The notes under the pieces were generated by a model. That model made no database searches, was not told the origin of the DNA, and was given only the letters and a program-made list of their open reading frames with translations. This document shows, piece after piece, positions 1 through 53,257 of a DNA stretch of 53,257 nt. The translations under genes were made by a program, and so were the position numbers. The stretch's first letter is position 1, and each line of letters begins with the position of its first letter. Source of the DNA: a virus (taxonomy: Duplodnaviria; Caudoviricetes); IMG/VR virus record IMGVR_UViG_3300030376_008154, positions 1 to 53,257 of that record. One strand, written 5' to 3'.

Positions 1-117
1 CATTACATTTACGCAGTTATACCAGGTGGTGGAAGTGGAGCTTCCTCTTATGCACCAATCTTGTATGTTGCTGACTTAGAAAATCCAAATAACTTCAAAA
101 AGAAGTTACAACCTTAA
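1..117 (+). CDS. 3' end of a gene truncated by the window edge, possibly another pilin-like protein
   Basis: Frame 1 is open from base 1: HYIYAVIPGGGSGASSYAPILYVADLENPNNFKKKLQP-TAA. It lies directly upstream of the pilin genes; the pilin guess rests on position only. Confidence 0.6.
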   Translation, partial: HYIYAVIPGGGSGASSYAPILYVADLENPNNFKKKLQP

Positions 118-145
118 AATCAGACTCGAAAGAGCGGAGAAAATC

Positions 146-571
146 ATGAAGAACAATAAAGGATTTACACTTATTGAATTAATTATGGTTACGATTATAT
201 TAGGTATACTAGCAGCTGTTGCTATTCCAAGATATATGACTACTGTGACAAAAGCAGAAGAAGCAGCTGAAGATGCAGTTATTAATGCTATCAAAGCTGG
301 TTTAGAAACTTATGCCGTAGAACAACTTATGGATTCAGGTCGTAAGACATGGCCTACTAACCCATGGGAGTCATTAGATACAAAACCTACTGGATACACT
401 ACAGATGCTACTGATGCAGATGTTGATGGAGAATGGACATACAATACCACTTCTAAGAAAATCACACATCAGCGTAATGATAACTCTCGTGTGGGTTGGC
501 TATATGATGAGGGTACACAGACAGGAGATAATGCTTCTGTTGGTACACTTGGTGCAAGAGCTAATCTATAG
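146..571 (+). CDS. Type IV pilin/pseudopilin-like protein (prepilin N-terminal cleavage/methylation domain)
   Basis: MKNNKG|FTLIELIMVTIILGILAAVAIPRY is a class III signal peptide with G-1, F+1, E+5 and a hydrophobic helix; GGAG RBS upstream. Confidence 0.93.
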   Translation: MKNNKGFTLIELIMVTIILGILAAVAIPRYMTTVTKAEEAAEDAVINAIKAGLETYAVEQLMDSGRKTWPTNPWESLDTKPTGYTTDATDADVDGEWTYNTTSKKITHQRNDNSRVGWLYDEGTQTGDNASVGTLGARANL

Positions 572-582
572 GAGTTACATCA

Positions 583-1023
583 ATGAAAAACTCTAAGGGG
601 TTTACTCTGATAGAGTTAGTAGTAACTATTGCTTTGGTGGGGATACTTGTTGGTTCGGTTATCCCCACTTTTTTTAGTACGGTGAACAAAACTCAATCAT
701 CAGTAAATGTATCAAATATGGTAATTATAAAACAATCATTCATGCAATATTATTATGATAATCATATGATAGGTAATCCACATTTCCCCCAAGTACCACA
801 GGATAGTTTGATGGATGATGTGTACAGGCAAATAATATTAGAAGATGGTAGAACTCCAGATATGTTGTTTAGTGGAGATTTACCTTATAATACAAATCAA
901 AAACCTTATATTTATTATTGGGAAAGCGATACAACAAATGGGTATGTTACTAAGCGTATCGTAATTAAAGATGGTGATTCAGATAGTCCCTCGTATAATC
1001 AAATAGTTATAGGAGAGATTTGA
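583..1023 (+). CDS. Type IV pilin/pseudopilin-like protein
   Basis: MKNSKG|FTLIELVVTIALVGILVGSVIP class III signal peptide; AGGAG RBS. Confidence 0.9.
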   Translation: MKNSKGFTLIELVVTIALVGILVGSVIPTFFSTVNKTQSSVNVSNMVIIKQSFMQYYYDNHMIGNPHFPQVPQDSLMDDVYRQIILEDGRTPDMLFSGDLPYNTNQKPYIYYWESDTTNGYVTKRIVIKDGDSDSPSYNQIVIGEI

Positions 1024-1151
1024 TGAGTAAAGATTTATTAGGTATTCTTATTGCTACTTTGATTGCTTGTGTGATATGGGAACTTGATGAAAGACAAGTA
1101 GTAAAAAAGCATAAGAAGAAAAAACGAATAGAACAACAGGAAAAGAAATGA
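1023..1151 (+). CDS. Small single-TM protein (42 aa), below the ORF-track cutoff
   Basis: MSKDLLGILIATLIACVIWELDERQVVKKHKKKKRIEQQEKK; TGATG overlap with the previous stop and ATGA overlap with the next start. Confidence 0.6.
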   Translation: MSKDLLGILIATLIACVIWELDERQVVKKHKKKKRIEQQEKK

Positions 1152-1546
1152 ATAGTAAAGGTTTCACATTGATAGAAATATTAGTTGTGATTCTTTTGAT
1201 TGGTATAATGAGTGCAGTAGCAATACCGAGATTTGAAAAAAGGATAGAGTTAGAAGAACTAAAGTATGAAAAAGAATTCACATATACACTATGGAAAGAG
1301 TTAGAGGTATATGCAAAAGAACAAGAAGAATTAATAGGTCAAGAAAGTTGGCCCATACATCCACTATCTGTTTTAGGTAGAACAAGAAATGTAATAGTAA
1401 CTTACGAATTAGGAATACCTGATGAAGATAATGAGTGGCAATTTGATGGAACTAAACTATACCATAGGAGAATGAATAATGAGATTTGGTACTTTACTTA
1501 CATACCTAGTAATTTCTATTTGTCTGAACTTCCAATTAAGTTATAG
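1148..1546 (+). CDS. Type IV pilin/pseudopilin-like protein
   Basis: MNSKG|FTLIEILVVILLIGIMSAVAIPRF class III signal peptide; C-terminal domain resembles that of 146..571. Confidence 0.9.
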   Translation: MNSKGFTLIEILVVILLIGIMSAVAIPRFEKRIELEELKYEKEFTYTLWKELEVYAKEQEELIGQESWPIHPLSVLGRTRNVIVTYELGIPDEDNEWQFDGTKLYHRRMNNEIWYFTYIPSNFYLSELPIKL

Positions 1547-1874
1547 TCAAGACGAAGAAGATATACCTGAATTGGATTTAGATGCAATGTGGGAAAACAC
1601 CGTATGGGAAGAAATTCAAGATGTAACTTCTGTAGAATATGAAGTAGAAAAGGTAACTCAAGTTGCTGGTGTTCGTGGAGCAGAAGCAGAGGATGAAGCA
1701 CTTGCATTGTTATATTATAGAAAGAGTATGAAGGGTTTATCCCTTTTAGATTTAAATAAAGCATATGGTAAATTAATACTGAAAAAGGAAGTAATGTTAA
1801 AAAAAGGTATTGATACTAAGAAAATAGATGGATACTTAATTACATTAAAAAAACAAATTCAAAAAAAGTCTTGA
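1479..1874 (+). CDS. Secreted hypothetical protein with a TQVAGVRG motif
   Basis: N-terminal signal-peptide-like segment, acidic N-half, basic C-half; overlaps the last pilin gene. Confidence 0.65.
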   Translation: MRFGTLLTYLVISICLNFQLSYSQDEEDIPELDLDAMWENTVWEEIQDVTSVEYEVEKVTQVAGVRGAEAEDEALALLYYRKSMKGLSLLDLNKAYGKLILKKEVMLKKGIDTKKIDGYLITLKKQIQKKS

Positions 1875-1900
1875 CTCGTATTGCATTTATTTCTTAGCTT
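1871..1900 (+). promoter_or_regulatory. Class-I (early-type) sigma70-like promoter, copy 1
   Basis: A-tract, then TTGACT-N18-TAGCTT; one of five similar copies. Confidence 0.8.
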
Positions 1901-1906
1901 TACTAT

Positions 1907-2431
1907 ATGAATAAATGTAAAAAATGTAGTGTTGAGATTCCAGCCCACAGAATACATCTTGGGTATTCGGAATGTGTTGAATGTTCTACAGTAAAAAAAT
2001 ATGTCTCACATACTATATATCCACATAAAACAGGTGCATGGATACAACCAGTTTCAGAAGAACAATCAGAAAATCTCAATAGATTAGATAGAAGAGGCGT
2101 TGGTGGTTCTAAAAAAGCAAAGGGTGTATTTTCAGATAAAAGTTGGGATAGATTTTTAAAAAACTATCTTAATCCAAAACCACCTAGAAAGAAACACAAA
2201 CCAAAGCCTGTTGTAAACATTTACATTCCAATAAAAGAAGCAATGCAGAAAGTTATCAATGAATTCGATAGTTATGGATATGAATCTGCTTGTCAACTTA
2301 CACAATCATTATATTCTGAAGATAAAATTAGTCTTGTTAACAAATCAAAAATCATAAATGAATTATCAAGCTTACAGATGATGACATCTAAACAAAGAAA
2401 ATTTATGAAAAAACTTCAAAAAAGTACTTGA
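1907..2431 (+). CDS. Hypothetical protein with N-terminal Zn finger (DksA/TraR C4-like spacing)
   Basis: CKKC-x(17)-CVEC at the N-terminus. Confidence 0.6.
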   Translation: MNKCKKCSVEIPAHRIHLGYSECVECSTVKKYVSHTIYPHKTGAWIQPVSEEQSENLNRLDRRGVGGSKKAKGVFSDKSWDRFLKNYLNPKPPRKKHKPKPVVNIYIPIKEAMQKVINEFDSYGYESACQLTQSLYSEDKISLVNKSKIINELSSLQMMTSKQRKFMKKLQKST

Positions 2432-2457
2432 CTTTTATGCAATTTTATTCGTAGCTT
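2428..2457 (+). promoter_or_regulatory. Class-I promoter, copy 2
   Basis: TTGACT-tttatgcaattttattcg-TAGCTT. Confidence 0.8.
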
Positions 2458-2480
2458 TATATATCAATTAAAGGAAATAT

Positions 2481-4502
2481 ATGACAAAGATAAAACACAA
2501 TTTCAATCCAATGGCTCTCAGAGAAAAACACTCTATTGCCGGTAGGACTAATAACTATTCTTCTTTTTGGTTAAATGATGGATGGGATAATACCGGTTCT
2601 ATTTTTGATGAAGAAGAGAAGAAAAAAGGTGTGGATTTAATCGCACTGGCTTCTTATCGTAGGGCTATTAGTAATTTCGTTTCTATCGTTACCGGTGAGT
2701 CTGATATCAAAGTTACTTTCAATACTTCTGGTGATAGTTATACTGATGGTAAAAAAGTTACTATCTCATCTAAGTTAGATGATAAACTATTTGATAGTAC
2801 TGTTGGTTTGGCTTTACATGAAGGTTCTCATATTAAACTTTCAGATTTTGATTTTCTTAGAAATCTCACTTCTCATTTACCTGATGATTTACAAACACTA
2901 TATAATGATAAGGTAAAGGACGGTTCTTTCTTAGCAAACATCAAAAATTTACTCAATTATGTAGAGGATAGAAGAATTGATTATTTTGTTTTTTCTAATT
3001 CACCTGGTTATAAAGGGTATTATCATTCTATGTATGATAAATATTTTCATTCTAAAGTAATTGATAAAGCTCTTCAAACTGATGAGTACACTTCTTTGGA
3101 CTGGGATTCTTATATGTTTAGAATCATCAATCTTACAAATAAGAATTCAGATTTAGATGCACTTCCTGGTTTAAGAGAAATTTATAATACTATCTTTAGT
3201 AAGGTTAAAACTCTTTCTTCAACTAGAGAAGCTTTTTACATCTCGTGTAAGGTTATGAAAGTTATTTTGAATAACATCGTTGTTAAACCAGAGTCTTTAC
3301 AAGAAAATCAACCAACTCCAAGTGATGATGAAAAATCAACAGATGGTGAATCAATAAACACATCGTCAAATGGTGAAGGTGAAAGTACTGATTCTGAATC
3401 TATTGAAAAACCTAAACTATCGGATAATCAAAAGAAGCAACTTCAAAATGCAATCAAAAAGCAACAGAAGTTTATGGATGGTGATATTCAGAAAAAGAAA
3501 CTTACTAAGAAAGACAAAGCTGATATGGATGCAGTAGAAAATGCTGGAATGAATTATGTTGATGTTTCTGGTGTGACTAATGAGTGGACTGGAAAAAAAA
3601 CTCCAACTAAGGTTTTAATGGTTAATAATTTCAATAAGGCGTTGGCTGAATCTAATACAATTCGAATGATTACAAATCCAAGTTACAGATGGGCAGAAGA
3701 TTATAAAGAAGCCATTAATAAAGGTTTACAGATGGGTACTATCTTAGGTAGAAAACTTCAGGTACGTGGTGAATCTCGTGAGACTAAGTGGACTAGATTA
3801 GATAGTGGTCGTATCGATAAGAGATTAATTGCTGAGTTAGGTTTTGGTAATGAGAGGGTTTTCAACACCAGTTTTATTGAATCTTACTCAGATGCTTTTC
3901 TTCACATTTCAGTTGACGCTAGTGGTTCTATGGGCGGAGATAAGTGGACAAATACTCAAACTGCAGTAGTTGCGATTGCTAAAGCTTGTTCAATGATTAA
4001 CAATGTTGATTGTGTAATATCTTATAGAAGTACTCAATGTTCTTCTCAGCATTACAGAAATGGAAAACATCATCCTTTAATGTTAATTGCTTATGATTCT
4101 CGTAAAGATAAGATTTCAAAAGTAAAGAATCTATTTCATCTATTACAACCAGCAGGAACTACACCAGAAGGTTTATGTTTCGAAGCTATTATGAAAGAAA
4201 TTGAACCATCAACTACTGATAAGGATTCTTACTTCCTTAACTTTTCAGATGGGATGCCAATGTTTCAAAATGATGACATCAATTATAATTGGGATACGGC
4301 AATTAATCACACCGCTAAAATGGTTAAGGAAATTCGTAATCGTGGTGTTAAAATTCTTAGTTACTTCATCAGTAGTAGATATGACTCCAGTGATGAAAAG
4401 GGAACATTCACAAAAATGTACGGTTCGGATTCTGAGTTTATTAATGTAACTTCAGTTCTTCCTGTGGCTAAAACAATGAATAAGAAATTCTTACAGAAGT
4501 AA
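2481..4502 (+). CDS. Zincin-motif + VWA domain protein (CobT-like partner of a MoxR-type AAA ATPase)
   Basis: HEGSH and EDRRID in the N-domain, an acidic linker, and C-terminal MIDAS residues VDASGSM...GTT...FSDG. Confidence 0.85.
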   Translation: MTKIKHNFNPMALREKHSIAGRTNNYSSFWLNDGWDNTGSIFDEEEKKKGVDLIALASYRRAISNFVSIVTGESDIKVTFNTSGDSYTDGKKVTISSKLDDKLFDSTVGLALHEGSHIKLSDFDFLRNLTSHLPDDLQTLYNDKVKDGSFLANIKNLLNYVEDRRIDYFVFSNSPGYKGYYHSMYDKYFHSKVIDKALQTDEYTSLDWDSYMFRIINLTNKNSDLDALPGLREIYNTIFSKVKTLSSTREAFYISCKVMKVILNNIVVKPESLQENQPTPSDDEKSTDGESINTSSNGEGESTDSESIEKPKLSDNQKKQLQNAIKKQQKFMDGDIQKKKLTKKDKADMDAVENAGMNYVDVSGVTNEWTGKKTPTKVLMVNNFNKALAESNTIRMITNPSYRWAEDYKEAINKGLQMGTILGRKLQVRGESRETKWTRLDSGRIDKRLIAELGFGNERVFNTSFIESYSDAFLHISVDASGSMGGDKWTNTQTAVVAIAKACSMINNVDCVISYRSTQCSSQHYRNGKHHPLMLIAYDSRKDKISKVKNLFHLLQPAGTTPEGLCFEAIMKEIEPSTTDKDSYFLNFSDGMPMFQNDDINYNWDTAINHTAKMVKEIRNRGVKILSYFISSRYDSSDEKGTFTKMYGSDSEFINVTSVLPVAKTMNKKFLQK

Positions 4503-4678
4503 TGATTAAGTGGTTATTAAAAAAATGGTATAAGCATAGTCCGACCTGTAATTGTGGTTGGACTATGAAACCATTTGAAAGTTATACCGATAGATATCAA
4601 TGGGAATGTATATGGAAAAAATGTGGTTGGGGAGCATTTCAAGATGACCACGGTAGATTACACTGGTGGAAATCGTAA
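4502..4678 (+). CDS. Small Trp/Cys-rich Zn-ribbon-like protein (58 aa), below the ORF-track cutoff
   Basis: MIKWLLKKWYKHSPTCNCGW...WECIWKKCGW...; start overlaps the upstream stop (TAATG). Confidence 0.55.
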   Translation: MIKWLLKKWYKHSPTCNCGWTMKPFESYTDRYQWECIWKKCGWGAFQDDHGRLHWWKS

Positions 4679-4861
4679 ATGGGCTTTTTATTACATTCAA
4701 AAATGGTAAGAGATATGGTTGAAATTTTACTTACAGAATATATTGAAAAATGTAAAAAAAGTAATTCAAAAAATCATACAGAATTTGTTAAAGATTTATT
4801 TACATATTTGAGATATGGTGAATTATCAAAAAACTTTAAAAAAAATGAAAAAAGTACTTGA
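4679..4861 (+). CDS. Hypothetical protein
   Basis: 60-aa ORF abutting the previous gene; stop lies in promoter copy 3. Confidence 0.5.
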   Translation: MGFLLHSKMVRDMVEILLTEYIEKCKKSNSKNHTEFVKDLFTYLRYGELSKNFKKNEKST

Positions 4862-4887
4862 CTCATGTGCAATTTTATTCGTAGCTT
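4858..4887 (+). promoter_or_regulatory. Class-I promoter, copy 3
   Basis: TTGACT-catgtgcaattttattcg-TAGCTT. Confidence 0.8.
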
Positions 4888-4892
4888 AATGT

Positions 4893-6089
4893 ATGACTTT
4901 GAGAGATAAAACAAACAACTTAACAAAAGGAAAAAACAATATGTCAAACGTTGTTGTAAAAATAGAAATGTCGGGTAACCGATATAATGCATGGGATGCT
5001 GATGGTAATAAATTTACATCCCAAATTGGTAATGGTACAAGAAAAAGTGCCTTCCAAAAAGGTATGGCCCTTGAACAGAGGGTAAATAAAAATGGTAAAA
5101 CTTTCTGGTGGAAAGTTCCGATGTCAGTATTTGAATCTTCTACCGCACCAGTAATAGATACTACTGGTATTGACATTCCTACCGATCATGAAGAAGTTCT
5201 CAACTTCATTCATTCTTCTTATAATATTAAACCGCAAGGTTTGGTTATGAAGGAATTGAAGTGGAAGTACTTAGTACGTTCCGCTGTTCGTGGTAAGAAT
5301 ATCCTGATGACAGGTCCTGCAGGATGTGGAAAAACTATGGCTGCTAAGTCATTGGTTAATTCCCTTGACAGGCCAGACTTCTACTTCAACTTAGGAGCCA
5401 CTCAAGACCCCAGAGCTACTCTAATTGGTAATGTACACTTTGATAAAAAGAAAGGTACTTACTTCTCTGAGTCTCTTTTTGTAAAAGCTATTCAAACTCC
5501 AAATGCTGTGATTCTTTTAGATGAGATGAGCAGAGCACATCCTGATGCATGGAATATTCTAATGACAGTTTTGGATAGTGGTCAAAGATACCTCAGACTT
5601 GACGAGTCTGATGGACAAGATACAATCAATGTTGCGGAAGGCGTCACCTTCGTCGCTACTGCTAACATTGGTAATGAGTATACTTCTACCAGAGTTATGG
5701 ATAAGGCCCTAATGGATAGATTCATTGTTGTAGAAATGGATGTTCTCAATTCCGAAGAAGAACATGGGTTGTTGAACTATATGTTCCCACATGTTGATTC
5801 AGACTTATTGAAGTCTGTTGCTGAGATATCAAGCTTGACTCGTAATGAGTCAAAGTCTGAATCAGGTAGGTTGTCAAATGGAATATCAACCAGAACTTCT
5901 GTTGAAATCGCTGGTTTGTTATTCGATGGTTTCAGATTAGAAGAAGCAGCTGAAGTTACTGTCTATCCTCAGTTTTCTGATGATGGTGGACTTGAGTCTG
6001 AAAGAACTTATGTGAAACAGTTAGTTCAAAAGTATATCTCTGATGGCTCTTCTGATGACTTGTTTAATGAAGACGAATTAGAGTCTTAA
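4893..6089 (+). CDS. MoxR/CbbQ/CobS-type AAA+ ATPase (likely true start MSNVV at 4940)
   Basis: Walker A GPAGCGKT, Walker B ILLDE, sensor ATAN, Arg-finger ALMDRF, and ISTR; AAAGGA RBS before 4940. Confidence 0.92.
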   Translation: MTLRDKTNNLTKGKNNMSNVVVKIEMSGNRYNAWDADGNKFTSQIGNGTRKSAFQKGMALEQRVNKNGKTFWWKVPMSVFESSTAPVIDTTGIDIPTDHEEVLNFIHSSYNIKPQGLVMKELKWKYLVRSAVRGKNILMTGPAGCGKTMAAKSLVNSLDRPDFYFNLGATQDPRATLIGNVHFDKKKGTYFSESLFVKAIQTPNAVILLDEMSRAHPDAWNILMTVLDSGQRYLRLDESDGQDTINVAEGVTFVATANIGNEYTSTRVMDKALMDRFIVVEMDVLNSEEEHGLLNYMFPHVDSDLLKSVAEISSLTRNESKSESGRLSNGISTRTSVEIAGLLFDGFRLEEAAEVTVYPQFSDDGGLESERTYVKQLVQKYISDGSSDDLFNEDELES

Positions 6090-6118
6090 TTCTCTCAGAT
6101 ACCATAATGGTGTCTAAT

Positions 6119-6150
6119 GGGGGTCGGGTTTTTCCTTTTTCCTGGCCCCC
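6119..6150 (+). terminator. GC-rich hairpin after the AAA gene (terminator or RNA stabiliser)
   Basis: GGGGGTCGGG pairs with CCTGGCCCCC around a 12-nt pyrimidine loop; no U-tract follows. Confidence 0.5.
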
Positions 6151-6166
6151 TACTTAAATTAAAAAG

Positions 6167-6466
6167 GTGGAGATAGTAATGAAAAAAACAGCTTTTAATG
6201 ATTACGAAAGGTTTCTTGTAATCGCACATAAAACAAAAAATTTGCCCCCAAACTACACCGTATATTTACAGTATAAAGAAGTGTTAGAATTTGTCTCAGG
6301 TATTGCTGGTAGCAATAGTGATGTATTTTCTTATAAAGGTAATATTTATAATAAGAAGATAACTTCTGGTCAGGCTATGCATATATTAAATTCACATAAT
6401 AATTGCAAGTTCGACTCTAATTTAATAATTTGTGCAAATCAAATAGGTGTACAATTAGGAGGATAA
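6167..6466 (+). CDS. Hypothetical protein
   Basis: ORF in operon orientation; GGAG before the ATG at 6179 suggests that start. Confidence 0.6.
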   Translation: MEIVMKKTAFNDYERFLVIAHKTKNLPPNYTVYLQYKEVLEFVSGIAGSNSDVFSYKGNIYNKKITSGQAMHILNSHNNCKFDSNLIICANQIGVQLGG

Positions 6467-6469
6467 GTT

Positions 6470-6856
6470 ATGGGCAAGCAAGTAAAGAAACATGGATATA
6501 GTTGTAAGTTAGTTAGGGTGGTCGATGGTGACACTTGTGACGCTATGATTGATTTAGGATTTGATGTTTGGGTAAAAAATAGAATTAGATTTTATGGTGT
6601 TGATACTTGGGAAAGTAGAACACGAGATTTAGAAGAAAAAGCAAAAGGTTTAGAAGCAAAAGCTTATGTAAAAGACCTTTTAGAAAATTCTGATGATGGT
6701 AAGTTTAGTATAATATCACACGGTAGGGGTAAGTATGGTCGTGTACTCGGAGAGTTATTTGTTAAAGGACATGAGAAATCTGTTAATGAATTATTGAAAG
6801 AGAATGGACATGCATATGAATATCATGGAGAGAAGAAAAAAATATTTGGGAGTTAA
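6470..6856 (+). CDS. Staphylococcal-nuclease-like (thermonuclease) protein
   Basis: RVVDGDT, RIRFYGVDTWE, GKYGRVLG and VNELLKENGHA motifs. Confidence 0.92.
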   Translation: MGKQVKKHGYSCKLVRVVDGDTCDAMIDLGFDVWVKNRIRFYGVDTWESRTRDLEEKAKGLEAKAYVKDLLENSDDGKFSIISHGRGKYGRVLGELFVKGHEKSVNELLKENGHAYEYHGEKKKIFGS

Positions 6857-6859
6857 AAA

Positions 6860-7800
6860 ATGAGTGAAAGAGAAGAATCTGCTGTGCGGAGTCAGACTAT
6901 TCTCTTAATGATGAGGAATCATTCGAAACCACATATCATTAAAAGAGTTGTAAAAAGATTTTTGAAGTGTATGAAAAGTTGATGAAGAAGATATGCATCA
7001 ACATAAGAGAAGATAATTCTAAGTTGTCCTTACTTGAATTGAAAAGAAAAGTAGGACCACCAAAGTTAATTTTTAGAAAAAAACGATGAGGTTATAATGT
7101 CAAAAAAGAAAAAGAGTCAGTTCAATCATTACAAAAAGTGGACTACAGATGAAGGTTATTCATTCGTAGCAGAATCCAAAGAGGATGCTATAGATTACCT
7201 TAAACATATAGGACACACAAACTTAGGTAAGTTGAAAGAAGTTAAAAAGTGAAAGATAAATGTATTTACTGTAATAAGGATACTATTTATAATAGAGAAG
7301 AACATATTGATTTCAGAATAGGTTATATAGAATGTTCTGGCCAACTATGTTTAGATTGTTATGATGAAATTTATGTAGGAGTAAAAAATGCCAAAGGGAA
7401 ATATAAGCCCAGTAGAGCGACAAGTAAAAGTGATAAAAACAGAGATATCAGAAATATCTGAAAATATAAAATCAATTTATAAATTACTAAAAAGAGATTC
7501 AAAATACTCTATGTCAGTTGAAGAAAACGATAGTACTTCATTAACCTATATTAAGAAATTAGCTGATTCAATTGAAGAGGAAGGATAGGAAAAATGGTTA
7601 GAAAAAGTTACAGGCTTTTAGAAACCGTATCTACAGTTGAAGGGACGATATACAAAGGAGATATAGTTCATTTTCAAAACGAAGAAGATAACGGTGATTG
7701 GAGAGTAAAAGATACTATGGGAAAGATTTGGTATATTAAACCGCAACAACTTACTGATAATCCAGTAATTTTATCAAAAGAGAAAGAGAATGAATAATTT
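6860..7800 (+). other. Run of small hypothetical ORFs (including 6860..6982, 7097..7252, 7249..7461, 7388..7588, 7594..7797)
   Basis: Tightly packed, co-oriented 40-70 aa ORFs with overlapping starts/stops; 7249..7461 has CIYC...CLDC and 7594..7797 looks like a small SH3-type barrel. Confidence 0.6.
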
Positions 7801-7917
7801 TGAAAAAGTAATTGAAGATGTAAAAATATTTATATTAGGTGATAGAAGAGATGGTGATGATCGTAGAGTGAAAAAATCAAAACGTAAACGTACCAGAAGA
7901 AAATCAAATAGAAGGGT

Positions 7918-8415
7918 ATGAGAGAGAGACTTAAGCAATATACAGAAGTTGACATCCATAAAGTAAATTATTTTGATAACGAAGATTTATTTGAAACAAT
8001 AAAACAAAAAGCAATTACTAAAGATAAAGGTGCGTGGATGACAAGTTGGTATGAAGAATCTTTTCAGCAAATTGCTAATTACATTATGGACTATATAAAT
8101 TCTTTAGATTTTATAGGTAAGACGCCAATAGCTATTGGTCCTCAATTAGAGCATATGCATCTGTGGGGGCAAATATACAATGAGAATGATTATCAAGAAT
8201 CACACGATCACGTACCACATAATTTATCTTGGATATATTTTGTTAACACACCAAGCGGTTCTTCGTCTGTAGTATTTGAGGATTCTGATTTGGAGATACT
8301 TCCTACAAAGGGTAAGGTGTTGATATTTCCAAGCTGGGTACGACATTATGTACCACCTAATAAATGCAAGGGAAGAGCAATAATAGCAGGTAATATTAGT
8401 TATGCACGAGACTAA
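7918..8415 (+). CDS. 2OG-Fe(II) oxygenase family protein
   Basis: HDH...LSWIYFV...G.VLIFPSWVRHYV...R.IIAGN pattern. Confidence 0.85.
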   Translation: MRERLKQYTEVDIHKVNYFDNEDLFETIKQKAITKDKGAWMTSWYEESFQQIANYIMDYINSLDFIGKTPIAIGPQLEHMHLWGQIYNENDYQESHDHVPHNLSWIYFVNTPSGSSSVVFEDSDLEILPTKGKVLIFPSWVRHYVPPNKCKGRAIIAGNISYARD

Positions 8416-8433
8416 AGTATTTGGAGATTACAC

Positions 8434-8802
8434 ATGAGTAGCAAGTTAAAAGAGCTCGATAAAAGAATAGAAATATTAGAAAATAAGTTTAAAGACTTTA
8501 TGGACAATTGGGGTCCTGATGTACAACGCCGGAGAGATGAACGTGATGAACGTTGGGATGAAATGGTTAGAGTACTTACCATTCAAGAAAGACAAAAAGA
8601 AAGGGAGCAGTCAATTAAATTTGATAATAAGGGTAAATTAGTAAAAACCGATATTCATAATAATGTATATAACTCAAAAAGAATGAGTGACAAACAATAT
8701 GATTTTGCGGAAGATGTCGAAGGTGAGAAACTGATTAGCCAATATAACAGAAATAGACCATCTTCCGAACATATATCGAATGTAAATGAGATTCCTAAGT
8801 AG
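8434..8802 (+). CDS. Hypothetical protein, N-terminal coiled coil
   Basis: GGAG RBS; 122-aa ORF. Confidence 0.6.
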   Translation: MSSKLKELDKRIEILENKFKDFMDNWGPDVQRRRDERDERWDEMVRVLTIQERQKEREQSIKFDNKGKLVKTDIHNNVYNSKRMSDKQYDFAEDVEGEKLISQYNRNRPSSEHISNVNEIPK

Positions 8803-9118
8803 TTTTTTTTTACTAACTTTTATATCTTGTACAAATTCCCCAAGTGGTGCATTTGAACATAGTAATACTATATATTATCTTGATGATAAATTCCATGAAG
8901 ATATTCCAGAGGAATATATTTTTAAAGTTTGGGGATATAGAATTATAGATGCCTTAGGCAAGGAACATACTTACAGAACTAAAGTAGATATACCACATCA
9001 AAGAAAAGGTGCTGAGTGGTGTACGATTCATAGATTATGGGAAGATATTAAAGCTATGTATAATGGAAAAGAATATTGGTACTATGTATCTGTAAATAAA
9101 AGAATGAATAGGAGATAA
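8786..9118 (+). CDS. Putative lipoprotein
   Basis: MRFLSSFFLLTFIS|C lipobox-like N-terminus. Confidence 0.6.
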   Translation: MRFLSSFFLLTFISCTNSPSGAFEHSNTIYYLDDKFHEDIPEEYIFKVWGYRIIDALGKEHTYRTKVDIPHQRKGAEWCTIHRLWEDIKAMYNGKEYWYYVSVNKRMNRR

Positions 9119-9120
9119 AA

Positions 9121-9687
9121 ATGTTAGATAGTTTATTAGTCGGTGTAATGTTATTTAGCTCACTTGCAGTGAGAACACCAAACACAAAGCCTAATCCTGA
9201 TGACTACGAGGTTAGTATAGGTGTTAGCCATCCAGATTATTATTTCAATCGTCAATGGGAAAGAGAATTGGGGACTAAGTATATTGATGATTTATTTTGG
9301 GCTAAGTTCGATAATGGTGTATATTTTAAACCAGAGTACATGAATAAAGAAAGTAAATCTGTCAAATATTTAAAGATTGACTGGCGTAGGAGTTTTAAAG
9401 GACTCAGTGCTGGTTTAACCACTCGTTCTATAACGGATAAATTAGATGTTTATGAAACCTTTGTTTCGGTGGGTTGGAGTAAGAAAAAAACCTATTGGGA
9501 AAAGGTAGATATAGAATTTTCTGTTGATGGTTACTCTCCACCTGAGCAAGATTTTGAATATGAGAATAAATTTAAAGTTAGCTGGAAACTAACAGAGAAA
9601 ATAAGACTATATAATTTAGGCGAGATATCAAAGCTTAAAGGAACTCAGTTTTATAAAGCTAAAGTTGGTGTAGAGTATTCTTTATAA
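9121..9687 (+). CDS. Putative outer-membrane beta-barrel protein
   Basis: Hydrophobic N-terminus, repeated amphipathic strands (YEVSIGVSH, TFVSVGWSK, FEYENKFKVSWKL) and a C-terminal KAKVGVEYSL beta-signal-like strand. Confidence 0.6.
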   Translation: MLDSLLVGVMLFSSLAVRTPNTKPNPDDYEVSIGVSHPDYYFNRQWERELGTKYIDDLFWAKFDNGVYFKPEYMNKESKSVKYLKIDWRRSFKGLSAGLTTRSITDKLDVYETFVSVGWSKKKTYWEKVDIEFSVDGYSPPEQDFEYENKFKVSWKLTEKIRLYNLGEISKLKGTQFYKAKVGVEYSL

Positions 9688-9716
9688 TCCGTTATATTTA
9701 TATTTGTATAACGGAG
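9688..9716 (+). promoter_or_regulatory. Hairpin containing an ATATTTATA motif and occluding the RBS of the holin-like gene
   Basis: TCCGTTATA (9688-9696) is the exact reverse complement of TATAACGGA (9707-9715); SD GGAG at 9713-9716. Confidence 0.65.
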
Positions 9717-9722
9717 AAATTT

Positions 9723-10043
9723 ATGCCAGATAAAAAATTATATAAGGGAAATGAGGATAAAGTTATAGACCAAAAACACTATATTAATTCTAAATTAGTA
9801 GAGATTATAGAATACAGACAATCACGAAAGTGGTATATTAGTATTGCTGTTGTCTCTTTGTTTTCTACTATATTAGCACTTATGATATTTTTTATGGCTC
9901 AAGGTAAAGATGTAACGAGTGGTTGGAAAGAAATACTATTACTAATGTTAGGTGGATTTGTTGGTTCATTCGCAAAAGTCATTGACTTTTGGTTTAACAA
10001 TCAAGAAAACGATAATAAACTTTTAGAACATGCGGACGATTGA
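9723..10043 (+). CDS. Two-TM holin-like membrane protein
   Basis: Two TM segments, the second ending LGGFVGSFAKVIDFWF; lies upstream of the endolysin. Confidence 0.55.
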   Translation: MPDKKLYKGNEDKVIDQKHYINSKLVEIIEYRQSRKWYISIAVVSLFSTILALMIFFMAQGKDVTSGWKEILLLMLGGFVGSFAKVIDFWFNNQENDNKLLEHADD

Positions 10044-10045
10044 TT

Positions 10046-10687
10046 ATGAATATAGCAACTATAGCTGGACATTTAGCCTTTGGATTAATAGCCTTTTCTT
10101 TTCTGGTCAAGGACATATTATGGTTACGGGTTGTATCTATATTAGCGAGTCTTTTCTCGGTATTTTATAATTATTTCATACCAATTGAACCCATGTGGTT
10201 GGCTATCAATTGGAATATCGTCTTTGTTCTTGTAAATCTCTATCACATAGCAGTTATCGTATATGAAAAACGACCTATTAAAATGGCACCAAAAGACAAA
10301 GAGTTATACGAAACTCTGTTTAAAGATTTAAGTCCTGTTGAATATCTAAAGATAACAAAGATAGCAGAATGGAAAAAATTTAAAGCTGGTGATACTTTAA
10401 TTAGAGAATCACATATGGTTACTGATTTAATTTTAATATACAATGGAACTGTTGATGTCAATGTAAAAGGTGAAAAAGTTGCTGAATTAAAAGATGGGCA
10501 GTTCGTAGGCGAGATGTCATTCCTTACAGAGAAATCAGCAACTGCTGATTGTGTGGTAAAGCATGATACTGAATGTATATTATGGAAACAGCCTGAGTTT
10601 AAGGATTTATTAAAAAGAAACCCATCTTTGTATTATACCATACAGGGTTTATTAAGTAATCAATTGATAAGCTACAGTAGTAAGTAA
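10046..10687 (+). CDS. Popeye-like membrane protein with C-terminal cyclic-nucleotide-binding domain
   Basis: Three TM helices (…KDILWLR…WNIVFVLVNLY) then a cNMP-binding fold (GDTLIRE, LIYNGTVDV, GQFVGEMSFLT, ATADC). Confidence 0.85.
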   Translation: MNIATIAGHLAFGLIAFSFLVKDILWLRVVSILASLFSVFYNYFIPIEPMWLAINWNIVFVLVNLYHIAVIVYEKRPIKMAPKDKELYETLFKDLSPVEYLKITKIAEWKKFKAGDTLIRESHMVTDLILIYNGTVDVNVKGEKVAELKDGQFVGEMSFLTEKSATADCVVKHDTECILWKQPEFKDLLKRNPSLYYTIQGLLSNQLISYSSK

Positions 10688-10698
10688 AGGAGAAAAAA

Positions 10699-11175
10699 AT
10701 GTTAATTAATTTTGACGAAATAATTGAAGTAGTATTACACCACGAAGGTGGATATGTAAACGATCCTGATGATCCAGGAGGAGAGACTAATTTTGGTATA
10801 GCTAAACGTAGTCATCCCGATGTAGATATTGCTAACCTAACAAAAGATGGTGCTAAAGAAATCTACAAAGAACATTATTGGGATAAAAATAAAGTAGAAT
10901 CTTTATCAGAAGATTTAAGACATATTTATTTTGATATGTGTGTAAATCAAGGTAGAGGAAGAGCAGTAAAAATTCTTCAACAAGCTGCTAATGCTAAAGG
11001 TGCTGATTTAGTCGTAGATGGTGGAATGGGTCCTAAGACTATTGCTGCTATGGACGGTGTAGAACTACAAAGAGTTAGAGCATATAGAGTAAAGTATTAT
11101 GCTGATTTAGTAACCCGAAAGCCTGACTTAGAAAAATTTTACTTTGGATGGTTTCGTAGAGCATTGGAAGTATAA
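10699..11175 (+). CDS. Endolysin, glycoside hydrolase family 108
   Basis: HEGGYVNDPDDPGGETNFGI, FDMCVNQG, VDGGMGPKT and C-terminal F..GW..R. Confidence 0.93.
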   Translation: MLINFDEIIEVVLHHEGGYVNDPDDPGGETNFGIAKRSHPDVDIANLTKDGAKEIYKEHYWDKNKVESLSEDLRHIYFDMCVNQGRGRAVKILQQAANAKGADLVVDGGMGPKTIAAMDGVELQRVRAYRVKYYADLVTRKPDLEKFYFGWFRRALEV

Positions 11176-11406
11176 ATGGCTAGGTATAGAATAATAAAAA
11201 CATTTATGACCAAACCTGAGGAGTGGGATTTTAAACATGGGACATGGCCACCAAATCCTACTGCGTGGGTTGCTCAATTAGATGATAGTGATACACTTTG
11301 GGAGTTTAGTGGAAGTAATGCATCTGCTTCTGCAGTTACTAAAAAAGACGAATTACAATCAGCTGATGTTAATCGAAAATATAAGATAGAAGAATTACCT
11401 GAATGA
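11176..11406 (+). CDS. Hypothetical protein
   Basis: 76-aa ORF abutting the endolysin stop. Confidence 0.6.
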   Translation: MARYRIIKTFMTKPEEWDFKHGTWPPNPTAWVAQLDDSDTLWEFSGSNASASAVTKKDELQSADVNRKYKIEELPE

Positions 11407-11882
11407 ATAATAAGTTATATGTAGATAAACTAAAAGCAGAAGTAAAGTTTTTGAAATTGGAGTCGCAGTATATAAGAAGTTTATTTGAAAGTGCATTATT
11501 AGAATTTAATAATCAGTTTAAAGAAAATTTAGAAAATAAAAAAACTCAACAAAACCAAAAACCAAAAAAGTCTAAGAGTAAAAACTTGGATAAGATATAC
11601 AAAAAAATAGCTAATAAAGTACATCCTGATAAGCCACTTGGGAGTAAAGCAACTTTCAATGAACTAACTAATTTAGTTGAACAAAATGATTTAAGTGGTT
11701 TGATGAATATGGCCGAAACTTATAATATAGATGTTATGAAAGATATTAATATTAAAACATACGAAGTAGTTGTTGATGATTTAAAAGATACTATAGATGA
11801 GTATAAATCTACTATAGCATATCAATGGAAATATAGTAATCAGGCTACAAAAAATAAAATAGAGTCTATTATAAAAAAGTAG
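11403..11882 (+). CDS. J-domain-like (DnaJ-type) protein
   Basis: YKKIANKVHPDK helix II-HPD motif. Confidence 0.75.
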   Translation: MNNKLYVDKLKAEVKFLKLESQYIRSLFESALLEFNNQFKENLENKKTQQNQKPKKSKSKNLDKIYKKIANKVHPDKPLGSKATFNELTNLVEQNDLSGLMNMAETYNIDVMKDINIKTYEVVVDDLKDTIDEYKSTIAYQWKYSNQATKNKIESIIKK

Positions 11883-11904
11883 TATGGTGATATTTATATA
11901 TAAT

Positions 11905-12000
11905 TCATACCACCGAAAGAATGGGGAGCATATTTAAGATGGGTGGAGATATTTTTATTTCTCAAAGATTGATAACCCGCTCTACTTTCGTCTGGTGTGA
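11905..12000 (+). ncRNA. Candidate structured ncRNA, family unassigned
   Basis: Nested stems TCATACCA/TGGTGTGA, CGAAAG/CTTTCG, GGAGC/GCTCT, GGGT/ACCC and GAGA/TCTC; ATATTTATA motif upstream and a T-run downstream. Confidence 0.55.
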
Positions 12001-12158
12001 TTTTTTACAAAAAAAAATGTTTTTTTTACATAAAACTTAATATTTATATATACAATATGACATACGCACAAATGTGGTATAGATATTGTAACATATGTTT
12101 GTATTGCTCATAATGAGAATACAAGTTTGACTAACAGTAAACAACATGGAGAAATAAA

Positions 12159-12635
12159 ATGACTAAAGTTACTTTTCATCGCGGATTGCCCGTAATAGAT
12201 AGAGATTCCTTTTTAACACCGTTTGATAGAATGTTTGATGAAATTGTAGGAAAATCTTTTCCTGAAATCAATCAACAAGTTGGAGTAAACCCATTCCAAG
12301 GTACAGCATATCCAAAAGTTAACGTATATGAATACGATGACAAAATTGGAGTGATTGCTGAAATACCTGGTTTGGATAAGAAGGATTTAACTGTCGAAGT
12401 TGAGGAAGGTATATTAACCGTATCTGGTGAAAAATCACATGGATTCTTTGATGAAACCAAAGCTAAAGTACTGAGACGTGAGTTGAAACATTCACAGTTC
12501 AAAAGGCAATTTACTTTGGGTGATATGTTAGATGGAGAAAGTATCTCTGCTAACTTCAAAGATGGTATCTTATCAATAGAGATTCCAAAAATTGAACCCG
12601 AACTTCCAAAGAAAAACGTTGTCAAAATTAAGTAA
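12159..12635 (+). CDS. hsp20: Small heat-shock protein (Hsp20/alpha-crystallin)
   Basis: PKVNVYE, AEIPGLDKKDL, LTVSGEK, FKRQFTL and ANFKDGILSIEIPK motifs, plus a C-terminal VKI. Confidence 0.95.
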   Translation: MTKVTFHRGLPVIDRDSFLTPFDRMFDEIVGKSFPEINQQVGVNPFQGTAYPKVNVYEYDDKIGVIAEIPGLDKKDLTVEVEEGILTVSGEKSHGFFDETKAKVLRRELKHSQFKRQFTLGDMLDGESISANFKDGILSIEIPKIEPELPKKNVVKIK

Positions 12636-12816
12636 TAAATTAATTTCGACTAACAATAGGTTGTATTATGTTCTTGGAACGGCTTCGGTAAATTCTGGTT
12701 ATAACGTAGATGAACTCAAAAAGATGTGGAGATTAGCTGATGCCGTTCTCAAGAACGGAAATAAATACTATATATGTAATGAAATCATAAATGCAGAATT
12801 TAAAGTTATAAAATAG
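12592..12816 (+). CDS. Hypothetical protein (true start probably downstream of 12592)
   Basis: Fills the gap after Hsp20. Confidence 0.5.
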   Translation: MNPNFQRKTLSKLSNKLISTNNRLYYVLGTASVNSGYNVDELKKMWRLADAVLKNGNKYYICNEIINAEFKVIK

Positions 12817-12854
12817 GTTAAGTATATTTATTATTAATATACAGGAGAACCTTA

Positions 12855-13733
12855 ATGTTTGAACAATCTAAACAATTCAATAAGTTAGTTGGATTTTCGG
12901 CTTTATCTATTGCCGGTAGTGCAGCTTTCTTTTCAGTTTATGGTTTATCAAAGTTATTTGCAGGAGCTCAACTTGCTGTAATAATTATGGCAGGTTCATT
13001 GGAGTTTGGGAAACTAGTTGCGGCGTCGTTTTTATATAGGTACTGGAAAGTAATAAATACATTTCATAAAACCTATATGACAATAGCAACCATAATACTA
13101 ATACTGATTACCTCAGCTGGTATATTTGGTTTTCTATCTAACGCATATCAAGGTGCTACAGTATCTTTTGAGAAAGAAACTACCGCGTTACTATATAAAG
13201 AAGATAGACTAGACCAATTAAAAGAAGATAAAACATTTCTTAAAGAAGAGTTAGAAGCAGCTGTAGCTGAGTTACCTGATAATTACAGAACAGCAAAAAG
13301 AAAACTCAGAGAAGAATATCAACCAAAGATAAATAAAATTAATGAAGATATAATAAATCTCAAAAGTGAAGTTGGTGATTTAAAAGTACAGATAATTGAA
13401 ACTGGTGTTGAAGTCGGACCTGCTATTTATTTGGCGAAAGTATTTGATACTGATGTCGATACTGTAGTTAAATTCTTTATCTTTGTACTTATATTTGTTT
13501 TTGATCCAATGGCAGTAATATTTGTGATAAGTTACAATGTAACCTTATTAGATCAAAAAAATTCTCCAAAAGCTAGTTCCAATACCAACATTACCACAAA
13601 GAAAAAATGGTGGGAAGTTTATGGTGAAAAAGATAAAAAGGTAGAAGTACCGATAACTGTAAATCAAGAAACTGGAGAGGAAGAAGAACTTCCAACACCA
13701 CGTGGTGCAATAATTAGGAAAAAAAAGACTTGA
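12855..13733 (+). CDS. Multi-TM membrane protein with central coiled coil
   Basis: Three N-terminal TM segments, a coiled coil, then a TM ending FVFDP; AGGAG RBS. Confidence 0.75.
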   Translation: MFEQSKQFNKLVGFSALSIAGSAAFFSVYGLSKLFAGAQLAVIIMAGSLEFGKLVAASFLYRYWKVINTFHKTYMTIATIILILITSAGIFGFLSNAYQGATVSFEKETTALLYKEDRLDQLKEDKTFLKEELEAAVAELPDNYRTAKRKLREEYQPKINKINEDIINLKSEVGDLKVQIIETGVEVGPAIYLAKVFDTDVDTVVKFFIFVLIFVFDPMAVIFVISYNVTLLDQKNSPKASSNTNITTKKKWWEVYGEKDKKVEVPITVNQETGEEEELPTPRGAIIRKKKT

Positions 13734-13759
13734 CTTGTATTGCAATTCTTTTGTAGCTT
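13730..13759 (+). promoter_or_regulatory. Class-I promoter, copy 4
   Basis: TTGACT-tgtattgcaattcttttg-TAGCTT. Confidence 0.78.
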
Positions 13760-13785
13760 AACATATAAAGAAGAGGTAAAAAATC

Positions 13786-14304
13786 ATGATAAAAACAAAA
13801 AGTGCTATTGCGGTGATAGTAACTATTACAATAATAAATGGTTTATTTTCAACTAAGATGTTTAAGAAATACGATAATATGTATCGTTCACAAATTACTG
13901 AATTGAAAATCAGTAATGATAGATTAAAGAATACACTTTCTGAATATCAGAAGTATGGTGTGATTGTGGATGTTACAATGTATCAGCCTGACAGAATACA
14001 ATGTGATGATACACCTGATATTACCGCAGACGGTACTCGTATTAGAATACACAAAGCTTCAGAATATAAGTTTGTAGCACTATCTCGTAACCTACTTAAA
14101 AGGTGGGGTGGTCCTTTTGATTACGGTGATTTCATCTTAATTAAAGACGCAGGACACAAAGATGGTGTATATCAAGTAAGGGATACTATGAATCCAAAAT
14201 GGGTTAATGTCGTAGATATCTTAGAATCAAAAGGTGTTGAACCGTATAAGTTCACCAACGCTCACATCTTTAAATTACCATGGGTGGACACACAAAAAGG
14301 ATAA
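13786..14304 (+). CDS. Membrane-anchored 3D-domain (peptidoglycan-active) protein
   Basis: VTMY...QCDDTPDITADG...VALSR...V.DTM....VDI pattern; N-terminal TM. Confidence 0.8.
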   Translation: MIKTKSAIAVIVTITIINGLFSTKMFKKYDNMYRSQITELKISNDRLKNTLSEYQKYGVIVDVTMYQPDRIQCDDTPDITADGTRIRIHKASEYKFVALSRNLLKRWGGPFDYGDFILIKDAGHKDGVYQVRDTMNPKWVNVVDILESKGVEPYKFTNAHIFKLPWVDTQKG

Positions 14305-14311
14305 ATAAGTT

Positions 14312-14734
14312 ATGGCAACTAAAATGAAATATCATCAGTATACAGAAAACGGCAAGTTATATATGGCTTGTAAAAATAACTGTGGACATTACGAAGTGGT
14401 TGGAGACAATACAATATCTACTACGTGTTGGAGTTGTGTAATGCAAGTAGTTGGAATTCCAAAAGAACCAAAAAGAAAAGCACCTTCGGGTAGACCAGCT
14501 GGATGGCACTTTATGAATGAGTTCGTAGATAAAGATGGTAATGTTTTTCACAAAGGTGTTGAACAGCCAAATTTAAAAGGAACATTAAAACCGACTAAAA
14601 TTGTTGCAAAGAAAAAAATCAAACGTAGAACCAAAGAGCAAATACTATTAGCTAGAGAAGCTGAAAAGAAAGCTGCACTTAAAAAAGCGGTTAAGAAACA
14701 GAAAGATTTTTTGAATCATAAATTTGGGAAGTAA
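14312..14734 (+). CDS. Hypothetical basic protein with Cys cluster
   Basis: CKNNC...CWSC, then GRPAGWHFMNEFVDKDG and a Lys-rich tail. Confidence 0.65.
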   Translation: MATKMKYHQYTENGKLYMACKNNCGHYEVVGDNTISTTCWSCVMQVVGIPKEPKRKAPSGRPAGWHFMNEFVDKDGNVFHKGVEQPNLKGTLKPTKIVAKKKIKRRTKEQILLAREAEKKAALKKAVKKQKDFLNHKFGK

Positions 14735-14740
14735 ATAAAT

Positions 14741-15487
14741 TTGAAATTAGAAGATTTTAAACCACAATTTTTAGAATTGAAAGATGATGTACCGTTAGCA
14801 GATAATGGTCATCATAAAAAACATAAAATTGAAAAACAAGTGAATTGGTTTCTTAAGCGTAAGGTTATTGATTGTACTAAGAATGAAAATTCCATTATCA
14901 AAAAGAAACTCAAGGAGGTTACAGTTGAAGAAGGATTGGTTATTGCAAAAGAACTATTTCAGATACTTGTCGAAAGAAAAGACGGTATTGGGTTGGCAGC
15001 TAATCAAGTGGGAATTGATGCACAAGTGGCCGTTGTCAATGTTCGTGAACCTTTGGTACTCATCAATCCGAAGATTGTATCGAAGGAAAATGAGATACCT
15101 TATTATGAGGGTTGTTTATCTTATCCAGGCAAAGGAGTACATACCAAGCGATATCAAACAGTAGAAATTACTACTGCTCAGGTAGAGGGTAGTTGGATAT
15201 TTTCTGGTGTAGACACCGGCGAACTTTCCAAAGGTAGTTGGGAAAAAGATGAATCTAAACAGGATAAACAATTGAGAACTTTGGAAGCCGTATGTATTCA
15301 GCATGAGATAGATCACTTAAATGGTAAGGTAATTATGGACAGAAAAGTGGAAACGACTATCAAAAGAGTTGAGAAAAAGATTGGTCGTAATCATTTAGTT
15401 ACAATCAAAAAAGGTGATGCAGTTAAAGTATTGAAATACAAAAAAGCAGAAAAGTTTTTAAATGATGGGTGGTCTATTAAAGAATGA
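14741..15487 (+). CDS. def: Peptide deformylase (start uncertain)
   Basis: All three PDF motifs: GIGLAANQVG, EGCLS and QHEIDHLNG. Confidence 0.95.
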   Translation: MKLEDFKPQFLELKDDVPLADNGHHKKHKIEKQVNWFLKRKVIDCTKNENSIIKKKLKEVTVEEGLVIAKELFQILVERKDGIGLAANQVGIDAQVAVVNVREPLVLINPKIVSKENEIPYYEGCLSYPGKGVHTKRYQTVEITTAQVEGSWIFSGVDTGELSKGSWEKDESKQDKQLRTLEAVCIQHEIDHLNGKVIMDRKVETTIKRVEKKIGRNHLVTIKKGDAVKVLKYKKAEKFLNDGWSIKE

Positions 15488-16080
15488 GAAAAGCTTTAAA
15501 AGATTATATAGACAGTCCTTTACGCTATAACAAAAACGGCGATTTAATGTATAATAATATGAGTATTATGAATAACTTTGAATTGCCTTTGATAAATTAT
15601 ATAGCAGAATCTATTGTATCTAAAAATGACAAAGTTCTTAACGTGGGGTATGGTCTGGGATTCTTTGATAAAAAAGTACAAGACATTGGTGTAAGCTCAC
15701 ATACAATAATTGAATGTCATCCAGATGTAGTAAAGACAATAAAATTAGATAATGTAGAATTATACTCGAGTATATGGCAATCTATAATACCGAAATTGGT
15801 TGAAGATAAAAGAGTTTTTGATTGTATATTCTTTGATACTTATATGTTTAATAAAGAATGCCTTAAAGATGAGTGGTTTAAATTTATAGAACTTAGTAAA
15901 CCATTGATTGCTGATAATGGTAAAATTTGTATGTTTAATTGGTTCAAAGATGAAGTTGATATTACAAATGAATTAAAAAATAGAATGAGTGAGTTTACTT
16001 TAATAGAAGAAAACTTTAATCTTGACAATTCAATGTGTAACTTAACTTATAAGCATTTGTATTGGAGAAAGGGTAGATAA
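15484..16080 (+). CDS. Class I SAM-dependent methyltransferase (GAMT/RMT2-like)
   Basis: VLNVGYGLG, HTIIECHPDV and FDCIFFDTY. Confidence 0.8.
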   Translation: MRKALKDYIDSPLRYNKNGDLMYNNMSIMNNFELPLINYIAESIVSKNDKVLNVGYGLGFFDKKVQDIGVSSHTIIECHPDVVKTIKLDNVELYSSIWQSIIPKLVEDKRVFDCIFFDTYMFNKECLKDEWFKFIELSKPLIADNGKICMFNWFKDEVDITNELKNRMSEFTLIEENFNLDNSMCNLTYKHLYWRKGR

Positions 16081-16083
16081 CTT

Positions 16084-16617
16084 GTGACATATCAGTTAGA
16101 ATTATTTGATAAAAGTGATATTCAAATAAGAGATGAAATAAAGTTTTACTTTGACTATCTACAAACTGCTAATGACGCGTTTGGAGGTTTACCTGTCTGT
16201 CCATTTTTAAAAGCAGAAATTGAAAGTAATAAACTAATGATTGAGATTTGGAAACCAGATGAAAATAGTTTCAATGATATTTGGAATAAATTCGAAGAGT
16301 CTAATTTTGATTCTGCAATTATTATATGTATTAATACAGAAGGTATAAATTGGCAAGATGTAGATAGGAAGGGATATCAAAAATTTATACAAAAGTATCT
16401 AAAGAAAACAAAGTATAAAGCATTATGTTTTTCACCCTTTGAAGAACACACAGCTGCTGGAGAAGAGACAAGAAAGAAATCACCTTATTTTTTAATCAAC
16501 ATTGCAACACGAGATGCTTTAAATGATGCACATAAAAAATTATTAAATACAAAGTATTTTAAAAATTTTTCTAATAAAGAATTAAAAACCTTAAAAGTAG
16601 TAAAGGAAGAAAAATGA
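16084..16617 (+). CDS. Hypothetical protein (DUF1415-like CPF motif)
   Basis: GGLPVCPF near the N-terminus and SPYFLINI near the C-terminus; GTG start. Confidence 0.6.
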   Translation: MTYQLELFDKSDIQIRDEIKFYFDYLQTANDAFGGLPVCPFLKAEIESNKLMIEIWKPDENSFNDIWNKFEESNFDSAIIICINTEGINWQDVDRKGYQKFIQKYLKKTKYKALCFSPFEEHTAAGEETRKKSPYFLINIATRDALNDAHKKLLNTKYFKNFSNKELKTLKVVKEEK

Positions 16618-17126
16618 AATCAGTAAGAGAAATAATTAAAGGTATGGTTGATAAATACCCTAATGATATGCAACTGGGTGCCAGAGTCAGGCGGTATATT
16701 CGTTGGTTATATGAAGGTAAAGAAGATACAAAAGAAAAAACTGATAAATCTAAATGGTCGGCGTGAAAAGGAATTGGGTATATTATATGATAAAAGGTAT
16801 TAAAAATATGTTTGGTAAGAAGACACCTTCAAATTGGATAGAGGGTATGTCTATTGAATTGAAAGGAAATAGAAAAATAAATTGGAACAATGTATTCGTT
16901 TACTTTATTTTTTTACCCGGTATGAGTTATGTATTTTTTTATGCAGTATATTGTTTATGGAGATTGTATAATGGGTAGATTAGGAGAATGGGATAAAGTT
17001 GATAAAAAACCGAGACCTATAAACTATACTAAACAGGATGAATATTTTGATTATTTCAAATTTATTCTGATATTTATTATTGGATATTTATATTTTCATT
17101 TCATTATTATGGGATGGAATATTTAA
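16614..17126 (+). other. Three small ORFs (16614..16766, 16754..16978, 16929..17126), the last two with C-terminal TM segments
   Basis: Overlapping co-oriented ORFs; starts of the last two are probably later than the track shows. Confidence 0.5.
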
Positions 17127-17129
17127 CTT

Positions 17130-17548
17130 GGGGCTGAACTTGGTATCGATTATTATAATCAGTTTAACGAGTGCAGCAGAGATTGAGTCAATATCTCGCG
17201 ACAAAAGACTCACTACTCTTAATTGGCGAAGTATCGCTAGACGGGTTGAACATTGATTGGCATTTGGCCGAGTATGATTACTCACCAGCACCAATCGGTG
17301 ATTATCAACCATCTTACTCATACGCTGCGTAAGATACTGAGTTGTCTAACACTCGGTCATAAAATAAGTTAGACGAACTCTCTTTAGCTAGGATGAAGTT
17401 AGAGATTAAAGAAACTGCCAGTTGGTCACTCTGTGGAAAGTGATGGGTGTGTTGTAGGTGCAGTCTCCGAGGGTTAGAACCTAACTAAGCTGTGAATGAC
17501 TTAGTAAATAGATATAGTAAGACGGGGGTTCGAATCCCCCCAGCTCCA
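17130..17548 (+). ncRNA. ssrA: tmRNA
   Basis: GGGGCTG/CAGCTCCA acceptor with G3-U70; T-arm GGGGG-TTCGAAT-CCCCC; pseudoknot 1 (GAGAT/ATCTC, TGAGTC/GACTCA); internal tag frame 17225..17332 ending YSYAA-TAA. Confidence 0.95.
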
Positions 17549-17565
17549 CAAAATTAGGATAAAGT

Positions 17566-17967
17566 ATGGCAAGTATATTATTACCACCTTGTATAACAGC
17601 AAAGTCTTTGGTTACTGCATCTATACCAATAGCAACAAGTTCAATAGCATTAGCTGCAGGTTACGCTGGTGGTATTGCAGTGGTTGTAACTAACTTGGCA
17701 ACCGCAACTGCAACGTTGAATGGTGTGATTACCACACTTACTCCAGCAGCTGCTGTAGCCCCACCTGCTCGTATTGGTTTAAATACTGTCGGTGCAGCAA
17801 TTACTCAAATTGTAACAATTAATGCTTCAATAACAGCTGCAAGTTCCGCAGCTGCGGTTCCGGCAACATTAGTTTCAGCTTTTCCAGCGGCTGCCGCATT
17901 AGTCGTCACTCAACTTGTAGCTTTAGATATCTACATTGGAACAATTCTTATAACACCACAATTATAA
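17566..17967 (+). CDS. Extremely hydrophobic Ala/Thr/Ile/Val-rich protein
   Basis: 133 aa with only three charged residues; AGGA RBS; fills the gap between tmRNA and promoter copy 5. Confidence 0.7.
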   Translation: MASILLPPCITAKSLVTASIPIATSSIALAAGYAGGIAVVVTNLATATATLNGVITTLTPAAAVAPPARIGLNTVGAAITQIVTINASITAASSAAAVPATLVSAFPAAAALVVTQLVALDIYIGTILITPQL

Positions 17968-17985
17968 AAAAAAACAAAAAAAGAC

Positions 17986-18015
17986 TTGACTTATATGCAA
18001 TTTTATTCGTAGCTT
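17986..18015 (+). promoter_or_regulatory. Class-I promoter, copy 5
   Basis: TTGACT-tatatgcaattttattcg-TAGCTT. Confidence 0.8.
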
Positions 18016-18038
18016 AAGGGGTAACGAAAGAGGAATAA

Positions 18039-18548
18039 ATGAACAAAAAAACAGTAATATTTGATTTAGATGGTACTCTTGCTGATATCGATATCAGAAG
18101 GGATAAGTCTCTCAAACCTAATGGTAGGTTGGATTGGGATATTTTTGCTTCTCCTGATTCTATTATGAATTGGGATAAACCAAATGCACCAGTAATCAAA
18201 ATGGCTCAGATGTTTCATAACGATGGATTTAAAATTGTTATCTTTAGTGGTAGGAACGATAGAGGTTTTGTTGCTACTAAACATTGGTTAACGGTTAATA
18301 GTGTGCCACATGACCTTTTAGTATTAAGACCTGATAAGTTCAAAGCTAACTCATGGCCAATTGCTGAAGGAAACAAAGCAACACCTGATATGAGATTTAT
18401 GCCTGATGAAATTTTGAAGAAGGCTATGTTAGATACTTTTGTAGATATCAATGATGTTTTTTTGGTTGTAGATGATAGAGATAAGGTTGTGAAAATGTGG
18501 AGAGATTTAGGTTTAAATACTTTCCAAGTAGCACCAGGAGATTTCTAA
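18039..18548 (+). CDS. HAD-family phosphatase (polynucleotide kinase/3'-phosphatase C-domain type)
   Basis: FDLDGTL, FSGR, VDDR..VV.MWR..G...FQVAPGDF. Confidence 0.88.
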   Translation: MNKKTVIFDLDGTLADIDIRRDKSLKPNGRLDWDIFASPDSIMNWDKPNAPVIKMAQMFHNDGFKIVIFSGRNDRGFVATKHWLTVNSVPHDLLVLRPDKFKANSWPIAEGNKATPDMRFMPDEILKKAMLDTFVDINDVFLVVDDRDKVVKMWRDLGLNTFQVAPGDF

Positions 18549-18652
18549 GAGTGTACTTCAATGACTCTCGAGCGTCGAACGCTAGTAGTGCGTTCTCCAC
18601 ATTGGTTAATAATTGCCGTCCTAGGAATGTGGGCTAAGTTGGAGACACTCTT
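18547..18652 (+). ncRNA. Candidate multi-stem ncRNA immediately 5' of tRNA-Ala, family unassigned
   Basis: Closing helix AAGAGTGT/ACACTCTT plus CTTCAAT/GTTGGAG; internal stems AGCGT/ACGCT and CCACATT/AATGTGG. Confidence 0.55.
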
Positions 18653-18659
18653 TAATTAT

Positions 18660-18732
18660 GGGGCTGTAGCTCAGTTGGGAGAGCGCTTCACTTGCACTGA
18701 AGAGGTCGCAGGTTCGATTCCTGTCAGCTCCA
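18660..18732 (+). tRNA. tRNA-Ala(UGC)
   Basis: Cloverleaf with GGGGCTG/CAGCTCC acceptor (G3-U70), anticodon arm CTTCA-CTTGCAC-TGAAG and TTCGATT T-loop; CCA not encoded. Confidence 0.95.
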
Positions 18733-18739
18733 CTTAAAT

Positions 18740-18810
18740 GTGGTGGTAGTCAAATGGTTAGGCAACGGATTGCAAACCCGTGTATGTGAGTTCGATTCTC
18801 ACCCACCACT
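18740..18810 (+). tRNA. tRNA-Cys(GCA)
   Basis: GTGGTGG/CCACCAC acceptor, U73, anticodon loop TTGCAAA and T-arm GTGAG-TTCGATT-CTCAC. Confidence 0.9.
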
Positions 18811-18835
18811 CAAAAACTTTTAATGAGGTTATAAA

Positions 18836-19039
18836 ATGAAAATTAAAGTAGAAAAGAAACTATTAAACGGTGAAATAATAAAAACAGAAGAACTGTTTTT
18901 TAATATACCAAAGGCAATTTCTGATGAACTGAACTGGGAAGATGGTACACTAGTTGAATGGGAAGTTGTAGGTTTTATGGAAAATGATAAAGAGGCTAGA
19001 ATAGTTCTTAAAAATATAGATGATAAAATCTTAGATTAG
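18836..19039 (+). CDS. AbrB/MazE/SpoVT-like DNA-binding protein
   Basis: FFNIPKAISDELNWEDGTLVEW pattern; GAGG RBS. Confidence 0.7.
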   Translation: MKIKVEKKLLNGEIIKTEELFFNIPKAISDELNWEDGTLVEWEVVGFMENDKEARIVLKNIDDKILD

Positions 19040-19042
19040 GTA

Positions 19043-19083
19043 AAAATAAATTTGTATTTGAGAAAATATATAGATATATATTA
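19043..19083 (+). promoter_or_regulatory. Class-II promoter-like element, copy 1
   Basis: AAAATAAATTTGTATTTGAGA-N10-ATATATATTA, repeated at 41500. Confidence 0.65.
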
Positions 19084-19091
19084 TTGTACAT

Positions 19092-19163
19092 GCGGTGGAA
19101 GTCTTAAAGGTAAGACATTTCGATTCCATCGAAAAGGTGTAGGTTCGATTCCTACCCACCGCT
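19092..19163 (+). tRNA. tRNA-Gly(UCC), atypical
   Basis: GCGGTGG/CCACCGC acceptor with U73 (Gly identity), anticodon arm TTTCG-ATTCCAT-CGAAA and T-arm GTAGG-TTCGATT-CCTAC. Confidence 0.85.
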
Positions 19164-19213
19164 CAAAACTTTTGGCCAGTAAGGCTACTTAACAATTGAT
19201 AATTAACTAAAAT

Positions 19214-20371
19214 ATGTTTGATAAATTTTTTGATGAACCAAAATTCGACTTTGACGCTGAGCGTACAAAGTTCATATCTAACTTAGACTTACTAAAGTCT
19301 ATGTCTGTACAAGAACAAACCTTATATAAGAAGTGGCAAGAATTCAATAAGAATGAATATAATATGAGGAATAAAGTTACGAACTTTCCTAAATATTATA
19401 ACAGACTTTGGAAACCCACCGATATCACAGATAAGGAATTAACTATAAAAGAAATTGAATCTATAGAACCAGAGGTTGTATTTGTTCCATCTGATGATGC
19501 TAGTAATTGGACTATGTATCGTAAGTTAATTCACACTATGGATTGGAATGCTAATCCTGGTCGTAATCAAAAGTATTTTATAAGAGATAAGGTTACAGAT
19601 AGAATATTAGGCTTGGTATCATTAGGTTCTGATGTTACATCAATCAAAGTTCGTGATGACTATATTGGTTGGAGTAAGGATAATAAATTTGTCGACCATA
19701 AACTAAACAATACTGCTATCGCTTCTACAATAGTTTGTACTCAACCTATTGGTTTTAATTTCTTAGGTGGTAAACTAATTGCAGCATTAACAACATCATC
19801 TACCATTCGTGATAAATGGTATGAACAATATAATGATATTCTAATTGGTGTAACCACCACATCGCTTTATGGTGTACACTCACAGTATAATGGTATACCA
19901 CATTGGAAAACACTTGGTGAATCTGCTGGTAAGATTGCAATCAAACCAGATGATGATGTTTACTTTGTATGGGCCAATTGGTTAAAAGAAAATTATAGGG
20001 AAGAGTTTGATAAGGCACAAAGTCAAACAGGCCCTAAACAAAATACTATCAATCGTATCTTCAAACACTTAGGTATAAAAGGTAAGGATTATGAACATGG
20101 ATTTCATAGAGGTGTATTCTTTGCCAATATGTATGATAATGGTTTGGAATATCTGAGGGATGAGATTGAAGATAAAGATTTAAGAATGAAACCAAAATTT
20201 GAAAATGATATAGATTACATAATGAATTGGTGGAAACCAAAAGCCATCAGGCGTTATGTTAAACTATATGATAATGATAAACTTAAGCCTGAAGTGCTTT
20301 TCTATGGAGATATCGTAGGAAAGACTTGGGAAGAAACAAAGGAACAATATATAGGAGAAGTAGGTAGATGA
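19214..20371 (+). CDS. DUF4338-family protein (domain shared with Druantia DruA)
   Basis: NPGR, LG.VSLGSD, VRDDYIGW, QPIGFNFLGGKL.A, TTTSLYG..SQY and W..LGES.G motifs. Confidence 0.75.
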   Translation: MFDKFFDEPKFDFDAERTKFISNLDLLKSMSVQEQTLYKKWQEFNKNEYNMRNKVTNFPKYYNRLWKPTDITDKELTIKEIESIEPEVVFVPSDDASNWTMYRKLIHTMDWNANPGRNQKYFIRDKVTDRILGLVSLGSDVTSIKVRDDYIGWSKDNKFVDHKLNNTAIASTIVCTQPIGFNFLGGKLIAALTTSSTIRDKWYEQYNDILIGVTTTSLYGVHSQYNGIPHWKTLGESAGKIAIKPDDDVYFVWANWLKENYREEFDKAQSQTGPKQNTINRIFKHLGIKGKDYEHGFHRGVFFANMYDNGLEYLRDEIEDKDLRMKPKFENDIDYIMNWWKPKAIRRYVKLYDNDKLKPEVLFYGDIVGKTWEETKEQYIGEVGR

Positions 20372-21765
20372 TTACTTATTTAAAACAAAAAAAGAAGTAC
20401 GATATTGAAATAGAAGAATATAATGAAAAGAAAATCGGAATTGATTTGAGTTTTCAGTCCAAAGCAAGATGGACAATGTCAGAGAAAGAAGAACTATTCA
20501 TATCTGCTATGCATGGTGATATTCTGTCTTATCATGTAATTGTCAATCTTTTATCTGCAAGAACTAATGCAGATAAAACAAGCTCAAAAAAGTTATATGA
20601 TAGACATATGAAAAAAGGTTTAGACTATTTAAACGTTGACAGTAATAATAGAACTATTACATATGATGACATCATTAATGATTTAGTCAAGTTACGACCA
20701 GGTAAATATCTTGATATTAATGAACAAGCAGTAGAGATAGAAAATCCTACAGTACTATCTGAACTACCAAAGTCATTACAAAAAGTTTTTTACAGATGCA
20801 AAATTAGTGTCATAGAGTATACTAAAATAGAAAGAAGTCAATGTAAAAGATTATTCAGAAGTCTAAACAAAGGTATGAATCTCAATAATCAAGAATTGAG
20901 AAATGCAGAGGCAACAGATATTGCAAAGTCGGTAAGAGATTATGCAAGTGATAATGAAGATGTATTTGGCTATTGGATAACGGAAGGAAAAATAAACCGT
21001 AGGAAAAACGATGAGATAGTTGCTCAATGTGTTGCTCTTCGATATGCGATGTCCGAAAAGAAAAAGTATAGTGTGACAAATCCAACATTAGATTCAATGT
21101 ATGATGAAGATGATAATGATGGTAGAGTAATTGCAGGATTTTGGTCGGATACAAAACCTCTGTTAGATAAAGCTATATCACTTATAAATTCACAAAAAGA
21201 TATGATGGAAGATGTTCCAAATAATACTGTTTCGTGGTTTATAGATTTGTTTATGTTACTTTGTCACTTTAATGATGAAAATATTGCAATAAACGACAAT
21301 GGTAAAGTTTTTGAATGGTTTTGGGATAATAATCAATTAAGAACTGGTAGTAGAAAAGTTTTACAGGAAAGACCCACAAAAAATGGTGGAGTATCAAAAG
21401 AAACTTTTGCTACACTTAGTGGTTCTCAGAAAGATTGGGTTTTACCAATCAGACATGATAGTATATTATCAGATTTTTACAATGACTCAAAGTTGTTAGA
21501 AGATGGTATTGTGACACAGGTACCAAGTGACGATTACTACAGTTGGCAGGATAAATTAGAATTATGGGAACTTCAAAATGGTATTGCACATGATCCAATT
21601 ACAGAAAAACCAACTGGTGAAAAGATTCCTCTAAGAGAACTTTATAATTCTAAAAAATGGCAAGCAGATGCAAAAACACCAAGAAGATTTGGTGGTAGAC
21701 ACACCATAGATAATGGACAAATTACATCAGCACACGATAATCAATCAGCAGGAGCCAAAAAATAA
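20368..21765 (+). CDS. DUF262 (ParB-like, GmrSD-type) protein with degenerate C-terminal HNH-like domain
   Basis: FQS..RW, VDSNNR and LF.SLN.G..LN.QE.RNA motifs; C-terminal ADAKTP...GG.HT..N.Q.....N. Confidence 0.7.
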   Translation: MITYLKQKKKYDIEIEEYNEKKIGIDLSFQSKARWTMSEKEELFISAMHGDILSYHVIVNLLSARTNADKTSSKKLYDRHMKKGLDYLNVDSNNRTITYDDIINDLVKLRPGKYLDINEQAVEIENPTVLSELPKSLQKVFYRCKISVIEYTKIERSQCKRLFRSLNKGMNLNNQELRNAEATDIAKSVRDYASDNEDVFGYWITEGKINRRKNDEIVAQCVALRYAMSEKKKYSVTNPTLDSMYDEDDNDGRVIAGFWSDTKPLLDKAISLINSQKDMMEDVPNNTVSWFIDLFMLLCHFNDENIAINDNGKVFEWFWDNNQLRTGSRKVLQERPTKNGGVSKETFATLSGSQKDWVLPIRHDSILSDFYNDSKLLEDGIVTQVPSDDYYSWQDKLELWELQNGIAHDPITEKPTGEKIPLRELYNSKKWQADAKTPRRFGGRHTIDNGQITSAHDNQSAGAKK

Positions 21766-21766
21766 G

Positions 21767-23107
21767 ATGTCAATATATCAATTTACAGATTCCAAAGATA
21801 GTAGTAAAGAATACAAATACAAAGTACTTGTATATCCAAACATTACCTTTCAAAAAGATTTGGAGAAAGATTCTTATGTTGTTGTCTTAGGCAACATAAT
21901 AAAAGAGATAAGTAAAGTACGTGATGATATTCATTGGACTATATTTTCACCAAAACATATTGATAGTTTACAGTTTGAAAATACACACCAATTGATATTA
22001 CCATTGCCATCATATCCAAATGCGATGAGATTACATTTCGACCAAAAAAGAATAATCAAAGGTATTGATTTTAGACATAATGATTTTGATATTGTTTATT
22101 CTCATTTACCAGAACATACTCTACAATTAAAAAATGTTTTCCTAAATGAAACAAACATCGAACCGGCCTTTGTAGGTTATACACATTGGACAGAATTTCC
22201 TGAAATTACGAATTACAAAGAAACTGTAATGGATATTAATTTTCTTGGTTTACTGGCTATGGAAAAGTGTGGTATCAATACGCAAGGACAAAAGAACTTA
22301 GTATTAAAAAATGCCAAAACACATTTCAATGATGATGTTGTTAATAGATTAGATGAAATATTAGAACCGCAGTATCTTGGTTGGGAAATTCCTAAGTATG
22401 AGAAACAAACTACAGACAAAAAAATTATTGTATTTAATCACAGGCCACATGCTTATAAAAACTATCCTTGGTTTTTGAAACAGATGGATAGACTATGGAG
22501 AATTAGGAAGGATTTTGAAGTATGGGTGCCATTGGCAGAAAGTAAAGATAGAGAATATATAAACATTGACAAATATGATAGAGTTGGATATTTTTCTAAA
22601 CTATCATCGTGTCGTGTTGGTGTATGTGCAAAACAAAAATATAGTGGTTGGGCCGTATCTGCTACAGATGGTATGTCAGTTGGTGTTCCATATGTATTTT
22701 CAGATGACGATTACTATCATGAACTTGCAGGTGATGATGGTGTTTATTACTATGACGTTGATGATGCATTAATAGATACAATAGAACCATTTTTAGATGA
22801 TGACTTATTAAGAGAAAGATATTCTGAAAAAGCTCTTAATAGATTTGAGAAAGGTAAATGGGGAACTGCAATACATCAATTCAACAATATGTTTGATGGA
22901 GCAATAGACAATCTACCAATGTTAAAGAATGATACCGATACATATAAAAAAGTATTGGATTTCATACATAAGAAAAAATCAGTTACTAAAGCAGACATAC
23001 TCAATATGTTAAATTGGGGAGTTAGGATATCCTTTAGTGGTTATAGAAATAGATTAAGAAACGAACCTACCATAAGGTTCACAAAAGATAGATATGAGGT
23101 TAGATAA
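21767..23107 (+). CDS. GT-B glycosyltransferase with C-terminal winged-helix-like extension (track start 21713)
   Basis: DIVYSHLPE, IVFNHR...YK, W..SATDGMSVGVP nucleotide-sugar-binding region; basic helical tail. Confidence 0.8.
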   Translation: MSIYQFTDSKDSSKEYKYKVLVYPNITFQKDLEKDSYVVVLGNIIKEISKVRDDIHWTIFSPKHIDSLQFENTHQLILPLPSYPNAMRLHFDQKRIIKGIDFRHNDFDIVYSHLPEHTLQLKNVFLNETNIEPAFVGYTHWTEFPEITNYKETVMDINFLGLLAMEKCGINTQGQKNLVLKNAKTHFNDDVVNRLDEILEPQYLGWEIPKYEKQTTDKKIIVFNHRPHAYKNYPWFLKQMDRLWRIRKDFEVWVPLAESKDREYINIDKYDRVGYFSKLSSCRVGVCAKQKYSGWAVSATDGMSVGVPYVFSDDDYYHELAGDDGVYYYDVDDALIDTIEPFLDDDLLRERYSEKALNRFEKGKWGTAIHQFNNMFDGAIDNLPMLKNDTDTYKKVLDFIHKKKSVTKADILNMLNWGVRISFSGYRNRLRNEPTIRFTKDRYEVR

Positions 23108-23887
23108 ATGAAACAATTATCAGAAAAACAAATACTAGACAATTGGAATAAGTTAATGCAACTTATAGAGGATACCTTTTCAGATGAAAGAAAAGAGAAA
23201 CTCTTAGAGATGTATAAATACTTTGAAGATAGAATGTCGGTTGCACCAGCTAGTGGTAAAGCAGCATACCACAATGCTATGGTAGGTGGTTATGTGGAGC
23301 ATGTATTGCATGTAACCGATTGTGCAATTCAAATTAAAAAGCTGTGGGAGTCTAATGGAGCTATGATTAACTTCACCGATGAAGAACTAATCTTCGCTGC
23401 TATGCATCATGATTTGGGTAAGGTAGGTGATTTGAATCAAGACTATTATATCCCACAAGACTCTGAATGGCATCGTAAGAATAGAGGTGAGATATTTAAA
23501 CATAATCCAAATCTCCAATACATGACAGTTACCGATAGAGCGATTTTTATCTTAAATCATTTCGGTATCCAAATGTCCGAGTGGGAATACATCGGATTAA
23601 AACTAACTGATGGTTTATATGAGGATGGAAACAAGTCGTATTATATATCTTATAATCCAGATTGGTCATTAAAATCTAACATTGCATACATCTTACATCA
23701 AGCAGATATGATGGCAACACATATTGAGTATGATGAATGGCAAAATTTAGATGAAGAGTCAAATACTAAACTACAGACTAATTTTAAGAAGGCAGTTGAT
23801 AACCGTAAGACAGAAGAAGTTCAATCACCTAAGTTAACTGCAAAATCACAAGATCTTTTTGACGAACTATTTGGAGATAAAGAATGA
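23108..23887 (+). CDS. HD-domain phosphohydrolase
   Basis: APAS...YH....GG..EH, HHDLGK and LHQAD motifs. Confidence 0.88.
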   Translation: MKQLSEKQILDNWNKLMQLIEDTFSDERKEKLLEMYKYFEDRMSVAPASGKAAYHNAMVGGYVEHVLHVTDCAIQIKKLWESNGAMINFTDEELIFAAMHHDLGKVGDLNQDYYIPQDSEWHRKNRGEIFKHNPNLQYMTVTDRAIFILNHFGIQMSEWEYIGLKLTDGLYEDGNKSYYISYNPDWSLKSNIAYILHQADMMATHIEYDEWQNLDEESNTKLQTNFKKAVDNRKTEEVQSPKLTAKSQDLFDELFGDKE

Positions 23888-24150
23888 TTTTAGAAATAAG
23901 TCTTGTATTATTGGCAATTTTGTGTGTAGCTTCTTGGTATGGATTGTGGAATACTATGAAAAAGATGGAAATTATGGAAGATTGGATTTCAAATTTTATG
24001 AATAGTGCAATTGACGTAAATAATAAAGTTAAAGAAATAGATTACAAAGGATATTTTGCCGAAGATGACGAAACAGGTGTAATATTCAATCAATTAAAAG
24101 AAACAATAAATCAACTAGACAAACTTCGAGGAGAAGAGATAAATGGGTAG
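23884..24150 (+). CDS. Small membrane-anchored protein
   Basis: N-terminal TM; FAEDDETG.IF motif; ATGA coupling with the upstream gene. Confidence 0.65.
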   Translation: MILEISLVLLAILCVASWYGLWNTMKKMEIMEDWISNFMNSAIDVNNKVKEIDYKGYFAEDDETGVIFNQLKETINQLDKLRGEEING

Positions 24151-24871
24151 AAAAGCAAAAAAAGGTTCATCAAGATATTATTTTACAGAAAGAACTCAAG
24201 CTGCAATCATTCGATATAATAATACGGATGATGTTAGGTTAAAAAATAAAATATATAATGACCACATACGTTCAGCGTTTGATAAACTCTGTGAAAACAT
24301 AATTCATACTTTTAAATTCTATTACTTCGATACATCTTCTGAAGAAGTCAAACACGAGGTTGTTTCATTTTTAGTTATGAATATGCACAAGTTTAAAGAA
24401 GGTAAGGGTAAAGCTTTCTCATACTTTAGTATTGTGGCAAAAAACTATCTGATTCTTAATAACAATAAGAATTACAAGATGGGAAAGATACATTCTCAGA
24501 TGGATGTTTTGGATTATAAAAGAAATACTGCTGCTGAAACTGCTCAGAAAGAAGCACAGTATAATACAGGTATATTTGTTGAAGAGTTAGGTAGGTTTTG
24601 GGACCTCAATCTAACTAATATCTTTCATCGTCAGAAAGACATAAAAGTTGCTGATGCAGTATTACATATGTTTAGGATGAAGGAAAATATTGAAAACTTC
24701 AACAAAAAAGCTCTCTATATTCTGATTAGAGAGATGACAGGCTCAAATACTCAACATATCACTCGCATAGTAAATGTGATGAAAAAGTATAATGATAGGT
24801 TGAAACACGAGTTTTATAAATACGGGATGGTTGATGTGAGTCACACAGGCTCACTAATAAAAACGGACTGA
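24143..24871 (+). CDS. Phage RNA polymerase sigma-factor-like protein (T4 gp55-like)
   Basis: N-terminal YYF and region-2-like HKFKEGKGKAFSYFSIVAKNYLI; last gene before the terminator that precedes the structural block. Confidence 0.65.
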   Translation: MGRKAKKGSSRYYFTERTQAAIIRYNNTDDVRLKNKIYNDHIRSAFDKLCENIIHTFKFYYFDTSSEEVKHEVVSFLVMNMHKFKEGKGKAFSYFSIVAKNYLILNNNKNYKMGKIHSQMDVLDYKRNTAAETAQKEAQYNTGIFVEELGRFWDLNLTNIFHRQKDIKVADAVLHMFRMKENIENFNKKALYILIREMTGSNTQHITRIVNVMKKYNDRLKHEFYKYGMVDVSHTGSLIKTD

Positions 24872-24876
24872 TAACT

Positions 24877-24903
24877 GAGGGGAGTAAAATCCCCTCTTTT
24901 TTT
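24877..24903 (+). terminator. Rho-independent terminator
   Basis: GAGGGGA-GTAAAA-TCCCCTC followed by T7. Confidence 0.9.
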
Positions 24904-24952
24904 ACACACCTTTTCCGATTAGCTATATATTTATTAAAAACAAAGTTATAAA

Positions 24953-24961
24953 ATATTTATA
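24953..24961 (+). promoter_or_regulatory. ATATTTATA late-promoter-like motif (also at 9694, 11890, 12040, 17084, 27227, 38303, 46491)
   Basis: Recurs shortly upstream of structural, lysis and RNA gene starts. Confidence 0.6.
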
Positions 24962-24992
24962 TATAGGCATATTTTTATAATCGGAGTTCAAA

Positions 24993-25382
24993 ATGAGCAT
25001 AAAATACGAAATCTTTGACGGCAAGACTTTATCGGATGTCTTCAAAGATATTTACAGTAATACGGAAAAAAATAAAGAACAACTTGAAGTATTGATGAAA
25101 GAAGTTGTTGGTTTTATAAAAGATGGTGATACTGCAGTTCAAATCATTCCAATGTTAAAAGAATATTTAGAAATAAATGTTAAAAACGACGATCAGCTTG
25201 TTAAAATGGCAGGTATTGTTCAGCGTATGATTGCATCGGAAAACAAAGGTGGGGCAGAGGATGAGTTTGGTTTAACCGAAGCGGAAAAGGAACAACTAAT
25301 GTCAGCGGTAAATGATGTTGCTGATGATGTACAAAAATATTCCGATGAAATAGAGAATAAAACAAATTATGAGCAAACCTAA
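24993..25382 (+). CDS. Hypothetical helical protein
   Basis: GGAG RBS; first gene after the late motif. Confidence 0.7.
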   Translation: MSIKYEIFDGKTLSDVFKDIYSNTEKNKEQLEVLMKEVVGFIKDGDTAVQIIPMLKEYLEINVKNDDQLVKMAGIVQRMIASENKGGAEDEFGLTEAEKEQLMSAVNDVADDVQKYSDEIENKTNYEQT

Positions 25383-26475
25383 AGTATATAGACAAGTAAG
25401 TCCTGATTTACCAACACCCATTAGAGATAAGTCGGGATTGGTGAGTTATGACCAAATGATAGCATACGTTAACTCTGTAAGTAAGACATCAGAATTTTAC
25501 GAACTAGTAGAGGCAAGAGTTACGAAGATTTACAGAGTTGAAGATGATTTAGATATTATAGTCAAGCCGAATGGTGATAAGACACGTGACTGGAATCAAA
25601 TAGGAACTTTAGATGCAATTATGATTCATAACGGTGAAGAAATAAAAGGAGTTCAACCATTGTGTTCTCATTTTAATTGTGCACCACTATCAGATGAAAA
25701 GGTTATAATATCAGAATATAGCGGTAGATACTACTATTCTTTTCCACTTGCTTCTATGGGAAAGGTTGATAATAACAGAGAAAAGATAGTTGTTGGGGAA
25801 TCGTTAGTATTTCCAAAATTAACATTTTTAAACAGACCACTTTTTACAGGACCTGGTGATACAACTATTCAAGGTAGATATGGTAACTATATGAATTTCG
25901 GTGGTGATATAGAAGAAAACGGATTACCATCCTTTCCATATATTATAATAGGTAATAATCAGAGTAGCGATACTATACAAAATGGACTAAAAATAAAGGA
26001 TTCAATGTTTCCACATTATCACGATATAAATAGTATTGGTTCATCAATTACCTTACGATCAAGTGATGTTAAAGCTGGTATTGTTAAATCTTATGATGAT
26101 GGAGAAGAAGATTTTTTACAAGGTGATTTGATAATCATAAATTCAGACGAGATATTATTTAATACAAAACAGGATGATATAATTTTATCTTCCGCAGACC
26201 AAATCAGATTGGGTGCAGTAAATGATGTTTTTATATCATCGGGTGTAAATGGTACAATTAGATTGGGTACAAAAGACCCCACAACAACTGTCGATCCTGT
26301 CGTAAAATACTCTACTTTATCATCCTTTTTATCAGAGTTTATAGATATAGTTTCAGCGACATTTAGTTTTGTGGAAACAGATCCTAATATTAAAGCAATA
26401 GGGGGTGTGCAAAAATTAAAAGGATTAAAAGATAAATTAGAATCGATAGCTAGCAAAAAAGTTTTCATAGATTAG
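25369..26475 (+). CDS. Putative baseplate hub/spike protein
   Basis: GDTTIQGRYGN and beta-helix-like IIINSDEILFN...IILSS segment; upstream of the gp25 homolog. Confidence 0.5.
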   Translation: MSKPKVYRQVSPDLPTPIRDKSGLVSYDQMIAYVNSVSKTSEFYELVEARVTKIYRVEDDLDIIVKPNGDKTRDWNQIGTLDAIMIHNGEEIKGVQPLCSHFNCAPLSDEKVIISEYSGRYYYSFPLASMGKVDNNREKIVVGESLVFPKLTFLNRPLFTGPGDTTIQGRYGNYMNFGGDIEENGLPSFPYIIIGNNQSSDTIQNGLKIKDSMFPHYHDINSIGSSITLRSSDVKAGIVKSYDDGEEDFLQGDLIIINSDEILFNTKQDDIILSSADQIRLGAVNDVFISSGVNGTIRLGTKDPTTTVDPVVKYSTLSSFLSEFIDIVSATFSFVETDPNIKAIGGVQKLKGLKDKLESIASKKVFID

Positions 26476-26484
26476 GACTGAATT

Positions 26485-27207
26485 ATGGGTATATTAGCAG
26501 ATCTTGCAAGAAAAGAAATTACTAAAAGAGCATCAGAAGAATTTGATAAAATAGATTTAAATATTTACAATAGAATTATAGTACCTTTAGAAGATAATAT
26601 CGATTTGTATCAAGAAAGAAGTGCTTTATTCATAGAGTATCAAGAAGCTGCTAACTTAGCCTATGATACCTATGAAGATATACAGACTATTAGAACTAAT
26701 GTTAAGCGAGCTAGAAAAACAGCAGAAGCAGCTCAAATCACAACTGATAGTAGTGATAAGGCTTCAAGAATTGCGTCAGCGTTAGATAAAATTTCTGCTG
26801 CAATTAGTTTTGGTTTAAAAATATTACGTCAGAAGCTTGGTGAGGAGATTGCTGAACTAAAGGATGTAGAAAAGCTTTTTGGACCAACTAAGGTTGAATT
26901 TGGTATTAGGAAGCAGAGAATTATCGATACTTTAAAAGCTCAGAAAAGAAGATTTGATTTGATTACAGAAAATAGAAGAAAGCAACAGGAAAAGATTACC
27001 GCGAAAAGAAATGCAATCAGTGCAAGAAGACAGTCAAGATTAGAAGGTCCAGGTGAAAGTACATTCGCGAATGTAACCGGACCTATTGGTCAAGCTAGAG
27101 ATTATGTTGTCGATACGGTTAATGAAGTTAGACGGGATCTTTTCACACCGGCTGAAGCAGCTGAGTTAGAGAAGAGTACAAAGACACAAGCTATTAAGTC
27201 AGCTTAA
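26485..27207 (+). CDS. Coiled-coil hypothetical protein
   Basis: Highly helical, charged ORF in the structural block. Confidence 0.65.
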   Translation: MGILADLARKEITKRASEEFDKIDLNIYNRIIVPLEDNIDLYQERSALFIEYQEAANLAYDTYEDIQTIRTNVKRARKTAEAAQITTDSSDKASRIASALDKISAAISFGLKILRQKLGEEIAELKDVEKLFGPTKVEFGIRKQRIIDTLKAQKRRFDLITENRRKQQEKITAKRNAISARRQSRLEGPGESTFANVTGPIGQARDYVVDTVNEVRRDLFTPAEAAELEKSTKTQAIKSA

Positions 27208-27252
27208 CAAACTTTTAAAAAAATAGATATTTATATTAAACAGGAGTTAAAT

Positions 27253-27666
27253 ATGTCAGATACAAAAAAACTTGTAAATTTGATTAGAGAATTAGTTAAA
27301 TCCGAAGTTAAAAAAGAACTTAATCAAATACTTATAAGTGAAGGTAAAAAAGCAATATCTGAAAAGATGCAATCTAATACCTTTAATAACTCAACACCCC
27401 TCAATGAAACAAAAAGTAGTGGAATGGAAGAATATCCAACTATGAGTGGTAAACCTTATGACACTAACAGAATGACAGAAATGTTGGGTTATGGAAATAT
27501 GATGGGTGATGCAGAAAGTAGAAGAAAAGCATCCGCTATACAAACTGCACAATCAGCCGGAGTCGATCCTAATAATCCTGCTGTTAAAGATGTTATGGAT
27601 AATCTTACAAAGGATTACAGAGGTGTGATGACAGCATTAAAAAAGAAAGATGGTAAATTATTATGA
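27253..27666 (+). CDS. Hypothetical protein
   Basis: AGGAG RBS and upstream ATATTTATA. Confidence 0.7.
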   Translation: MSDTKKLVNLIRELVKSEVKKELNQILISEGKKAISEKMQSNTFNNSTPLNETKSSGMEEYPTMSGKPYDTNRMTEMLGYGNMMGDAESRRKASAIQTAQSAGVDPNNPAVKDVMDNLTKDYRGVMTALKKKDGKLL

Positions 27667-28106
27667 GCGTAATTGAAAAAGATTTAGATCCAGATACATT
27701 TATAGGATTAACTCTACCTTTAGGTAGACACCAACAAGGTGTGTTCAAACGTACTCAAACTTTATTAGAACAAACTAAATCAAGTATAAAAAACCTTTTG
27801 CTAACTCGAAGAGGAGAAAGATTGGGTAACCCAAATTTTGGTAGTGATTTGTTCTTAGTATTATTCGAACCTGAAGGAACAGATTTAGAAAATCGTATTG
27901 AAGAAATCATAAGAGGAAGCATAAAAGAATTTTTACCATTTGTTAATATAAGAGAAATAACCTTTTCTTTTACAGGTAATATAATAAAACCAAGAATTAT
28001 TTTTTCTATTCAACAGAATCAATTGACATTAGAAGAGGTAACATTAGAATTACCTTCTTTGGAAGCTAACACCGAAGGAAATACTGGTGGTGGAACACCA
28101 GGTTAA
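27663..28106 (+). CDS. Baseplate wedge protein, GPW/gp25 family
   Basis: IKNLLLTRRGERLGNPNFGSDL...LFEP signature. Confidence 0.9.
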   Translation: MSVIEKDLDPDTFIGLTLPLGRHQQGVFKRTQTLLEQTKSSIKNLLLTRRGERLGNPNFGSDLFLVLFEPEGTDLENRIEEIIRGSIKEFLPFVNIREITFSFTGNIIKPRIIFSIQQNQLTLEEVTLELPSLEANTEGNTGGGTPG

Positions 28107-28118
28107 TAGGAGATTAAA

Positions 28119-30077
28119 ATGCCTTACTCAGCACCTAAAAATAATTCAGTAAAGGAAGTCAGATATCTTAATAAGGATTTTACATCCTTCAAAGCCAATT
28201 TAATTGAATTTGCTAAAACTTACTTTCCTAAAGATTATAACGATTTCAATGAATCTTCACCTGGTATGATGTTCATCGAAATGGCTTCATATGTTGGTGA
28301 CGTGCTTTCTTATTATATAGATAACCAATTTAAAGAATCTTTGATGGCCTTCGCACAAGAAAAAAGAACTGTTTATAATATGGCACAATCTTTTGGTTAT
28401 AAACCAAAACTATCAACACCTGCAGTTGCTAACGTTGATGTTTTTCAAACAGTACCTGCAATTAGTAGTGGAACAGGTACAAATTATGTTACTAATCCCG
28501 ATTTAAGATTTTCAATGAATATTAAAACTGGAATGGAGTTACAATCAACTTCCGGTGTAAAGTTCACAACAACTGAAGATTGTAACTTTAAATTTTCATC
28601 ATCCTACGATCCGTTAGAAATTTCTGTTTTTGAAACAAATGATGATGTACCTGTTAGTTATTTACTTAAAAAATCTGTAAGGGCTTATAGTGGTGATATT
28701 GCTCAAGACTTTTTTACTTTCGGTAATGCTGTAAAATACGATAGGGTTAGTCTTAGTAATGAAAATGTTACAGAAATATTATCGTGTACCGATAGTGATG
28801 GTAATAGCTGGTACGAAGTACCATATCTAGCACAAGATACAGTATTTGAAGATATGGAAAATACTTCTGATAATGATCCTGAGTTATCGCAGTATTCTGA
28901 TTCATCACCTTATTTACTAAAGCTTTTAAAAACATCAAGAAGATTTACAACTTTTATCAGAGAAGATAATAAAACTGAATTGAGATTCGGTGCTGGTGTA
29001 AGTGATAGTCCTGACGAAGAAATAGTTCCCAATCCTGATGAAGTTGGTTCCACTTTACCTGGTTCACCATCTAAATTGGGTGTCGCTTTCGATCCTTCTA
29101 ACTTTCTACAAACCAAAGCCTACGGTCAGGCACCATCTAATACAACCTTAACCTTAACATACAGGCACGGTGGTGGTGTTAGTCATAATATTTCATCAAA
29201 TAGTCTTACAAAAGTTCAAAGTTTAAATGTTGAATTAGACTCAACAGGATTAAATAGTGCGTTAGTTGCATCTACAAGATCGTCTTTAGCAGTAACCAAC
29301 CCAACACCCGCAAGAGGTGGAAGAAGTGCAGAAAGTATAGTCGAGGTAAAAAACAATACATTAGCATATTTTCAAGCACAGCAAAGAATTGTTACTAAAG
29401 AGGATTACATAATAAGGACTTATGCTTTACCGCCAAAGTTTGGTAATATTGCAAAAGTTTCCGTAATTCAAGATAGCCAATTAGACACAACTAATACTGG
29501 TGATGCAAATTCTGATAGTAGGATTATGAATCCACTAGCGGTTAATCTTTATGTTTTAGGATTTGATGCAAATAAAAAATTAACTCAAGTTAATCAAGCT
29601 ATTAAAGAAAATATACAAACTTACCTTACACAATTTAGAATGGTAACTGATGCAATAAATATTAAAGATGCTTTCGTAATTAACATAGGTGTAAAATTTA
29701 ATATATTGACAAAAGTTGGTTATAATGGTGAAGAAGTAGTTTTGAAAGCAATACAGAGAGTTAGAACCTTTTTCAATACAGATAAATGGCAAATAGGACA
29801 ACCTATAATATTAGCAGATTTAGCCTATCAGATTTCTTTAGTGGAAGGTGTGTCAGCAGTTGTACCACCAGAAGAAAATAATCCGAATCAATTACCGGTG
29901 TTGATTACAAATAAAGTTTTGTCATCACAAGGATATTCAGGTAATATTTACGATTTGAATTCTGCGACAAAAGAGGGTGTAATCTATCCTTCATTAGATC
30001 CAAGTTGTTTTGAGTTAAAATTTCCTAATGTAGATATTGAAGGAAGGGTTGTAGGAAGCTCAGCGGGAGGTAACTAA
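28119..30077 (+). CDS. Baseplate wedge protein (T4 gp6/baseplate J-like)
   Basis: YLNKDF...YNDF, YVGDVLSYY, LRFG.G, A.GG..AES and RIVTKEDY motifs. Confidence 0.88.
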   Translation: MPYSAPKNNSVKEVRYLNKDFTSFKANLIEFAKTYFPKDYNDFNESSPGMMFIEMASYVGDVLSYYIDNQFKESLMAFAQEKRTVYNMAQSFGYKPKLSTPAVANVDVFQTVPAISSGTGTNYVTNPDLRFSMNIKTGMELQSTSGVKFTTTEDCNFKFSSSYDPLEISVFETNDDVPVSYLLKKSVRAYSGDIAQDFFTFGNAVKYDRVSLSNENVTEILSCTDSDGNSWYEVPYLAQDTVFEDMENTSDNDPELSQYSDSSPYLLKLLKTSRRFTTFIREDNKTELRFGAGVSDSPDEEIVPNPDEVGSTLPGSPSKLGVAFDPSNFLQTKAYGQAPSNTTLTLTYRHGGGVSHNISSNSLTKVQSLNVELDSTGLNSALVASTRSSLAVTNPTPARGGRSAESIVEVKNNTLAYFQAQQRIVTKEDYIIRTYALPPKFGNIAKVSVIQDSQLDTTNTGDANSDSRIMNPLAVNLYVLGFDANKKLTQVNQAIKENIQTYLTQFRMVTDAINIKDAFVINIGVKFNILTKVGYNGEEVVLKAIQRVRTFFNTDKWQIGQPIILADLAYQISLVEGVSAVVPPEENNPNQLPVLITNKVLSSQGYSGNIYDLNSATKEGVIYPSLDPSCFELKFPNVDIEGRVVGSSAGGN

Positions 30078-31207
30078 TGCATTATTTTATTTTTCCAGAA
30101 AAAGATACGACAATATTTCAAATGAGTGCTAGTAAAAATACTGGTTTAGATGAGATTTTAGAAGTAAGAAAAGATTTAAATGCTTCAGGTAAAAATCCTA
30201 AAGTTTCTCGTGTACTGATTCAATTTGATTTAAATGAAATATCTAATTCTATGGTTAGGGGAACAATCGATTCTGATTCTGCAAGATTTTATTTAAATCT
30301 ATATGACGCAAATCCTACTAACTTATCTTATACTCAATCATTATATGCTTATGCTGTGAGTCAGAGTTGGGTGGTTGGTGAAGGCTTTTCTGCAGACAGT
30401 CCACTTACGGAGGAAGGATGTAGCTGGAGGTTTAGGGATGGTCAGACAGCTGCTACTCTATGGACAGGTTCCATATCTGCTTCAGGTGGAACTTGGTTTG
30501 ATGATGTTTATGCATCTCAATCATTCACATTTGCAACGAGAGATGTTCGTATGGACGTGACACCAATTGTAAATAAATGGTTAGGAAGTACAAGACCAAA
30601 TGATGGCTTTATTCTAAAAAGAAGTGGTAGTGTTGGTAATTTAGATATAAATACCGATGAGGGTAGTAATGATAGATTGGGTAACTTTTCATTTTTTTCA
30701 AGACAAACAAATACAATCTATCCACCAAAGTTAGAAGTTGAGTGGTACGATACAAAATGGAATACAGGTTCTCTATCTCCTCTAAATTCAACAGAATTAG
30801 AAGATACGGTTATCTATATGAAGAATATAAGAAAAACATATAAAGAAAATTCGAAAGTAAAATTTAGATTAGTAGGTAGAGGTAGATACCCCACTCGTTC
30901 AGCGTCAAATACATCATCAGAATTTTTAACTGTAAAGTATTTACCAAGTGGAAGTGTTCAAAGCATAGGTGGTGATGGGGCATACTATTCTGTTAGAGAT
31001 GCAGATACAGAAGAAGTTATTGTACCATACGGTACAGGTTCATTAATCAGCTGTGATTCTACAGGTAATTACTTTAATCTGTGGATGAACGGATTTCAAT
31101 CAGAAAGATATTACAAATTTGAATTTAAAGTGGTTAGTGGCAGTAATACAGTTGATGAAGTTGTAAATTTCTACGATGAAGATTATTTATTCAAAGTGGT
31201 GAGATGA
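30077..31207 (+). CDS. Virion structural protein (DNRLRE-like beta-sandwich)
   Basis: KDTTI...N.G.DEILE...SRVLIQFDL...NDGFILK...PKLEVEW; position in the baseplate block. Confidence 0.6.
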   Translation: MHYFIFPEKDTTIFQMSASKNTGLDEILEVRKDLNASGKNPKVSRVLIQFDLNEISNSMVRGTIDSDSARFYLNLYDANPTNLSYTQSLYAYAVSQSWVVGEGFSADSPLTEEGCSWRFRDGQTAATLWTGSISASGGTWFDDVYASQSFTFATRDVRMDVTPIVNKWLGSTRPNDGFILKRSGSVGNLDINTDEGSNDRLGNFSFFSRQTNTIYPPKLEVEWYDTKWNTGSLSPLNSTELEDTVIYMKNIRKTYKENSKVKFRLVGRGRYPTRSASNTSSEFLTVKYLPSGSVQSIGGDGAYYSVRDADTEEVIVPYGTGSLISCDSTGNYFNLWMNGFQSERYYKFEFKVVSGSNTVDEVVNFYDEDYLFKVVR

Positions 31208-31208
31208 T

Positions 31209-31517
31209 ATGCCATATACACAAGAAGAGCTTCAAAAAAATGAATACTATCAGAATCTAATCAATGAAGATGAACAGAGATACGAACAGCAAAGGGCACT
31301 ATATCAAACCGCATTTCTTGATAGCGGTGGTGAGAATGATGGGAGTCTTTTAGTAAGGGATAAGGATAACACAATACTACTATTTGAGAATCCATATACA
31401 GGTGAGTTATATGAAGATGAAACCACATCTTATGTAAAAACAGTTGAAGTAGAACAATTCAAAATAAATGAAGATATATTAGATGAAGTTATTAACAGAA
31501 ACATAACGGAATTATAA
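31209..31517 (+). CDS. Acidic hypothetical protein
   Basis: Coupled to both neighbours. Confidence 0.7.
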   Translation: MPYTQEELQKNEYYQNLINEDEQRYEQQRALYQTAFLDSGGENDGSLLVRDKDNTILLFENPYTGELYEDETTSYVKTVEVEQFKINEDILDEVINRNITEL

Positions 31518-34500
31518 TGGCAAGTAACTTAAAACAAAGTGATAAGGATTTATTATCTGCTGGTAATAAAATAAGAATCGGTAACAAGCCATATGAAAAT
31601 GGTATATTCGGTAGTAGAGAAAGTCGTGATTTTATATTTTTCCAGCTTACAGATATAAATGGAAATGTAATAGAATATAGAAACATTCCTTATAGCCAAA
31701 TAAACTTGCAGGAAAATGGAAATTTATTACTACAGCCCCCACAACAATTCAAAGACTCTGAAATTACCTCTGGTACATATAATGTTACATATAGATTTTT
31801 CAGAAGATTAGCTGGTGATGATACGACAATTCTAATTCGAACAGTTCCTAATGCAGAAGATGGTAAATTTATGATATGGGAGGATTATGAAAATATAGAA
31901 ATTACAGATGAAGGGTTGGTTTATGAAAAACTAAATGTTAACGGTGATTTTTTTGAAAGAGGTCAAGAGTTACAGGTAAAGAATTTAAAATATCAAATTG
32001 ACGAGATATCACCTTCAAGAACTGAAGTTAGGTTAAGAGCTCAAAATTTTGATGGATTAAACTATAAGGAAGATTTTTTCAGATTAGGCGAACAATTAAG
32101 AAAGTCTATTTCTATGCCAGGTTCAGTAATAGAATTTGTGGCAGATGATGGTGATTTAAATGATACGAATACCATACAAATTAACCCGATGATTGATGAC
32201 TTCGTATTCACACCACGAATGATTGATGGAACCGTACAGATAAATGATGTGTTTTTAGTTGATGAAATTTTAATAACACCTAAAAGCGATGACATCGCAA
32301 AAAATGGCGGTGGAGAGCTTACAGTCATAAGTGATTTAGGCGATGTAAAGAAATTAGGCGATGAATTTCAATGGGATACAAATCTTCACAGTAAAGCAAT
32401 ACAAGTTCAAGATTGGAGTAACGGTTTTTTAGGTTACCTTAATAAACCAACTTCCATATGGGGTGCTACAATAGGCTTAGGATACTTTGCACATTGGGTG
32501 CAAGGTGAAGGTAAGGGCGGTGGAATATGTATGAAATTTCCAGATATTAACCAAACCTTCGAGCAAACCATAGAAGATTGGCCAGCAGGAAATCCGCATC
32601 GACCATTATTAATACAACAACAATACTTTGATAGCTTGGAGGCATTCAATGTAAGTCACGGTGATAATATATTAGTAACCTTTGATGTAAAAAGTACAGT
32701 TATAAATAAACCATTAAGGGTAACTGCGAGATATCCTAATGAACCATTAACCGAACCTAAGCCAACCAATCCACCTAATGGTTTCTATGATCCAGATGCA
32801 CCAGATATTGATGAAGAAGTACCATCTATACCTGATGGTTTTATCGGACCAGGAGACCTTTCGGGTGTGGAACCTGAACCGCCTAGTAATCTCAATGGTA
32901 TAGTTGAATATTTTGATTTGGATGTTCAACAAGCAAATGCAATATCCATAGGTATTAACGGACCTTTACATATAGGTATGACAACAGCCGATACAATTTT
33001 CGGAGGAGTTGGTTTTTGGAAAGTTGAAGCTGTTGAAGGCTCAGGTAGTAGCTTATCAGTTTCGTGGATTGTCAATTCAGATTATTCAGGTTTTAATTTA
33101 TTTAATGGTTTAGTAAGTCCGGAAGGACAGTGGGTTTGGGATGGTGTAGCTATTTCTTGGTCTCCTAATACCGGTGGTGGGTGGTCATTACCTGAAGCCA
33201 CACCTGGTACGGTTAATTCGAGCGAATTTCCTAATGCAGTTAATAAAAGTATTTACCAACAAGAAAATGTGGGAGTTCCTGTTTTTGAAAGAACCACCCA
33301 AATTGGACAAAATGCTGGTTGGGTTACCGGTTTTGTAGGTGGAGGCGGTTCAAGTGCACGAGCAATATTAGTAAAGGATGATTTACTTTGGGAGGTAACT
33401 CCAAGTGCGGGTACTGATAGTGGGGTAAGGCATTACACATTTACTGAATTTTTTCTTACATCAACATATTCTTCTGGTATGACATCATATGGTTCGATTA
33501 AGCTTAATATCAATGAAGAAGGTGATGGTGTAGTAGATGTTAACGGTAAAACTTTGGATTATCTCATATTTGCCAACGGTGGTTTCATTCAGTCTATAAC
33601 TAGGGATAGAAAGTTAACTCAACCAGAAGATACACCATCGGGCTATGTAATTTGTTATAATGATGGTTTAGGTACGAATAAATCTAATAAGATTGCAAAC
33701 TTATATAGAGATACGGATTTTACATATAAAATAGAAATAAAAGCTATAGAAAATCTTTCTGGTGGAGAAGTATTGAACAACTCCATGCAGAATCTCGGTA
33801 ATCGTTGTGAAGTAACACTTAGAACCAGGCCTGATAAATCCTATCGATTTGATTTTTTCTTCTTAGTTGGAAGTAAGGTGTTTGTACGAAAAACTTCTAC
33901 ATCGAAACATTTTTTAAATCCAGCTAACTCTGTACAATCTGCAGAATTTAAATTTTTTGAATCACCTGACAACATTTCTGAAAATGACGAATTTAACCTT
34001 TGGCTGACAGAAGGTGAACCTCAGGTTTGTTTTGAAATGTATGGTATACCAGTCGGTAATGAGGATGATGATGAGCAACTTCATTACTGGTCAAAATTTC
34101 ATCATATAAAGTTTAACGAACAGCAGCTTGTAAAGAAAACTGGAACAGATGAAATTTCACCAGGTCTTTTAGTAGCTAATAGAATAGAAACAAATTTTAA
34201 TATCAATGATATATTTTTAGGTGCGGGTATTGTACAACGTACAGGTCCTGATGGTGGACAACCATTGGAGTTTGGAGTTCTGAACCCTTCTGCGATAAAC
34301 TTTAATCCGAATGCAGTTTACTCAGATAGCACAGTTCAACCAGAATTTGATTACAGTGCAGATCCTCGAAGAATTGGTACATTATCACCTGAAGAATTTT
34401 GGAGGTGGAGCGGTACTGTAGATTCCGGTTGGGAATATCAAGGTGTAATACCTATTGCATTCTCATCTACAAGACCAGCAGAACCGCCTATAAGAACTAC

Positions 34501-37500
34501 TAAATCTAATGAATGGGAAAGTTTTACGGTTTCAATTCCAGTAAGAGAAGATTGGATATTAAATGCTACCAGTGCGTGGTCTTTGAATTTTGAAGGACAT
34601 GATTTTACTGATACCAATACATTCGGTATAAGTTGGATTGATAATGTAGAGGTTAAATTTGAATTTACACAGCAATCAACCACAAAACAGATACTTAAAC
34701 CTTACGTCGCACAAATAAAAACTGTAAGTGATAATGGCTTGATAATTACCACAAACAAAACCTTTCAGGAAGCAGCAATAGAACTTAGTGATGATGATAA
34801 TCCTGTAGAAGCAGTTTATGATGGTACAAATAATGAGGGAGTGTATCTATCCTATCAAACTGAATATCTAATTTTTAATCCGCGAGAATTAAGAACTTAT
34901 ATAAAGTTAGAAAATAGTTTTTTCCTCACAACCAACTTCAGACAAGATAGACAATCAATTATAGAATATCCACATGGATTGGTATTCAAATTATATCAAC
35001 CATTACCTGAGAGTGTAAAGAGATTTGATGAAATAACTGTTGTAAAAGAGATGGTAGAACCTGCTGTAGAAAGAATGAGGGTTATTGATTTTATTCCAGA
35101 AGAAACTGGTGACAGAGTATTAAAGAGTCCTGATTTGGGTAATTTGGATAGCGGTATAGTTAGAAGAACCACTCAATTTAAATCAGAATCAGAAATATTA
35201 ACTGCTGATACGAATATATCAGAAAAATTGAAAAGTCAATTTATATCACAAAGCTTTGACAGTGCAGATATAAATGTCGATTATACTCAATACAAAAATT
35301 TTACAAATTTTGGTTCTGTAGAGAAAAGGTTAGAGAATTTTAAATATAAATTAGAACTCATTGAATCATATAATACTCAAAGCGGTTCTCTTGAAAGTAT
35401 TAGTGGCTCATTAAAAGATATGAGAAAATGGGAAGGATTAATCAAAGAGGTTAAGAATAATTTTGATGGTTTTGAAAGTTTTATGTATTTCGAAAGCTCT
35501 TCTTATATCTCTAGTTCGTTGGGGGTATTTCACGATAATGCTTGGCCTAAATCAAGTGGTACTGGTACGGTAAGAAGTCCTTATGTTTTAGCACACACCA
35601 CATCTTCACAAGCAAAAAATTGGTATAATAACTCATTAAAATCCGCATCACTCTATGATGAAGAAAATTTAAATAAATTAAGCTCCTTATTACCCGAGCA
35701 TGTTAGAGTTGATACTAACAATGACCTTTACTTAAAGTTTACGGATATGTTAGGACACCACTTTGATGAAATTTGGTTATATATAAAAGCTATGGGGGAT
35801 GTGTTTGATAGAAGAGAAAGTCTAGATCAAGGTATCTCAAAAGATTTATTATATGAGGTTGGAAAGTCATTGGGTTGGACTCTTAGTGATGGAACTGATT
35901 TAGTATCTTTACCAAGATATGCAACGGGTGCAGAAGTAACAGGTTCCAGCTACTCTGATTACTCAGCTATAGCAGAAAAAGATATGTCTCGTGAAATATG
36001 GAGTCGTATTATAAATAATATGCCATTCTTTTTAAAGCATAAAGGAACTGTTAAAGCATTAAAGGGTTTGATAAATGTATATGGAATACCATCAACTATT
36101 CTCAGAGTAAAGGAGTATGGTGGTCCTAATGTACCAAACAGCGATACCCCACAATTTGAAATAAGTCGTAAGTTTACTAAAGCGTTAGATTTTAGAGGTG
36201 GACAATTTGTAAAAACACCTTGGACTGGAAGTCTCACTGGTACGGAAAGAAAGCCCGATACTATAGAATTTAGATTTAAGGCAACAACAGGATCAAATCA
36301 AATATTAGTAGAAAAGAAATCTGCAAATCCATCTTCGAGCTTTTACATCAGATTAAAGGATAATAACTCTGTTGATAATAAAGGACATGTAAGTTTTCAA
36401 TTAAGTGGTTCTGATGGATTGAAAGAAATTTCATCATCCATGTTACCTATTTATGATGGTGATTTCTATTCTGTAATGTTAAGAAGAACTTCAGGTTCTG
36501 ATGCATCTAATATATCACAATCATTTGAATTATCAGTTGGTAAATACGATGCTAGTAGAAGTAAGATACAATATTTTTCAGCAGTAACAATGTCAACTGA
36601 TATAGCTGCTTCGTCATCTTTTAATAAAACTTATGCAGATGATGGAAATATATTTATTGGTGGTAATACTGATTTATCAAATGTGGGTTTAAGGCTTAGC
36701 GGCTCAGTTATGGAATATAGACATTGGACTGAAACTCTTGGTGTAAAACATTTTAAAAATCATATATCTAACCCAAAAGCTTATGAGGGTAATCACCAAA
36801 CCTCTTCTTATCAAAATTTAGTTTTAAGATATTCTTTTAACGATGATAAAAATTTAGCAACTGATACGGTAGGTATTAGAGATGTAAGTTCCACAGCAAC
36901 ACCAACTACATCTGGTTCTCATAATGGTTTTACAGGTAATTTTTATTCCAATGTAGTTGACGAAACAAAAACTCACATACCAAGTATCGGTGCGTTAAGA
37001 AGAGTAACAAATAAAGTTCGTATAGAAAGTAATTCCATCAAAGAAGGTGAGGTATTACAGTATAAAAAGAGAGCGACAAAAAGTGCTTATGACAGTGCAC
37101 CCAACGATTCTAACAAAGTAGGAATATTCTTTGCACCAACCGATGTGATTAATAATGATATAATTAATTCTGTTGGAGATTTGAACTTTGATAATTTCTT
37201 AGGTGATCCAAGAGATACAAAAGAATTAAGCTACAGAGGACTAAAACTTACATCAGATTCATATTGGAAAAAATATAATTCTCCAAACAGCTTTTGGGAT
37301 TATATTAGATTGTTGAAGTTTTATGACCAATCTTTATTTCCTCAACTTAAAAAAATGATTCCTGCTAGGGCAAAATCAAACGTTGGTGTACTTGTTGAAC
37401 CAAATATATTTGAAAGACCTAAAGTAGTTATGGGTAAGAATCCAACATTTGAGGATTTATCATTTACATCATCTATAAATCTAACTGATAGTGTAATATC

Positions 37501-38281
37501 GGTAACTTCTTCATATAATGCAGGAGTTACTGTTTCTTCATTTAATTCATATATTGGTGAAATTCCAATAAATAGTTATGAAACTGGTTCAATGAGTTTT
37601 AATTTTACAGGAAGTTACGATACCTTTGAAGGAACTTTAAGTGATTTTAAAAACAATAACTTTGATTTAAGTATTTGGCAACAATTTGGTAGTGGTTCTT
37701 ATGTATCTGCTTCTATAAAATCAGGTGATGACAAGCCCAAAGAGGTATTTCAACCTATAATAAGTGGTTCACGTGTTTATGGTAGAAATCAAAAAATAAA
37801 GAAAATTTACAGTTCTATATCAAATCAATTAGCAGGTATTGCTAATTCATCATCCTTTGAAAATATTGATATAGATAATCTAGCAGATGAATCATTAGCA
37901 AAATTCAATTCATATTATGCGGGTGTGAAAAATACGGAAGATTCAACTGTAGATGGCGGTTCACCAATTGAAATTGTAATAACTTCTCCAACTAAACTAG
38001 TTACTCAGAAAGGTGGTGATTCTACTTTAAAAACTGGTGATGGATTGGTACCTGATTTTAAACAAGTAGGTTCTAAAGAAAAGGGAGGAGAAAAACTTCA
38101 ATCTAAAGCAACCGGAGAGGATAGTACACAACCTATACAAATGACGCCACTTGAAGCAAAGAATTACTTTGAAAAGGGTATAGTTCCAGACAATCTAAAG
38201 AATGATAAATCTAATAAAGGTATTAAAGGTTCGAAAGATAAAGGTCAGGGAAAAGGCAATGGAAAGAGTTATAATAAATAA
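31517..38281 (+). CDS. Very large baseplate/tail structural protein (2254 aa) with carbohydrate-binding-like and LamG-like regions
   Basis: EISPSRTEVRL; LKHKGTVKALKGLINVYG tail-I-like segment; TIEFRFK...IFIGG...LSGSVMEYRHW LamG-like segment. Confidence 0.75.
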   Translation: MASNLKQSDKDLLSAGNKIRIGNKPYENGIFGSRESRDFIFFQLTDINGNVIEYRNIPYSQINLQENGNLLLQPPQQFKDSEITSGTYNVTYRFFRRLAGDDTTILIRTVPNAEDGKFMIWEDYENIEITDEGLVYEKLNVNGDFFERGQELQVKNLKYQIDEISPSRTEVRLRAQNFDGLNYKEDFFRLGEQLRKSISMPGSVIEFVADDGDLNDTNTIQINPMIDDFVFTPRMIDGTVQINDVFLVDEILITPKSDDIAKNGGGELTVISDLGDVKKLGDEFQWDTNLHSKAIQVQDWSNGFLGYLNKPTSIWGATIGLGYFAHWVQGEGKGGGICMKFPDINQTFEQTIEDWPAGNPHRPLLIQQQYFDSLEAFNVSHGDNILVTFDVKSTVINKPLRVTARYPNEPLTEPKPTNPPNGFYDPDAPDIDEEVPSIPDGFIGPGDLSGVEPEPPSNLNGIVEYFDLDVQQANAISIGINGPLHIGMTTADTIFGGVGFWKVEAVEGSGSSLSVSWIVNSDYSGFNLFNGLVSPEGQWVWDGVAISWSPNTGGGWSLPEATPGTVNSSEFPNAVNKSIYQQENVGVPVFERTTQIGQNAGWVTGFVGGGGSSARAILVKDDLLWEVTPSAGTDSGVRHYTFTEFFLTSTYSSGMTSYGSIKLNINEEGDGVVDVNGKTLDYLIFANGGFIQSITRDRKLTQPEDTPSGYVICYNDGLGTNKSNKIANLYRDTDFTYKIEIKAIENLSGGEVLNNSMQNLGNRCEVTLRTRPDKSYRFDFFFLVGSKVFVRKTSTSKHFLNPANSVQSAEFKFFESPDNISENDEFNLWLTEGEPQVCFEMYGIPVGNEDDDEQLHYWSKFHHIKFNEQQLVKKTGTDEISPGLLVANRIETNFNINDIFLGAGIVQRTGPDGGQPLEFGVLNPSAINFNPNAVYSDSTVQPEFDYSADPRRIGTLSPEEFWRWSGTVDSGWEYQGVIPIAFSSTRPAEPPIRTTKSNEWESFTVSIPVREDWILNATSAWSLNFEGHDFTDTNTFGISWIDNVEVKFEFTQQSTTKQILKPYVAQIKTVSDNGLIITTNKTFQEAAIELSDDDNPVEAVYDGTNNEGVYLSYQTEYLIFNPRELRTYIKLENSFFLTTNFRQDRQSIIEYPHGLVFKLYQPLPESVKRFDEITVVKEMVEPAVERMRVIDFIPEETGDRVLKSPDLGNLDSGIVRRTTQFKSESEILTADTNISEKLKSQFISQSFDSADINVDYTQYKNFTNFGSVEKRLENFKYKLELIESYNTQSGSLESISGSLKDMRKWEGLIKEVKNNFDGFESFMYFESSSYISSSLGVFHDNAWPKSSGTGTVRSPYVLAHTTSSQAKNWYNNSLKSASLYDEENLNKLSSLLPEHVRVDTNNDLYLKFTDMLGHHFDEIWLYIKAMGDVFDRRESLDQGISKDLLYEVGKSLGWTLSDGTDLVSLPRYATGAEVTGSSYSDYSAIAEKDMSREIWSRIINNMPFFLKHKGTVKALKGLINVYGIPSTILRVKEYGGPNVPNSDTPQFEISRKFTKALDFRGGQFVKTPWTGSLTGTERKPDTIEFRFKATTGSNQILVEKKSANPSSSFYIRLKDNNSVDNKGHVSFQLSGSDGLKEISSSMLPIYDGDFYSVMLRRTSGSDASNISQSFELSVGKYDASRSKIQYFSAVTMSTDIAASSSFNKTYADDGNIFIGGNTDLSNVGLRLSGSVMEYRHWTETLGVKHFKNHISNPKAYEGNHQTSSYQNLVLRYSFNDDKNLATDTVGIRDVSSTATPTTSGSHNGFTGNFYSNVVDETKTHIPSIGALRRVTNKVRIESNSIKEGEVLQYKKRATKSAYDSAPNDSNKVGIFFAPTDVINNDIINSVGDLNFDNFLGDPRDTKELSYRGLKLTSDSYWKKYNSPNSFWDYIRLLKFYDQSLFPQLKKMIPARAKSNVGVLVEPNIFERPKVVMGKNPTFEDLSFTSSINLTDSVISVTSSYNAGVTVSSFNSYIGEIPINSYETGSMSFNFTGSYDTFEGTLSDFKNNNFDLSIWQQFGSGSYVSASIKSGDDKPKEVFQPIISGSRVYGRNQKIKKIYSSISNQLAGIANSSSFENIDIDNLADESLAKFNSYYAGVKNTEDSTVDGGSPIEIVITSPTKLVTQKGGDSTLKTGDGLVPDFKQVGSKEKGGEKLQSKATGEDSTQPIQMTPLEAKNYFEKGIVPDNLKNDKSNKGIKGSKDKGQGKGNGKSYNK

Positions 38282-38355
38282 TAACAAAAATTAGAATTGT
38301 TTATATTTATATATGACTTCAAATATTTAAAAAAAACATATCTTAGGAGTAAATT

Positions 38356-39033
38356 ATGGGATTTCTAAACAATACGACCATCACAGTCGATGCCATATTA
38401 ACAAAAAAAGGTCGTGAATTATTAGCACAAGGTACAAGTGCATTTAACATCACCAAATTTGCGTTAGCAGATGACGAAGTGGATTACAAACTTTGGGATG
38501 TAACTCATCCTAACGGAACAGATTTCTATGGTAAGGTTATTGAAAACATGCCACTATTAGAAGCATTACCTGATGAAAATCACGTTATGAGATACAAATT
38601 GGTAACGCTACCGAAAAACACTTCTAAAATGCCTGTCTTAACTTTGAATCCATCATCAGTAACATTTACACAAAGCGGTGGGTTGAATCAACCACCTGTA
38701 GTAGTCAATGGAGTCACAGCAAATGTTGCGGATAATAGTTATACATTTATACTACACGACCAGTCAATTGTGGGTATGGAAATAGCTAGTGGAGCTGGAG
38801 CAGGTGCACCAGGTGCTTCCACACCATTTTTCTTAGGTGAAGATGATGCACCAAACAGTAAGACATTAGTCGCAAATAGTGTCAGAATATCCGTAATAGG
38901 ATTAGGTGCTGGTACACCAACTGGTGGTAAAGCAACACAACTTACTGTAATCGGAAATGATACAGGTGCAACTACATCGATAACAATTACAAATAAAGTA
39001 AGAATCACACAGGCAACTGTAGCGATTGATTAA
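38356..39033 (+). CDS. Virion baseplate/tail protein
   Basis: TVDAILTKKGRELLA...ITKFALADDEVDY N-terminus, typical of tail-collar/baseplate proteins. Confidence 0.65.
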   Translation: MGFLNNTTITVDAILTKKGRELLAQGTSAFNITKFALADDEVDYKLWDVTHPNGTDFYGKVIENMPLLEALPDENHVMRYKLVTLPKNTSKMPVLTLNPSSVTFTQSGGLNQPPVVVNGVTANVADNSYTFILHDQSIVGMEIASGAGAGAPGASTPFFLGEDDAPNSKTLVANSVRISVIGLGAGTPTGGKATQLTVIGNDTGATTSITITNKVRITQATVAID

Positions 39034-39043
39034 GGAGTAAAAT

Positions 39044-40069
39044 ATGTCAGTATATAAAGTATTCGACCAAAATAATGATGTGATATCAAATATCAAAGAT
39101 ACCGTATCTTCCGGTATGTGGGAAAATGGAGCTGGAACTCTAACTTCATTTTTCACATCATCAACTCAGTCTGGTAGTAGTGGAACTCATTACTTCGATA
39201 TGTACGGAACTAATCCACAGACAACTACAACTGCTAAAGCACAATTCTCAATAGCATACGGACACCTTAATGGAAGTGGTTCGAAAGGAACACTTGGTGT
39301 TGATGGATTAAGAGCATCCGCAGCAATATACAGACAATTATCCAATACATTATTAGGACCAAATGAAAGGCAATTTACTTTTGCAGGAACTGGTACTCAC
39401 ATTAAACCAAAATTTGTTTTTGCTATATCAGTTGCTAGAGAGTTTTTAAGAGAAAAAATGGATCCGGGTAATTGGGAGTTACATATAAGTGGAAGTGGTA
39501 ATACAAAATTAAAATTTATTGACGATAGTGGTGCGACAACAAACCCCGTTGTAAATCAGGGTGGTAGAGTATTTAATATTGTTAGTGGTTCAATTGCAAC
39601 TGGAACTGCGGTAATTAAAACAGCTGCTACATCACAAGAAGGTGGTGCTTATGGATTATTTTATCCTGATTTAGGTATACTTGTATTCAACGGACCTGTA
39701 TTGAACACATCTGCATCTCTTGGTCACGTGTCAGCAAGTAATACTAACGGTGATAATAATAATAAATTCTATGAGAGAATCAGAGTTGCAGGAAAGTTTC
39801 AAGCAAGAAGAGAGGAAGTAATTACATCTCAACATTATTTTGTACGAGCAGGAAATCAAGAGTTTAACTTTAGTTCTAACCCAACTTTTTCTACAGCATC
39901 AGATGGTTCATTTACAGTTCCATCCTACTTTAAAAATCCTAGATCTTTTATAACTCAGGTAGGATTGTATAATGAGTCGAATGAGTTACTGGCTATCGCT
40001 AAGTTAAGTAAACCACTATTGAAATCTTTTTCTAGAGAAGCTCTTATTAAAGTCAAATTAGACTTCTAA
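39044..40069 (+). CDS. Virion structural protein
   Basis: Ser/Gly/Thr-rich; C-terminal ITQVGLYN..NELLAIAKL..P. Confidence 0.65.
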   Translation: MSVYKVFDQNNDVISNIKDTVSSGMWENGAGTLTSFFTSSTQSGSSGTHYFDMYGTNPQTTTTAKAQFSIAYGHLNGSGSKGTLGVDGLRASAAIYRQLSNTLLGPNERQFTFAGTGTHIKPKFVFAISVAREFLREKMDPGNWELHISGSGNTKLKFIDDSGATTNPVVNQGGRVFNIVSGSIATGTAVIKTAATSQEGGAYGLFYPDLGILVFNGPVLNTSASLGHVSASNTNGDNNNKFYERIRVAGKFQARREEVITSQHYFVRAGNQEFNFSSNPTFSTASDGSFTVPSYFKNPRSFITQVGLYNESNELLAIAKLSKPLLKSFSREALIKVKLDF

Positions 40070-40086
40070 GCTGGGAGATATAGGTC

Positions 40087-41112
40087 ATGTTCAAACGACT
40101 AGACCCAGGCGATATAAGTATAACACCATTTAAAGCTTATAAAGAGTTTACTGTCACAAATACGGATAGTGGTAGTCAAGTTTATAATTTTAGAGCAATA
40201 AGTGGTAGTACAAGTAATTACAACACAGCATCAAGTGCTGGAGGAGTTACTGTATTTCCGTCAGCATCATTTTTTCACTTACCATCTTGGTTTCTAATAA
40301 ATAATTTGTATTATAAACAAAAAAGTGGTAACACAAAAAGAACTTTATCACAAATAAATCCTTTTGATAACTTTGGTTCTAATTCCCAAAATCAGTTTAG
40401 GTTTTTACATACATCAGCTTCAGTAATATCAATTCCCCAAACACTATTTGGAGAAAGAATAAGACCAGGTTCTATTGAATTAACTGATGATTCAACTGCA
40501 TCTACTGTACTTCTTAAAGACGATGGTGATGGTAATATTTATGATAATCAATTTTCACAATCTTACGCATCATTCAAAAGTGGTTCTTTAGAAAATGGTA
40601 GATTTGATTTTTCTAAACTTACTCAAACTACAGGCTCGGTAGTAGGTAATATATTTTACGATCATGGAGTCATTGTAATAACTGATACTGGAAGTCGTTA
40701 TGTTGATGTAGCACAAAAAAGAGGTAATGATGGTTACTCACTAAAATACAAAGCAACACAAACCATTTATGAACATGAATATACATGTATCATTGGACAA
40801 AATGAATTTAACGGTACTTCAAACATATCAGCTACTTTAGGTAGAAGTGGTAGTATTTCAGTATCAGGTTCAGATAGTTGGACTTTATTTCCACCTGGTG
40901 ATGCAAAATTTAAAAGTGGTTCATATAAACATTCTTATGATGCAGCTACTAGATATGAAAACTTTGTCACTCATTCCGATTTTAGACCTTATATAACAAA
41001 AGTTGGTTTGTATAATGATTTTAATCAATTAGTCGCAATTGGTTCCTTATCCGCACCTATAAAAAATGAAAAAGATTTAGATTTAAGTATAGTGATAAGG
41101 TTTGATGCATAA
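40087..41112 (+). CDS. Virion structural protein, paralog-like to 39044..40069
   Basis: Shares E.I.PG, DD.G, G..FY..G and ITKVGLYN..N.L.AI..L..P motifs with the previous gene. Confidence 0.65.
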   Translation: MFKRLDPGDISITPFKAYKEFTVTNTDSGSQVYNFRAISGSTSNYNTASSAGGVTVFPSASFFHLPSWFLINNLYYKQKSGNTKRTLSQINPFDNFGSNSQNQFRFLHTSASVISIPQTLFGERIRPGSIELTDDSTASTVLLKDDGDGNIYDNQFSQSYASFKSGSLENGRFDFSKLTQTTGSVVGNIFYDHGVIVITDTGSRYVDVAQKRGNDGYSLKYKATQTIYEHEYTCIIGQNEFNGTSNISATLGRSGSISVSGSDSWTLFPPGDAKFKSGSYKHSYDAATRYENFVTHSDFRPYITKVGLYNDFNQLVAIGSLSAPIKNEKDLDLSIVIRFDA

Positions 41113-41501
41113 TGGGTAAATTTAAAAAAATGATGGAGCATTCCTTTCTAGTTTCTGAGAGGGTTGATTATATGGAGATTGCTAAGCAATTAGTAAGGTC
41201 ATATGGCTTAAAATCTAAAGTAAAGATGGGTAGGGGTAAAAACTTTGGAGAGTATAAGCCTGAAACTGATACAGTTACTCTTAGACCTAATTACAAAACT
41301 GTAAAGGATTTTTTATTAACTATACTTCATGAGATAGGACATGCATTAGATGCAAAAAGATTAGGTGTAAAAAAGTTTATGAAGAAATATACACAAGCAG
41401 GTACAATGGCTGCTTACGATGGATTAGATCCACACGATGATAATAAGTGGGAAGAAAAAGCAGAAAGGTTTGCAAGAAAAGAATTATCAAAGTGGTTGTA
41501 A
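41112..41501 (+). CDS. HExxH metallopeptidase-like protein (ImmA/IrrE-type)
   Basis: TILHEIGHALD and downstream WEEKAERFA. Confidence 0.75.
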   Translation: MGKFKKMMEHSFLVSERVDYMEIAKQLVRSYGLKSKVKMGRGKNFGEYKPETDTVTLRPNYKTVKDFLLTILHEIGHALDAKRLGVKKFMKKYTQAGTMAAYDGLDPHDDNKWEEKAERFARKELSKWL

Positions 41502-41540
41502 AATAAATTTGTATTTGAGATAATTACTTTATATATATTA
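41500..41540 (+). promoter_or_regulatory. Class-II promoter-like element, copy 2
   Basis: Exact 21-nt match to 19043-19063 plus ATATATATTA at the same spacing. Confidence 0.65.
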
Positions 41541-41624
41541 ATAATGTTAACATTTTATTTGGTTATGAAAAAATCTGATAGGTTTTTTATTAAGATTTTT
41601 ACGCCTGTAAGCCAATTAAAATTT

Positions 41625-41681
41625 AAGCATTTAATAATAAGCAATAATAATAATACTAATAAGCAATAGCAATAAAGCAAT
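41625..41681 (+). repeat. Iterated (A)AGCAAT motifs in an AT-rich intergenic region
   Basis: AAGCATT at 41625, AAGCAAT at 41639, 41661 and 41675, AGCAAT at 41668. Confidence 0.5.
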
Positions 41682-42035
41682 ATGAAAACAAGAAGCGCTA
41701 AAAACAAAGGCAAAAGGCTTCAAAATAATATTAAAGATTTATTACTAGAATCCTTTGTTGAACTTGAAGAGGATGATATCCGTTCAGCTATTATGGGAGA
41801 AACTGGTGAAGATATAAAATTATCACCAGCTGCAAGAAAACTTATACCGTATTCATTTGAATGTAAGAATCAAGAAAAGATAAACATATGGGATTCATTG
41901 AAACAAGCTGAAGAAAATAGTGGTGATTACGATCCTGTATTGATATTTAAAAGAAACAGAAGTAAAACATACGCTGTAATTAACATAGAAAAATTTATAG
42001 AATTAATAAATGAAAATAGTAAACCTTCTAAATAG
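41682..42035 (+). CDS. PD-(D/E)XK nuclease, putative Holliday junction resolvase
   Basis: SAKNKG.R, MGETGEDI, SFECKNQE and P.LIFKRNR motifs. Confidence 0.75.
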   Translation: MKTRSAKNKGKRLQNNIKDLLLESFVELEEDDIRSAIMGETGEDIKLSPAARKLIPYSFECKNQEKINIWDSLKQAEENSGDYDPVLIFKRNRSKTYAVINIEKFIELINENSKPSK

Positions 42036-42942
42036 AGTAATAGGAAATCACGGTAGAAGATTAAAGAAAGCCGATGAGTATATGTATTGGTCTCCTTTTA
42101 CATCACATCATAAACCTAAATTACAAATCAATATACAAACTCAGAAATGGCATTGTTGGGTTAGTAATCAAGGTGGACATAATCTATTTCAGTTATTTAA
42201 AAAACTTAATGCTACAAGAGAACAATATAATGAGTTATCAGGTATAGTTGGTGATAAAAAAAGGTATGTCAGTAAAAAGAATATTAAAGAGAAACTGAAT
42301 TTACCAAAGGAATTTATTTCACTATCAGCAGCAAATAATTCAATTACCAGAAGACATGCTATTTCACATCTTAAAAAAAGAAATATTCACCCAATAGATA
42401 TTCTAAGATATAATATTGGATTTTGTGAAGATGGTTTATATGCTGATAGAATCATTGTACCCTCATACGATAAAAATGGTGAATTGAATTACTTTATCGC
42501 GAGAAGTATTTTTGATGGTGGTATGAAATATAAAAATCCACCTGTATCAAAAAATGTAATCGGGTTCGAATTATTTATAAATTGGAATGAACCGATAATT
42601 TTATGCGAGGGTGTATTTGACGCCATCGCAGTAAAAAGAAACGTAATACCTTTATTTGGTAAAACGATACCAAAAATCCTTATGAAAGAAATATTTGAAA
42701 AAAGAGTTCGTAAGATATATATATTACTAGATAGTGATGCTTATTGGGATTCTATCAAAATGACAGATGTACTTATGAGAAATGGTATTGATGTCAAAAT
42801 GGTAAGGCTTAAAGACAAAGACCCATCTGATATGGGATTTGAAAAAGTCACCCATTTGATTAAAGATTCTCAAACTACATCTTTTTCAGATTTAATTAGG
42901 ATGAAATTAAATGGCAAGTCAAAGAAATATATGGAAATATAA
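42010..42942 (+). CDS. DnaG-type DNA primase
   Basis: RIIVP, F.AR, KYKNPP, TOPRIM LCEGVFDA...LDSD and KDPSD. Confidence 0.9.
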   Translation: MKIVNLLNRVIGNHGRRLKKADEYMYWSPFTSHHKPKLQINIQTQKWHCWVSNQGGHNLFQLFKKLNATREQYNELSGIVGDKKRYVSKKNIKEKLNLPKEFISLSAANNSITRRHAISHLKKRNIHPIDILRYNIGFCEDGLYADRIIVPSYDKNGELNYFIARSIFDGGMKYKNPPVSKNVIGFELFINWNEPIILCEGVFDAIAVKRNVIPLFGKTIPKILMKEIFEKRVRKIYILLDSDAYWDSIKMTDVLMRNGIDVKMVRLKDKDPSDMGFEKVTHLIKDSQTTSFSDLIRMKLNGKSKKYMEI

Positions 42943-43129
42943 TGATGAAGAGTGGAAAGTACACGTTAGTGATGACGGAATTTGTGAAAAACTTGTTACT
43001 AATTTTGGTTTGGAACGCAGCACGATATACTATGAAAATGGTGGACTCGTTGAAGAAACTGCTTGGGATATAGTTGTACCAAATAAAAAAATTAAAGAAG
43101 TTAGAAAATTCTTAAAGGATAATACTTGA
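42911..43129 (+). CDS. Hypothetical protein
   Basis: 72-aa ORF overlapping the primase and coupled to the next gene. Confidence 0.6.
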   Translation: MASQRNIWKYNDEEWKVHVSDDGICEKLVTNFGLERSTIYYENGGLVEETAWDIVVPNKKIKEVRKFLKDNT

Positions 43130-46100
43130 TTAAAGAAAATGTTGTTAAAGTACCTTTTCGTAAGTTAAAATACATTCATCATATTTCGGATATACAAATC
43201 CGAAACCTCAAGCGACATAAGGAGTATGAGGAAGTATTTGAACGCACTTACGAGGAAGTAAAAAAACATAAAGATAATGCTGTAGTTTATATCGGTGGTG
43301 ATATAGCTCATTCAAAAACTGAAATGTCGCCTGAATTAGTAGATCAGCTCTCACGATTATTTAAGAATCTGGCAGATATATGTCCTACAATTATTATTGC
43401 AGGTAATCACGATTGTAATTTAAATAATCTCTCTCGAATGGATGTTCTTTCTCCTATCGTAAACAACCTACAACATTCTGATTTACACTACTTAAAGCGT
43501 AGTGGTGTATACAAATGTGCTGATGTAAAGTTTGTTGTATGGGATGTATGGGAAAAGGAAGATGATTATATAGAAGCTAAAGACTTTGATGGTGATACCA
43601 AGGTAGTTCTCTTTCACGGAACAGTTGATAAGTCAGAAACAGATTTAGGATTTTTTCTTCCATCGGATGTGAAGATTGCTAAATTCAAAGGTTACGATTT
43701 GGGACTATTAGGTGATATTCATAAAAGACAGCACCTTAATAAAGAAGAAACTATATCTTACTGTGGTTCATTAGTACAGCAAAATCACGGTGAGGGATTA
43801 TCTCATGGTTATTTACTATGGGATGTTCCTAAGAGAAAGTCAGAGTATATTGAAATACCAAATGACTACGGCTATTATACTATTGATATTGATGACGGAA
43901 AGGTTTCAGATTGTACTGATATACCCAAAAAAGCTAGATTAAGAGTTAGGGTATCTAATACAACGCCATCTCAATTAAAAAAAGCTATGACTATGATTCA
44001 TAGTACATATGGTATAAAAGAAGTTTCTGTCACAAGAACAGATTCACTCACATCTTCGGAAAAGGTAAGAGGACAAAGAATTACAGTAGGTGATGTAAGA
44101 GATGCTGATTATCAATATGGCTTGATAGAAGAATATCTAAAACAAAATCACTTTGTAGATACTGAAACTCTATTAGATATAAAAAAGATAAATAAAGAAC
44201 TAAACACCCTTTTACCAGCAGATGATGTAAATAGAGGAATAACTTGGGATGTAAAGAAGTTTGAGTTTGACAATATGTTTAGTTATGGAGAAAACAATGT
44301 AGTTGATTTCACAAAGCTAAATGGTATAGTGGGAATATTCGCTCCTAATGCGAGTGGTAAATCTTCTTTATTAGATGCTCTTTCTTTCTGTTTATTTGAT
44401 ACATCCTCAAGAGCTTATAAAGCATTAAATGTTTTAAATAATAAAAAAGATAAATTTTATTGTAAAGCAACTCTAGAAGTAGAAGGTGTTGAATATTTCA
44501 TAGAGAGAAAGGGTAAGAAACAAAGAAGTGGTCATGTAAAAGTAGATGTTGACTTTTGGACATTTGATGATGCTGGTGAAAAGTTATCTTTAAATGGAGA
44601 CCAAAGAAGAACTACCGATGTAAATATTCGTAAGGTTATTGGAACTTATGAAGATTTTATTATGACTGCTTTATCACTTCAAACTAACTCTACCGTTTTT
44701 ATTGATAAAACACAAAAAGAAAGAAAAGACTTATTAGCACAATTTATGGGTATTGGTGTTTTCGACCAACTGTATACATTAGCTTCCGATGAAATTCACG
44801 ATGTACAATCACTCTTAAAATCATTTACGAATAATGATTATGCTAGAGAGTTAGCAGATATAAAAACCGACTTAGTTGAATTAAAAGATAATTCTAAAAA
44901 GTTAGCTAATAATAAAAAAGATTTAGTTTCTGATAAGAAAACAGAAGATAAAAATATTATTAGTTTGACAAAACAACTTAAAAAAGTTGATGATACCGCA
45001 GATAGTTTAGATGAGTTACAAGAACGTAAAATAAATTTGAGTAACTCTTTAAACAAAGTAGATGAGAGAGTTGGTGAGATTGCCACGTTATCTGAACAAT
45101 ATTCTGTAGAAGAAACTGAACTAAATGAAAAGATAAAAATCTATAGAGAAAATGAAATAGATAAAAAATTTGCACAGTTAGAACAATACAAATTAGATAA
45201 AAGCAATAATCAGATTGAGATTGATAAACTTAAAATAGAAGTTCAGAACAAATTAGAAAAGATTGAAAAGCTTGGTAATTTAGAATATGATTCCAACTGT
45301 TCTTATTGTATGGCAAATCCATTTACATTAGATGCTATGGAAACAAAAAAGAAGTTAAATGATGATAAGATGTTAGCTGATAGTTTCGTAAAACAATCTG
45401 ATAACTTAGATGATATCATAAATGGTTTATCTCATATTACCGCCCATAAAGAACAGATGGATGGATCTATAAATAGTCTTAGTTTACTTGCTTCTAATAT
45501 CAGTAAGTTAGATAGTGAGAAGAAACTTACTACTGAAAAAAGAAAAAATCTAATTAGTCAATTAGCAATTATAGAAGATAAGATTAATCTATACCACGAA
45601 CAAGAAAAAGATATTATCTTTAATAAAGGACTACATAAAGACATTGAGAATTCTCAAATTAAATCTGATGATTTAGAAGAATCTATTGAAGAAACTGATA
45701 AAAAACTTCAATCTGTAAATGGTGAGATAAAAGTTTTAGAGACACAACAAAAAACCATTATGCAGAATATAAAGAAAGTAGAAGAGTTGGAAGATAAATA
45801 TGCTGCTTATCAATATTATATGGATGCTATAAAAAGAGATGGTATTCCTTATGAATTGATATCTAAAGCATTACCTACAATTGAAGGTGCTGTGAATGAT
45901 ATACTAGCACAAATAGTAGACTTTTCTATGATATTGGAAATGGATGGTAAGAATATTAATTGTTACATAGTGTACGATGATGACAATGTATGGCCACTTG
46001 AATTATCTAGTGGTATGGAACGATTTATCTCATCTCTAGCCATGCGTGTGGGATTAATAAATGTAAGTAATTTACCAGCACCAAACTTCTTAGCAATTGA

Positions 46101-46281
46101 TGAGGGATGGGGAACTATGGATTCTGATAATTTAAATTCTGTATATAATTTATTTCAATATCTAAAATCACAATTTCAATTTACGATGATTGTTTCTCAT
46201 ATAGATTCTATGAGAGATGCTGTTGATACTTTGTTAGAAATAAAGAAAGAAAATAATTTTTCTAACGTTGTGTACGGTTAG
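43126..46281 (+). CDS. Fused Mre11/SbcD nuclease - Rad50/SbcC ATPase (T4 gp47-gp46-like)
   Basis: Phosphoesterase motifs SDIQ, GGDI, AGNHD, HG and GDIH; Walker A APNASGKS, coiled coil with CSYC hook, LSSGME, Walker B AIDEG and IVSH. Confidence 0.93.
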   Translation: MIKENVVKVPFRKLKYIHHISDIQIRNLKRHKEYEEVFERTYEEVKKHKDNAVVYIGGDIAHSKTEMSPELVDQLSRLFKNLADICPTIIIAGNHDCNLNNLSRMDVLSPIVNNLQHSDLHYLKRSGVYKCADVKFVVWDVWEKEDDYIEAKDFDGDTKVVLFHGTVDKSETDLGFFLPSDVKIAKFKGYDLGLLGDIHKRQHLNKEETISYCGSLVQQNHGEGLSHGYLLWDVPKRKSEYIEIPNDYGYYTIDIDDGKVSDCTDIPKKARLRVRVSNTTPSQLKKAMTMIHSTYGIKEVSVTRTDSLTSSEKVRGQRITVGDVRDADYQYGLIEEYLKQNHFVDTETLLDIKKINKELNTLLPADDVNRGITWDVKKFEFDNMFSYGENNVVDFTKLNGIVGIFAPNASGKSSLLDALSFCLFDTSSRAYKALNVLNNKKDKFYCKATLEVEGVEYFIERKGKKQRSGHVKVDVDFWTFDDAGEKLSLNGDQRRTTDVNIRKVIGTYEDFIMTALSLQTNSTVFIDKTQKERKDLLAQFMGIGVFDQLYTLASDEIHDVQSLLKSFTNNDYARELADIKTDLVELKDNSKKLANNKKDLVSDKKTEDKNIISLTKQLKKVDDTADSLDELQERKINLSNSLNKVDERVGEIATLSEQYSVEETELNEKIKIYRENEIDKKFAQLEQYKLDKSNNQIEIDKLKIEVQNKLEKIEKLGNLEYDSNCSYCMANPFTLDAMETKKKLNDDKMLADSFVKQSDNLDDIINGLSHITAHKEQMDGSINSLSLLASNISKLDSEKKLTTEKRKNLISQLAIIEDKINLYHEQEKDIIFNKGLHKDIENSQIKSDDLEESIEETDKKLQSVNGEIKVLETQQKTIMQNIKKVEELEDKYAAYQYYMDAIKRDGIPYELISKALPTIEGAVNDILAQIVDFSMILEMDGKNINCYIVYDDDNVWPLELSSGMERFISSLAMRVGLINVSNLPAPNFLAIDEGWGTMDSDNLNSVYNLFQYLKSQFQFTMIVSHIDSMRDAVDTLLEIKKENNFSNVVYG

Positions 46282-46435
46282 AGTATAATACTTTTCTAGG
46301 CTTAGTTTCTCCTCTTTTTAGACTCAATATATACTGGTTAAGTACACCAGACATGGTAGTGCTTTCTTCTCTAACATAGACTCTAAACCAGTCTACTAGG
46401 CTTTCTTCTATAGTAAAAGAATATTTCTTCTTCAT
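46262..46435 (-). CDS. Ribbon-helix-helix (CopG/MetJ/Arc-like) DNA-binding protein
   Basis: MKKKYSFTIEESLVDWFRVYVREESTTMSGVLNQYI; GGAG RBS on the minus strand at 46445-46448. Confidence 0.7.
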   Translation of the reverse strand: MKKKYSFTIEESLVDWFRVYVREESTTMSGVLNQYILSLKRGETKPRKVLYSNRTQR

Positions 46436-46519
46436 ACCGATAATCTCCATATATTGTATGTACAAATAAATATCAAAATTTATTAATTTAATATTTATAA
46501 TTAAACAAAATATATTCAT

Positions 46520-49500
46520 ATGAGCATAGTCAAAAAATTTAATCCACTAAAAAATCTAGACCAAATCGATATATTGGTTGACGATTTTAATCAGTCCAGG
46601 CATTTTGTCATAACTGATTTACCCGAAAGTTTGCCGCAAGGTAGAAGTTCATTCTTAATAGAAACAGGACCATTTTTAAAAGATGGTGTAGAATTACAAA
46701 TAGATTTTGTAGATTCGGAAGGTAATTCTATTTACTATGAACCTATTGAAGATTATTTGGAAGGAACGTCACGAAGAATATCTGTAGAAATATATAGCGA
46801 TACAGGACCTGGTGTTGCTAATTTGATTATCGTTGGTGAGTTAGATTCGATTCCTTTATCAGAAGGTGCATTTTCTGATGTAGAAGCAGTACCAGAGGAT
46901 TGGAAAAATATTTATAACGTTAGGTTAACTAAAGAAATAATAATTAATCCAACAGAAATCAACACCGAGCCGATAAGATTTTATACTCAACCCAAAATAT
47001 CCGTATCTGAAAAGAGATTTGGGTCTTTAGTTCGTACTGAAACGAGTGCGTCGATAAGTTCATCTTTTAATTCAATAGAAGGATTACCAGATCAAAATTT
47101 TGAATTTACCGTATTTGAAACAGAAGATCCAAAGCAGGGTTCTTTATCCGAAGCAAGTGATAAAAAAACTAAACCTAAAAATAAAACGGATTCTATTTTT
47201 AAATTAGGTAATCAATTTAAAAATAAAAAGGGTAAAAGAAAAAGTAGTATATTCAAAAGAATTGGGCATATAGCGAGATCTCGTTCACCTATTGAATATC
47301 CCTATTCATTTAGAATTACTAATTCTGATGAATTTACTACAAAAGATATTGGTGCTAGAGTAGTATTAAAAACAATAAACTCTTCTGCATATGATAGGGA
47401 ACAGTTTGATACTTCAAATATTCCGTTTCCACCAACTTTAAGTAATTATACAGGTTCTATAGCAGAACTTCGTAATAACAAAATTGCATTATTAGAAAAA
47501 CCTTTTACTAATAAGAATACAAATAATGAAGATGTTATAATACCATTCTTTGGTACAGCTGAAATAATAAAACAAGCAGAACCCACTTCCTCATACAGTA
47601 CAGCTAATATAATTTCATATGCAGATGTTGCATTAAGTGATATGAGAACATTTTCAGGTGATATATTTAAAGCTAAAATTATGGTTAGAAGTGAGGGTTC
47701 ATTTGACGATTTTAAAACTTTAGCAGAAATACCTGTAGAATCATCCGAACTTATGATTGATCCATTATCAGTAGGATTATCAGAACATACTGGTTATTAT
47801 GAGAATCAAGCAAACATCAACACTTATTGGACTACAACCGGTGGAACATCAACATTTTCAAATGCTCCATTATTAGATGGTGTATATGTTTCGGGTAGTG
47901 TAGCGACTTTTGAAAATCAAATCAAGTATAGTCTAAAGAATGCTTATAAATTTTCACTAACAAAAAATATAGATTTTACATTATCCTTTAATGCATATAC
48001 AGAAAGGGGAAATGATACACGTTCGTTATTAGCAGTTTATATTTCTGGCTCATCCTTTTCTCATAATAGTGATATTTTTGTAGACAGTGCGACAAATAAA
48101 GTTTTGGTTGATGATAATAGCTACGGTTATAGATTGGGTATAATAGAGGTTGATGACCAAAGTGAAAAAGATCTAGGTTTAGTAGTACAAAATTTTACAC
48201 CTCAAAATACAGGAGACGCAGTTGTTCAATTTAGAGTTATAGAAGGTAGTTGGTATTTTTCTGATATATCGGTAAAACCATCTGAAGATACGGGATTTTC
48301 ACCATCAACATTTACATTTCAAAAGGAAATGCCTTTGGAGTTTCAACATAAGAGGCCGGATACCTTTGAATTTTTAGTGGAGTTTTATGATGCAAACGAT
48401 AATATTGCAGACAGTCTTGCATTTAATACAGGCTCTTTATTTACTGGAGGAAATGTTGTTATAAGCGGTAACGATAATATACAAAGTGGAGATATGTTTT
48501 TAGGTGGAGACAGTACCGGTAGTGGTATTCATTTTGGTGGTATCGATTCTGTATTACCTGAAACTGGTCAGGATGGGGCAGAAGGTTCTGGTTTTATTCG
48601 TTCCATAGGATATCAAGGATTTGTATCAGCATCAAATTCATCTCTTGGTGGAAAATTTGGATTTATGATTTATAGTGGTTCTGTCTTACCAAGTAGTGGT
48701 GATAATTATGCTGGTGTAGGATTGGAATTGGTAGGTGCGAGTGGTTCTTTAAAATTCAGAACTAACCCATCTATATTCGAAGTTGTCGCGGATGCATTTT
48801 TTGTAGGTTCAACATCAACACAATTCATAAGTGGTTCTACTGGTGCGATAGAAATTAGTTCTTCTAATTTTCATCTTACTCCTCAAGGAAATGTTACAAT
48901 GAGCGGTATCATTACTGCTGAAGGTGGTAATATAGGAGACTTCAAAATACTTGGCGGACAGATAAGTGGTTCTAATATGACATTCAATGCACCTCGTTCA
49001 CAATTATTCAAAACCGACCAAGGGCCAGGTAGTGATACAGTCGCACAGTTTGATGAGAAAAGAGATGAATATTATATAGATTTTACACCTAGCGGAAGTG
49101 GTGATGCTGATGGTACAAACTATTATATTAAAATGGGCCCAAGCTTTATGGTTGATAAAGATGGTATCCTTATAGCTAGTGGAGCAGAGTTCGTAGGTAC
49201 AATAACAGCGTCTGCGGGTTTGATTGGTGGATTCACAACAGACTCCCATTCATTCAGTAGTAATAACATTTTCATAAGTGGTTCACCATTACAAGGAAGT
49301 GTTGATGATTCTAAACATATGTTTATCAGCACCTCAAACTTTAATGTCAAACAAAGTGGTGATATAACAGGTTCTAAAGTATTATTCACAGGTGGAAAGT
49401 TAGGTGGGTTTAATATTAACAATACATCAATAAGAGATGTGAACAACACAGTAGAATTGAGTAGTGCTTTACCTGGTTTGAAAATCAAAGATAATGGTGG

Positions 49501-52500
49501 TACTGATAGGGTTCTTGTCAAATCTGGTTCTTTATCAACAGTTGGTGGTGGTACACAATATATAGGTAATAAAAGTTTTGAAGAGCAACTAGGTTCTCTA
49601 TCAGCCGGTCGTAACTTTGTTGGCTCTATAAATAGTTGGTCGTTTTCAGAAGGTGGTGCGGTTAATATTAGTTTAACAGATAGAAATGCTTTTGTTGATG
49701 ATGATAAAGCAGTAAGTGGTAGGGTAACATTAGATGTTGTTGTTCCTGCTGGTTCTTCTAATTATGCATCAACCAATAATTATCAGATATCACAAATTGT
49801 AACTGCGTCAATTGCATCAGGAGATACTTTATCGTTTAGTTCTGTTGCTCGTTTTAGTTCATCGTTTGGTGGTAGAGGAAAAGATAGAGCTTTACAACCA
49901 CAATACTTTCGTTTAGAATATAGTGGTTCTGGTACAAATGGTTTTGTTCCCTTTCTACCACATCCTAATTTTACAGCATCAAATGGTTATGGTGAATACT
50001 TTTTAGGTAGTGGACAATATAATAGTTTTGGTGCGTCAGCTGATTTACCATCATCTGCTGAATTTATTAAAGTAGTTCTTACGGGATCTATAAATGATGA
50101 TACCGGTTTTACAGTAGAAAAGCCATTGTTCATTGGAGACAAAGGAACTGTTAATTCTGATATAAGCGGAAGGAAGTTTACTAAACAAGTTGTAGGTAGT
50201 ACAACAGCAGAACATCCTGAAACTGAAATAACTTTTGATAATTTCTCTTTGAGAAGTAATTCACGAAGAGTTGAGATGACTCAAGAAGGATTATTAATTT
50301 ACAACTCTGAAGATAGTTTTATAAAGATGACTGGTGCTGGAATAGAAATTAGAGGTGGTAGTGGTGTAGCAAACTTTGGTACAGCTATCAACAGAGAGGC
50401 TGCAACTAACGATAGTCAAGTTGCAGGTACTTTAGGAGCTCCAGCATTACAAGCTTATCAATCTGATCCTGAAGATATTGGTACAACTGCTTCTGATGGT
50501 AATGTTGGTGAGTTTGCAAAAGGTAATCACGTTCATAGATTAACATTTTCAACAGTAAACTCTGTACTAGCAGGGCAGACATTGACAGGTACAACATTCA
50601 ATGGTTTATTTGGTTCTAATGCTAGAATAGCTATAAGTGGTTCATTAGGTACAAACGCAGATGTAATTAGAAGTTTAAACAGAGATACTATTAGTGGTTC
50701 ACTTGGTTCAAATGCAGCTGTTATAAGAACATTGGCTAGAGCAGGAATAAGTGGTTCATTAGGGGCAAATGCATCTGTTATAAGAACACTTACCAGAACA
50801 GGCATAAGTGGTTCACTTGGTAGTAATGCTGCATTGATAAGAAGTCTAACAAGAGTAGGTATTTCAGGTTCACTTTCTGCAAATGCGATTAGAGATTTAG
50901 GTGCTGGTATACTATCGGGTTCTGCTGGTTCAATGAATAGTTTTAATATTTCAGATGGTGCAACTACAGAACTGGTAGCAGATTCCAATACTATAACTTT
51001 TGCAGCTGGTACTGGACTTGATGTTGCAGTAAGTGCAACAGATACAGTCACATATACCGTAGATGTCTCAGACTTTTTATCAAACGGCGTTGATAATAGA
51101 GTATTGACTGCAACTGGTGCCGATGCGATGAATGCTGAGAGTGGTCTTACATTTGATGGAAATGATTTAGGTGTTACTAGAAAAATATTTCATATAGGTG
51201 ATACCGATACATTTATTAATTTTACAAATGACGATATAAACATTCAAGCAGGTGGTGTTAATTTTATAGATATTACTGAAGACACCACAAATGAAATAAC
51301 TTTCAATGAAGAAGGTGTAGTTATAAATGTTAGGATGGAAAGTAATAATGACGCAAACTTATTTTTTCTTGATGGTGCAAATGATAAAATTGGCATCGGA
51401 CTTACAACTCCAAATGCAAAATTAGAAGTTAAAGGTTCTGATGGGTCTAATAGTACAGAAAATACTACATTAACTGATTCTAGTGGAAATCATCTTTTTA
51501 CTCAATTCAATGGTGGTAAAGCAATATTTCATTTTGGACCTGTAGAATTTCCCTACGCTAATGGAAAGGTAAGTGGTTCTTCAACTACTACTGCATCATT
51601 TGGTAGGATACAAGTTCCGAAGGGTAAATATTTAGAATTCTTAGGTGGTGGTGCAGGTACAGCAGAAAAGTGGCAGATATTCAACAGTAATAGTAATGTC
51701 TTTGAAATCAAATCTACAGCATATGGTGGTTCTCCAATAACAATCGATGCTACTGGCGGTGGTGTTAATGTTGCTGCTAACTTAGATGTCGGTTCTGGTT
51801 TAGATGTCGCAGGAAACATAACTGTTACAGGTAATGTGGATGGAAGAGATGTAGCTACCGATGGTTCAAAACTAGATGGAATAGAATCTGGTGCTACTGC
51901 TGACCAAAGCAATGCAGAAATTAGAGCTGCTGTTGAGGCTGCTTCTGACTCAAATGTTTTTACAGATGCAGACCATTCAAAGCTTAATGCAATAGAATCG
52001 AGCGCAACAGCTGACCAAACTATTACAGCTGGAAGTGGATTAACCGGAGGTGGTTCTGGTGATGTAACACTAAATGTTATAGGTGGTACAGGAATAACAG
52101 CAAATGCTGATAATATAACAACGACTGACTCTGAAATAGTTCATGATAATTTAAGTGGGTTTGTAGCCAATGAACACATAGATCATAGCGGTGTAGAGAT
52201 TATCGCAGGATCAGGATTATCTGGTGGAGGTACAATAGAATCAAGTAGAACTATTAACATTGGTGCCGGAAGCGGTATTGATGTGTCAACCAATACAATA
52301 TCAGTAGATGTATCAGACTTTATGACAAATGGTTCAGATAACAGAGTTCTAACAGCAACTGGTGCAGATGCGATGAATGCTGAAGCTAACCTTACATTTG
52401 ATGGCACAATACTTTCAGGTTCAGCTCAATCAACTGGTTCGTTTGGAAAGTTGGTATCTGCTGCTGGACTTAATCTTGGTGGTGTAACATCAGATTTGTT

Positions 52501-53257
52501 CCCACATGCTCTAACAATAACAGATGAGTCACCAGCAATAGTTTTAAATGATTCGAATGTTTCTAATTTACAACATAGAATATTTGGTGGTGGTAATGCT
52601 GGTTTAGAAGTTAGTATTGATGCCAATAATGTAGCAGCTGGTTATTTCAGAGTAGATTTGGGTGGTGCAGAAAAAATGAGATTGATTGAAAGCGGTAATC
52701 TTGGCATCGGAAGATCAACTCCTACATACAAATTAGATGTAAATGGAGACCTACTTGTAACAAAAACATCAGGAAATTTAGCTAGATTTACTGGTGCTGG
52801 TGCTTCTTCATTTTATATATCTGCAACAGCTCAAATAACACATACCTCAACAACTGGAAATACCGCTTTTGCAATTAATCAAGCAGGTTCTGGTGATGCA
52901 TTTTCTGTAGATAGTAGTGCATTGATTGTTAAGGCAGACGGCAAGGTTGGTATCGGAACAGATAATCCTGGTGATTATAGATTATATCTCAACCATGATA
53001 GTGAAGATGTATTAAAATTATATAATACTACTGATGGACAAGATGCTTTAATATCGTTTCAAAATCCAGGTGGAACTTTAGGAAGAATACAAGGTATTGA
53101 TAATGGTGGATTAGCATTTGATACTGGAAATAATGCAGGTGGTATGAATAGTAATGTTATGTTTATATCTAATGCTGCTAATGTCGGTATCGGGACCACA
53201 AATCCAGGTAAAAAATTCGTAGTAGAAACAACAACGGATTATGATGGTATTGAAGTT
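46520..53257 (+). CDS. Giant tail-fibre/baseplate-associated protein, at least 2246 aa, truncated by the window end
   Basis: ATG at 46520 (MSIVKKFNPLKNLDQID...); in frame at every spot checked up to the last base; absent from the track, consistent with having no stop; carries GIG..(T/N)P, ISGS and DNRVLTATG fibre repeats. Confidence 0.85.
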   Translation, partial: MSIVKKFNPLKNLDQIDILVDDFNQSRHFVITDLPESLPQGRSSFLIETGPFLKDGVELQIDFVDSEGNSIYYEPIEDYLEGTSRRISVEIYSDTGPGVANLIIVGELDSIPLSEGAFSDVEAVPEDWKNIYNVRLTKEIIINPTEINTEPIRFYTQPKISVSEKRFGSLVRTETSASISSSFNSIEGLPDQNFEFTVFETEDPKQGSLSEASDKKTKPKNKTDSIFKLGNQFKNKKGKRKSSIFKRIGHIARSRSPIEYPYSFRITNSDEFTTKDIGARVVLKTINSSAYDREQFDTSNIPFPPTLSNYTGSIAELRNNKIALLEKPFTNKNTNNEDVIIPFFGTAEIIKQAEPTSSYSTANIISYADVALSDMRTFSGDIFKAKIMVRSEGSFDDFKTLAEIPVESSELMIDPLSVGLSEHTGYYENQANINTYWTTTGGTSTFSNAPLLDGVYVSGSVATFENQIKYSLKNAYKFSLTKNIDFTLSFNAYTERGNDTRSLLAVYISGSSFSHNSDIFVDSATNKVLVDDNSYGYRLGIIEVDDQSEKDLGLVVQNFTPQNTGDAVVQFRVIEGSWYFSDISVKPSEDTGFSPSTFTFQKEMPLEFQHKRPDTFEFLVEFYDANDNIADSLAFNTGSLFTGGNVVISGNDNIQSGDMFLGGDSTGSGIHFGGIDSVLPETGQDGAEGSGFIRSIGYQGFVSASNSSLGGKFGFMIYSGSVLPSSGDNYAGVGLELVGASGSLKFRTNPSIFEVVADAFFVGSTSTQFISGSTGAIEISSSNFHLTPQGNVTMSGIITAEGGNIGDFKILGGQISGSNMTFNAPRSQLFKTDQGPGSDTVAQFDEKRDEYYIDFTPSGSGDADGTNYYIKMGPSFMVDKDGILIASGAEFVGTITASAGLIGGFTTDSHSFSSNNIFISGSPLQGSVDDSKHMFISTSNFNVKQSGDITGSKVLFTGGKLGGFNINNTSIRDVNNTVELSSALPGLKIKDNGGTDRVLVKSGSLSTVGGGTQYIGNKSFEEQLGSLSAGRNFVGSINSWSFSEGGAVNISLTDRNAFVDDDKAVSGRVTLDVVVPAGSSNYASTNNYQISQIVTASIASGDTLSFSSVARFSSSFGGRGKDRALQPQYFRLEYSGSGTNGFVPFLPHPNFTASNGYGEYFLGSGQYNSFGASADLPSSAEFIKVVLTGSINDDTGFTVEKPLFIGDKGTVNSDISGRKFTKQVVGSTTAEHPETEITFDNFSLRSNSRRVEMTQEGLLIYNSEDSFIKMTGAGIEIRGGSGVANFGTAINREAATNDSQVAGTLGAPALQAYQSDPEDIGTTASDGNVGEFAKGNHVHRLTFSTVNSVLAGQTLTGTTFNGLFGSNARIAISGSLGTNADVIRSLNRDTISGSLGSNAAVIRTLARAGISGSLGANASVIRTLTRTGISGSLGSNAALIRSLTRVGISGSLSANAIRDLGAGILSGSAGSMNSFNISDGATTELVADSNTITFAAGTGLDVAVSATDTVTYTVDVSDFLSNGVDNRVLTATGADAMNAESGLTFDGNDLGVTRKIFHIGDTDTFINFTNDDINIQAGGVNFIDITEDTTNEITFNEEGVVINVRMESNNDANLFFLDGANDKIGIGLTTPNAKLEVKGSDGSNSTENTTLTDSSGNHLFTQFNGGKAIFHFGPVEFPYANGKVSGSSTTTASFGRIQVPKGKYLEFLGGGAGTAEKWQIFNSNSNVFEIKSTAYGGSPITIDATGGGVNVAANLDVGSGLDVAGNITVTGNVDGRDVATDGSKLDGIESGATADQSNAEIRAAVEAASDSNVFTDADHSKLNAIESSATADQTITAGSGLTGGGSGDVTLNVIGGTGITANADNITTTDSEIVHDNLSGFVANEHIDHSGVEIIAGSGLSGGGTIESSRTINIGAGSGIDVSTNTISVDVSDFMTNGSDNRVLTATGADAMNAEANLTFDGTILSGSAQSTGSFGKLVSAAGLNLGGVTSDLFPHALTITDESPAIVLNDSNVSNLQHRIFGGGNAGLEVSIDANNVAAGYFRVDLGGAEKMRLIESGNLGIGRSTPTYKLDVNGDLLVTKTSGNLARFTGAGASSFYISATAQITHTSTTGNTAFAINQAGSGDAFSVDSSALIVKADGKVGIGTDNPGDYRLYLNHDSEDVLKLYNTTDGQDALISFQNPGGTLGRIQGIDNGGLAFDTGNNAGGMNSNVMFISNAANVGIGTTNPGKKFVVETTTDYDGIEV
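50633..50886 (+). repeat. 57-nt (19-aa) tandem repeat, four copies plus a partial fifth
   Basis: ISGSLGTNADVIRSLNRDT / ISGSLGSNAAVIRTLARAG / ISGSLGANASVIRTLTRTG / ISGSLGSNAALIRSLTRVG / ISGSLSANA. Confidence 0.9.

Follow-up and report, generated by a model that had tools for sequence, protein, structure and literature searches.

A cassette of type IV pilin genes resembling a host pilus operon in a clade of large marine phages

The stretch of DNA analysed here (the window) comprises 53,257 nt of an IMG/VR virus record (IMGVR_UViG_3300030376_008154) assigned to the Caudoviricetes, and its first 1,874 nt appear to hold most of a host-derived cassette of type IVa pilus (T4aP) subunits. All genes in this segment lie on the plus strand. 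The last 38 codons and the stop of a gene for a long pilin of ~208 amino acids (1–117) are followed by pilin 1, a PilA-type protein of 141 amino acids resembling type IVa major pilins (146–571); pilin 2, of 146 amino acids (583–1023); a small protein that spans the membrane once and has a strongly basic tail (1020–1151; 43 amino acids from a TTG start, 42 from the ATG at 1023); pilin 3, a PilA-family paralogue of 132 amino acids (1148–1546); and a secreted-type protein of 131 amino acids and unknown fold with a signal-peptide-like start (1479–1874). An earlier note, made from the letters of this DNA, had described three intact pilin genes interleaved with a 42-residue membrane protein and a secreted protein, and these open reading frames are confirmed at their positions, as is the tight packing: neighbouring genes either lie 28 and 11 nt apart or overlap, by 4, 4, and 68 nt. 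The same note correctly placed the last stop codon inside a phage promoter repeat: the TGA of the secreted-protein gene (1872–1874) falls within the TTGACT of a promoter-like element, TTGACT-N19-AGCTTTA (1871–1902), that forms the downstream edge of the cassette. This is the first of five plus-strand copies of a repeat, TTGACT-N19-AGCTT[TA]A, in the window (1871, 2428, 4858, 13730, and 17986), each with 0–1 mismatch and each just upstream of a gene. Baseplate, primase, and SbcC genes follow downstream in the window, and the same genome region carries other host-like accessory genes (PhoH, Hsp20, and a CobS/CobT-like pair).

Pilins 1–3 each begin with a basic leader of 5–6 residues, then G|FTLIE (with its context, K/S-K-G|FTLIE) and a hydrophobic helix, such that Gly(-1), a hydrophobic residue at +1, and Glu(+5) of type IV prepilins are all present. 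They exceed the cut-offs of both relevant profiles, with 34.6, 34.7, and 30.3 bits for Pfam N_methyl (PF07963; cut-off 21.2; E values of 1e-8 to 3e-7) and 31.7, 27.1, and 28.9 bits for NCBIfam TIGR02532 (cut-off 16.3). Against PHROGs, the window pilins match phrog_27437, 11596, 3433, 13280, 10597, and 11263 over their N-termini. The profile of pilin 1 matches major pilins of solved structure (for Neisseria PilE, the alignment spans positions 10–123 of the 166 in the profile), and its AF2 model (pLDDT 93) consists of a helix (9–64) and strands at 97–100, 105–109, 115–121, and 134–140. Secondary structure from AF2 and sequence profiles thus display the long N-terminal helix and globular antiparallel β-sheet of a type IV pilin; a Foldseek search of the pilin 1 model against PDB or BFVD gave no match at E ≤ 0.001 and no pilin fold. 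A disulfide-bonded D-region at the C-terminus is common, but not universal, among type IV pilins, and is missing here, as pilins 1–3 and the host PilA contain 0 Cys. Identity with the type II secretion (T2SS) major pseudopilin GspG was rejected, since scores for TIGR01710 (47.4, 37.7, and 30.2 bits over ~57 N-terminal residues only) fall below its cut-off of 88.85 and the host context is that of a type IV pilus (T4P), not a T2SS. The FimU/GspH minor pilin family (TIGR01708) was likewise rejected for pilin 2 (24.4 bits; cut-off 80). The A3 profile of pilin 2 matches only the N-termini of major pilins, and a non-major role for this protein is suggested solely by the place of its orthologue in the host operon, after the PilA gene or genes and before the minor-pilin genes. 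Pilin 3 belongs to a phage-only clade of 12 entries in our tree (SH-aLRT 100) and is 31–35% identical to host PilA paralogues.

A fourth pilin gene upstream had been thought probable. The gene is real, window positions 1–117 encoding the last 38 residues of a ~208-amino-acid protein that is complete in relatives (L001:7165–7791), but it is divergent rather than textbook in its leader: in the sequence ...G|NSLAEF..., Gly(-1) and Glu(+5) are present, but Asn/Gln occupies +1. In an alignment of the family profile with Geobacter PilA-N (E 0.0038), G-1 and E+5 fall in register; the AF2 model (mean pLDDT 70) has an N-terminal helix (17–72) followed by C-terminal strands, and an Atlas lead points towards a cluster of bacterial proteins, 46% of them with N_methyl. 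At E ≤ 0.1 or 0.01 the protein matches no curated family of Pfam or NCBIfam, nor does it match any of PHROGs. An Flp/Tad (type IVc) pilin or TadE was considered and set aside, there being no Flp/TadE match and a length of 208–252 amino acids, as opposed to the ~50–80 residues of a mature Flp pilin; moreover, the long-pilin genes lie in T4aP loci beside a PilD with an A24 N-terminal domain. The long pilins may form a previously unnamed class of ~210–250 amino acids, with a G|NSLAEF leader and thousands of unnamed relatives. A circular contig, in which a giant 3′-open reading frame (46520–53257) would read in frame into 1–117, was also rejected: the two ends of the contig do not overlap, completeness of the record is put at 28%, and 1–117 is the end of the long pilin.

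The window begins inside the first cassette gene, and the cassette lies at or close to the end of several related contigs, as would be expected if host DNA had been misassembled onto a phage contig or if the contig end were a prophage junction. The remaining evidence makes such an artefact highly improbable. The cassette is found in 16 other IMG/VR virus contigs, and in one of these (G001) it is internal, at 54 kb of a 125.6-kb contig, with a family-B DNA polymerase gene (phrog_262, E 4.6e-189) in the upstream flank and genes of the type found downstream in the window on the other side. In this relative the upstream DNA is that of a phage and not a bacterial T4P or T2SS operon, and related phages do carry the cassette, so that neither of the findings the earlier note had named as fatal to its proposal was made. 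Contigs from three DNA runs (three studies) cover all 30 bins of window positions 1–5000, and contigs from two of these independent runs (two studies) bridge 1665–2178, the downstream edge of the cassette, with no mismatch. The strand and GC content (0.33) of the cassette are those of the rest of the window, and synonymous divergence of the cassette genes (dS 0.65–0.84) is in line with that of neighbouring phage genes (0.87–0.96).

N_methyl matches occur in the records of all five close relatives, and a long-pilin gene is present in 7 further contigs, with a PilA-type reading frame after it in each; one record (G010) has a single N_methyl pilin with the long-pilin gene and promoter motif upstream. 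The cassette lies near a CobT-like gene in 8 of 64 related loci, and is absent from all three near-complete, more distant relatives, which indicates that it is dispensable. Nucleotide search of window positions 1–12000 against 50,697 phage records gave no match, the CobT-like protein found distant matches only (≤39%) in the same records, and tblastn with pilin 1 returned N-terminal matches only, with 0 of 8 records covering ≥80% of the query. No integrase was found in any of five records. The carriers are uncultured marine myoviruses that constitute a clade; their genomes measure roughly 185 kb, and they are apparently virulent.

The best cellular matches of the cassette pilins are type IV pilus loci in genome bins of Marinimicrobia/Neomarinimicrobiota. 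Three such T4aP loci (L071, L072, and L073) share with the phages the protein families, the order long pilin/PilA/next pilin, and a σ54 promoter before the long pilin. Compared in this common order, phage and L072 proteins are 70% (long pilin), 73% (PilA), and 38.5% (next pilin) identical; the 38 C-terminal residues encoded by 1–117 are 73.7% identical to their counterpart in L072 (9280–9933), and pilin 2 aligns over its full length with L072 10552–11046 and L071 17511–17981 at 38.5–40% identity. In our tree, phage pilin 1 is sister to L072 PilA, and well-supported branches force at least three label changes. The host loci additionally contain PilD, PilB, a PilR-like σ54 activator (PF00158, E 8.5e-66), and PilC beside the pilins, as well as a large protein with Laminin_G_3 and another four minor pilins; L071, in which the activator gene lies between pilB and pilC, also has at least 15 tandem PilA paralogues. 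On the phage side, there are in addition the phage-only PilA clade that includes pilin 3 and small envelope proteins absent from the host loci examined. Gene order and the σ54 promoter are common to the Marinimicrobia pilus loci and the phage cassette, whose genes were copied from a host pilin expression unit. The genome bins and the pilin genes themselves also make Marinimicrobia (SAR406) the likely hosts of the phage clade. The phage tmRNA was rejected as a further host link: its tag, GDYQPSYSYAA, and that of two candidate host bins, ADYGYMAAA, belong to molecules that align in the conserved core only and are not close, and the other two candidate bins gave no tmRNA over the cut-off.

A -24/-12 motif (TGGYAY-N5-TTGY, with GG at -24 and GC or GT at -12) occurs in the 150 nt before the start of 20 out of 22 long-pilin genes (15/15 in phages and 5/7 in hosts), against a background rate of 0.0029 per 150 nt. 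The canonical form, TGGCA-N6-TTGC, is found in two phage loci (L042 and L061) and in host L072, and a TTGT variant of the -12 element in host L071 and most phages. The window's own σ54-type promoter would lie upstream of the contig end, as judged from these relatives. Candidate hosts have the prerequisites for its use, with rpoN in all four bins and the PF00158 activator in L071; a promoter of this kind depends on an activator from the host, so the cassette may not always be expressed in infected cells. In one metatranscriptome run (X16), contigs fall only on 203–502 and 920–1083, in 5 of 30 bins of 1–5000. This is a weak hint of expression that may stem from a near-identical host or phage gene, coming from assembled contigs of one run whose sample is common to one of the DNA runs, and the uncovered parts of 1–5000 are no sign of silence. 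Two other RNA runs (X21 and X22) contained next to no sequence words of the window.

The cassette genes are under purifying selection, with dN/dS of 0.12–0.30 (pilin 1, 0.12–0.22; pilin 2, 0.13–0.30; pilin 3, 0.13–0.24; secreted protein, 0.17–0.23) compared with 0.09–0.16 for neighbouring phage genes. Among 120 close homologues of pilin 1, the N-terminal assembly helix is invariant and variation is scattered in the globular part; this per-site comparison describes the usual pattern and is no test of positive selection.

Consistent with the earlier note, profile search of the window found no peptidase A24, T2SSF, or secretin match, and the single T2SSE match (14.4 bits, below cut-off) lies within the CobS-like AAA gene; prepilin peptidase, assembly ATPase, platform protein, and secretin genes are thus lacking from it. 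Among 13 cassette-bearing virus records (19–68% complete), none has Peptidase_A24, T2SSE, T2SSF, or secretin over cut-off, and none has rpoN, whereas all four candidate host bins contain T2SSE ATPases. Given this absence from the virus records searched, dependence on the host machine is the natural reading, although machinery genes may lie in the parts of the genomes that these incomplete records do not cover. The reading we favour, with a probability of about one half, is that the phages have captured a host pilin unit and rely on the machinery of the host to process and polymerise its products into an altered fibre, most plausibly one that excludes competing pilus-binding phages. As seen in relatives, the full unit would run from a terminator and σ54 (-24/-12) promoter through the ~208-amino-acid divergent pilin, the PilA-type pilin, the second pilin, and the phage-specific PilA paralogue to the small envelope proteins. 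Transcription would be by the RNA polymerase of the host, with its RpoN and PilR-like activator; the host prepilin peptidase would cleave the leaders after Gly-1, and host PilB/PilC would polymerise the phage subunits into the cell's pilus, beside or in place of the host's own, so that the fibre would expose a different surface. The phage would most likely benefit in competition with other phages, in that pilus-binding phages, siblings included, would no longer adsorb to the infected cell. We infer processing, assembly, timing of expression, and benefit alike. Counting against this explanation, a virulent phage has little time for rebuilding pili.

The earlier note had proposed that the phage brings its own pilin set to remodel or jam the host pilus. 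Loss of pili is a known route of exclusion, and phage proteins that block the PilB ATPase are known; dominant-negative phage pilins could similarly poison assembly or retraction and leave the infected cell without pili, as has been proposed for truncated phage PilA proteins (PMC12952977). The four proteins of the cassette are nonetheless full length, keep Gly-1 and Glu+5 and conserved globular domains, include a pilin 1 close to host PilA at the 73% level, and comprise more different subunits than poisoning would need. Jamming is accordingly unlikely, and remodelling fits better because the pilins look, from their sequences, like ordinary, conserved, assembly-competent fibre subunits.

The small envelope proteins raise another alternative, in which the pilins and adjoining envelope proteins would build a phage-specific pseudopilus or envelope structure for release, entry, or a virion function. 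Extra secreted or membrane proteins are always present in the cassette and are without counterpart in the host loci examined. The small membrane protein, which has no match in those loci, is conserved in one relative at another place in the cassette (L006, 4272–4394) and absent from the L001 cassette. The secreted protein is last in 8 of 9 cassettes examined (the window and eight relatives), its homologues closing those of L001, L002, L003, L004, L006, L019, and L061, and the L042 reading frame at this position has a different start. It has 5385 database relatives at E ≤ 0.001, all unnamed and with no Pfam family, and found no match in the host loci examined, in Pfam, or in PHROGs, nor, as the long form, a usable one in the Atlas. 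Database gene callers gave the window's own copy forms of 95–100 amino acids, so that its signal peptide depends on the start chosen; 129-amino-acid homologues cover 100% of the long form. TM-anchored proteins of ~140 amino acids in relatives' cassettes likewise gave no match in Pfam or PHROGs. In relatives, the envelope-type genes in the vicinity of the cassette are those for a lipoprotein, an outer-membrane-like protein, a protein that starts with a segment resembling the PilB N-terminus, a thioredoxin-like protein, and a TonB_C protein. These flanking genes vary among relatives, the core pilins are plainly host-type T4aP subunits, and ATPase, platform, and secretin genes are found in 0 of 13 records, all of which renders a separate phage apparatus quite improbable.

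A more substantial competitor is that the phage supplies high-turnover fibre subunits that keep up or boost normal pilus function in the course of infection (particle attachment, DNA uptake as nutrient, or motility), much as cyanophages supply photosystem proteins. Close copies of fibre subunits under the host's own promoter type, purifying selection, and the host-like accessory neighbours of the cassette would all suit such an auxiliary role, and the viral pilins of archaeal SNJ2 contribute to biofilm and motility (PMC12426801). Simple resupply would not call for globular domains that differ from those of the host, and pilin 3 belongs to a long-standing phage-only clade; the cassette is also missing from the three near-complete distant relatives. 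We consider auxiliary supply possible, though doubtful. For fibre alteration that excludes other phages, the sequences offer the prerequisites only, in that pilin 1 has a host-like helix (45/55 N-terminal residues shared with host PilA), while its exposed domain has diverged further (56/86 C-terminal residues shared).

A precedent for such exclusion is P-FimU of F10-like phages of Pseudomonas aeruginosa, a prophage-encoded FimU that takes the place of the host protein and so keeps out phages that bind the pilus tip (PMC12952977). Like the cassette, P-FimU is a phage copy of a host T4P structural subunit without machinery genes. It is, however, a single minor (tip) pilin of temperate siphophages with a cultured host and an experimentally demonstrated function, whereas the cassette comprises four fibre-type pilin genes and a σ54 promoter in large, apparently virulent marine myoviruses. 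The same study describes PilA-like proteins in Xylella prophages and four groups of virulent phages; these major-pilin homologues, ~50% identical to host PilA and found in non-temperate phages as well, are proposed to change or block the receptor, appear there as single genes with no promoter capture or multi-pilin unit described, and may overlap the clade studied here (PMC12952977). The archaeal pleolipovirus SNJ2 also carries two pilins (PilA1-2) that were captured from the host, on several occasions; host PilB/PilC secretes them, and the pili they form come to predominate. This temperate virus differs in that its pili are the receptor for a second virus, a mutualism opposite in sign to exclusion (PMC12426801). 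Prepilin-type reading frames in large myoviruses are known from the Aeromonas T4-like phages 44RR and Aeh1 (PMC1524935) and the PHROGs pilin families (phrog_3433 and others), but as isolated, uncharacterised single N_methyl genes, unlike the cassette. In light of the PHROGs families, the Aeromonas phage genes (PMC1524935), and the published phage FimU/PilA and archaeal viral pilins (PMC12952977, PMC12426801), the earlier description of a pilin cassette as unusual phage cargo was overstated. Less common is a unit of four pilins that brings its own σ54 promoter, and our literature search, which left subscription journals largely aside, found no description of a multi-pilin cassette in marine myoviruses or of pilins in Marinimicrobia phages.

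Replacing a part of the host surface with a viral version is a newly recognised route by which phages may win against other phages, and has so far been known from single pilin genes in cultured systems. Here, a whole pilin expression unit with its promoter would move between large phages and their hosts in a marine bacterial phylum that is uncultured but abundant worldwide, which would indicate pili as a battleground in the open ocean. We tentatively extend this to a proposal that we hold to be possible but far from assured, namely that the σ54 promoter, long pilin, and PilA partners make up a complete portable pilus-type unit, of which Marinimicrobia hold many alternative copies and which phages steal and swap, so that an infected cell switches to a phage-specified fibre. 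Were this so, phages and bacteria would be engaged in an arms race over pili in an uncultured phylum that ranks among the most abundant of the ocean; an abundant clade of large marine myoviruses would for the first time be linked to a host at the level of genes, and the fibre might have two components, long pilin and PilA. The comparison gives a widespread phage clade a host assignment that can be tested, and flags an unnamed family of long pilin-like proteins heading pilin operons; in ocean metagenomes, each cassette protein has thousands of close relatives.

The first 1874 nt of the window encode three pilin-type proteins on the + strand (pilin 1, 146-571; pilin 2, 583-1023; pilin 3, 1148-1546), each with a basic leader of 5-6 residues, the junction G|FTLIE and a hydrophobic helix. 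All three pass the cut-offs of Pfam N_methyl (34.6, 34.7 and 30.3 bits against 21.2) and TIGR02532 (31.7, 27.1 and 28.9 bits against 16.3), which bears out the reading of their prepilin leaders in the earlier note on this DNA. None reaches the cut-off of the equivalog models for GspG, GspH, ComGC or PilA, matches to which are confined to the ~55 N-terminal residues. A profile built from pilin 1 and 43 diverse relatives (A1) matches the solved major pilins Geobacter PilA-N (E 3e-17), MshA, Pseudomonas PilA and Neisseria PilE, the last aligning over profile positions 10-123 of 166, and it matches GspG more weakly (E 1.5e-7). The AF2 model of pilin 1 made with A1 (pLDDT 93) has a helix at 9-64 and four strands; because a Foldseek search with this model gave no match at E≤0.001, the assignment of its fold rests on the profiles and on secondary structure.

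A fourth pilin-like gene, which the same note had considered probable, does lie upstream: window positions 1-117 encode the C-terminal 38 residues of a protein of ~208 aa, here termed the long pilin, whose gene is complete in relatives (7165-7791 in virus contig L001). The leader terminates with Gly at -1, and what follows is NSLAEF and then a hydrophobic segment, with Glu at +5 and Asn/Gln at +1. No Pfam or NCBIfam family was found for it. A 16-sequence profile is in register with Geobacter PilA-N (E 0.0038), an AF2 model (pLDDT 70) has a helix at 17-72 and C-terminal strands, and an Atlas ranking, taken as a lead only, places viral clusters first and then a bacterial cluster with 46% N_methyl members. 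The long pilin is here classed as a divergent pilin-like protein. It is not a member of Flp/TadE, whose models do not match it. Among the 3672 database proteins that match it at E≤0.001, every named one is "hypothetical."

Two further cassette genes are real: one for a 43-aa small membrane protein (1020-1151), conserved in the related contig L006, and one for a 131-aa secreted-type protein (1479-1874). The latter is the last gene in 8 of the 9 cassettes examined (the ORF at this position in L042 has a different start and was outside the homology comparison), and a database search returned 5385 relatives, none of them named. Its stop codon, TGA at 1872-1874, lies, as had been claimed, within the TTGACT of a phage promoter-like repeat, TTGACT-N19-AGCTT[TA]A, found on the + strand at 1871, 2428, 4858, 13730 and 17986, each copy directly 5′ of a gene. 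The five copies have the core TGCAATTTTATTCGT in common, and in two cases the stop codon of the preceding gene falls inside TTGACT. Loose matches total 8, a number reached by 2 of 100 shuffles.

The window is a fragment of a large myovirus genome, encoding a baseplate wedge protein, a primase and an SbcC-like nuclease in addition to Hsp20, one tmRNA and three tRNAs. All 48 ORFs of at least 100 aa, nested antisense frames left out, lie on the + strand, and GC is ~0.29-0.37 across the window. No terminal overlap was found in the 53,257-bp record, which CheckV rates 28% complete; as 125.6-kb relatives are rated 68% complete, the whole genome would be roughly 185 kb. The tmRNA (Rfam RF00023, 84 bits; predicted tag GDYQPSYSYAA), followed by tRNA-Ala, tRNA-Cys and tRNA-Gly (17130-17551 and 18660-19164), is not close to the tmRNAs of two candidate host bins (tag ADYGYMAAA) and lends no independent support to that host. 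Two giant ORFs occupy 31517-38281 (2254 aa) and 46520-53257 (>2246 aa, open at the contig end), the second with a Gly/Asn-rich, fibre-like end; if they are tail fibres, their receptor, possibly a pilus, bears on the role of the cassette.

Downstream of the cassette lies a conserved pair, a CobT-like/vWA protein (673 aa) and a CobS-like AAA_5/CbbQ_C ATPase (398 aa; 2481-6089), which served as the anchor for retrieving related virus contigs. With the CobT-like neighbour as query, 64 IMG/VR loci were fetched, and pilin-type ORFs lie a few kb 5′ of the CobT-like gene in eight (L001-L004, L006, L019, L042 and L061); a regular-expression match in L043 was discarded as a 13-aa chance match. N_methyl occurs in the whole records of five out of five close relatives (3, 3, 1, 3 and 3 genes) and in one of five more distant records; the three near-complete (95-100%) records among these five have none. 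A scan for the long pilin added 7 contigs, in each of which a PilA-type ORF follows the long-pilin gene, bringing the cassette-bearing records besides the window to 16, G010 counted. One homologue is on a contig of 168 kb. In the virus record G001 the cassette starts at ~54 kb within 125.6 kb, preceded by PhoH, glycosyltransferases and a family-B DNA polymerase (phrog_262, E 4.6e-189), all on one common strand at GC 0.33. The two doubts that the earlier note had raised against its own proposal, that the upstream DNA might be a bacterial operon and that no related phage might carry the cassette, are therefore settled in favor of phage residence.

Contigs often break at the cassette. Many Logan contigs have loose ends inside it (e.g., 933, 1147, 1409, 1448, 1491 and 1627), and virus contigs often start or stop at or near it (the window and L157 at position 1; L152, L154, L155 and L158 at their ends), which suggests that strain-level variation disrupts assemblies. 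For window 1-5000, all 30 bins are covered by Logan contigs, which come from three DNA runs in three studies. Two pieces (1671-1933 and 1665-2178) run on without a mismatch past the cassette end into the following phage gene, within the stretch for which a continuity check had been proposed. We regard it as extremely improbable that the cassette is an artefact. Between the window and L001, dS is 0.65-0.84 for cassette genes and 0.87-0.96 for neighbouring genes, with dN/dS of 0.12-0.30 and 0.09-0.16, respectively; a dS like that of the neighbours together with low dN/dS indicates that the genes are functional and inherited along with the phage.

Scanning 185,579 species genomes with A1 yielded 377 relatives. 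The best full-length cellular matches are in L072 (a Candidatus Marinimicrobia bin contig, 73%) and L071 (an unclassified 583-kb bin contig, 59%), then in two Neomarinimicrobiota bins (L073 and L075), followed by further members of the same superphylum. Immediately 5′ of their pilins, L071 and L073 encode a response regulator, PilD (A24_N_bact plus Peptidase_A24), PilB, a sigma-54 activator (PF00158, E 8.5e-66, with HTH_8) and PilC, and all four candidate host bins contain PilB/PilT-type ATPases and rpoN. In 7270-19516, L071 carries three long pilins, whose lengths include 221 and 252 aa, and a tandem array of at least 15 PilA paralogues; a unit of one long pilin and three PilA genes (8189-10447) is repeated near-exactly at 10671-12955, so that the locus resembles a repertoire of alternative pilus types. 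In L072 there are four long pilins and a single PilA; its other pilins are one of 164 aa and three of minor type, and a Laminin_G_3 protein of 626 aa is also encoded. L072 has the order long pilin, PilA, 164-aa pilin in common with the phage. Compared with L072, the L001 long pilin is 70% identical, pilin 1 73% and pilin 2 38.5%; for pilin 3, identity to PilA paralogues of the host is 31-35%. Nothing in the host loci examined matches the small membrane protein, the secreted protein or a downstream zinc-finger-like protein.

In a quick IQ-TREE analysis of 61 pilins (A1 match ≥95 positions; L151 and identical sequences dropped), the 8 phage rows that make up the pilin 1 clade have the L072 PilA as their sister (SH-aLRT 83), within a group that also contains L071 paralogues (89), and two L019 pilins cluster with different L071 paralogues (99). 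Pilin 3 belongs to a phage-only clade of 12 rows (100), which includes the single pilin of L004, L042, L061, L070, L156 and L158. Pilin 2 and one long pilin have very long branches and no placement. Well-supported branches force at least three changes of phage label; since the tree is unrooted, host-to-phage transfer is the parsimonious rather than the proven direction.

Upstream of the long pilin, relatives have a terminator-like hairpin and, after it, a -24/-12 motif. Among long-pilin genes with at least 100 nt of upstream sequence, 20 of 22 (15/15 phage, 5/7 host) have TGGYAY-N5-TTGY[AT] within 150 nt upstream, against a background rate of 0.0029 per 150 nt (92 occurrences in 4.72 Mb, both strands counted). 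The canonical TGGCA...TTGC is found in L042, L061 and host L072, and TTGT at -12 in most phages and host L071. The unit therefore travelled with its promoter, and a sigma-54 promoter would be expected to need host RpoN and a PilR-like activator. By analogy with relatives, the window's own promoter probably lies upstream of its first base. A near-copy, with one mismatch to the cassette form, is present at 12075-12091, 5′ of the Hsp20 gene (12159-12635), and is kept at the same place in L001 (19462) and L019 (17258); the full motif lies just 5′ of the CobT-like gene in L002, L003 and L005. Sigma-54-type promoters may therefore drive several accessory genes.

These phages carry four conserved pilin-class genes of host ancestry, with no assembly machine in the records searched. 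Peptidase_A24, T2SSE, T2SSF and secretin models found nothing above cut-off in 13 cassette-bearing records (19-68% complete), extending to these relatives the lack of such machinery reported for the window; as all these records are incomplete, the whole genome probably lacks these genes too, though this is unproven. The T2SSE matches (11.7-15.6 bits) all correspond to the P-loop of the CobS-like AAA gene, and a 16-bit A24 match in record G018 was rejected for its five internal stops. Nor was an integrase found in five records, or rpoN in the 13. It is quite unlikely that the pilins form an envelope apparatus of the phage's own. On the favored reading, host sigma-54 would transcribe the cassette, host PilD would cleave the phage pilins and host PilB/PilC would polymerise them. 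Pilin 1 and host PilA are identical at 45 of 55 residues in the assembly helix and at 56 of 86 in the exposed domain, and among 120 close homologues the helix is invariant and variation falls in the exposed domain, as fits a subunit that must join the host fibre yet show another surface. The host's large alternative-pilin arrays and repeated exchange with phages likewise fit selection on the pilus surface.

Analogues have been published. P-FimU takes the place of host FimU and blocks tip-binding phages, and the same paper reports genes resembling PilA both in prophages of Xylella and in virulent phages of four groups (PMC12952977); SNJ2 viral pilins, captured repeatedly, use host PilB/PilC (PMC12426801). 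Together with the host-like helix and divergent exposed domain, these cases lead us to favor remodelling of the fibre for phage-versus-phage exclusion, at a probability of about 0.5. Support of normal pilus function is a possible if doubtful role, and jamming of the pilus is unlikely. Within the 5-kb stretch, one metatranscriptome run assembled contigs only on pilin 1 (203-502) and at 920-1083, a weak hint of expression.

The principle of phage-borne pilins is already known, and T4-like Aeromonas phages have listed N_methyl ORFs (PMC1524935, Table 3). What is new is a unit of several pilin genes together with a captured sigma-54 promoter, a family of long pilins that has no name, a PilA clade confined to phages and the setting, uncultured marine myoviruses of an abundant clade that are linked at the gene level to Marinimicrobia; a literature search of incomplete coverage returned no description of such a unit in Marinimicrobia-linked marine myoviruses.

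Just 5′ of the cassette, relatives encode a ~200-aa protein that is absent from the window (L001, 5958-6593; L004, 4041-4640; L006, 614-1255). Its N-terminal ~55 residues resemble the PilB N-terminal domain (38% over 52 aa, three PilB proteins) and are followed by a membrane segment and a coiled coil; such a protein might bind to the pilus machine or disturb its working. Envelope-targeted genes also adjoin the cassette in relatives (L001, 3456-6967; L004, 8674-8997), encoding a 428-aa protein that resembles outer-membrane proteins and ends in ...MGF, a 202-aa protein resembling a lipoprotein, a secreted protein similar to thioredoxin, small peptides rich in Cys or Lys and, in L004, a secreted protein with a TonB_C domain.

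Follow-up and report, generated by a model that had tools for sequence, protein, structure and literature searches.

Lysis timing sets phage fitness, and its known controls are the dose of holin, antiholins and the sensing of superinfection. The antiholins and lysis regulators T4 RI and RIII, lambda S107 and P1 LydB are membrane or cytoplasmic proteins, encoded together with holins, that shift this timing on a signal. For T4, the titles and abstracts of published papers agree with this. We know of no small-molecule-binding domain in any of them, and second messengers are not mentioned in any of the papers listed by a full-text search on lysis timing and antiholins. The Popeye-like phage protein described here (POP) has no sequence relation to these regulators.

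Cyclic-nucleotide-binding (CNB) domains joined to a membrane or killing module are known from Pycsar effectors, whose domain order is opposite to that of POP. POP shares such a junction with PycTM and PycTIR, but it has no cyclase partner, is phage-borne and lies beside an endolysin gene. According to passages of a published account, PycTM disrupts the membrane upon binding cyclic pyrimidines (PMC11224242).

A closer likeness is found in the animal proteins POPDC1-3. Passages of a review state that they bind cAMP through a cassette containing the tetrapeptides DSPE and FQVT, that they modulate the membrane partner TREK-1, and that the family originated at the base of animals (PMC5872366). Like them, POP combines three N-terminal membrane helices with a cytoplasmic CNB-like domain whose cassette lacks the canonical Arg. 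Unlike them, it contains neither tetrapeptide (its cassette reads GEMSFLTEKSATAD), in profile searches its C-terminal half behaves like any ordinary PF00027 domain, and no long C-terminal tail follows. Its setting is bacterial and phage, in contrast to the origin at the base of animals given in those passages (PMC5872366).

The cAMP-independent PKA regulatory subunit of Trypanosoma (6flo, 6h4g; the entry titles name a cAMP-independent protein and a T318R mutant) resembles POP in having a CNB fold with the cassette Arg replaced. It is a soluble kinase regulator, unlike the membrane protein POP, and by analogy may serve as a precedent only for a change of ligand upon Arg loss; presumably it binds nucleosides. 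The full-text literature, with subscription journals and supplements outside its scope, yielded no description of a gene or module comparable to the one reported below.

Source phage and gene cluster

The window, by which we mean the whole stretch of 53,257 nucleotides analyzed, is a 53-kb fragment of the IMG/VR virus record IMGVR_UViG_3300030376_008154 with a CheckV completeness of 28% and a G+C content of ~32%. All genes examined lie on the plus strand, and the gene content includes baseplate genes, a late-sigma-like gene, a primase, an SbcC-like gene, a tmRNA and three tRNAs. The gp6-like baseplate protein has its nearest relatives among cultured phages in Microcystis phage Mel-JY01 (48.6%) and Flavobacterium 'immuto' phages (39.6%), and we assign the POP-carrying lineage to large marine T4-like myoviruses. 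Neither POP nor its upstream neighbor c14 was matched in cultured phages (INPHARED, tblastn). One contig of a 'Pelagibacter' MAG (L082) resembles a phage contig.

The cluster consists of c14, POP, a GH108 endolysin gene and c79, separated by gaps of 2, 11 and 0 nt; ORF coordinates agree in this with the first-pass annotation, which had been made from the sequence alone. Its features are as follows:

9690..9715, plus strand: intergenic motif TATTTATA (9695-9702) with a flanking inverted repeat, from sequence
9723..10043, plus strand: c14, 106 aa, two membrane segments (ORF, hydropathy)
10046..10687, plus strand: POP, 213 aa from ATG, Popeye-like (Pfam, AlphaFold, fold match)
10052-10270, plus strand: three membrane helices of POP (predicted structure)
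10289-10678, plus strand: cytoplasmic CNB-fold domain of POP (predicted structure)
10496..10552, plus strand: binding cassette of POP, GQFVGEMSFLTEKSATADC, with Gly-Glu kept and Ala165 at the canonical Arg position
10699..11175, plus strand: GH108 endolysin, 158 aa (PF05838, PF09374, phrog_315)
11176..11406, plus strand: c79, 76-aa soluble protein (ORF), found after the phrog_3427 holin in other phages

A TTG start for POP at 10040 was rejected, all homologs beginning with MN or MD at the ATG corresponding to 10046. The GH108 assignment made at first sight was borne out by matches to PF05838 (2.8e-26, 92.3 bits), PF09374 (PG_binding_3, 43.2 bits) and the endolysin family phrog_315 (2e-49); the enzyme carries both a catalytic and a peptidoglycan-binding domain and has no signal sequence. 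No membrane segment was found in c79, which is a partner of the holin slot and not a spanin.

A regulated late motif had been proposed upstream of c14. The octamer TATTTATA has 13 plus-strand copies in the window, eight of them intergenic and shortly 5′ of plus-strand genes that include baseplate genes and the gene at 9723; counted on both strands, it has 21 matches where 12.4 ± 3.7 are expected. The copy within 9690-9715 lies between the arms of an 8-bp inverted repeat (CCGTTATA/TATAACGG), conserved in the related loci L003 and L004 with one change that would still permit a G-U pair. This segment is probably a late promoter with a hairpin or operator touching the GGAG ribosome site of the gene at 9723. 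The recurrence of the motif is observed; its lateness and regulation are inferred.

In marine RNA libraries (three runs from two studies), short contigs 85–97% similar to the end of c14, POP and GH108 were detected, two of which bridge c14 to POP; DNA carry-over is possible, hence they are no proof of expression.

Fold and binding cassette of POP

The Popeye-like assignment of the first-pass annotation (three membrane segments and a cNMP-binding domain) held in profile searches. The membrane part matches PF04831 (POPDC1-3; 5e-14, 53.1 bits against a gathering cut-off of 28.1), which 10 of 11 longer homologs and all seven genome-contig ORFs also pass, and the C-terminal half matches PF00027 (cNMP_binding; 2e-14, 53.8 bits against a cut-off of 27.5). 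An AlphaFold model built on a 90-sequence alignment (pLDDT 93.8, pTM 0.81) contains helices at residues 3–20, 24–44 and 51–75, followed by a pair of short helices, a beta-roll and a C-terminal helix pair; hydropathy agrees with the model on the three N-terminal transmembrane helices. A K/R-rich stretch after helix 3 suggests an N-out, C-in topology.

Residues 77–213 match solved cyclic-nucleotide-binding domains (Foldseek E 1.8e-10), for instance 3mdp with a VIA Z of 18.7 and an rmsd of 2.1 over 131 residues. Further fold matches include HCN, SthK, PKA, CRP, PycTIR and the ligand-free KCNH homology domains. Modeled alone, the membrane part (pLDDT 89.5) returns only generic three-helix bundles; the best match (Z 10.2, to the initial three helices of subunit J of complex I) is below the caution level set for helical bundles and so cannot be used as a lead. 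A Trp/Asn pair, which we took to be a resemblance to SemiSWEET, received no support from the fold search. Residues D23, R28, W56 and N64 of the membrane part are invariant across the family and retained in the phage copies.

In canonical cassettes an Arg, usually preceded by Pro, clamps the cyclic phosphate. The POP family keeps the cassette Gly-Glu (G155 in 88/90 and E156 in 84/90 aligned members), and ungapped HMMER alignments to Plasmodium PKG domains place Ala165 opposite the canonical Arg, as had been noticed from the sequence. Column 165 of the 90-member alignment holds Ala in 66 members, Thr in 17 and Arg in none. An alternative register with Lys163 at the Arg position was rejected: it needs a two-residue deletion, and Pro, the commonest residue before Ala165 (37/90), fits the canonical cassettes.

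Being missing throughout this alignment, the Arg has not been lost locally; its absence is a trait of the whole family, and the ligand would therefore not be bound in the canonical way. Judged from the cassette, canonical binding of cyclic nucleotides by POP is doubtful, and cAMP is a possible ligand. No cyclase was found among the ORFs of the window, nor PF00211 in any of five large related records. Together with the absent Arg, this weakens the initial proposal that lysis is coupled to cAMP or to immune messengers.

Distribution and evolution of the POP family

A word-based search retrieved 2025 homologs of POP, the best 120 of which are at least 86% identical to the window protein and come from marine metagenomes; on the basis of these 2025 homologs, the phage group carrying POP is very abundant there. 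An exhaustive search of representatives at 50% identity found 5638 proteins at E ≤ 0.001 and at least 131 clusters at E ≤ 1e-30, which makes the Popeye architecture widespread in bacteria and phages. Most homologs are 210–235 aa long and match over their full length, the longer ones showed no informative fusion, and the source annotations read just 'hypothetical' or 'cyclic nucleotide-binding'.

Full-length cellular members occur in MAGs labeled Acidobacteriota, Bacteriovoracaceae, Chloroflexia, Polyangiaceae, Pirellulaceae and Cloacimonadota. Within the phylum of the Polyangiaceae-labeled MAG (G007), only 4 of 201 sampled genomes have a member. No common theme emerged among the neighbors of bacterial homologs on genome contigs, which are unrelated cellular genes in non-lysis settings.

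All 19 phage rows of a quick maximum-likelihood tree (104 rows) form one clade with an SH-aLRT of 99, and the rows nearest to it include a cluster that its sources name Bdellovibrio MAGs. The phage lineage has captured POP once from a widespread, unstudied bacterial 'Popeye-like' family. Phage copies are under strong purifying selection, with dN/dS of 0.034–0.16 in seven of eight comparisons and saturated dS in the eighth.

Between the window and the locus L001, whose POP is 95% identical, nucleotide similarity extends from the ATG to 8 nt before the stop codon, and the flanks are unalignable; neighborhood arrangements do not track the POP tree. Both observations identify POP as an ORF-sized mobile unit, so its neighborhoods may stem from the plasticity of a region in which envelope genes abound.

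Gene neighbors of POP and the holin slot

Neighbors of POP were surveyed in the best 80 of 100 viral stretches encoding a relative, all of them fragments; 79 had a callable ORF. Within this set, POP adjoins a membrane-anchored SLT transglycosylase in 34 loci, a periplasmic thioredoxin-like gene in 21, c14 in 10, a phrog_3427 holin (weak GTA_holin_3TM) in eight and GH108 in four, and pilin genes follow it in three. A muralytic gene, either SLT or GH108, is adjacent in 38/79, and at least one of four unrelated lysis-type partners (SLT, GH108, holin or c14) in 52/79. Many of these loci are near-copies: they reduce to about 14 distinct arrangements, about half with a lysis-type neighbor.

The start of POP lies within 8 nt of the upstream stop codon in 68 of 76 loci, pointing to translational coupling with the upstream gene; loci with SLT or the holin as partner have some 160–200 nt after POP. 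Pairs of c14 and POP whose stop and start codons overlap or lie 2 nt apart recur with at least six different flanks. Among the neighbors in context A, in which POP stands with SLT, only POP and SLT contain hydrophobic segments. The 21 loci with the thioredoxin-like gene have POP as the last member of a module that also encodes an OMP-like protein, a lipoprotein, a membrane protein bearing an MshE-type c-di-GMP-binding domain (NF053729; 46.8 bits, cut-off 38) and the thioredoxin-like protein.

Conservation of the gene order in relatives had been left as a question by the first-pass annotation. The order c14-(c242)-POP-GH108 is found in seven records, including the window, with POP 69–92% identical, and in other lineages SLT or the phrog_3427 holin stands beside POP. 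Elsewhere POP lies 19–100 kb from lysis genes: SLT is ~32 kb away in G003, GH108 ~100 kb away in G004, and in G005 SLT and GH108 are 19 kb and 50 kb away. As both enzymes are present in G005, SLT does not have to be the endolysin. L001 and L150 belong to a single record, with the 95% identical POP, in which ~58 kb separate the c14-holin pair from POP. The linkage to lysis genes is thus recurrent but not universal, and the bacterial homologs on genome contigs stand in non-lysis settings.

The c14 protein has hydrophobic segments at residues 37–59 and 70–91, with both termini predicted to be cytoplasmic, an invariant K.IDFWF motif and an acidic tail KLLEHADD. It answers the description of a holin-type protein, being a small membrane protein with a charged tail (NNQENDNKLLEHADD) and an adjoining holin or endolysin gene. 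Against Pfam, PHROGs and NCBIfam it gave no holin family match, only phrog_9990 and phrog_1544 (function unknown) and TraS below the cut-off. An atlas search returned viral hypothetical clusters only, with leads scoring ≤0.8, and hhalign against the phrog_3427-type holin gave a probability of 0.1, with no sequence relationship apparent.

A scan with c14 covered the best 80 of 229 viral stretches, 77 loci having a callable c14. The phrog_3427 holin adjoins c14 directly in 31 of these 77 loci and lies at most two genes away in 35; for POP the count at that distance is 21, and nine loci have both POP and the holin. GH108 within three genes is found in five, always with POP and in none of the 35 with the holin, while c79 within three genes is found in 12, ten of them with the holin. 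In keeping with the earlier holin-like label for c14 are its two segments, its charged tail and the company of a holin in 31/77 loci; with no holin family matched, we consider c14 a putative holin-type partner protein.

The frequent order elsewhere, c14-holin-c79, has the same bracket as c14-POP-GH108-c79 of the window. By gene order, then, POP occupies in the window the slot that the phrog_3427 holin holds in many relatives. Neither the window (28% complete) nor four records in which POP adjoins a muralytic gene (completeness 51, 55, 68 and 79%) yielded this holin; one record with POP at another place did.

Possible roles of POP

The best single explanation, which we put forward tentatively and at somewhat less than even odds, is that POP is a ligand sensor of the inner membrane that regulates, or acts as a partner in, the holin step. 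We prefer a role at this step because four unrelated lysis-type partners recur, start and stop codons are coupled, and the slot between c14 and c79 is shared. POP would be expressed from the second position of the compact and probably late unit c14-POP-GH108-c79, and would sit in the inner membrane with its three helices, its N-terminus out and its CNB-fold domain in the cytoplasm. This domain may read a small molecule of the infected cell; the resulting conformational change could travel through helix 3 and alter contacts with c14 or a holin, and the altered contacts would change the time at which the endolysin gains access to the wall.

POP may instead be an accessory, moron-type gene unrelated to lysis, which would perform during infection the function of its bacterial homologs and whose neighbors would reflect only insertion into a plastic region. 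By analogy with animal POPDC and TREK-1, it might control a host membrane transporter or channel. The ORF-exact mobility, the roughly 14 contexts, the distances of 19–100 kb from lysis genes in several records and the stand-alone bacterial homologs in cellular settings all speak for such a role, as does the retention of D23, R28, W56 and N64 in phage copies, which suggests an unchanged biochemical role. Insertion without regard to lysis fits poorly with the 52 of 79 loci (best 80 of 100 stretches) that have one of the four lysis-type genes as direct neighbor, with start and stop codons that overlap or nearly abut, and with the reuse of the c14...c79 slot, and we consider a moron taken singly rather unlikely. 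Less probable again is that POP belongs to an envelope or pilus module steered by a second messenger, acting for example in surface remodeling or superinfection exclusion together with the OMP-like, lipoprotein, MshEN-domain (c-di-GMP-type) and thioredoxin-like proteins and phage pilins. That module is directly upstream of POP in 21/79 loci (best 80 of 100), its MshEN match clears the model cut-off, and pilin genes occur after POP in three loci and at 146-1546 in the window. The module itself is absent from the 53 kb of the window, and in contexts A and C it does not accompany POP; where present, it is flanked by c14 and the holin and so may be lysis-related too. A moron or an envelope role is nearly as likely as that of a lysis regulator.

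POP might also form the hole itself, as a ligand-gated holin or pinholin that replaces the phrog_3427 holin between c14 and c79, its sensor domain opening or nucleating the three-helix part when a host metabolite or nucleotide changes. Class I holins have three helices with the N-terminus out and the C-terminus in, as predicted for POP; POP takes the slot of the holin, which was not found in four of four POP-muralytic records, and hydrophobic segments in context A are confined to POP and SLT. Against this, the close cellular homologs that share the invariant residues are widespread and most unlikely to be lethal, none of the records is complete, the function of holin could fall to c14, and no PycTM model matched; we regard this reading as distinctly improbable. 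The chance is slimmest for a counter-defense sponge or decoy for Pycsar- or CBASS-type cyclic nucleotides, in line with the sequestering of immune signals once suggested from the sequence, to which nothing now points. No PADLOC models other than those of PycTIR, TIR effector and PycC matched POP at E up to 1, and every match falls on its CNB part; the PycTIR models match at 6e-14, and the PycTIR chains 8jsk_A and 8jsk_B are matched by sequence and by fold, respectively. This is generic CNB similarity. POP is moreover membrane-embedded, with a membrane domain that is conserved and common to cellular homologs, and its cassette has no Arg; to our knowledge, known cyclic-nucleotide sponges are soluble.

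Implications

If POP is indeed a holin partner with a small-molecule sensor, it would add a new input to lysis, namely the metabolic or signaling state of the host. Should it instead form the hole itself, conditions inside the infected cell, and not holin accumulation alone, would set the time of lysis, and the phage would be using the logic of PycTM-type abortive-infection effectors. Beyond phage lysis, a homolog of small size from a bacterium or phage could offer an accessible system in which to study the coupling of a three-helix membrane domain to a CNB domain. The locus hints that some phages may time the bursting of their host by reading an intracellular chemical signal.

Genes adjoining the Popeye-like protein

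In three related loci, a small ORF, c242, is wedged in immediately upstream of POP, the Popeye-like membrane protein with a CNB-fold domain, with overlapping stops:
L063, 1667–1882; L124, 983–1198; L126, 1622–1837: c242, encoding a soluble 71-aa protein

The gene preceding c242 is the membrane-anchored transglycosylase SLT in one lineage and the 2-TM protein c14 in two others; c242 thus seems to travel together with POP.

Type IV pilin-like genes, recognized by the N-terminal methylation motif PF07963, are carried by the phage and by a related locus:
window 146–1546: three type IV pilin-like genes (30–35 bits)
L001, 3625–5125: pilin genes

In L001, L002, L007 and L015, pilin genes come immediately downstream of POP or no more than a few genes further on.

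The POP arrangement also occurs in L082, a 72 kb contig (NHHP01000001.1) filed under a Pelagibacter MAG. Its gene order (428 aa, 200 aa, thioredoxin-like protein, POP) is that of the phages, and all genes lie on a single strand; L082 is likely a phage contig mis-binned into this MAG.

Other genes of the window

The window further encodes the following features:
17130–17549, 18660–19164: tmRNA (tag GDYQPSYSYAA) and tRNA-Ala, tRNA-Cys and tRNA-Gly
19214–20371: ORF matching the Druantia protein DruA (PF14236, 86.4 bits)
31517–38281: giant ORF, 2254 aa
46520–53257: giant ORF, 2246 aa, open at the end of the window
2481–6089, 7918–8415, 12159–12635, 14741–15487: auxiliary genes encoding a CobT-like protein, a MoxR/CbbQ-type AAA ATPase, a 2OG-Fe(II) oxygenase, Hsp20 and peptide deformylase

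The TATTTATA motif is also located immediately upstream of the tmRNA. Neither giant ORF matched a family in Pfam or PHROG.

Possible wall enzymes and a possible envelope module

Downstream of the o292 homolog, the related record G005 carries an SLT gene, whereas the window instead encodes a protein of 172 aa whose N-terminus bears a membrane segment and which belongs to phrog_21574, a family of unknown function (window 12855–14304 versus L103). This difference may represent a swap of membrane-anchored wall enzymes.

A further gene set recurs in the related loci, where c14, POP and the phrog_3427-type holin flank it:
L001, 121–2866, likewise in 20 other loci: module of a 430-aa OMP-like protein, a lipoprotein, a membrane protein with an MshE-type domain and a thioredoxin-like periplasmic protein

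In the membrane protein, the N-domain is of the c-di-GMP-binding MshE type (NF053729, 46.8 bits; cut-off 38), and a periplasmic coiled coil is present as well. The module may constitute a spanin-like or envelope system with its own second messenger sensor.

Follow-up and report, generated by a model that had tools for sequence, protein, structure and literature searches.

A DruA-like gene and a glycosyltransferase gene flank a variable slot in marine T4-like phages, a candidate hotspot of DNA hypermodification and anti-restriction

Results

Gene order at the locus

The locus lies in a window of 53,257 nt, the whole stretch of DNA analysed here (IMG/VR record IMGVR_UViG_3300030376_008154; record 28% complete), and comprises a DruA-like gene, ORF2, a glycosyltransferase (GT) gene and an HD hydrolase gene, with a tRNA gene in front and two conserved ORFs behind (Table 1). 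The four genes are as tightly packed as had been predicted: ORF2 overlaps the DruA-like gene by 4 nt, the GT ATG at 21767 lies 1 nt past the ORF2 stop and the GT and HD genes are separated by 0 nt. The ORF at 23884-24150 in turn overlaps the HD gene by 4 nt. The class-II promoter proposed upstream was not borne out, as a scan for sigma-70-type promoters returned 35 sites compared with 31.2 ± 5.2 in shuffled sequences, only 49 nt separate the tRNA-Gly gene from the DruA-like ATG, and the phage is T4-like rather than T7-like, belonging to a lineage of marine T4-like phages akin to Flavobacterium phage immuto.

Table 1. Features of the locus, in window coordinates
Feature	Position	Strand	Evidence	Remark
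tRNA-Gly(TCC)	19092..19164	+	ARAGORN	49 nt upstream of DruA-like ATG
DruA-like (DUF4338), 385 aa	19214..20371	+	Pfam PF14236	conserved backbone gene
ORF2, 465 aa, putative ParB/DUF262 + HNH	20368..21765	+	PADLOC NsnA, phrog_2598, alignments	slot cargo, not backbone
Glycosyltransferase (GT), 446 aa, GT-B/GT4-like	21767..23107	+	AF2 model fold	conserved backbone gene
HD-superfamily phosphohydrolase, 259 aa	23108..23887	+	PHROG match, weak Pfam HD, synteny	conserved GT neighbour
Two conserved ORFs, 88 aa + 242 aa	23884..24871	+	tblastn synteny table	accompany HD, in immuto too

The order DruA-like, GT, HD is kept across 73 distinct IMG/VR loci, which are relatives and not phylogenetically independent. 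Within this set the DruA-like gene was found upstream of the GT gene at all 32 distinct loci whose upstream sequence extends to 2.5 kb or more and at 38 of the 46 that reach 1.5 kb, and the HD gene follows the GT gene at 64/68 loci. The tRNA-Gly(TCC) gene also sits directly 5' of DruA in the relative G001 (125.6 kb; record 68% complete) and precedes it at 4 of the 25 IMG/VR loci whose upstream sequence reaches 400 nt or more; the other 21 have no tRNA there, and every tRNA found up to 400 nt upstream of DruA in these 25 loci was Gly(TCC). The tRNA is hence a possible accessory whose association is restricted to a sub-lineage.

The DruA-like protein has a predicted fold closest to Mom

Assignment of the first gene product to DUF4338/DruA was confirmed by Pfam PF14236 (E = 2.5e-24), which scored 86.4 bits where the cut-off is 27 in a match spanning positions 9-297 of the 297-position profile, and by the PADLOC DruA profile (1.4e-22). 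The AF2 model (pLDDT 95.4, pTM 0.90) shows a GNAT acyltransferase fold with helical N- and C-terminal parts on either side, its last two strands being separated by a helical insertion (residues 247-293); DUF4338 is also called a GNAT in a passage of PMC10853773. When the model was compared with 48,161 chains using VIA-align, the best match was Mom of phage Mu (8bv8_B; Z 10.2, rmsd 3.8, 164/202 residues aligned), the next GNATs reaching Z 8.6. A Foldseek search of the PDB gave nothing at E<=1e-3; its rows were all GNATs with E values of at least 2.8e-3, and Mom stood at rank 42 (2.2e-2). Pfam Mom (PF25680) did not match the protein at E<=0.01, the DruA profile retrieved no Mom chain (8bv8) from the PDB at E<=10, and hhalign of DruA against Mom gave E values of 0.18 and 0.22, with a non-significant overlay that sets the invariant TTTSLYG strand of DruA on the SYAD strand of Mom. 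As judged from the model, the link between DruA and Mom is structural only, and sequence similarity is not detectable. Silva et al. 2026 (PMC13219725) report that Mom draws on Gly-tRNA(Gly) to modify adenine in dsDNA and depends on the catalytic residues R111 and S124 and on an HTH-like insertion; the terms DruA, Druantia and DUF4338 have 0 occurrences in that paper.

Homologs of the DruA-like protein are numerous (3,056 in the protein collection). The gene occurs as a lone gene in 31 cultured or single-cell marine phage records and is likewise solitary in the pelagimyophages Mosig and HTVC008M, and in cyanomyophages it lies between the clamp-loader genes gp44 and gp62. Other cultured phages with a DruA-like gene are S-SM2, S-SSM7 and S-PRM1. 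In the Phold preprint (10.1101/2025.08.05.668817), six Synechococcus phages are noted to encode proteins that resemble DruA in structure, with no function given. Among 24 length-extended DruA homologs, hand-picked from 150 listed matches, additional domains were ParB_N (8 proteins), UDG (1), GIY-YIG/NUMOD3 (3) and LAGLIDADG (1).

The glycosyltransferase and its HD neighbour

The predicted GT-B assignment holds at the level of fold. In Pfam, Glycos_transf_1 (PF00534) scored 24.0 bits (3.1e-5), below its cut-off of 26.4; the same family is annotated in precomputed form in many close homologs, and 435 relatives of the GT were found in IMG/VR. In the AF2 model (pLDDT 85.6) a GT-B, GT4-like catalytic core spans residues ~16-385 and is followed by a C-terminal module of ~55 aa, predicted as three helices and a hairpin with winged-helix-like topology. 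The top structural matches were BshA (Z 24.8, 340 residues aligned) and PimB' (Z 24.7), compared with Z 17.0 for T4 alpha-GT (rank 37) and Z 17.8 for the GT of phage HY126, a DNA-acting GT-B enzyme from a phage whose DNA carries arabinosylated 5-hydroxycytosine; Foldseek returned 7qsg at 1e-15 and 9ir0 at 6e-12. The best-matching enzymes have small molecules, lipids and polysaccharides as their substrates. Pfam TET-associated GT (TAGT, PF20691) did not match the window GT at E<=0.01.

For the HD protein, the predicted family is backed by a PHROG match ('metal-dependent phosphohydrolase', 4.2e-9) and a readable HHDLGK motif, but Pfam HD (PF01966) stayed under its cut-off at 0.015, as it did in 4/4 family members tested (0.003-0.04, the same region each time). 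The protein is 45% identical to the phosphohydrolase of Flavobacterium phage immuto, where the HD gene and the genes downstream of it are syntenic with the window and DruA and GT are absent. The 88-aa and 242-aa downstream ORFs matched no Pfam family. The HD gene probably belongs with this downstream block.

The slot between the DruA-like and GT genes exchanges its cargo

At the 42 loci having both genes, the distance from DruA to GT ranged from -3 to 2914 nt. The slot is empty at 7 of these loci, and the remaining 35 carry 22 unrelated cargo families (clusters), about half of them without a recognisable domain. One of the two second-commonest clusters is Mom itself (PF25680, ~1e-40; 6 loci). 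Other cargo includes a Dam methyltransferase (MethyltransfD12, 3.3e-26), a TAGT in L020 (PF20691, 7.7e-11), GT_PLOD (2.9e-29) and Glycos_transf_1 (2.8e-7) proteins, GmrSD_N proteins with or without HNH (5 loci; in L012 and L021 the GmrSD_N domain is joined to an intact HNH), HNH_2 and Endonuclease_7 (EndoVII) proteins and a homing-endonuclease-like protein (phrog_314, 3.4e-7). G001, whose DruA is 98% identical to that of the window, carries unrelated cargo in its slot.

ORF2 is such a rare, swappable cargo. It was found at 3/73 relatives' loci and has 20 homologs at E<=1e-3, compared with 3,056 for DruA. Together with the DruA-like, GT and HD genes it co-occurs at only two other loci (L009 and L016) of the 42 with DruA and GT. 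The claim of a four-gene module therefore fails the co-occurrence check set for it beforehand, and the HD gene drops out of it as well, being missing where the DruA-GT pair adjoins PolB and syntenic in immuto where both partners are absent.

ORF2 pairs a putative DNA-sensing domain with an altered HNH domain

The DUF262-HNH architecture proposed for ORF2 was recovered in part. No Pfam family, GmrSD_N and DUF262 (PF03235) included, matched ORF2 even at E<=10. The N-terminal half matched PADLOC NsnA (4e-7), described in a passage of PMC12065111 as a ParB-DUF262 DNA sensor; ORF2 also matched phrog_2598 (8.5e-9), which is matched as well by slot proteins that score for Pfam GmrSD_N, and can be aligned with GmrSD_N-positive slot proteins. 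These indirect lines suggest that the N-terminus is a divergent ParB/DUF262 domain, one that reads DSNNR where the DUF262 motif is DGQQR. At the C-terminus, Pfam DUF1524 found no match, and the domain is of HNH type instead, the ORF2 family profile retrieving PDB HNH domains at 2e-7. Of the HNH residues, the Asp and the two Asn (N449, N458) are present, but the general-base His is replaced by Ala, as in 9/9 aligned members of the ORF2 clade; the outgroups P0408, P0409, P0410, L012 and L021 retain the His. An HNH domain that has lost its general-base His makes a GmrSD-like cutter doubtful. With dN/dS of ~0.18 against the L009 homolog (range 0.18-0.43) in a clade spanning 49-100% identity, ORF2 is, on sequence comparison, under purifying selection despite this loss.

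The DruA-GT pair and modification genes in other neighbourhoods

In a divergent lineage the DruA-GT pair recurs upstream of PolB without an HD gene, the order in L102 being DruA, kinase, GT, an 81-aa ORF and PolB. In L098 a Mom gene follows the GT gene. G001 carries two Mom genes plus a DUF1599 gene ('nucleotide modification associated') by PolB and the clamp loader. It further encodes proteins of the Polysacc_synt_2 and epimerase types together with a GT2, a sulfotransferase, a cytidylyltransferase and another two GT-B proteins. These sugar-nucleotide synthesis genes, extra GTs and sulfotransferase would equally fit protein or glycan glycosylation. A ThyA-type hydroxymethylase was found neither in the window nor in G001 (records 28% and 68% complete), and a TET-type search gave no match in the window, but its control likewise gave none in any genome, which leaves this negative uninformative.

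Discussion

Gene order, slot turnover, predicted folds and motif loss were seen directly in this analysis. We consider them best explained, with a probability of roughly 0.55, by a hotspot for DNA hypermodification and anti-restriction genes rather than by a fixed four-gene system, with the caveat that an order conserved in phage genomes need not mean a shared function. From the original prediction, the idea that the phage, with domains usually classed as anti-phage, modifies its DNA and reads or protects the mark has strong support in the context, that is, in the Mom-like GNAT and in the Mom, Dam, TAGT, GT and GmrSD_N/HNH proteins of the slot; the fixed four-gene module does not. These features suggest a mode of phage DNA decoration that has not been described before.

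We infer that DNA is the substrate of both backbone enzymes. The DruA-like GNAT, with its fold closest to Mom, would in the manner of Mom acylate or aminoacylate a base of the phage dsDNA, and the GT, probably binding DNA through its extra C-terminal module, would put a sugar either onto this adduct or onto another base. Through the slot between them, related phages trade DNA-marking enzymes and DNA-reading or -cutting proteins; ORF2 most likely binds or senses DNA without canonical cutting, and the HD protein, a syntenic neighbour, would be at most accessory, acting for example on nucleotide pools. A narrower version, tentative enough that we would bet against it, holds that DruA-type GNATs are aminoacyl-tRNA-dependent acylators of dsDNA bases, that the GT glycosylates the adduct to yield an undescribed 'aminoacyl plus sugar' mark, and that the tRNA-Gly(TCC) before the DruA-like gene in some sub-lineages supplies the donor.

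Several other explanations compete with the hotspot. The one we take most seriously, possible though not what we would expect, is that functionally unrelated neighbours share a plastic region, packed by genome economy: the GT would act on a virion protein, an envelope glycan or a small molecule, the DruA-like protein on protein or RNA, and the HD protein would be part of the late or baseplate block downstream. The synteny of HD and its downstream genes in immuto without DruA and GT fits this, as do the solitary DruA-like genes of Mosig and HTVC008M, the top GT matches (BshA, PimB', MshA, PimA and sucrose-phosphate synthase), the sugar genes, GTs, sulfotransferase and cytidylyltransferase of G001 and the fact that GNATs, by the structure-match rows, act mainly on proteins and small molecules. 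Against it, the DruA-GT pair is retained by PolB in another neighbourhood, bona fide DNA modifiers (Mom, Dam, TAGT) repeatedly fill the slot, DruA domains are fused with ParB_N, UDG and homing nucleases, and the GT carries its predicted helix-helix-helix-hairpin module. Free-standing endonuclease genes are familiar from T-even phages as the seg and mob genes, and the slot could be a landing pad for such selfish genes, with ORF2 a domesticated or decaying homing-type HNH protein and the modification genes incidental. We regard this as improbable: the HNH, HNH_2, Endonuclease_7 and phrog_314 proteins in the slot, the GIY-YIG/NUMOD3 and LAGLIDADG fusions of DruA elsewhere, the exchange of cargo beside a near-identical DruA and the missing general base of ORF2 would suit it, but purifying selection has acted on ORF2 over 49-100% identity, its N-terminal half appears to be a DUF262/ParB-type sensor, atypical for the DNA-binding module of a homing nuclease, and Mom, which is not a nuclease, occupies six slots.

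There is still less to be said for a phage-borne type IV restriction enzyme, in which DUF262-HNH cargo including ORF2 would attack modified competitor or host DNA in superinfection exclusion. GmrSD-type enzymes cut sugar-modified DNA, according to PMC4619093 and PMC4437046, and the L012 and L021 slot proteins unite GmrSD_N with an intact HNH; ORF2 itself, with Ala for the general-base His throughout its aligned clade, DSNNR in place of DGQQR and no DUF1524 domain by Pfam, makes this very unlikely. To a Druantia-like anti-phage defence carried by the phage, for which the DruA family assignment speaks, we give next to no credence, for the other PADLOC Druantia proteins are unmatched among the four genes and the lone DruA-like gene recurs in marine phage records. 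The reported absence of the other Druantia genes was also upheld, with no MZB/DUF1998 or Helicase_C in the window and no MZB in G001, at the completeness of these two records (28% and 68%).

Hypermodification of phage DNA sets the efficacy of restriction and CRISPR and is a source of enzymes for biotechnology. DruA is a still-unexplained component of a widespread defence system and is here an abundant phage gene. Since the hotspot reading joins a Mom-like fold, a GT partner that is obligate in one lineage and a slot filled by Mom, Dam, TAGT and GmrSD-like proteins, DruA-type enzymes are predicted to mark DNA. Were the 'aminoacyl plus sugar' version true, type I Druantia would contain a DNA-marking enzyme in the form of its DruA subunit, and a so far unrecognised mark would be present on the DNA of abundant marine T4-like phages (pelagiphages, cyanophages, flavobacterial phages). 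ORF2, a conserved putative DUF262 protein with a dead HNH, is likewise a candidate for reading or shielding modified DNA without cutting it.

Comparison with known systems

Mom of phage Mu (PF25680, 8BV8) shares the GNAT fold with the DruA-like protein; both are phage-borne and, in related phages, sit within or close to replication genes, and true Mom genes adjoin the DruA-like gene in the slot of six related loci. Mom is shorter (~200-250 aa compared with 385 aa) and lacks the helical additions at both ends. In type I Druantia, DruA belongs to the same family (PF14236) as the phage protein but has DruB-E as partners, whereas the phage protein is without these, phage-encoded and paired with a GT. 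With the DUF262 nucleases of the GmrSD/BrxU/SspE type and with Menshen NsnA, ORF2 may have a ParB/DUF262-type N-terminus in common; its C-terminus is of the His-Me/HNH type where the GmrSD type has DUF1524, and it differs further from GmrSD in lacking a Pfam GmrSD_N match, in the DSNNR motif, in the Ala for the general-base His and in being phage cargo. The window GT has the GT-B fold of the phage DNA GTs (T4 alpha-GT, 1Y6F; HY126 GT, 9IR0), but is nearer to GT4 small-molecule and glycolipid enzymes (Z 24-25) than to these and has its additional C-terminal module; a true TAGT (PF20691) is present in the L020 slot and not in the window GT itself.

Hypervariable phage accessory hotspots are known from P2/P4-like defence and anti-defence loci and from the seg/mob sites of T-even phages. 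As at those sites, conserved flanks here enclose fast-exchanged cargo that includes nucleases. Unlike them, the flanks in the window lineage themselves resemble modification enzymes, and the recognisable cargo consists mostly of DNA modifiers and modification-type nucleases.

A conserved gene pair encloses an exchangeable cargo slot

The original prediction described four tightly packed genes acting as one set: a DUF4338 (DruA-like) gene, a DUF262-HNH gene (ORF2), a GT-B glycosyltransferase gene (GT) and an HD phosphohydrolase gene (HD). The packing was borne out, with a 4-nt overlap, a 1-nt gap and a 0-nt gap between successive genes and another 4-nt overlap with the next ORF, but the promoter proposed ahead of them is not supported, and a promoter scan showed no enrichment. 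GT relatives are encoded by 435 IMG/VR stretches; neighbourhoods were counted at 112 GT loci from two scans. Once loci sharing the same GT 3' end had been removed, 73 distinct ones were retained, which are not phylogenetically independent. A DruA-like gene lies upstream of GT at all 32 loci where 2.5 kb or more of upstream sequence is available and, if 1.5 kb is taken as sufficient, at 38 of 46, and HD follows GT in 64 of the 68 loci having at least 800 nt downstream, whereas ORF2-like genes occur in only 3 of the 73 (L009, L016 and, distantly, L042). Conservation thus extends to the DruA-like/GT/HD backbone but not to ORF2, and among the 42 loci that show both DruA-like and GT, all four genes occur together in only two others (L009 and L016). 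A pattern-based single-protein scan of IMG/VR with ORF2 gave no match despite the relatives in L009 and L016, which reflects a limit of the method and not absence.

Features of the window and of two relatives
Feature	Position (nt)	Description
Pilin-like ORFs	window 146-1546	three successive small ORFs (141, 146, 132 aa), each with a prepilin-type N-terminal methylation motif (PF07963, 1e-8 to 3e-7); a phage-borne group of predicted pilin-like proteins
Cyclic-nucleotide-binding ORF	window 10046-10687	cyclic-nucleotide-binding domain (1.9e-14) and POPDC-like domain (4.9e-14); unusual for a phage
tmRNA gene	window 17130-17549	tag peptide GDYQPSYSYAA; just upstream of the tRNA cluster
HAD phosphatase	window 18039-18548	stand-alone, polynucleotide kinase-phosphatase type (PF25109, 3.9e-25), without kinase domain
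tRNA-Ala/Cys/Gly cluster	window 18660-19164	
tRNA-Gly(TCC)	window 19092-19164	49 nt upstream of the DruA-like gene
DruA-like gene	window 19214-20371 (+)	385 aa; DUF4338/PF14236
ORF2	window 20368-21765 (+)	465 aa; DUF262-HNH
GT	window 21767-23107 (+)	446 aa; GT-B glycosyltransferase
HD	window 23108-23887 (+)	259 aa; phosphohydrolase
Giant ORF	window 31517-38281	2254 aa; no PHROG family, no helicase or MZB domain
Giant ORF	window 46520-53257	>2246 aa, open at the window end; no PHROG family, no helicase or MZB domain
Large candidate glyco-modification island of G001, near PolB/clamp loader	L048 5689-19419; L049 2843-8592	two Mom, DUF1599, SLOG protein, two GT-B, sulfotransferase, ATP-grasp gene, Polysacc_synt_2 and epimerase genes, GT2
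Split DruA-like gene	L016 3542-4610	two ORFs, split near residue 250 by a frameshift or assembly error; second ORF 72% identical to window residues 256-385

Among the 42 loci showing both genes, the distance from DruA-like to GT ranges from -3 to 2914 nt. Of these intervals, here called slots, 35 contain cargo and seven, none longer than 69 nt, are empty. Forty-six ORFs of 90 aa or more in the slots, together with ORF2 of the window, formed 22 clusters that include modification enzymes and nucleases. Seven of eight uncharacterised cargo proteins had no PADLOC or PHROGs match, the exception being a 426-aa protein of L020 (phrog_314). In the close relative G001 (125.6 kb) the DruA-like protein is 98% identical to that of the window and the slot holds an unrelated 420-aa ORF, so the exchange of cargo outpaces divergence of the flanking genes. 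Another variable site, smaller than the slot, lies between GT and HD: at 8 of 64 loci (L026, L027, L039, L075, L076, L077, L082 and L123) these two genes are separated by 215-885 nt of inserted sequence containing ORFs of 70-217 aa; none of the four such ORFs scanned matched Pfam.

Cargo found in the slot
Cargo	Loci	Match or remark
Unfamiliar family, 415-526 aa	8	one member matches a homing-endonuclease PHROG, 3.4e-7
Mom (PF25680)	6	about 1e-40
Family of 389-447 aa	6	no Pfam, PADLOC or PHROG match
GmrSD_N with or without HNH	5	
ORF2 clade	2 and the window	
TET-associated GT	1	7.7e-11
Endonuclease_7	1	
Dam-type MethyltransfD12	1	3.3e-26
HNH_2	1	
Glycos_transf_1 GT	1	
GT_PLOD GT	1	2.9e-29
AAA_33 kinase	1	
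Two families without assigned domain	2 each	
Single-locus ORFs	1 each	no Pfam match among those scanned

Considering the conserved pair and its exchangeable slot, we regard it as very likely that this is a DNA-modification and discrimination locus, as had been proposed, although built of a DruA-like/GT pair and variable cargo and not as a fixed four-gene set. What the original prediction had observed was thus real apart from the promoter, and its interpretation was partly right. The more specific reading, that pair and slot form a hotspot of DNA hypermodification and anti-restriction, has in our estimate a probability of about 0.55. Our literature searches found no description of a DruA-like/GT pair with an exchangeable slot.

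The pair also occurs beside PolB in a divergent locus

The window is a linear fragment comprising an entire IMG/VR record (28% complete according to CheckV), with about 32% GC, all large ORFs on the + strand, three tRNAs and one tmRNA. It encodes T4-type baseplate wedge and gp25-like proteins, DNA primase, a gp46/SbcC-like nuclease, a CobS/MoxR-like ATPase, hsp20 and peptide deformylase, and from HD onward, downstream genes included, it is syntenic with Flavobacterium phage vB_FspM_immuto. Because of these genes and this synteny, the phage is a marine T4-like myovirus, and its closest cultured relative and GC content indicate that the host is probably a member of the Bacteroidota.

The predicted HD domain was weak in Pfam; it was, however, consistent across the 4/4 family members tested and was supported by a PHROG phosphohydrolase family match and an HHDLGK motif. 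HD travels with its downstream genes in immuto as well and is dispensable where the pair adjoins PolB, and for these reasons we count it as a syntenic neighbour and not as a core part of the locus. Four divergent loci lack HD after GT. L102, on a contig of 95.7 kb, carries in succession a DruA-like gene (40% identity), a kinase gene, GT (56% identity), an 81-aa ORF and a family-B DNA polymerase gene; since the pair is kept there beside PolB, its association is independent of the HD neighbourhood. BLASTP revealed no likeness to Mom or GT in the ORFs that flank the pair in L102. In L098 a Mom gene (3.1e-50) directly follows GT, and G001 has its clamp loader, which adjoins PolB, bordered by a DUF1599 'nucleotide modification associated' gene and two Mom genes. 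From these three layouts, Mom-type and DruA-type genes hold equivalent positions by replisome genes in T4-like phages.

In the cultured-phage collection the DruA-like protein matched 31 records (25 Synechococcus, 3 Pelagibacter, 2 marine single-cell viruses and 1 cyanophage), ORF2 one record at 23% identity, HD seven and GT none, and blastn of the 4.7-kb four-gene locus against phage records returned no match. Mosig and HTVC008M have the DruA-like gene without ORF2, GT and HD, and S-SCSM2R and S-SSM7 carry it with the clamp-loader genes gp44 and gp62 on its two sides.

ORF2 is a rare cargo with an altered HNH site

ORF2 had been predicted to be a DUF262-HNH protein. It has no Pfam match; the assignment is nevertheless supported indirectly by PADLOC (NsnA, 4e-7) and by phrog_2598, a PHROG also matched by those slot proteins from relatives in which Pfam does detect GmrSD_N and HNH. 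NsnA is described as the ParB-DUF262 sensor of Menshen (PMC12065111). Among 5.8 billion clusters only 20 homologs were found at E<=1e-3, 17 of which form the ORF2 clade (49-100% identity), and at 2e-7 the family profile matches the HNH domains of nucleases, Cas9 among them. Alignment of nine clade members revealed Ala at the position of the HNH general-base His, within the segment W-Q-A-D-A...P-R...G-G-x-H-T-x-D/E-N-G-Q, while the HNH Asp and both Asn residues are retained; outgroups P0408, P0409, P0410, L012 and L021 keep the His. The DUF262 signature reads DSNNR in ORF2 versus DGNNR or DGQQR in relatives. Loss of the general-base His, as in Cas9 H840A, abolishes HNH cleavage. For ORF2, dN/dS is about 0.18 between the window and L009 and 0.35-0.43 against L016, and for DruA-like, GT and HD it is 0.08-0.14 (Nei-Gojobori), ratios that are rough because dS is near saturation. 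Together with the Ala in place of His, these values point to a maintained gene with a non-canonical HNH site that is probably inactive. Judged from its sequence, ORF2 is more likely to sense or bind DNA than to cut it in the manner of GmrSD, and would represent one rare, HNH-dead cargo of the slot.

The GT fold and its possible acceptors

For GT, the predicted GT-B assignment fell just below the Pfam cut-off, but the AlphaFold2 model (pLDDT 85.6) has a clear GT-B/GT4-like fold. Its structural matches include BshA (Z 24.8), PimB' (Z 24.7), the phage HY126 glycosyltransferase (Z 17.8) and T4 alpha-glucosyltransferase (Z 17.0, rank 37), Foldseek returned 7qsg (1e-15) and 9ir0 (6e-12), and 1,203 homologs were found at E<=1e-5. 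The last ~55 residues form three helices and a hairpin in the model, and the structural matches end before this C-terminal module. Since the best language-model atlas scores for the C-terminal 62 residues (0.84) are within noise, it is the model topology only that suggests a winged helix.

GT4-like enzymes use many acceptors, and the modelled fold would not discriminate between them. That GT glycosylates protein or glycan instead of DNA is a less probable alternative, in keeping with the sugar-nucleotide genes, sulfotransferase and other GTs of G001. Against this alternative stands the genomic company of GT, namely the DruA-like gene, PolB, Mom, Dam and TAGT, which argues for DNA as the acceptor. 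GT showed no detectable paralogy to the two other GT-B proteins of G001. Phage HY126, the source of the matching DNA glycosyltransferase, is reported to carry arabinosylated 5-hydroxycytosine (PMC13326640). A ThyA-type hydroxymethylase was found neither in the window, at 28% completeness, nor in the 125.6 kb of G001.

The DruA-like protein resembles Mom in structure

The DruA domain call proved solid in both Pfam and PADLOC, and the stated absence of other Druantia genes held, with no DruE-type helicase domain in the window and no MZB domain in the 125.6-kb G001. An exhaustive representative search with the DruA-like protein yielded 1,062 proteins at E<=1e-3, 161 of them at E<=1e-30, and 3,056 homologs were found at E<=1e-5. 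From the best 150 representatives we picked 24 homologs with long extra regions. These carry an N-terminal ParB_N domain (8/24), GIY-YIG/NUMOD3 (3/24), UDG, DUF3102 or LAGLIDADG (1/24 each) or no further domain above noise (10/24); the fusion partners are all DNA-handling. Among the papers listed by full-text searches on DUF4338 and DruA, none investigates the function of DruA. As a whole word, DruA is absent from both the CoCoNuT paper and the YprA-helicase preprint.

A model built from a 53-sequence alignment drawn from the representative search reached pLDDT 95.4 and pTM 0.90. Structural alignment to 48,161 PDB representatives placed phage Mu Mom first (8bv8_B, Z 10.2, rmsd 3.8 A over 164/202 residues, model residues 80-317), followed by a long run of GNATs at Z <=8.6. 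Foldseek against the PDB returned only GNATs, none at E<=1e-3, with Mom at rank 42 (E 2.2e-2). Against viral models the strong matches were uncharacterised proteins of uncultured phages and giant viruses, and a Salmonella-phage Mom ranked 12th (E 4.3e-3). Neither hhalign, with shallow or deeper profiles, nor a search of PDB sequences with the DruA profile connected DruA to Mom at the sequence level. Candidate counterparts of Mom R111 and S124 in the DruA-like protein are the invariant R147 and S217/T215-T216.

That DUF4338 is a GNAT is already in print (PMC10853773). Mom, likewise a GNAT, is described as using Gly-tRNA(Gly) to glycylate adenine at N6 in dsDNA (PMC13219725), and that paper nowhere names DUF4338, DruA or Druantia. 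The tRNA-Gly(TCC) directly upstream of the DruA-like gene has the same placement in G001 and in 4 of the 25 IMG/VR loci whose upstream sequence spans 400 nt or more; the loci concerned (the window, L026, L031, L077, L123 and L047) represent two sub-lineages. Wherever a tRNA does occur in the 400 nt preceding DruA it is Gly(TCC), but 21 of the 25 loci have none. Because the co-substrate of Mom is Gly-tRNA(Gly), this placement is an intriguing, if weak, hint that the DruA-like enzyme may draw on a similar co-substrate.
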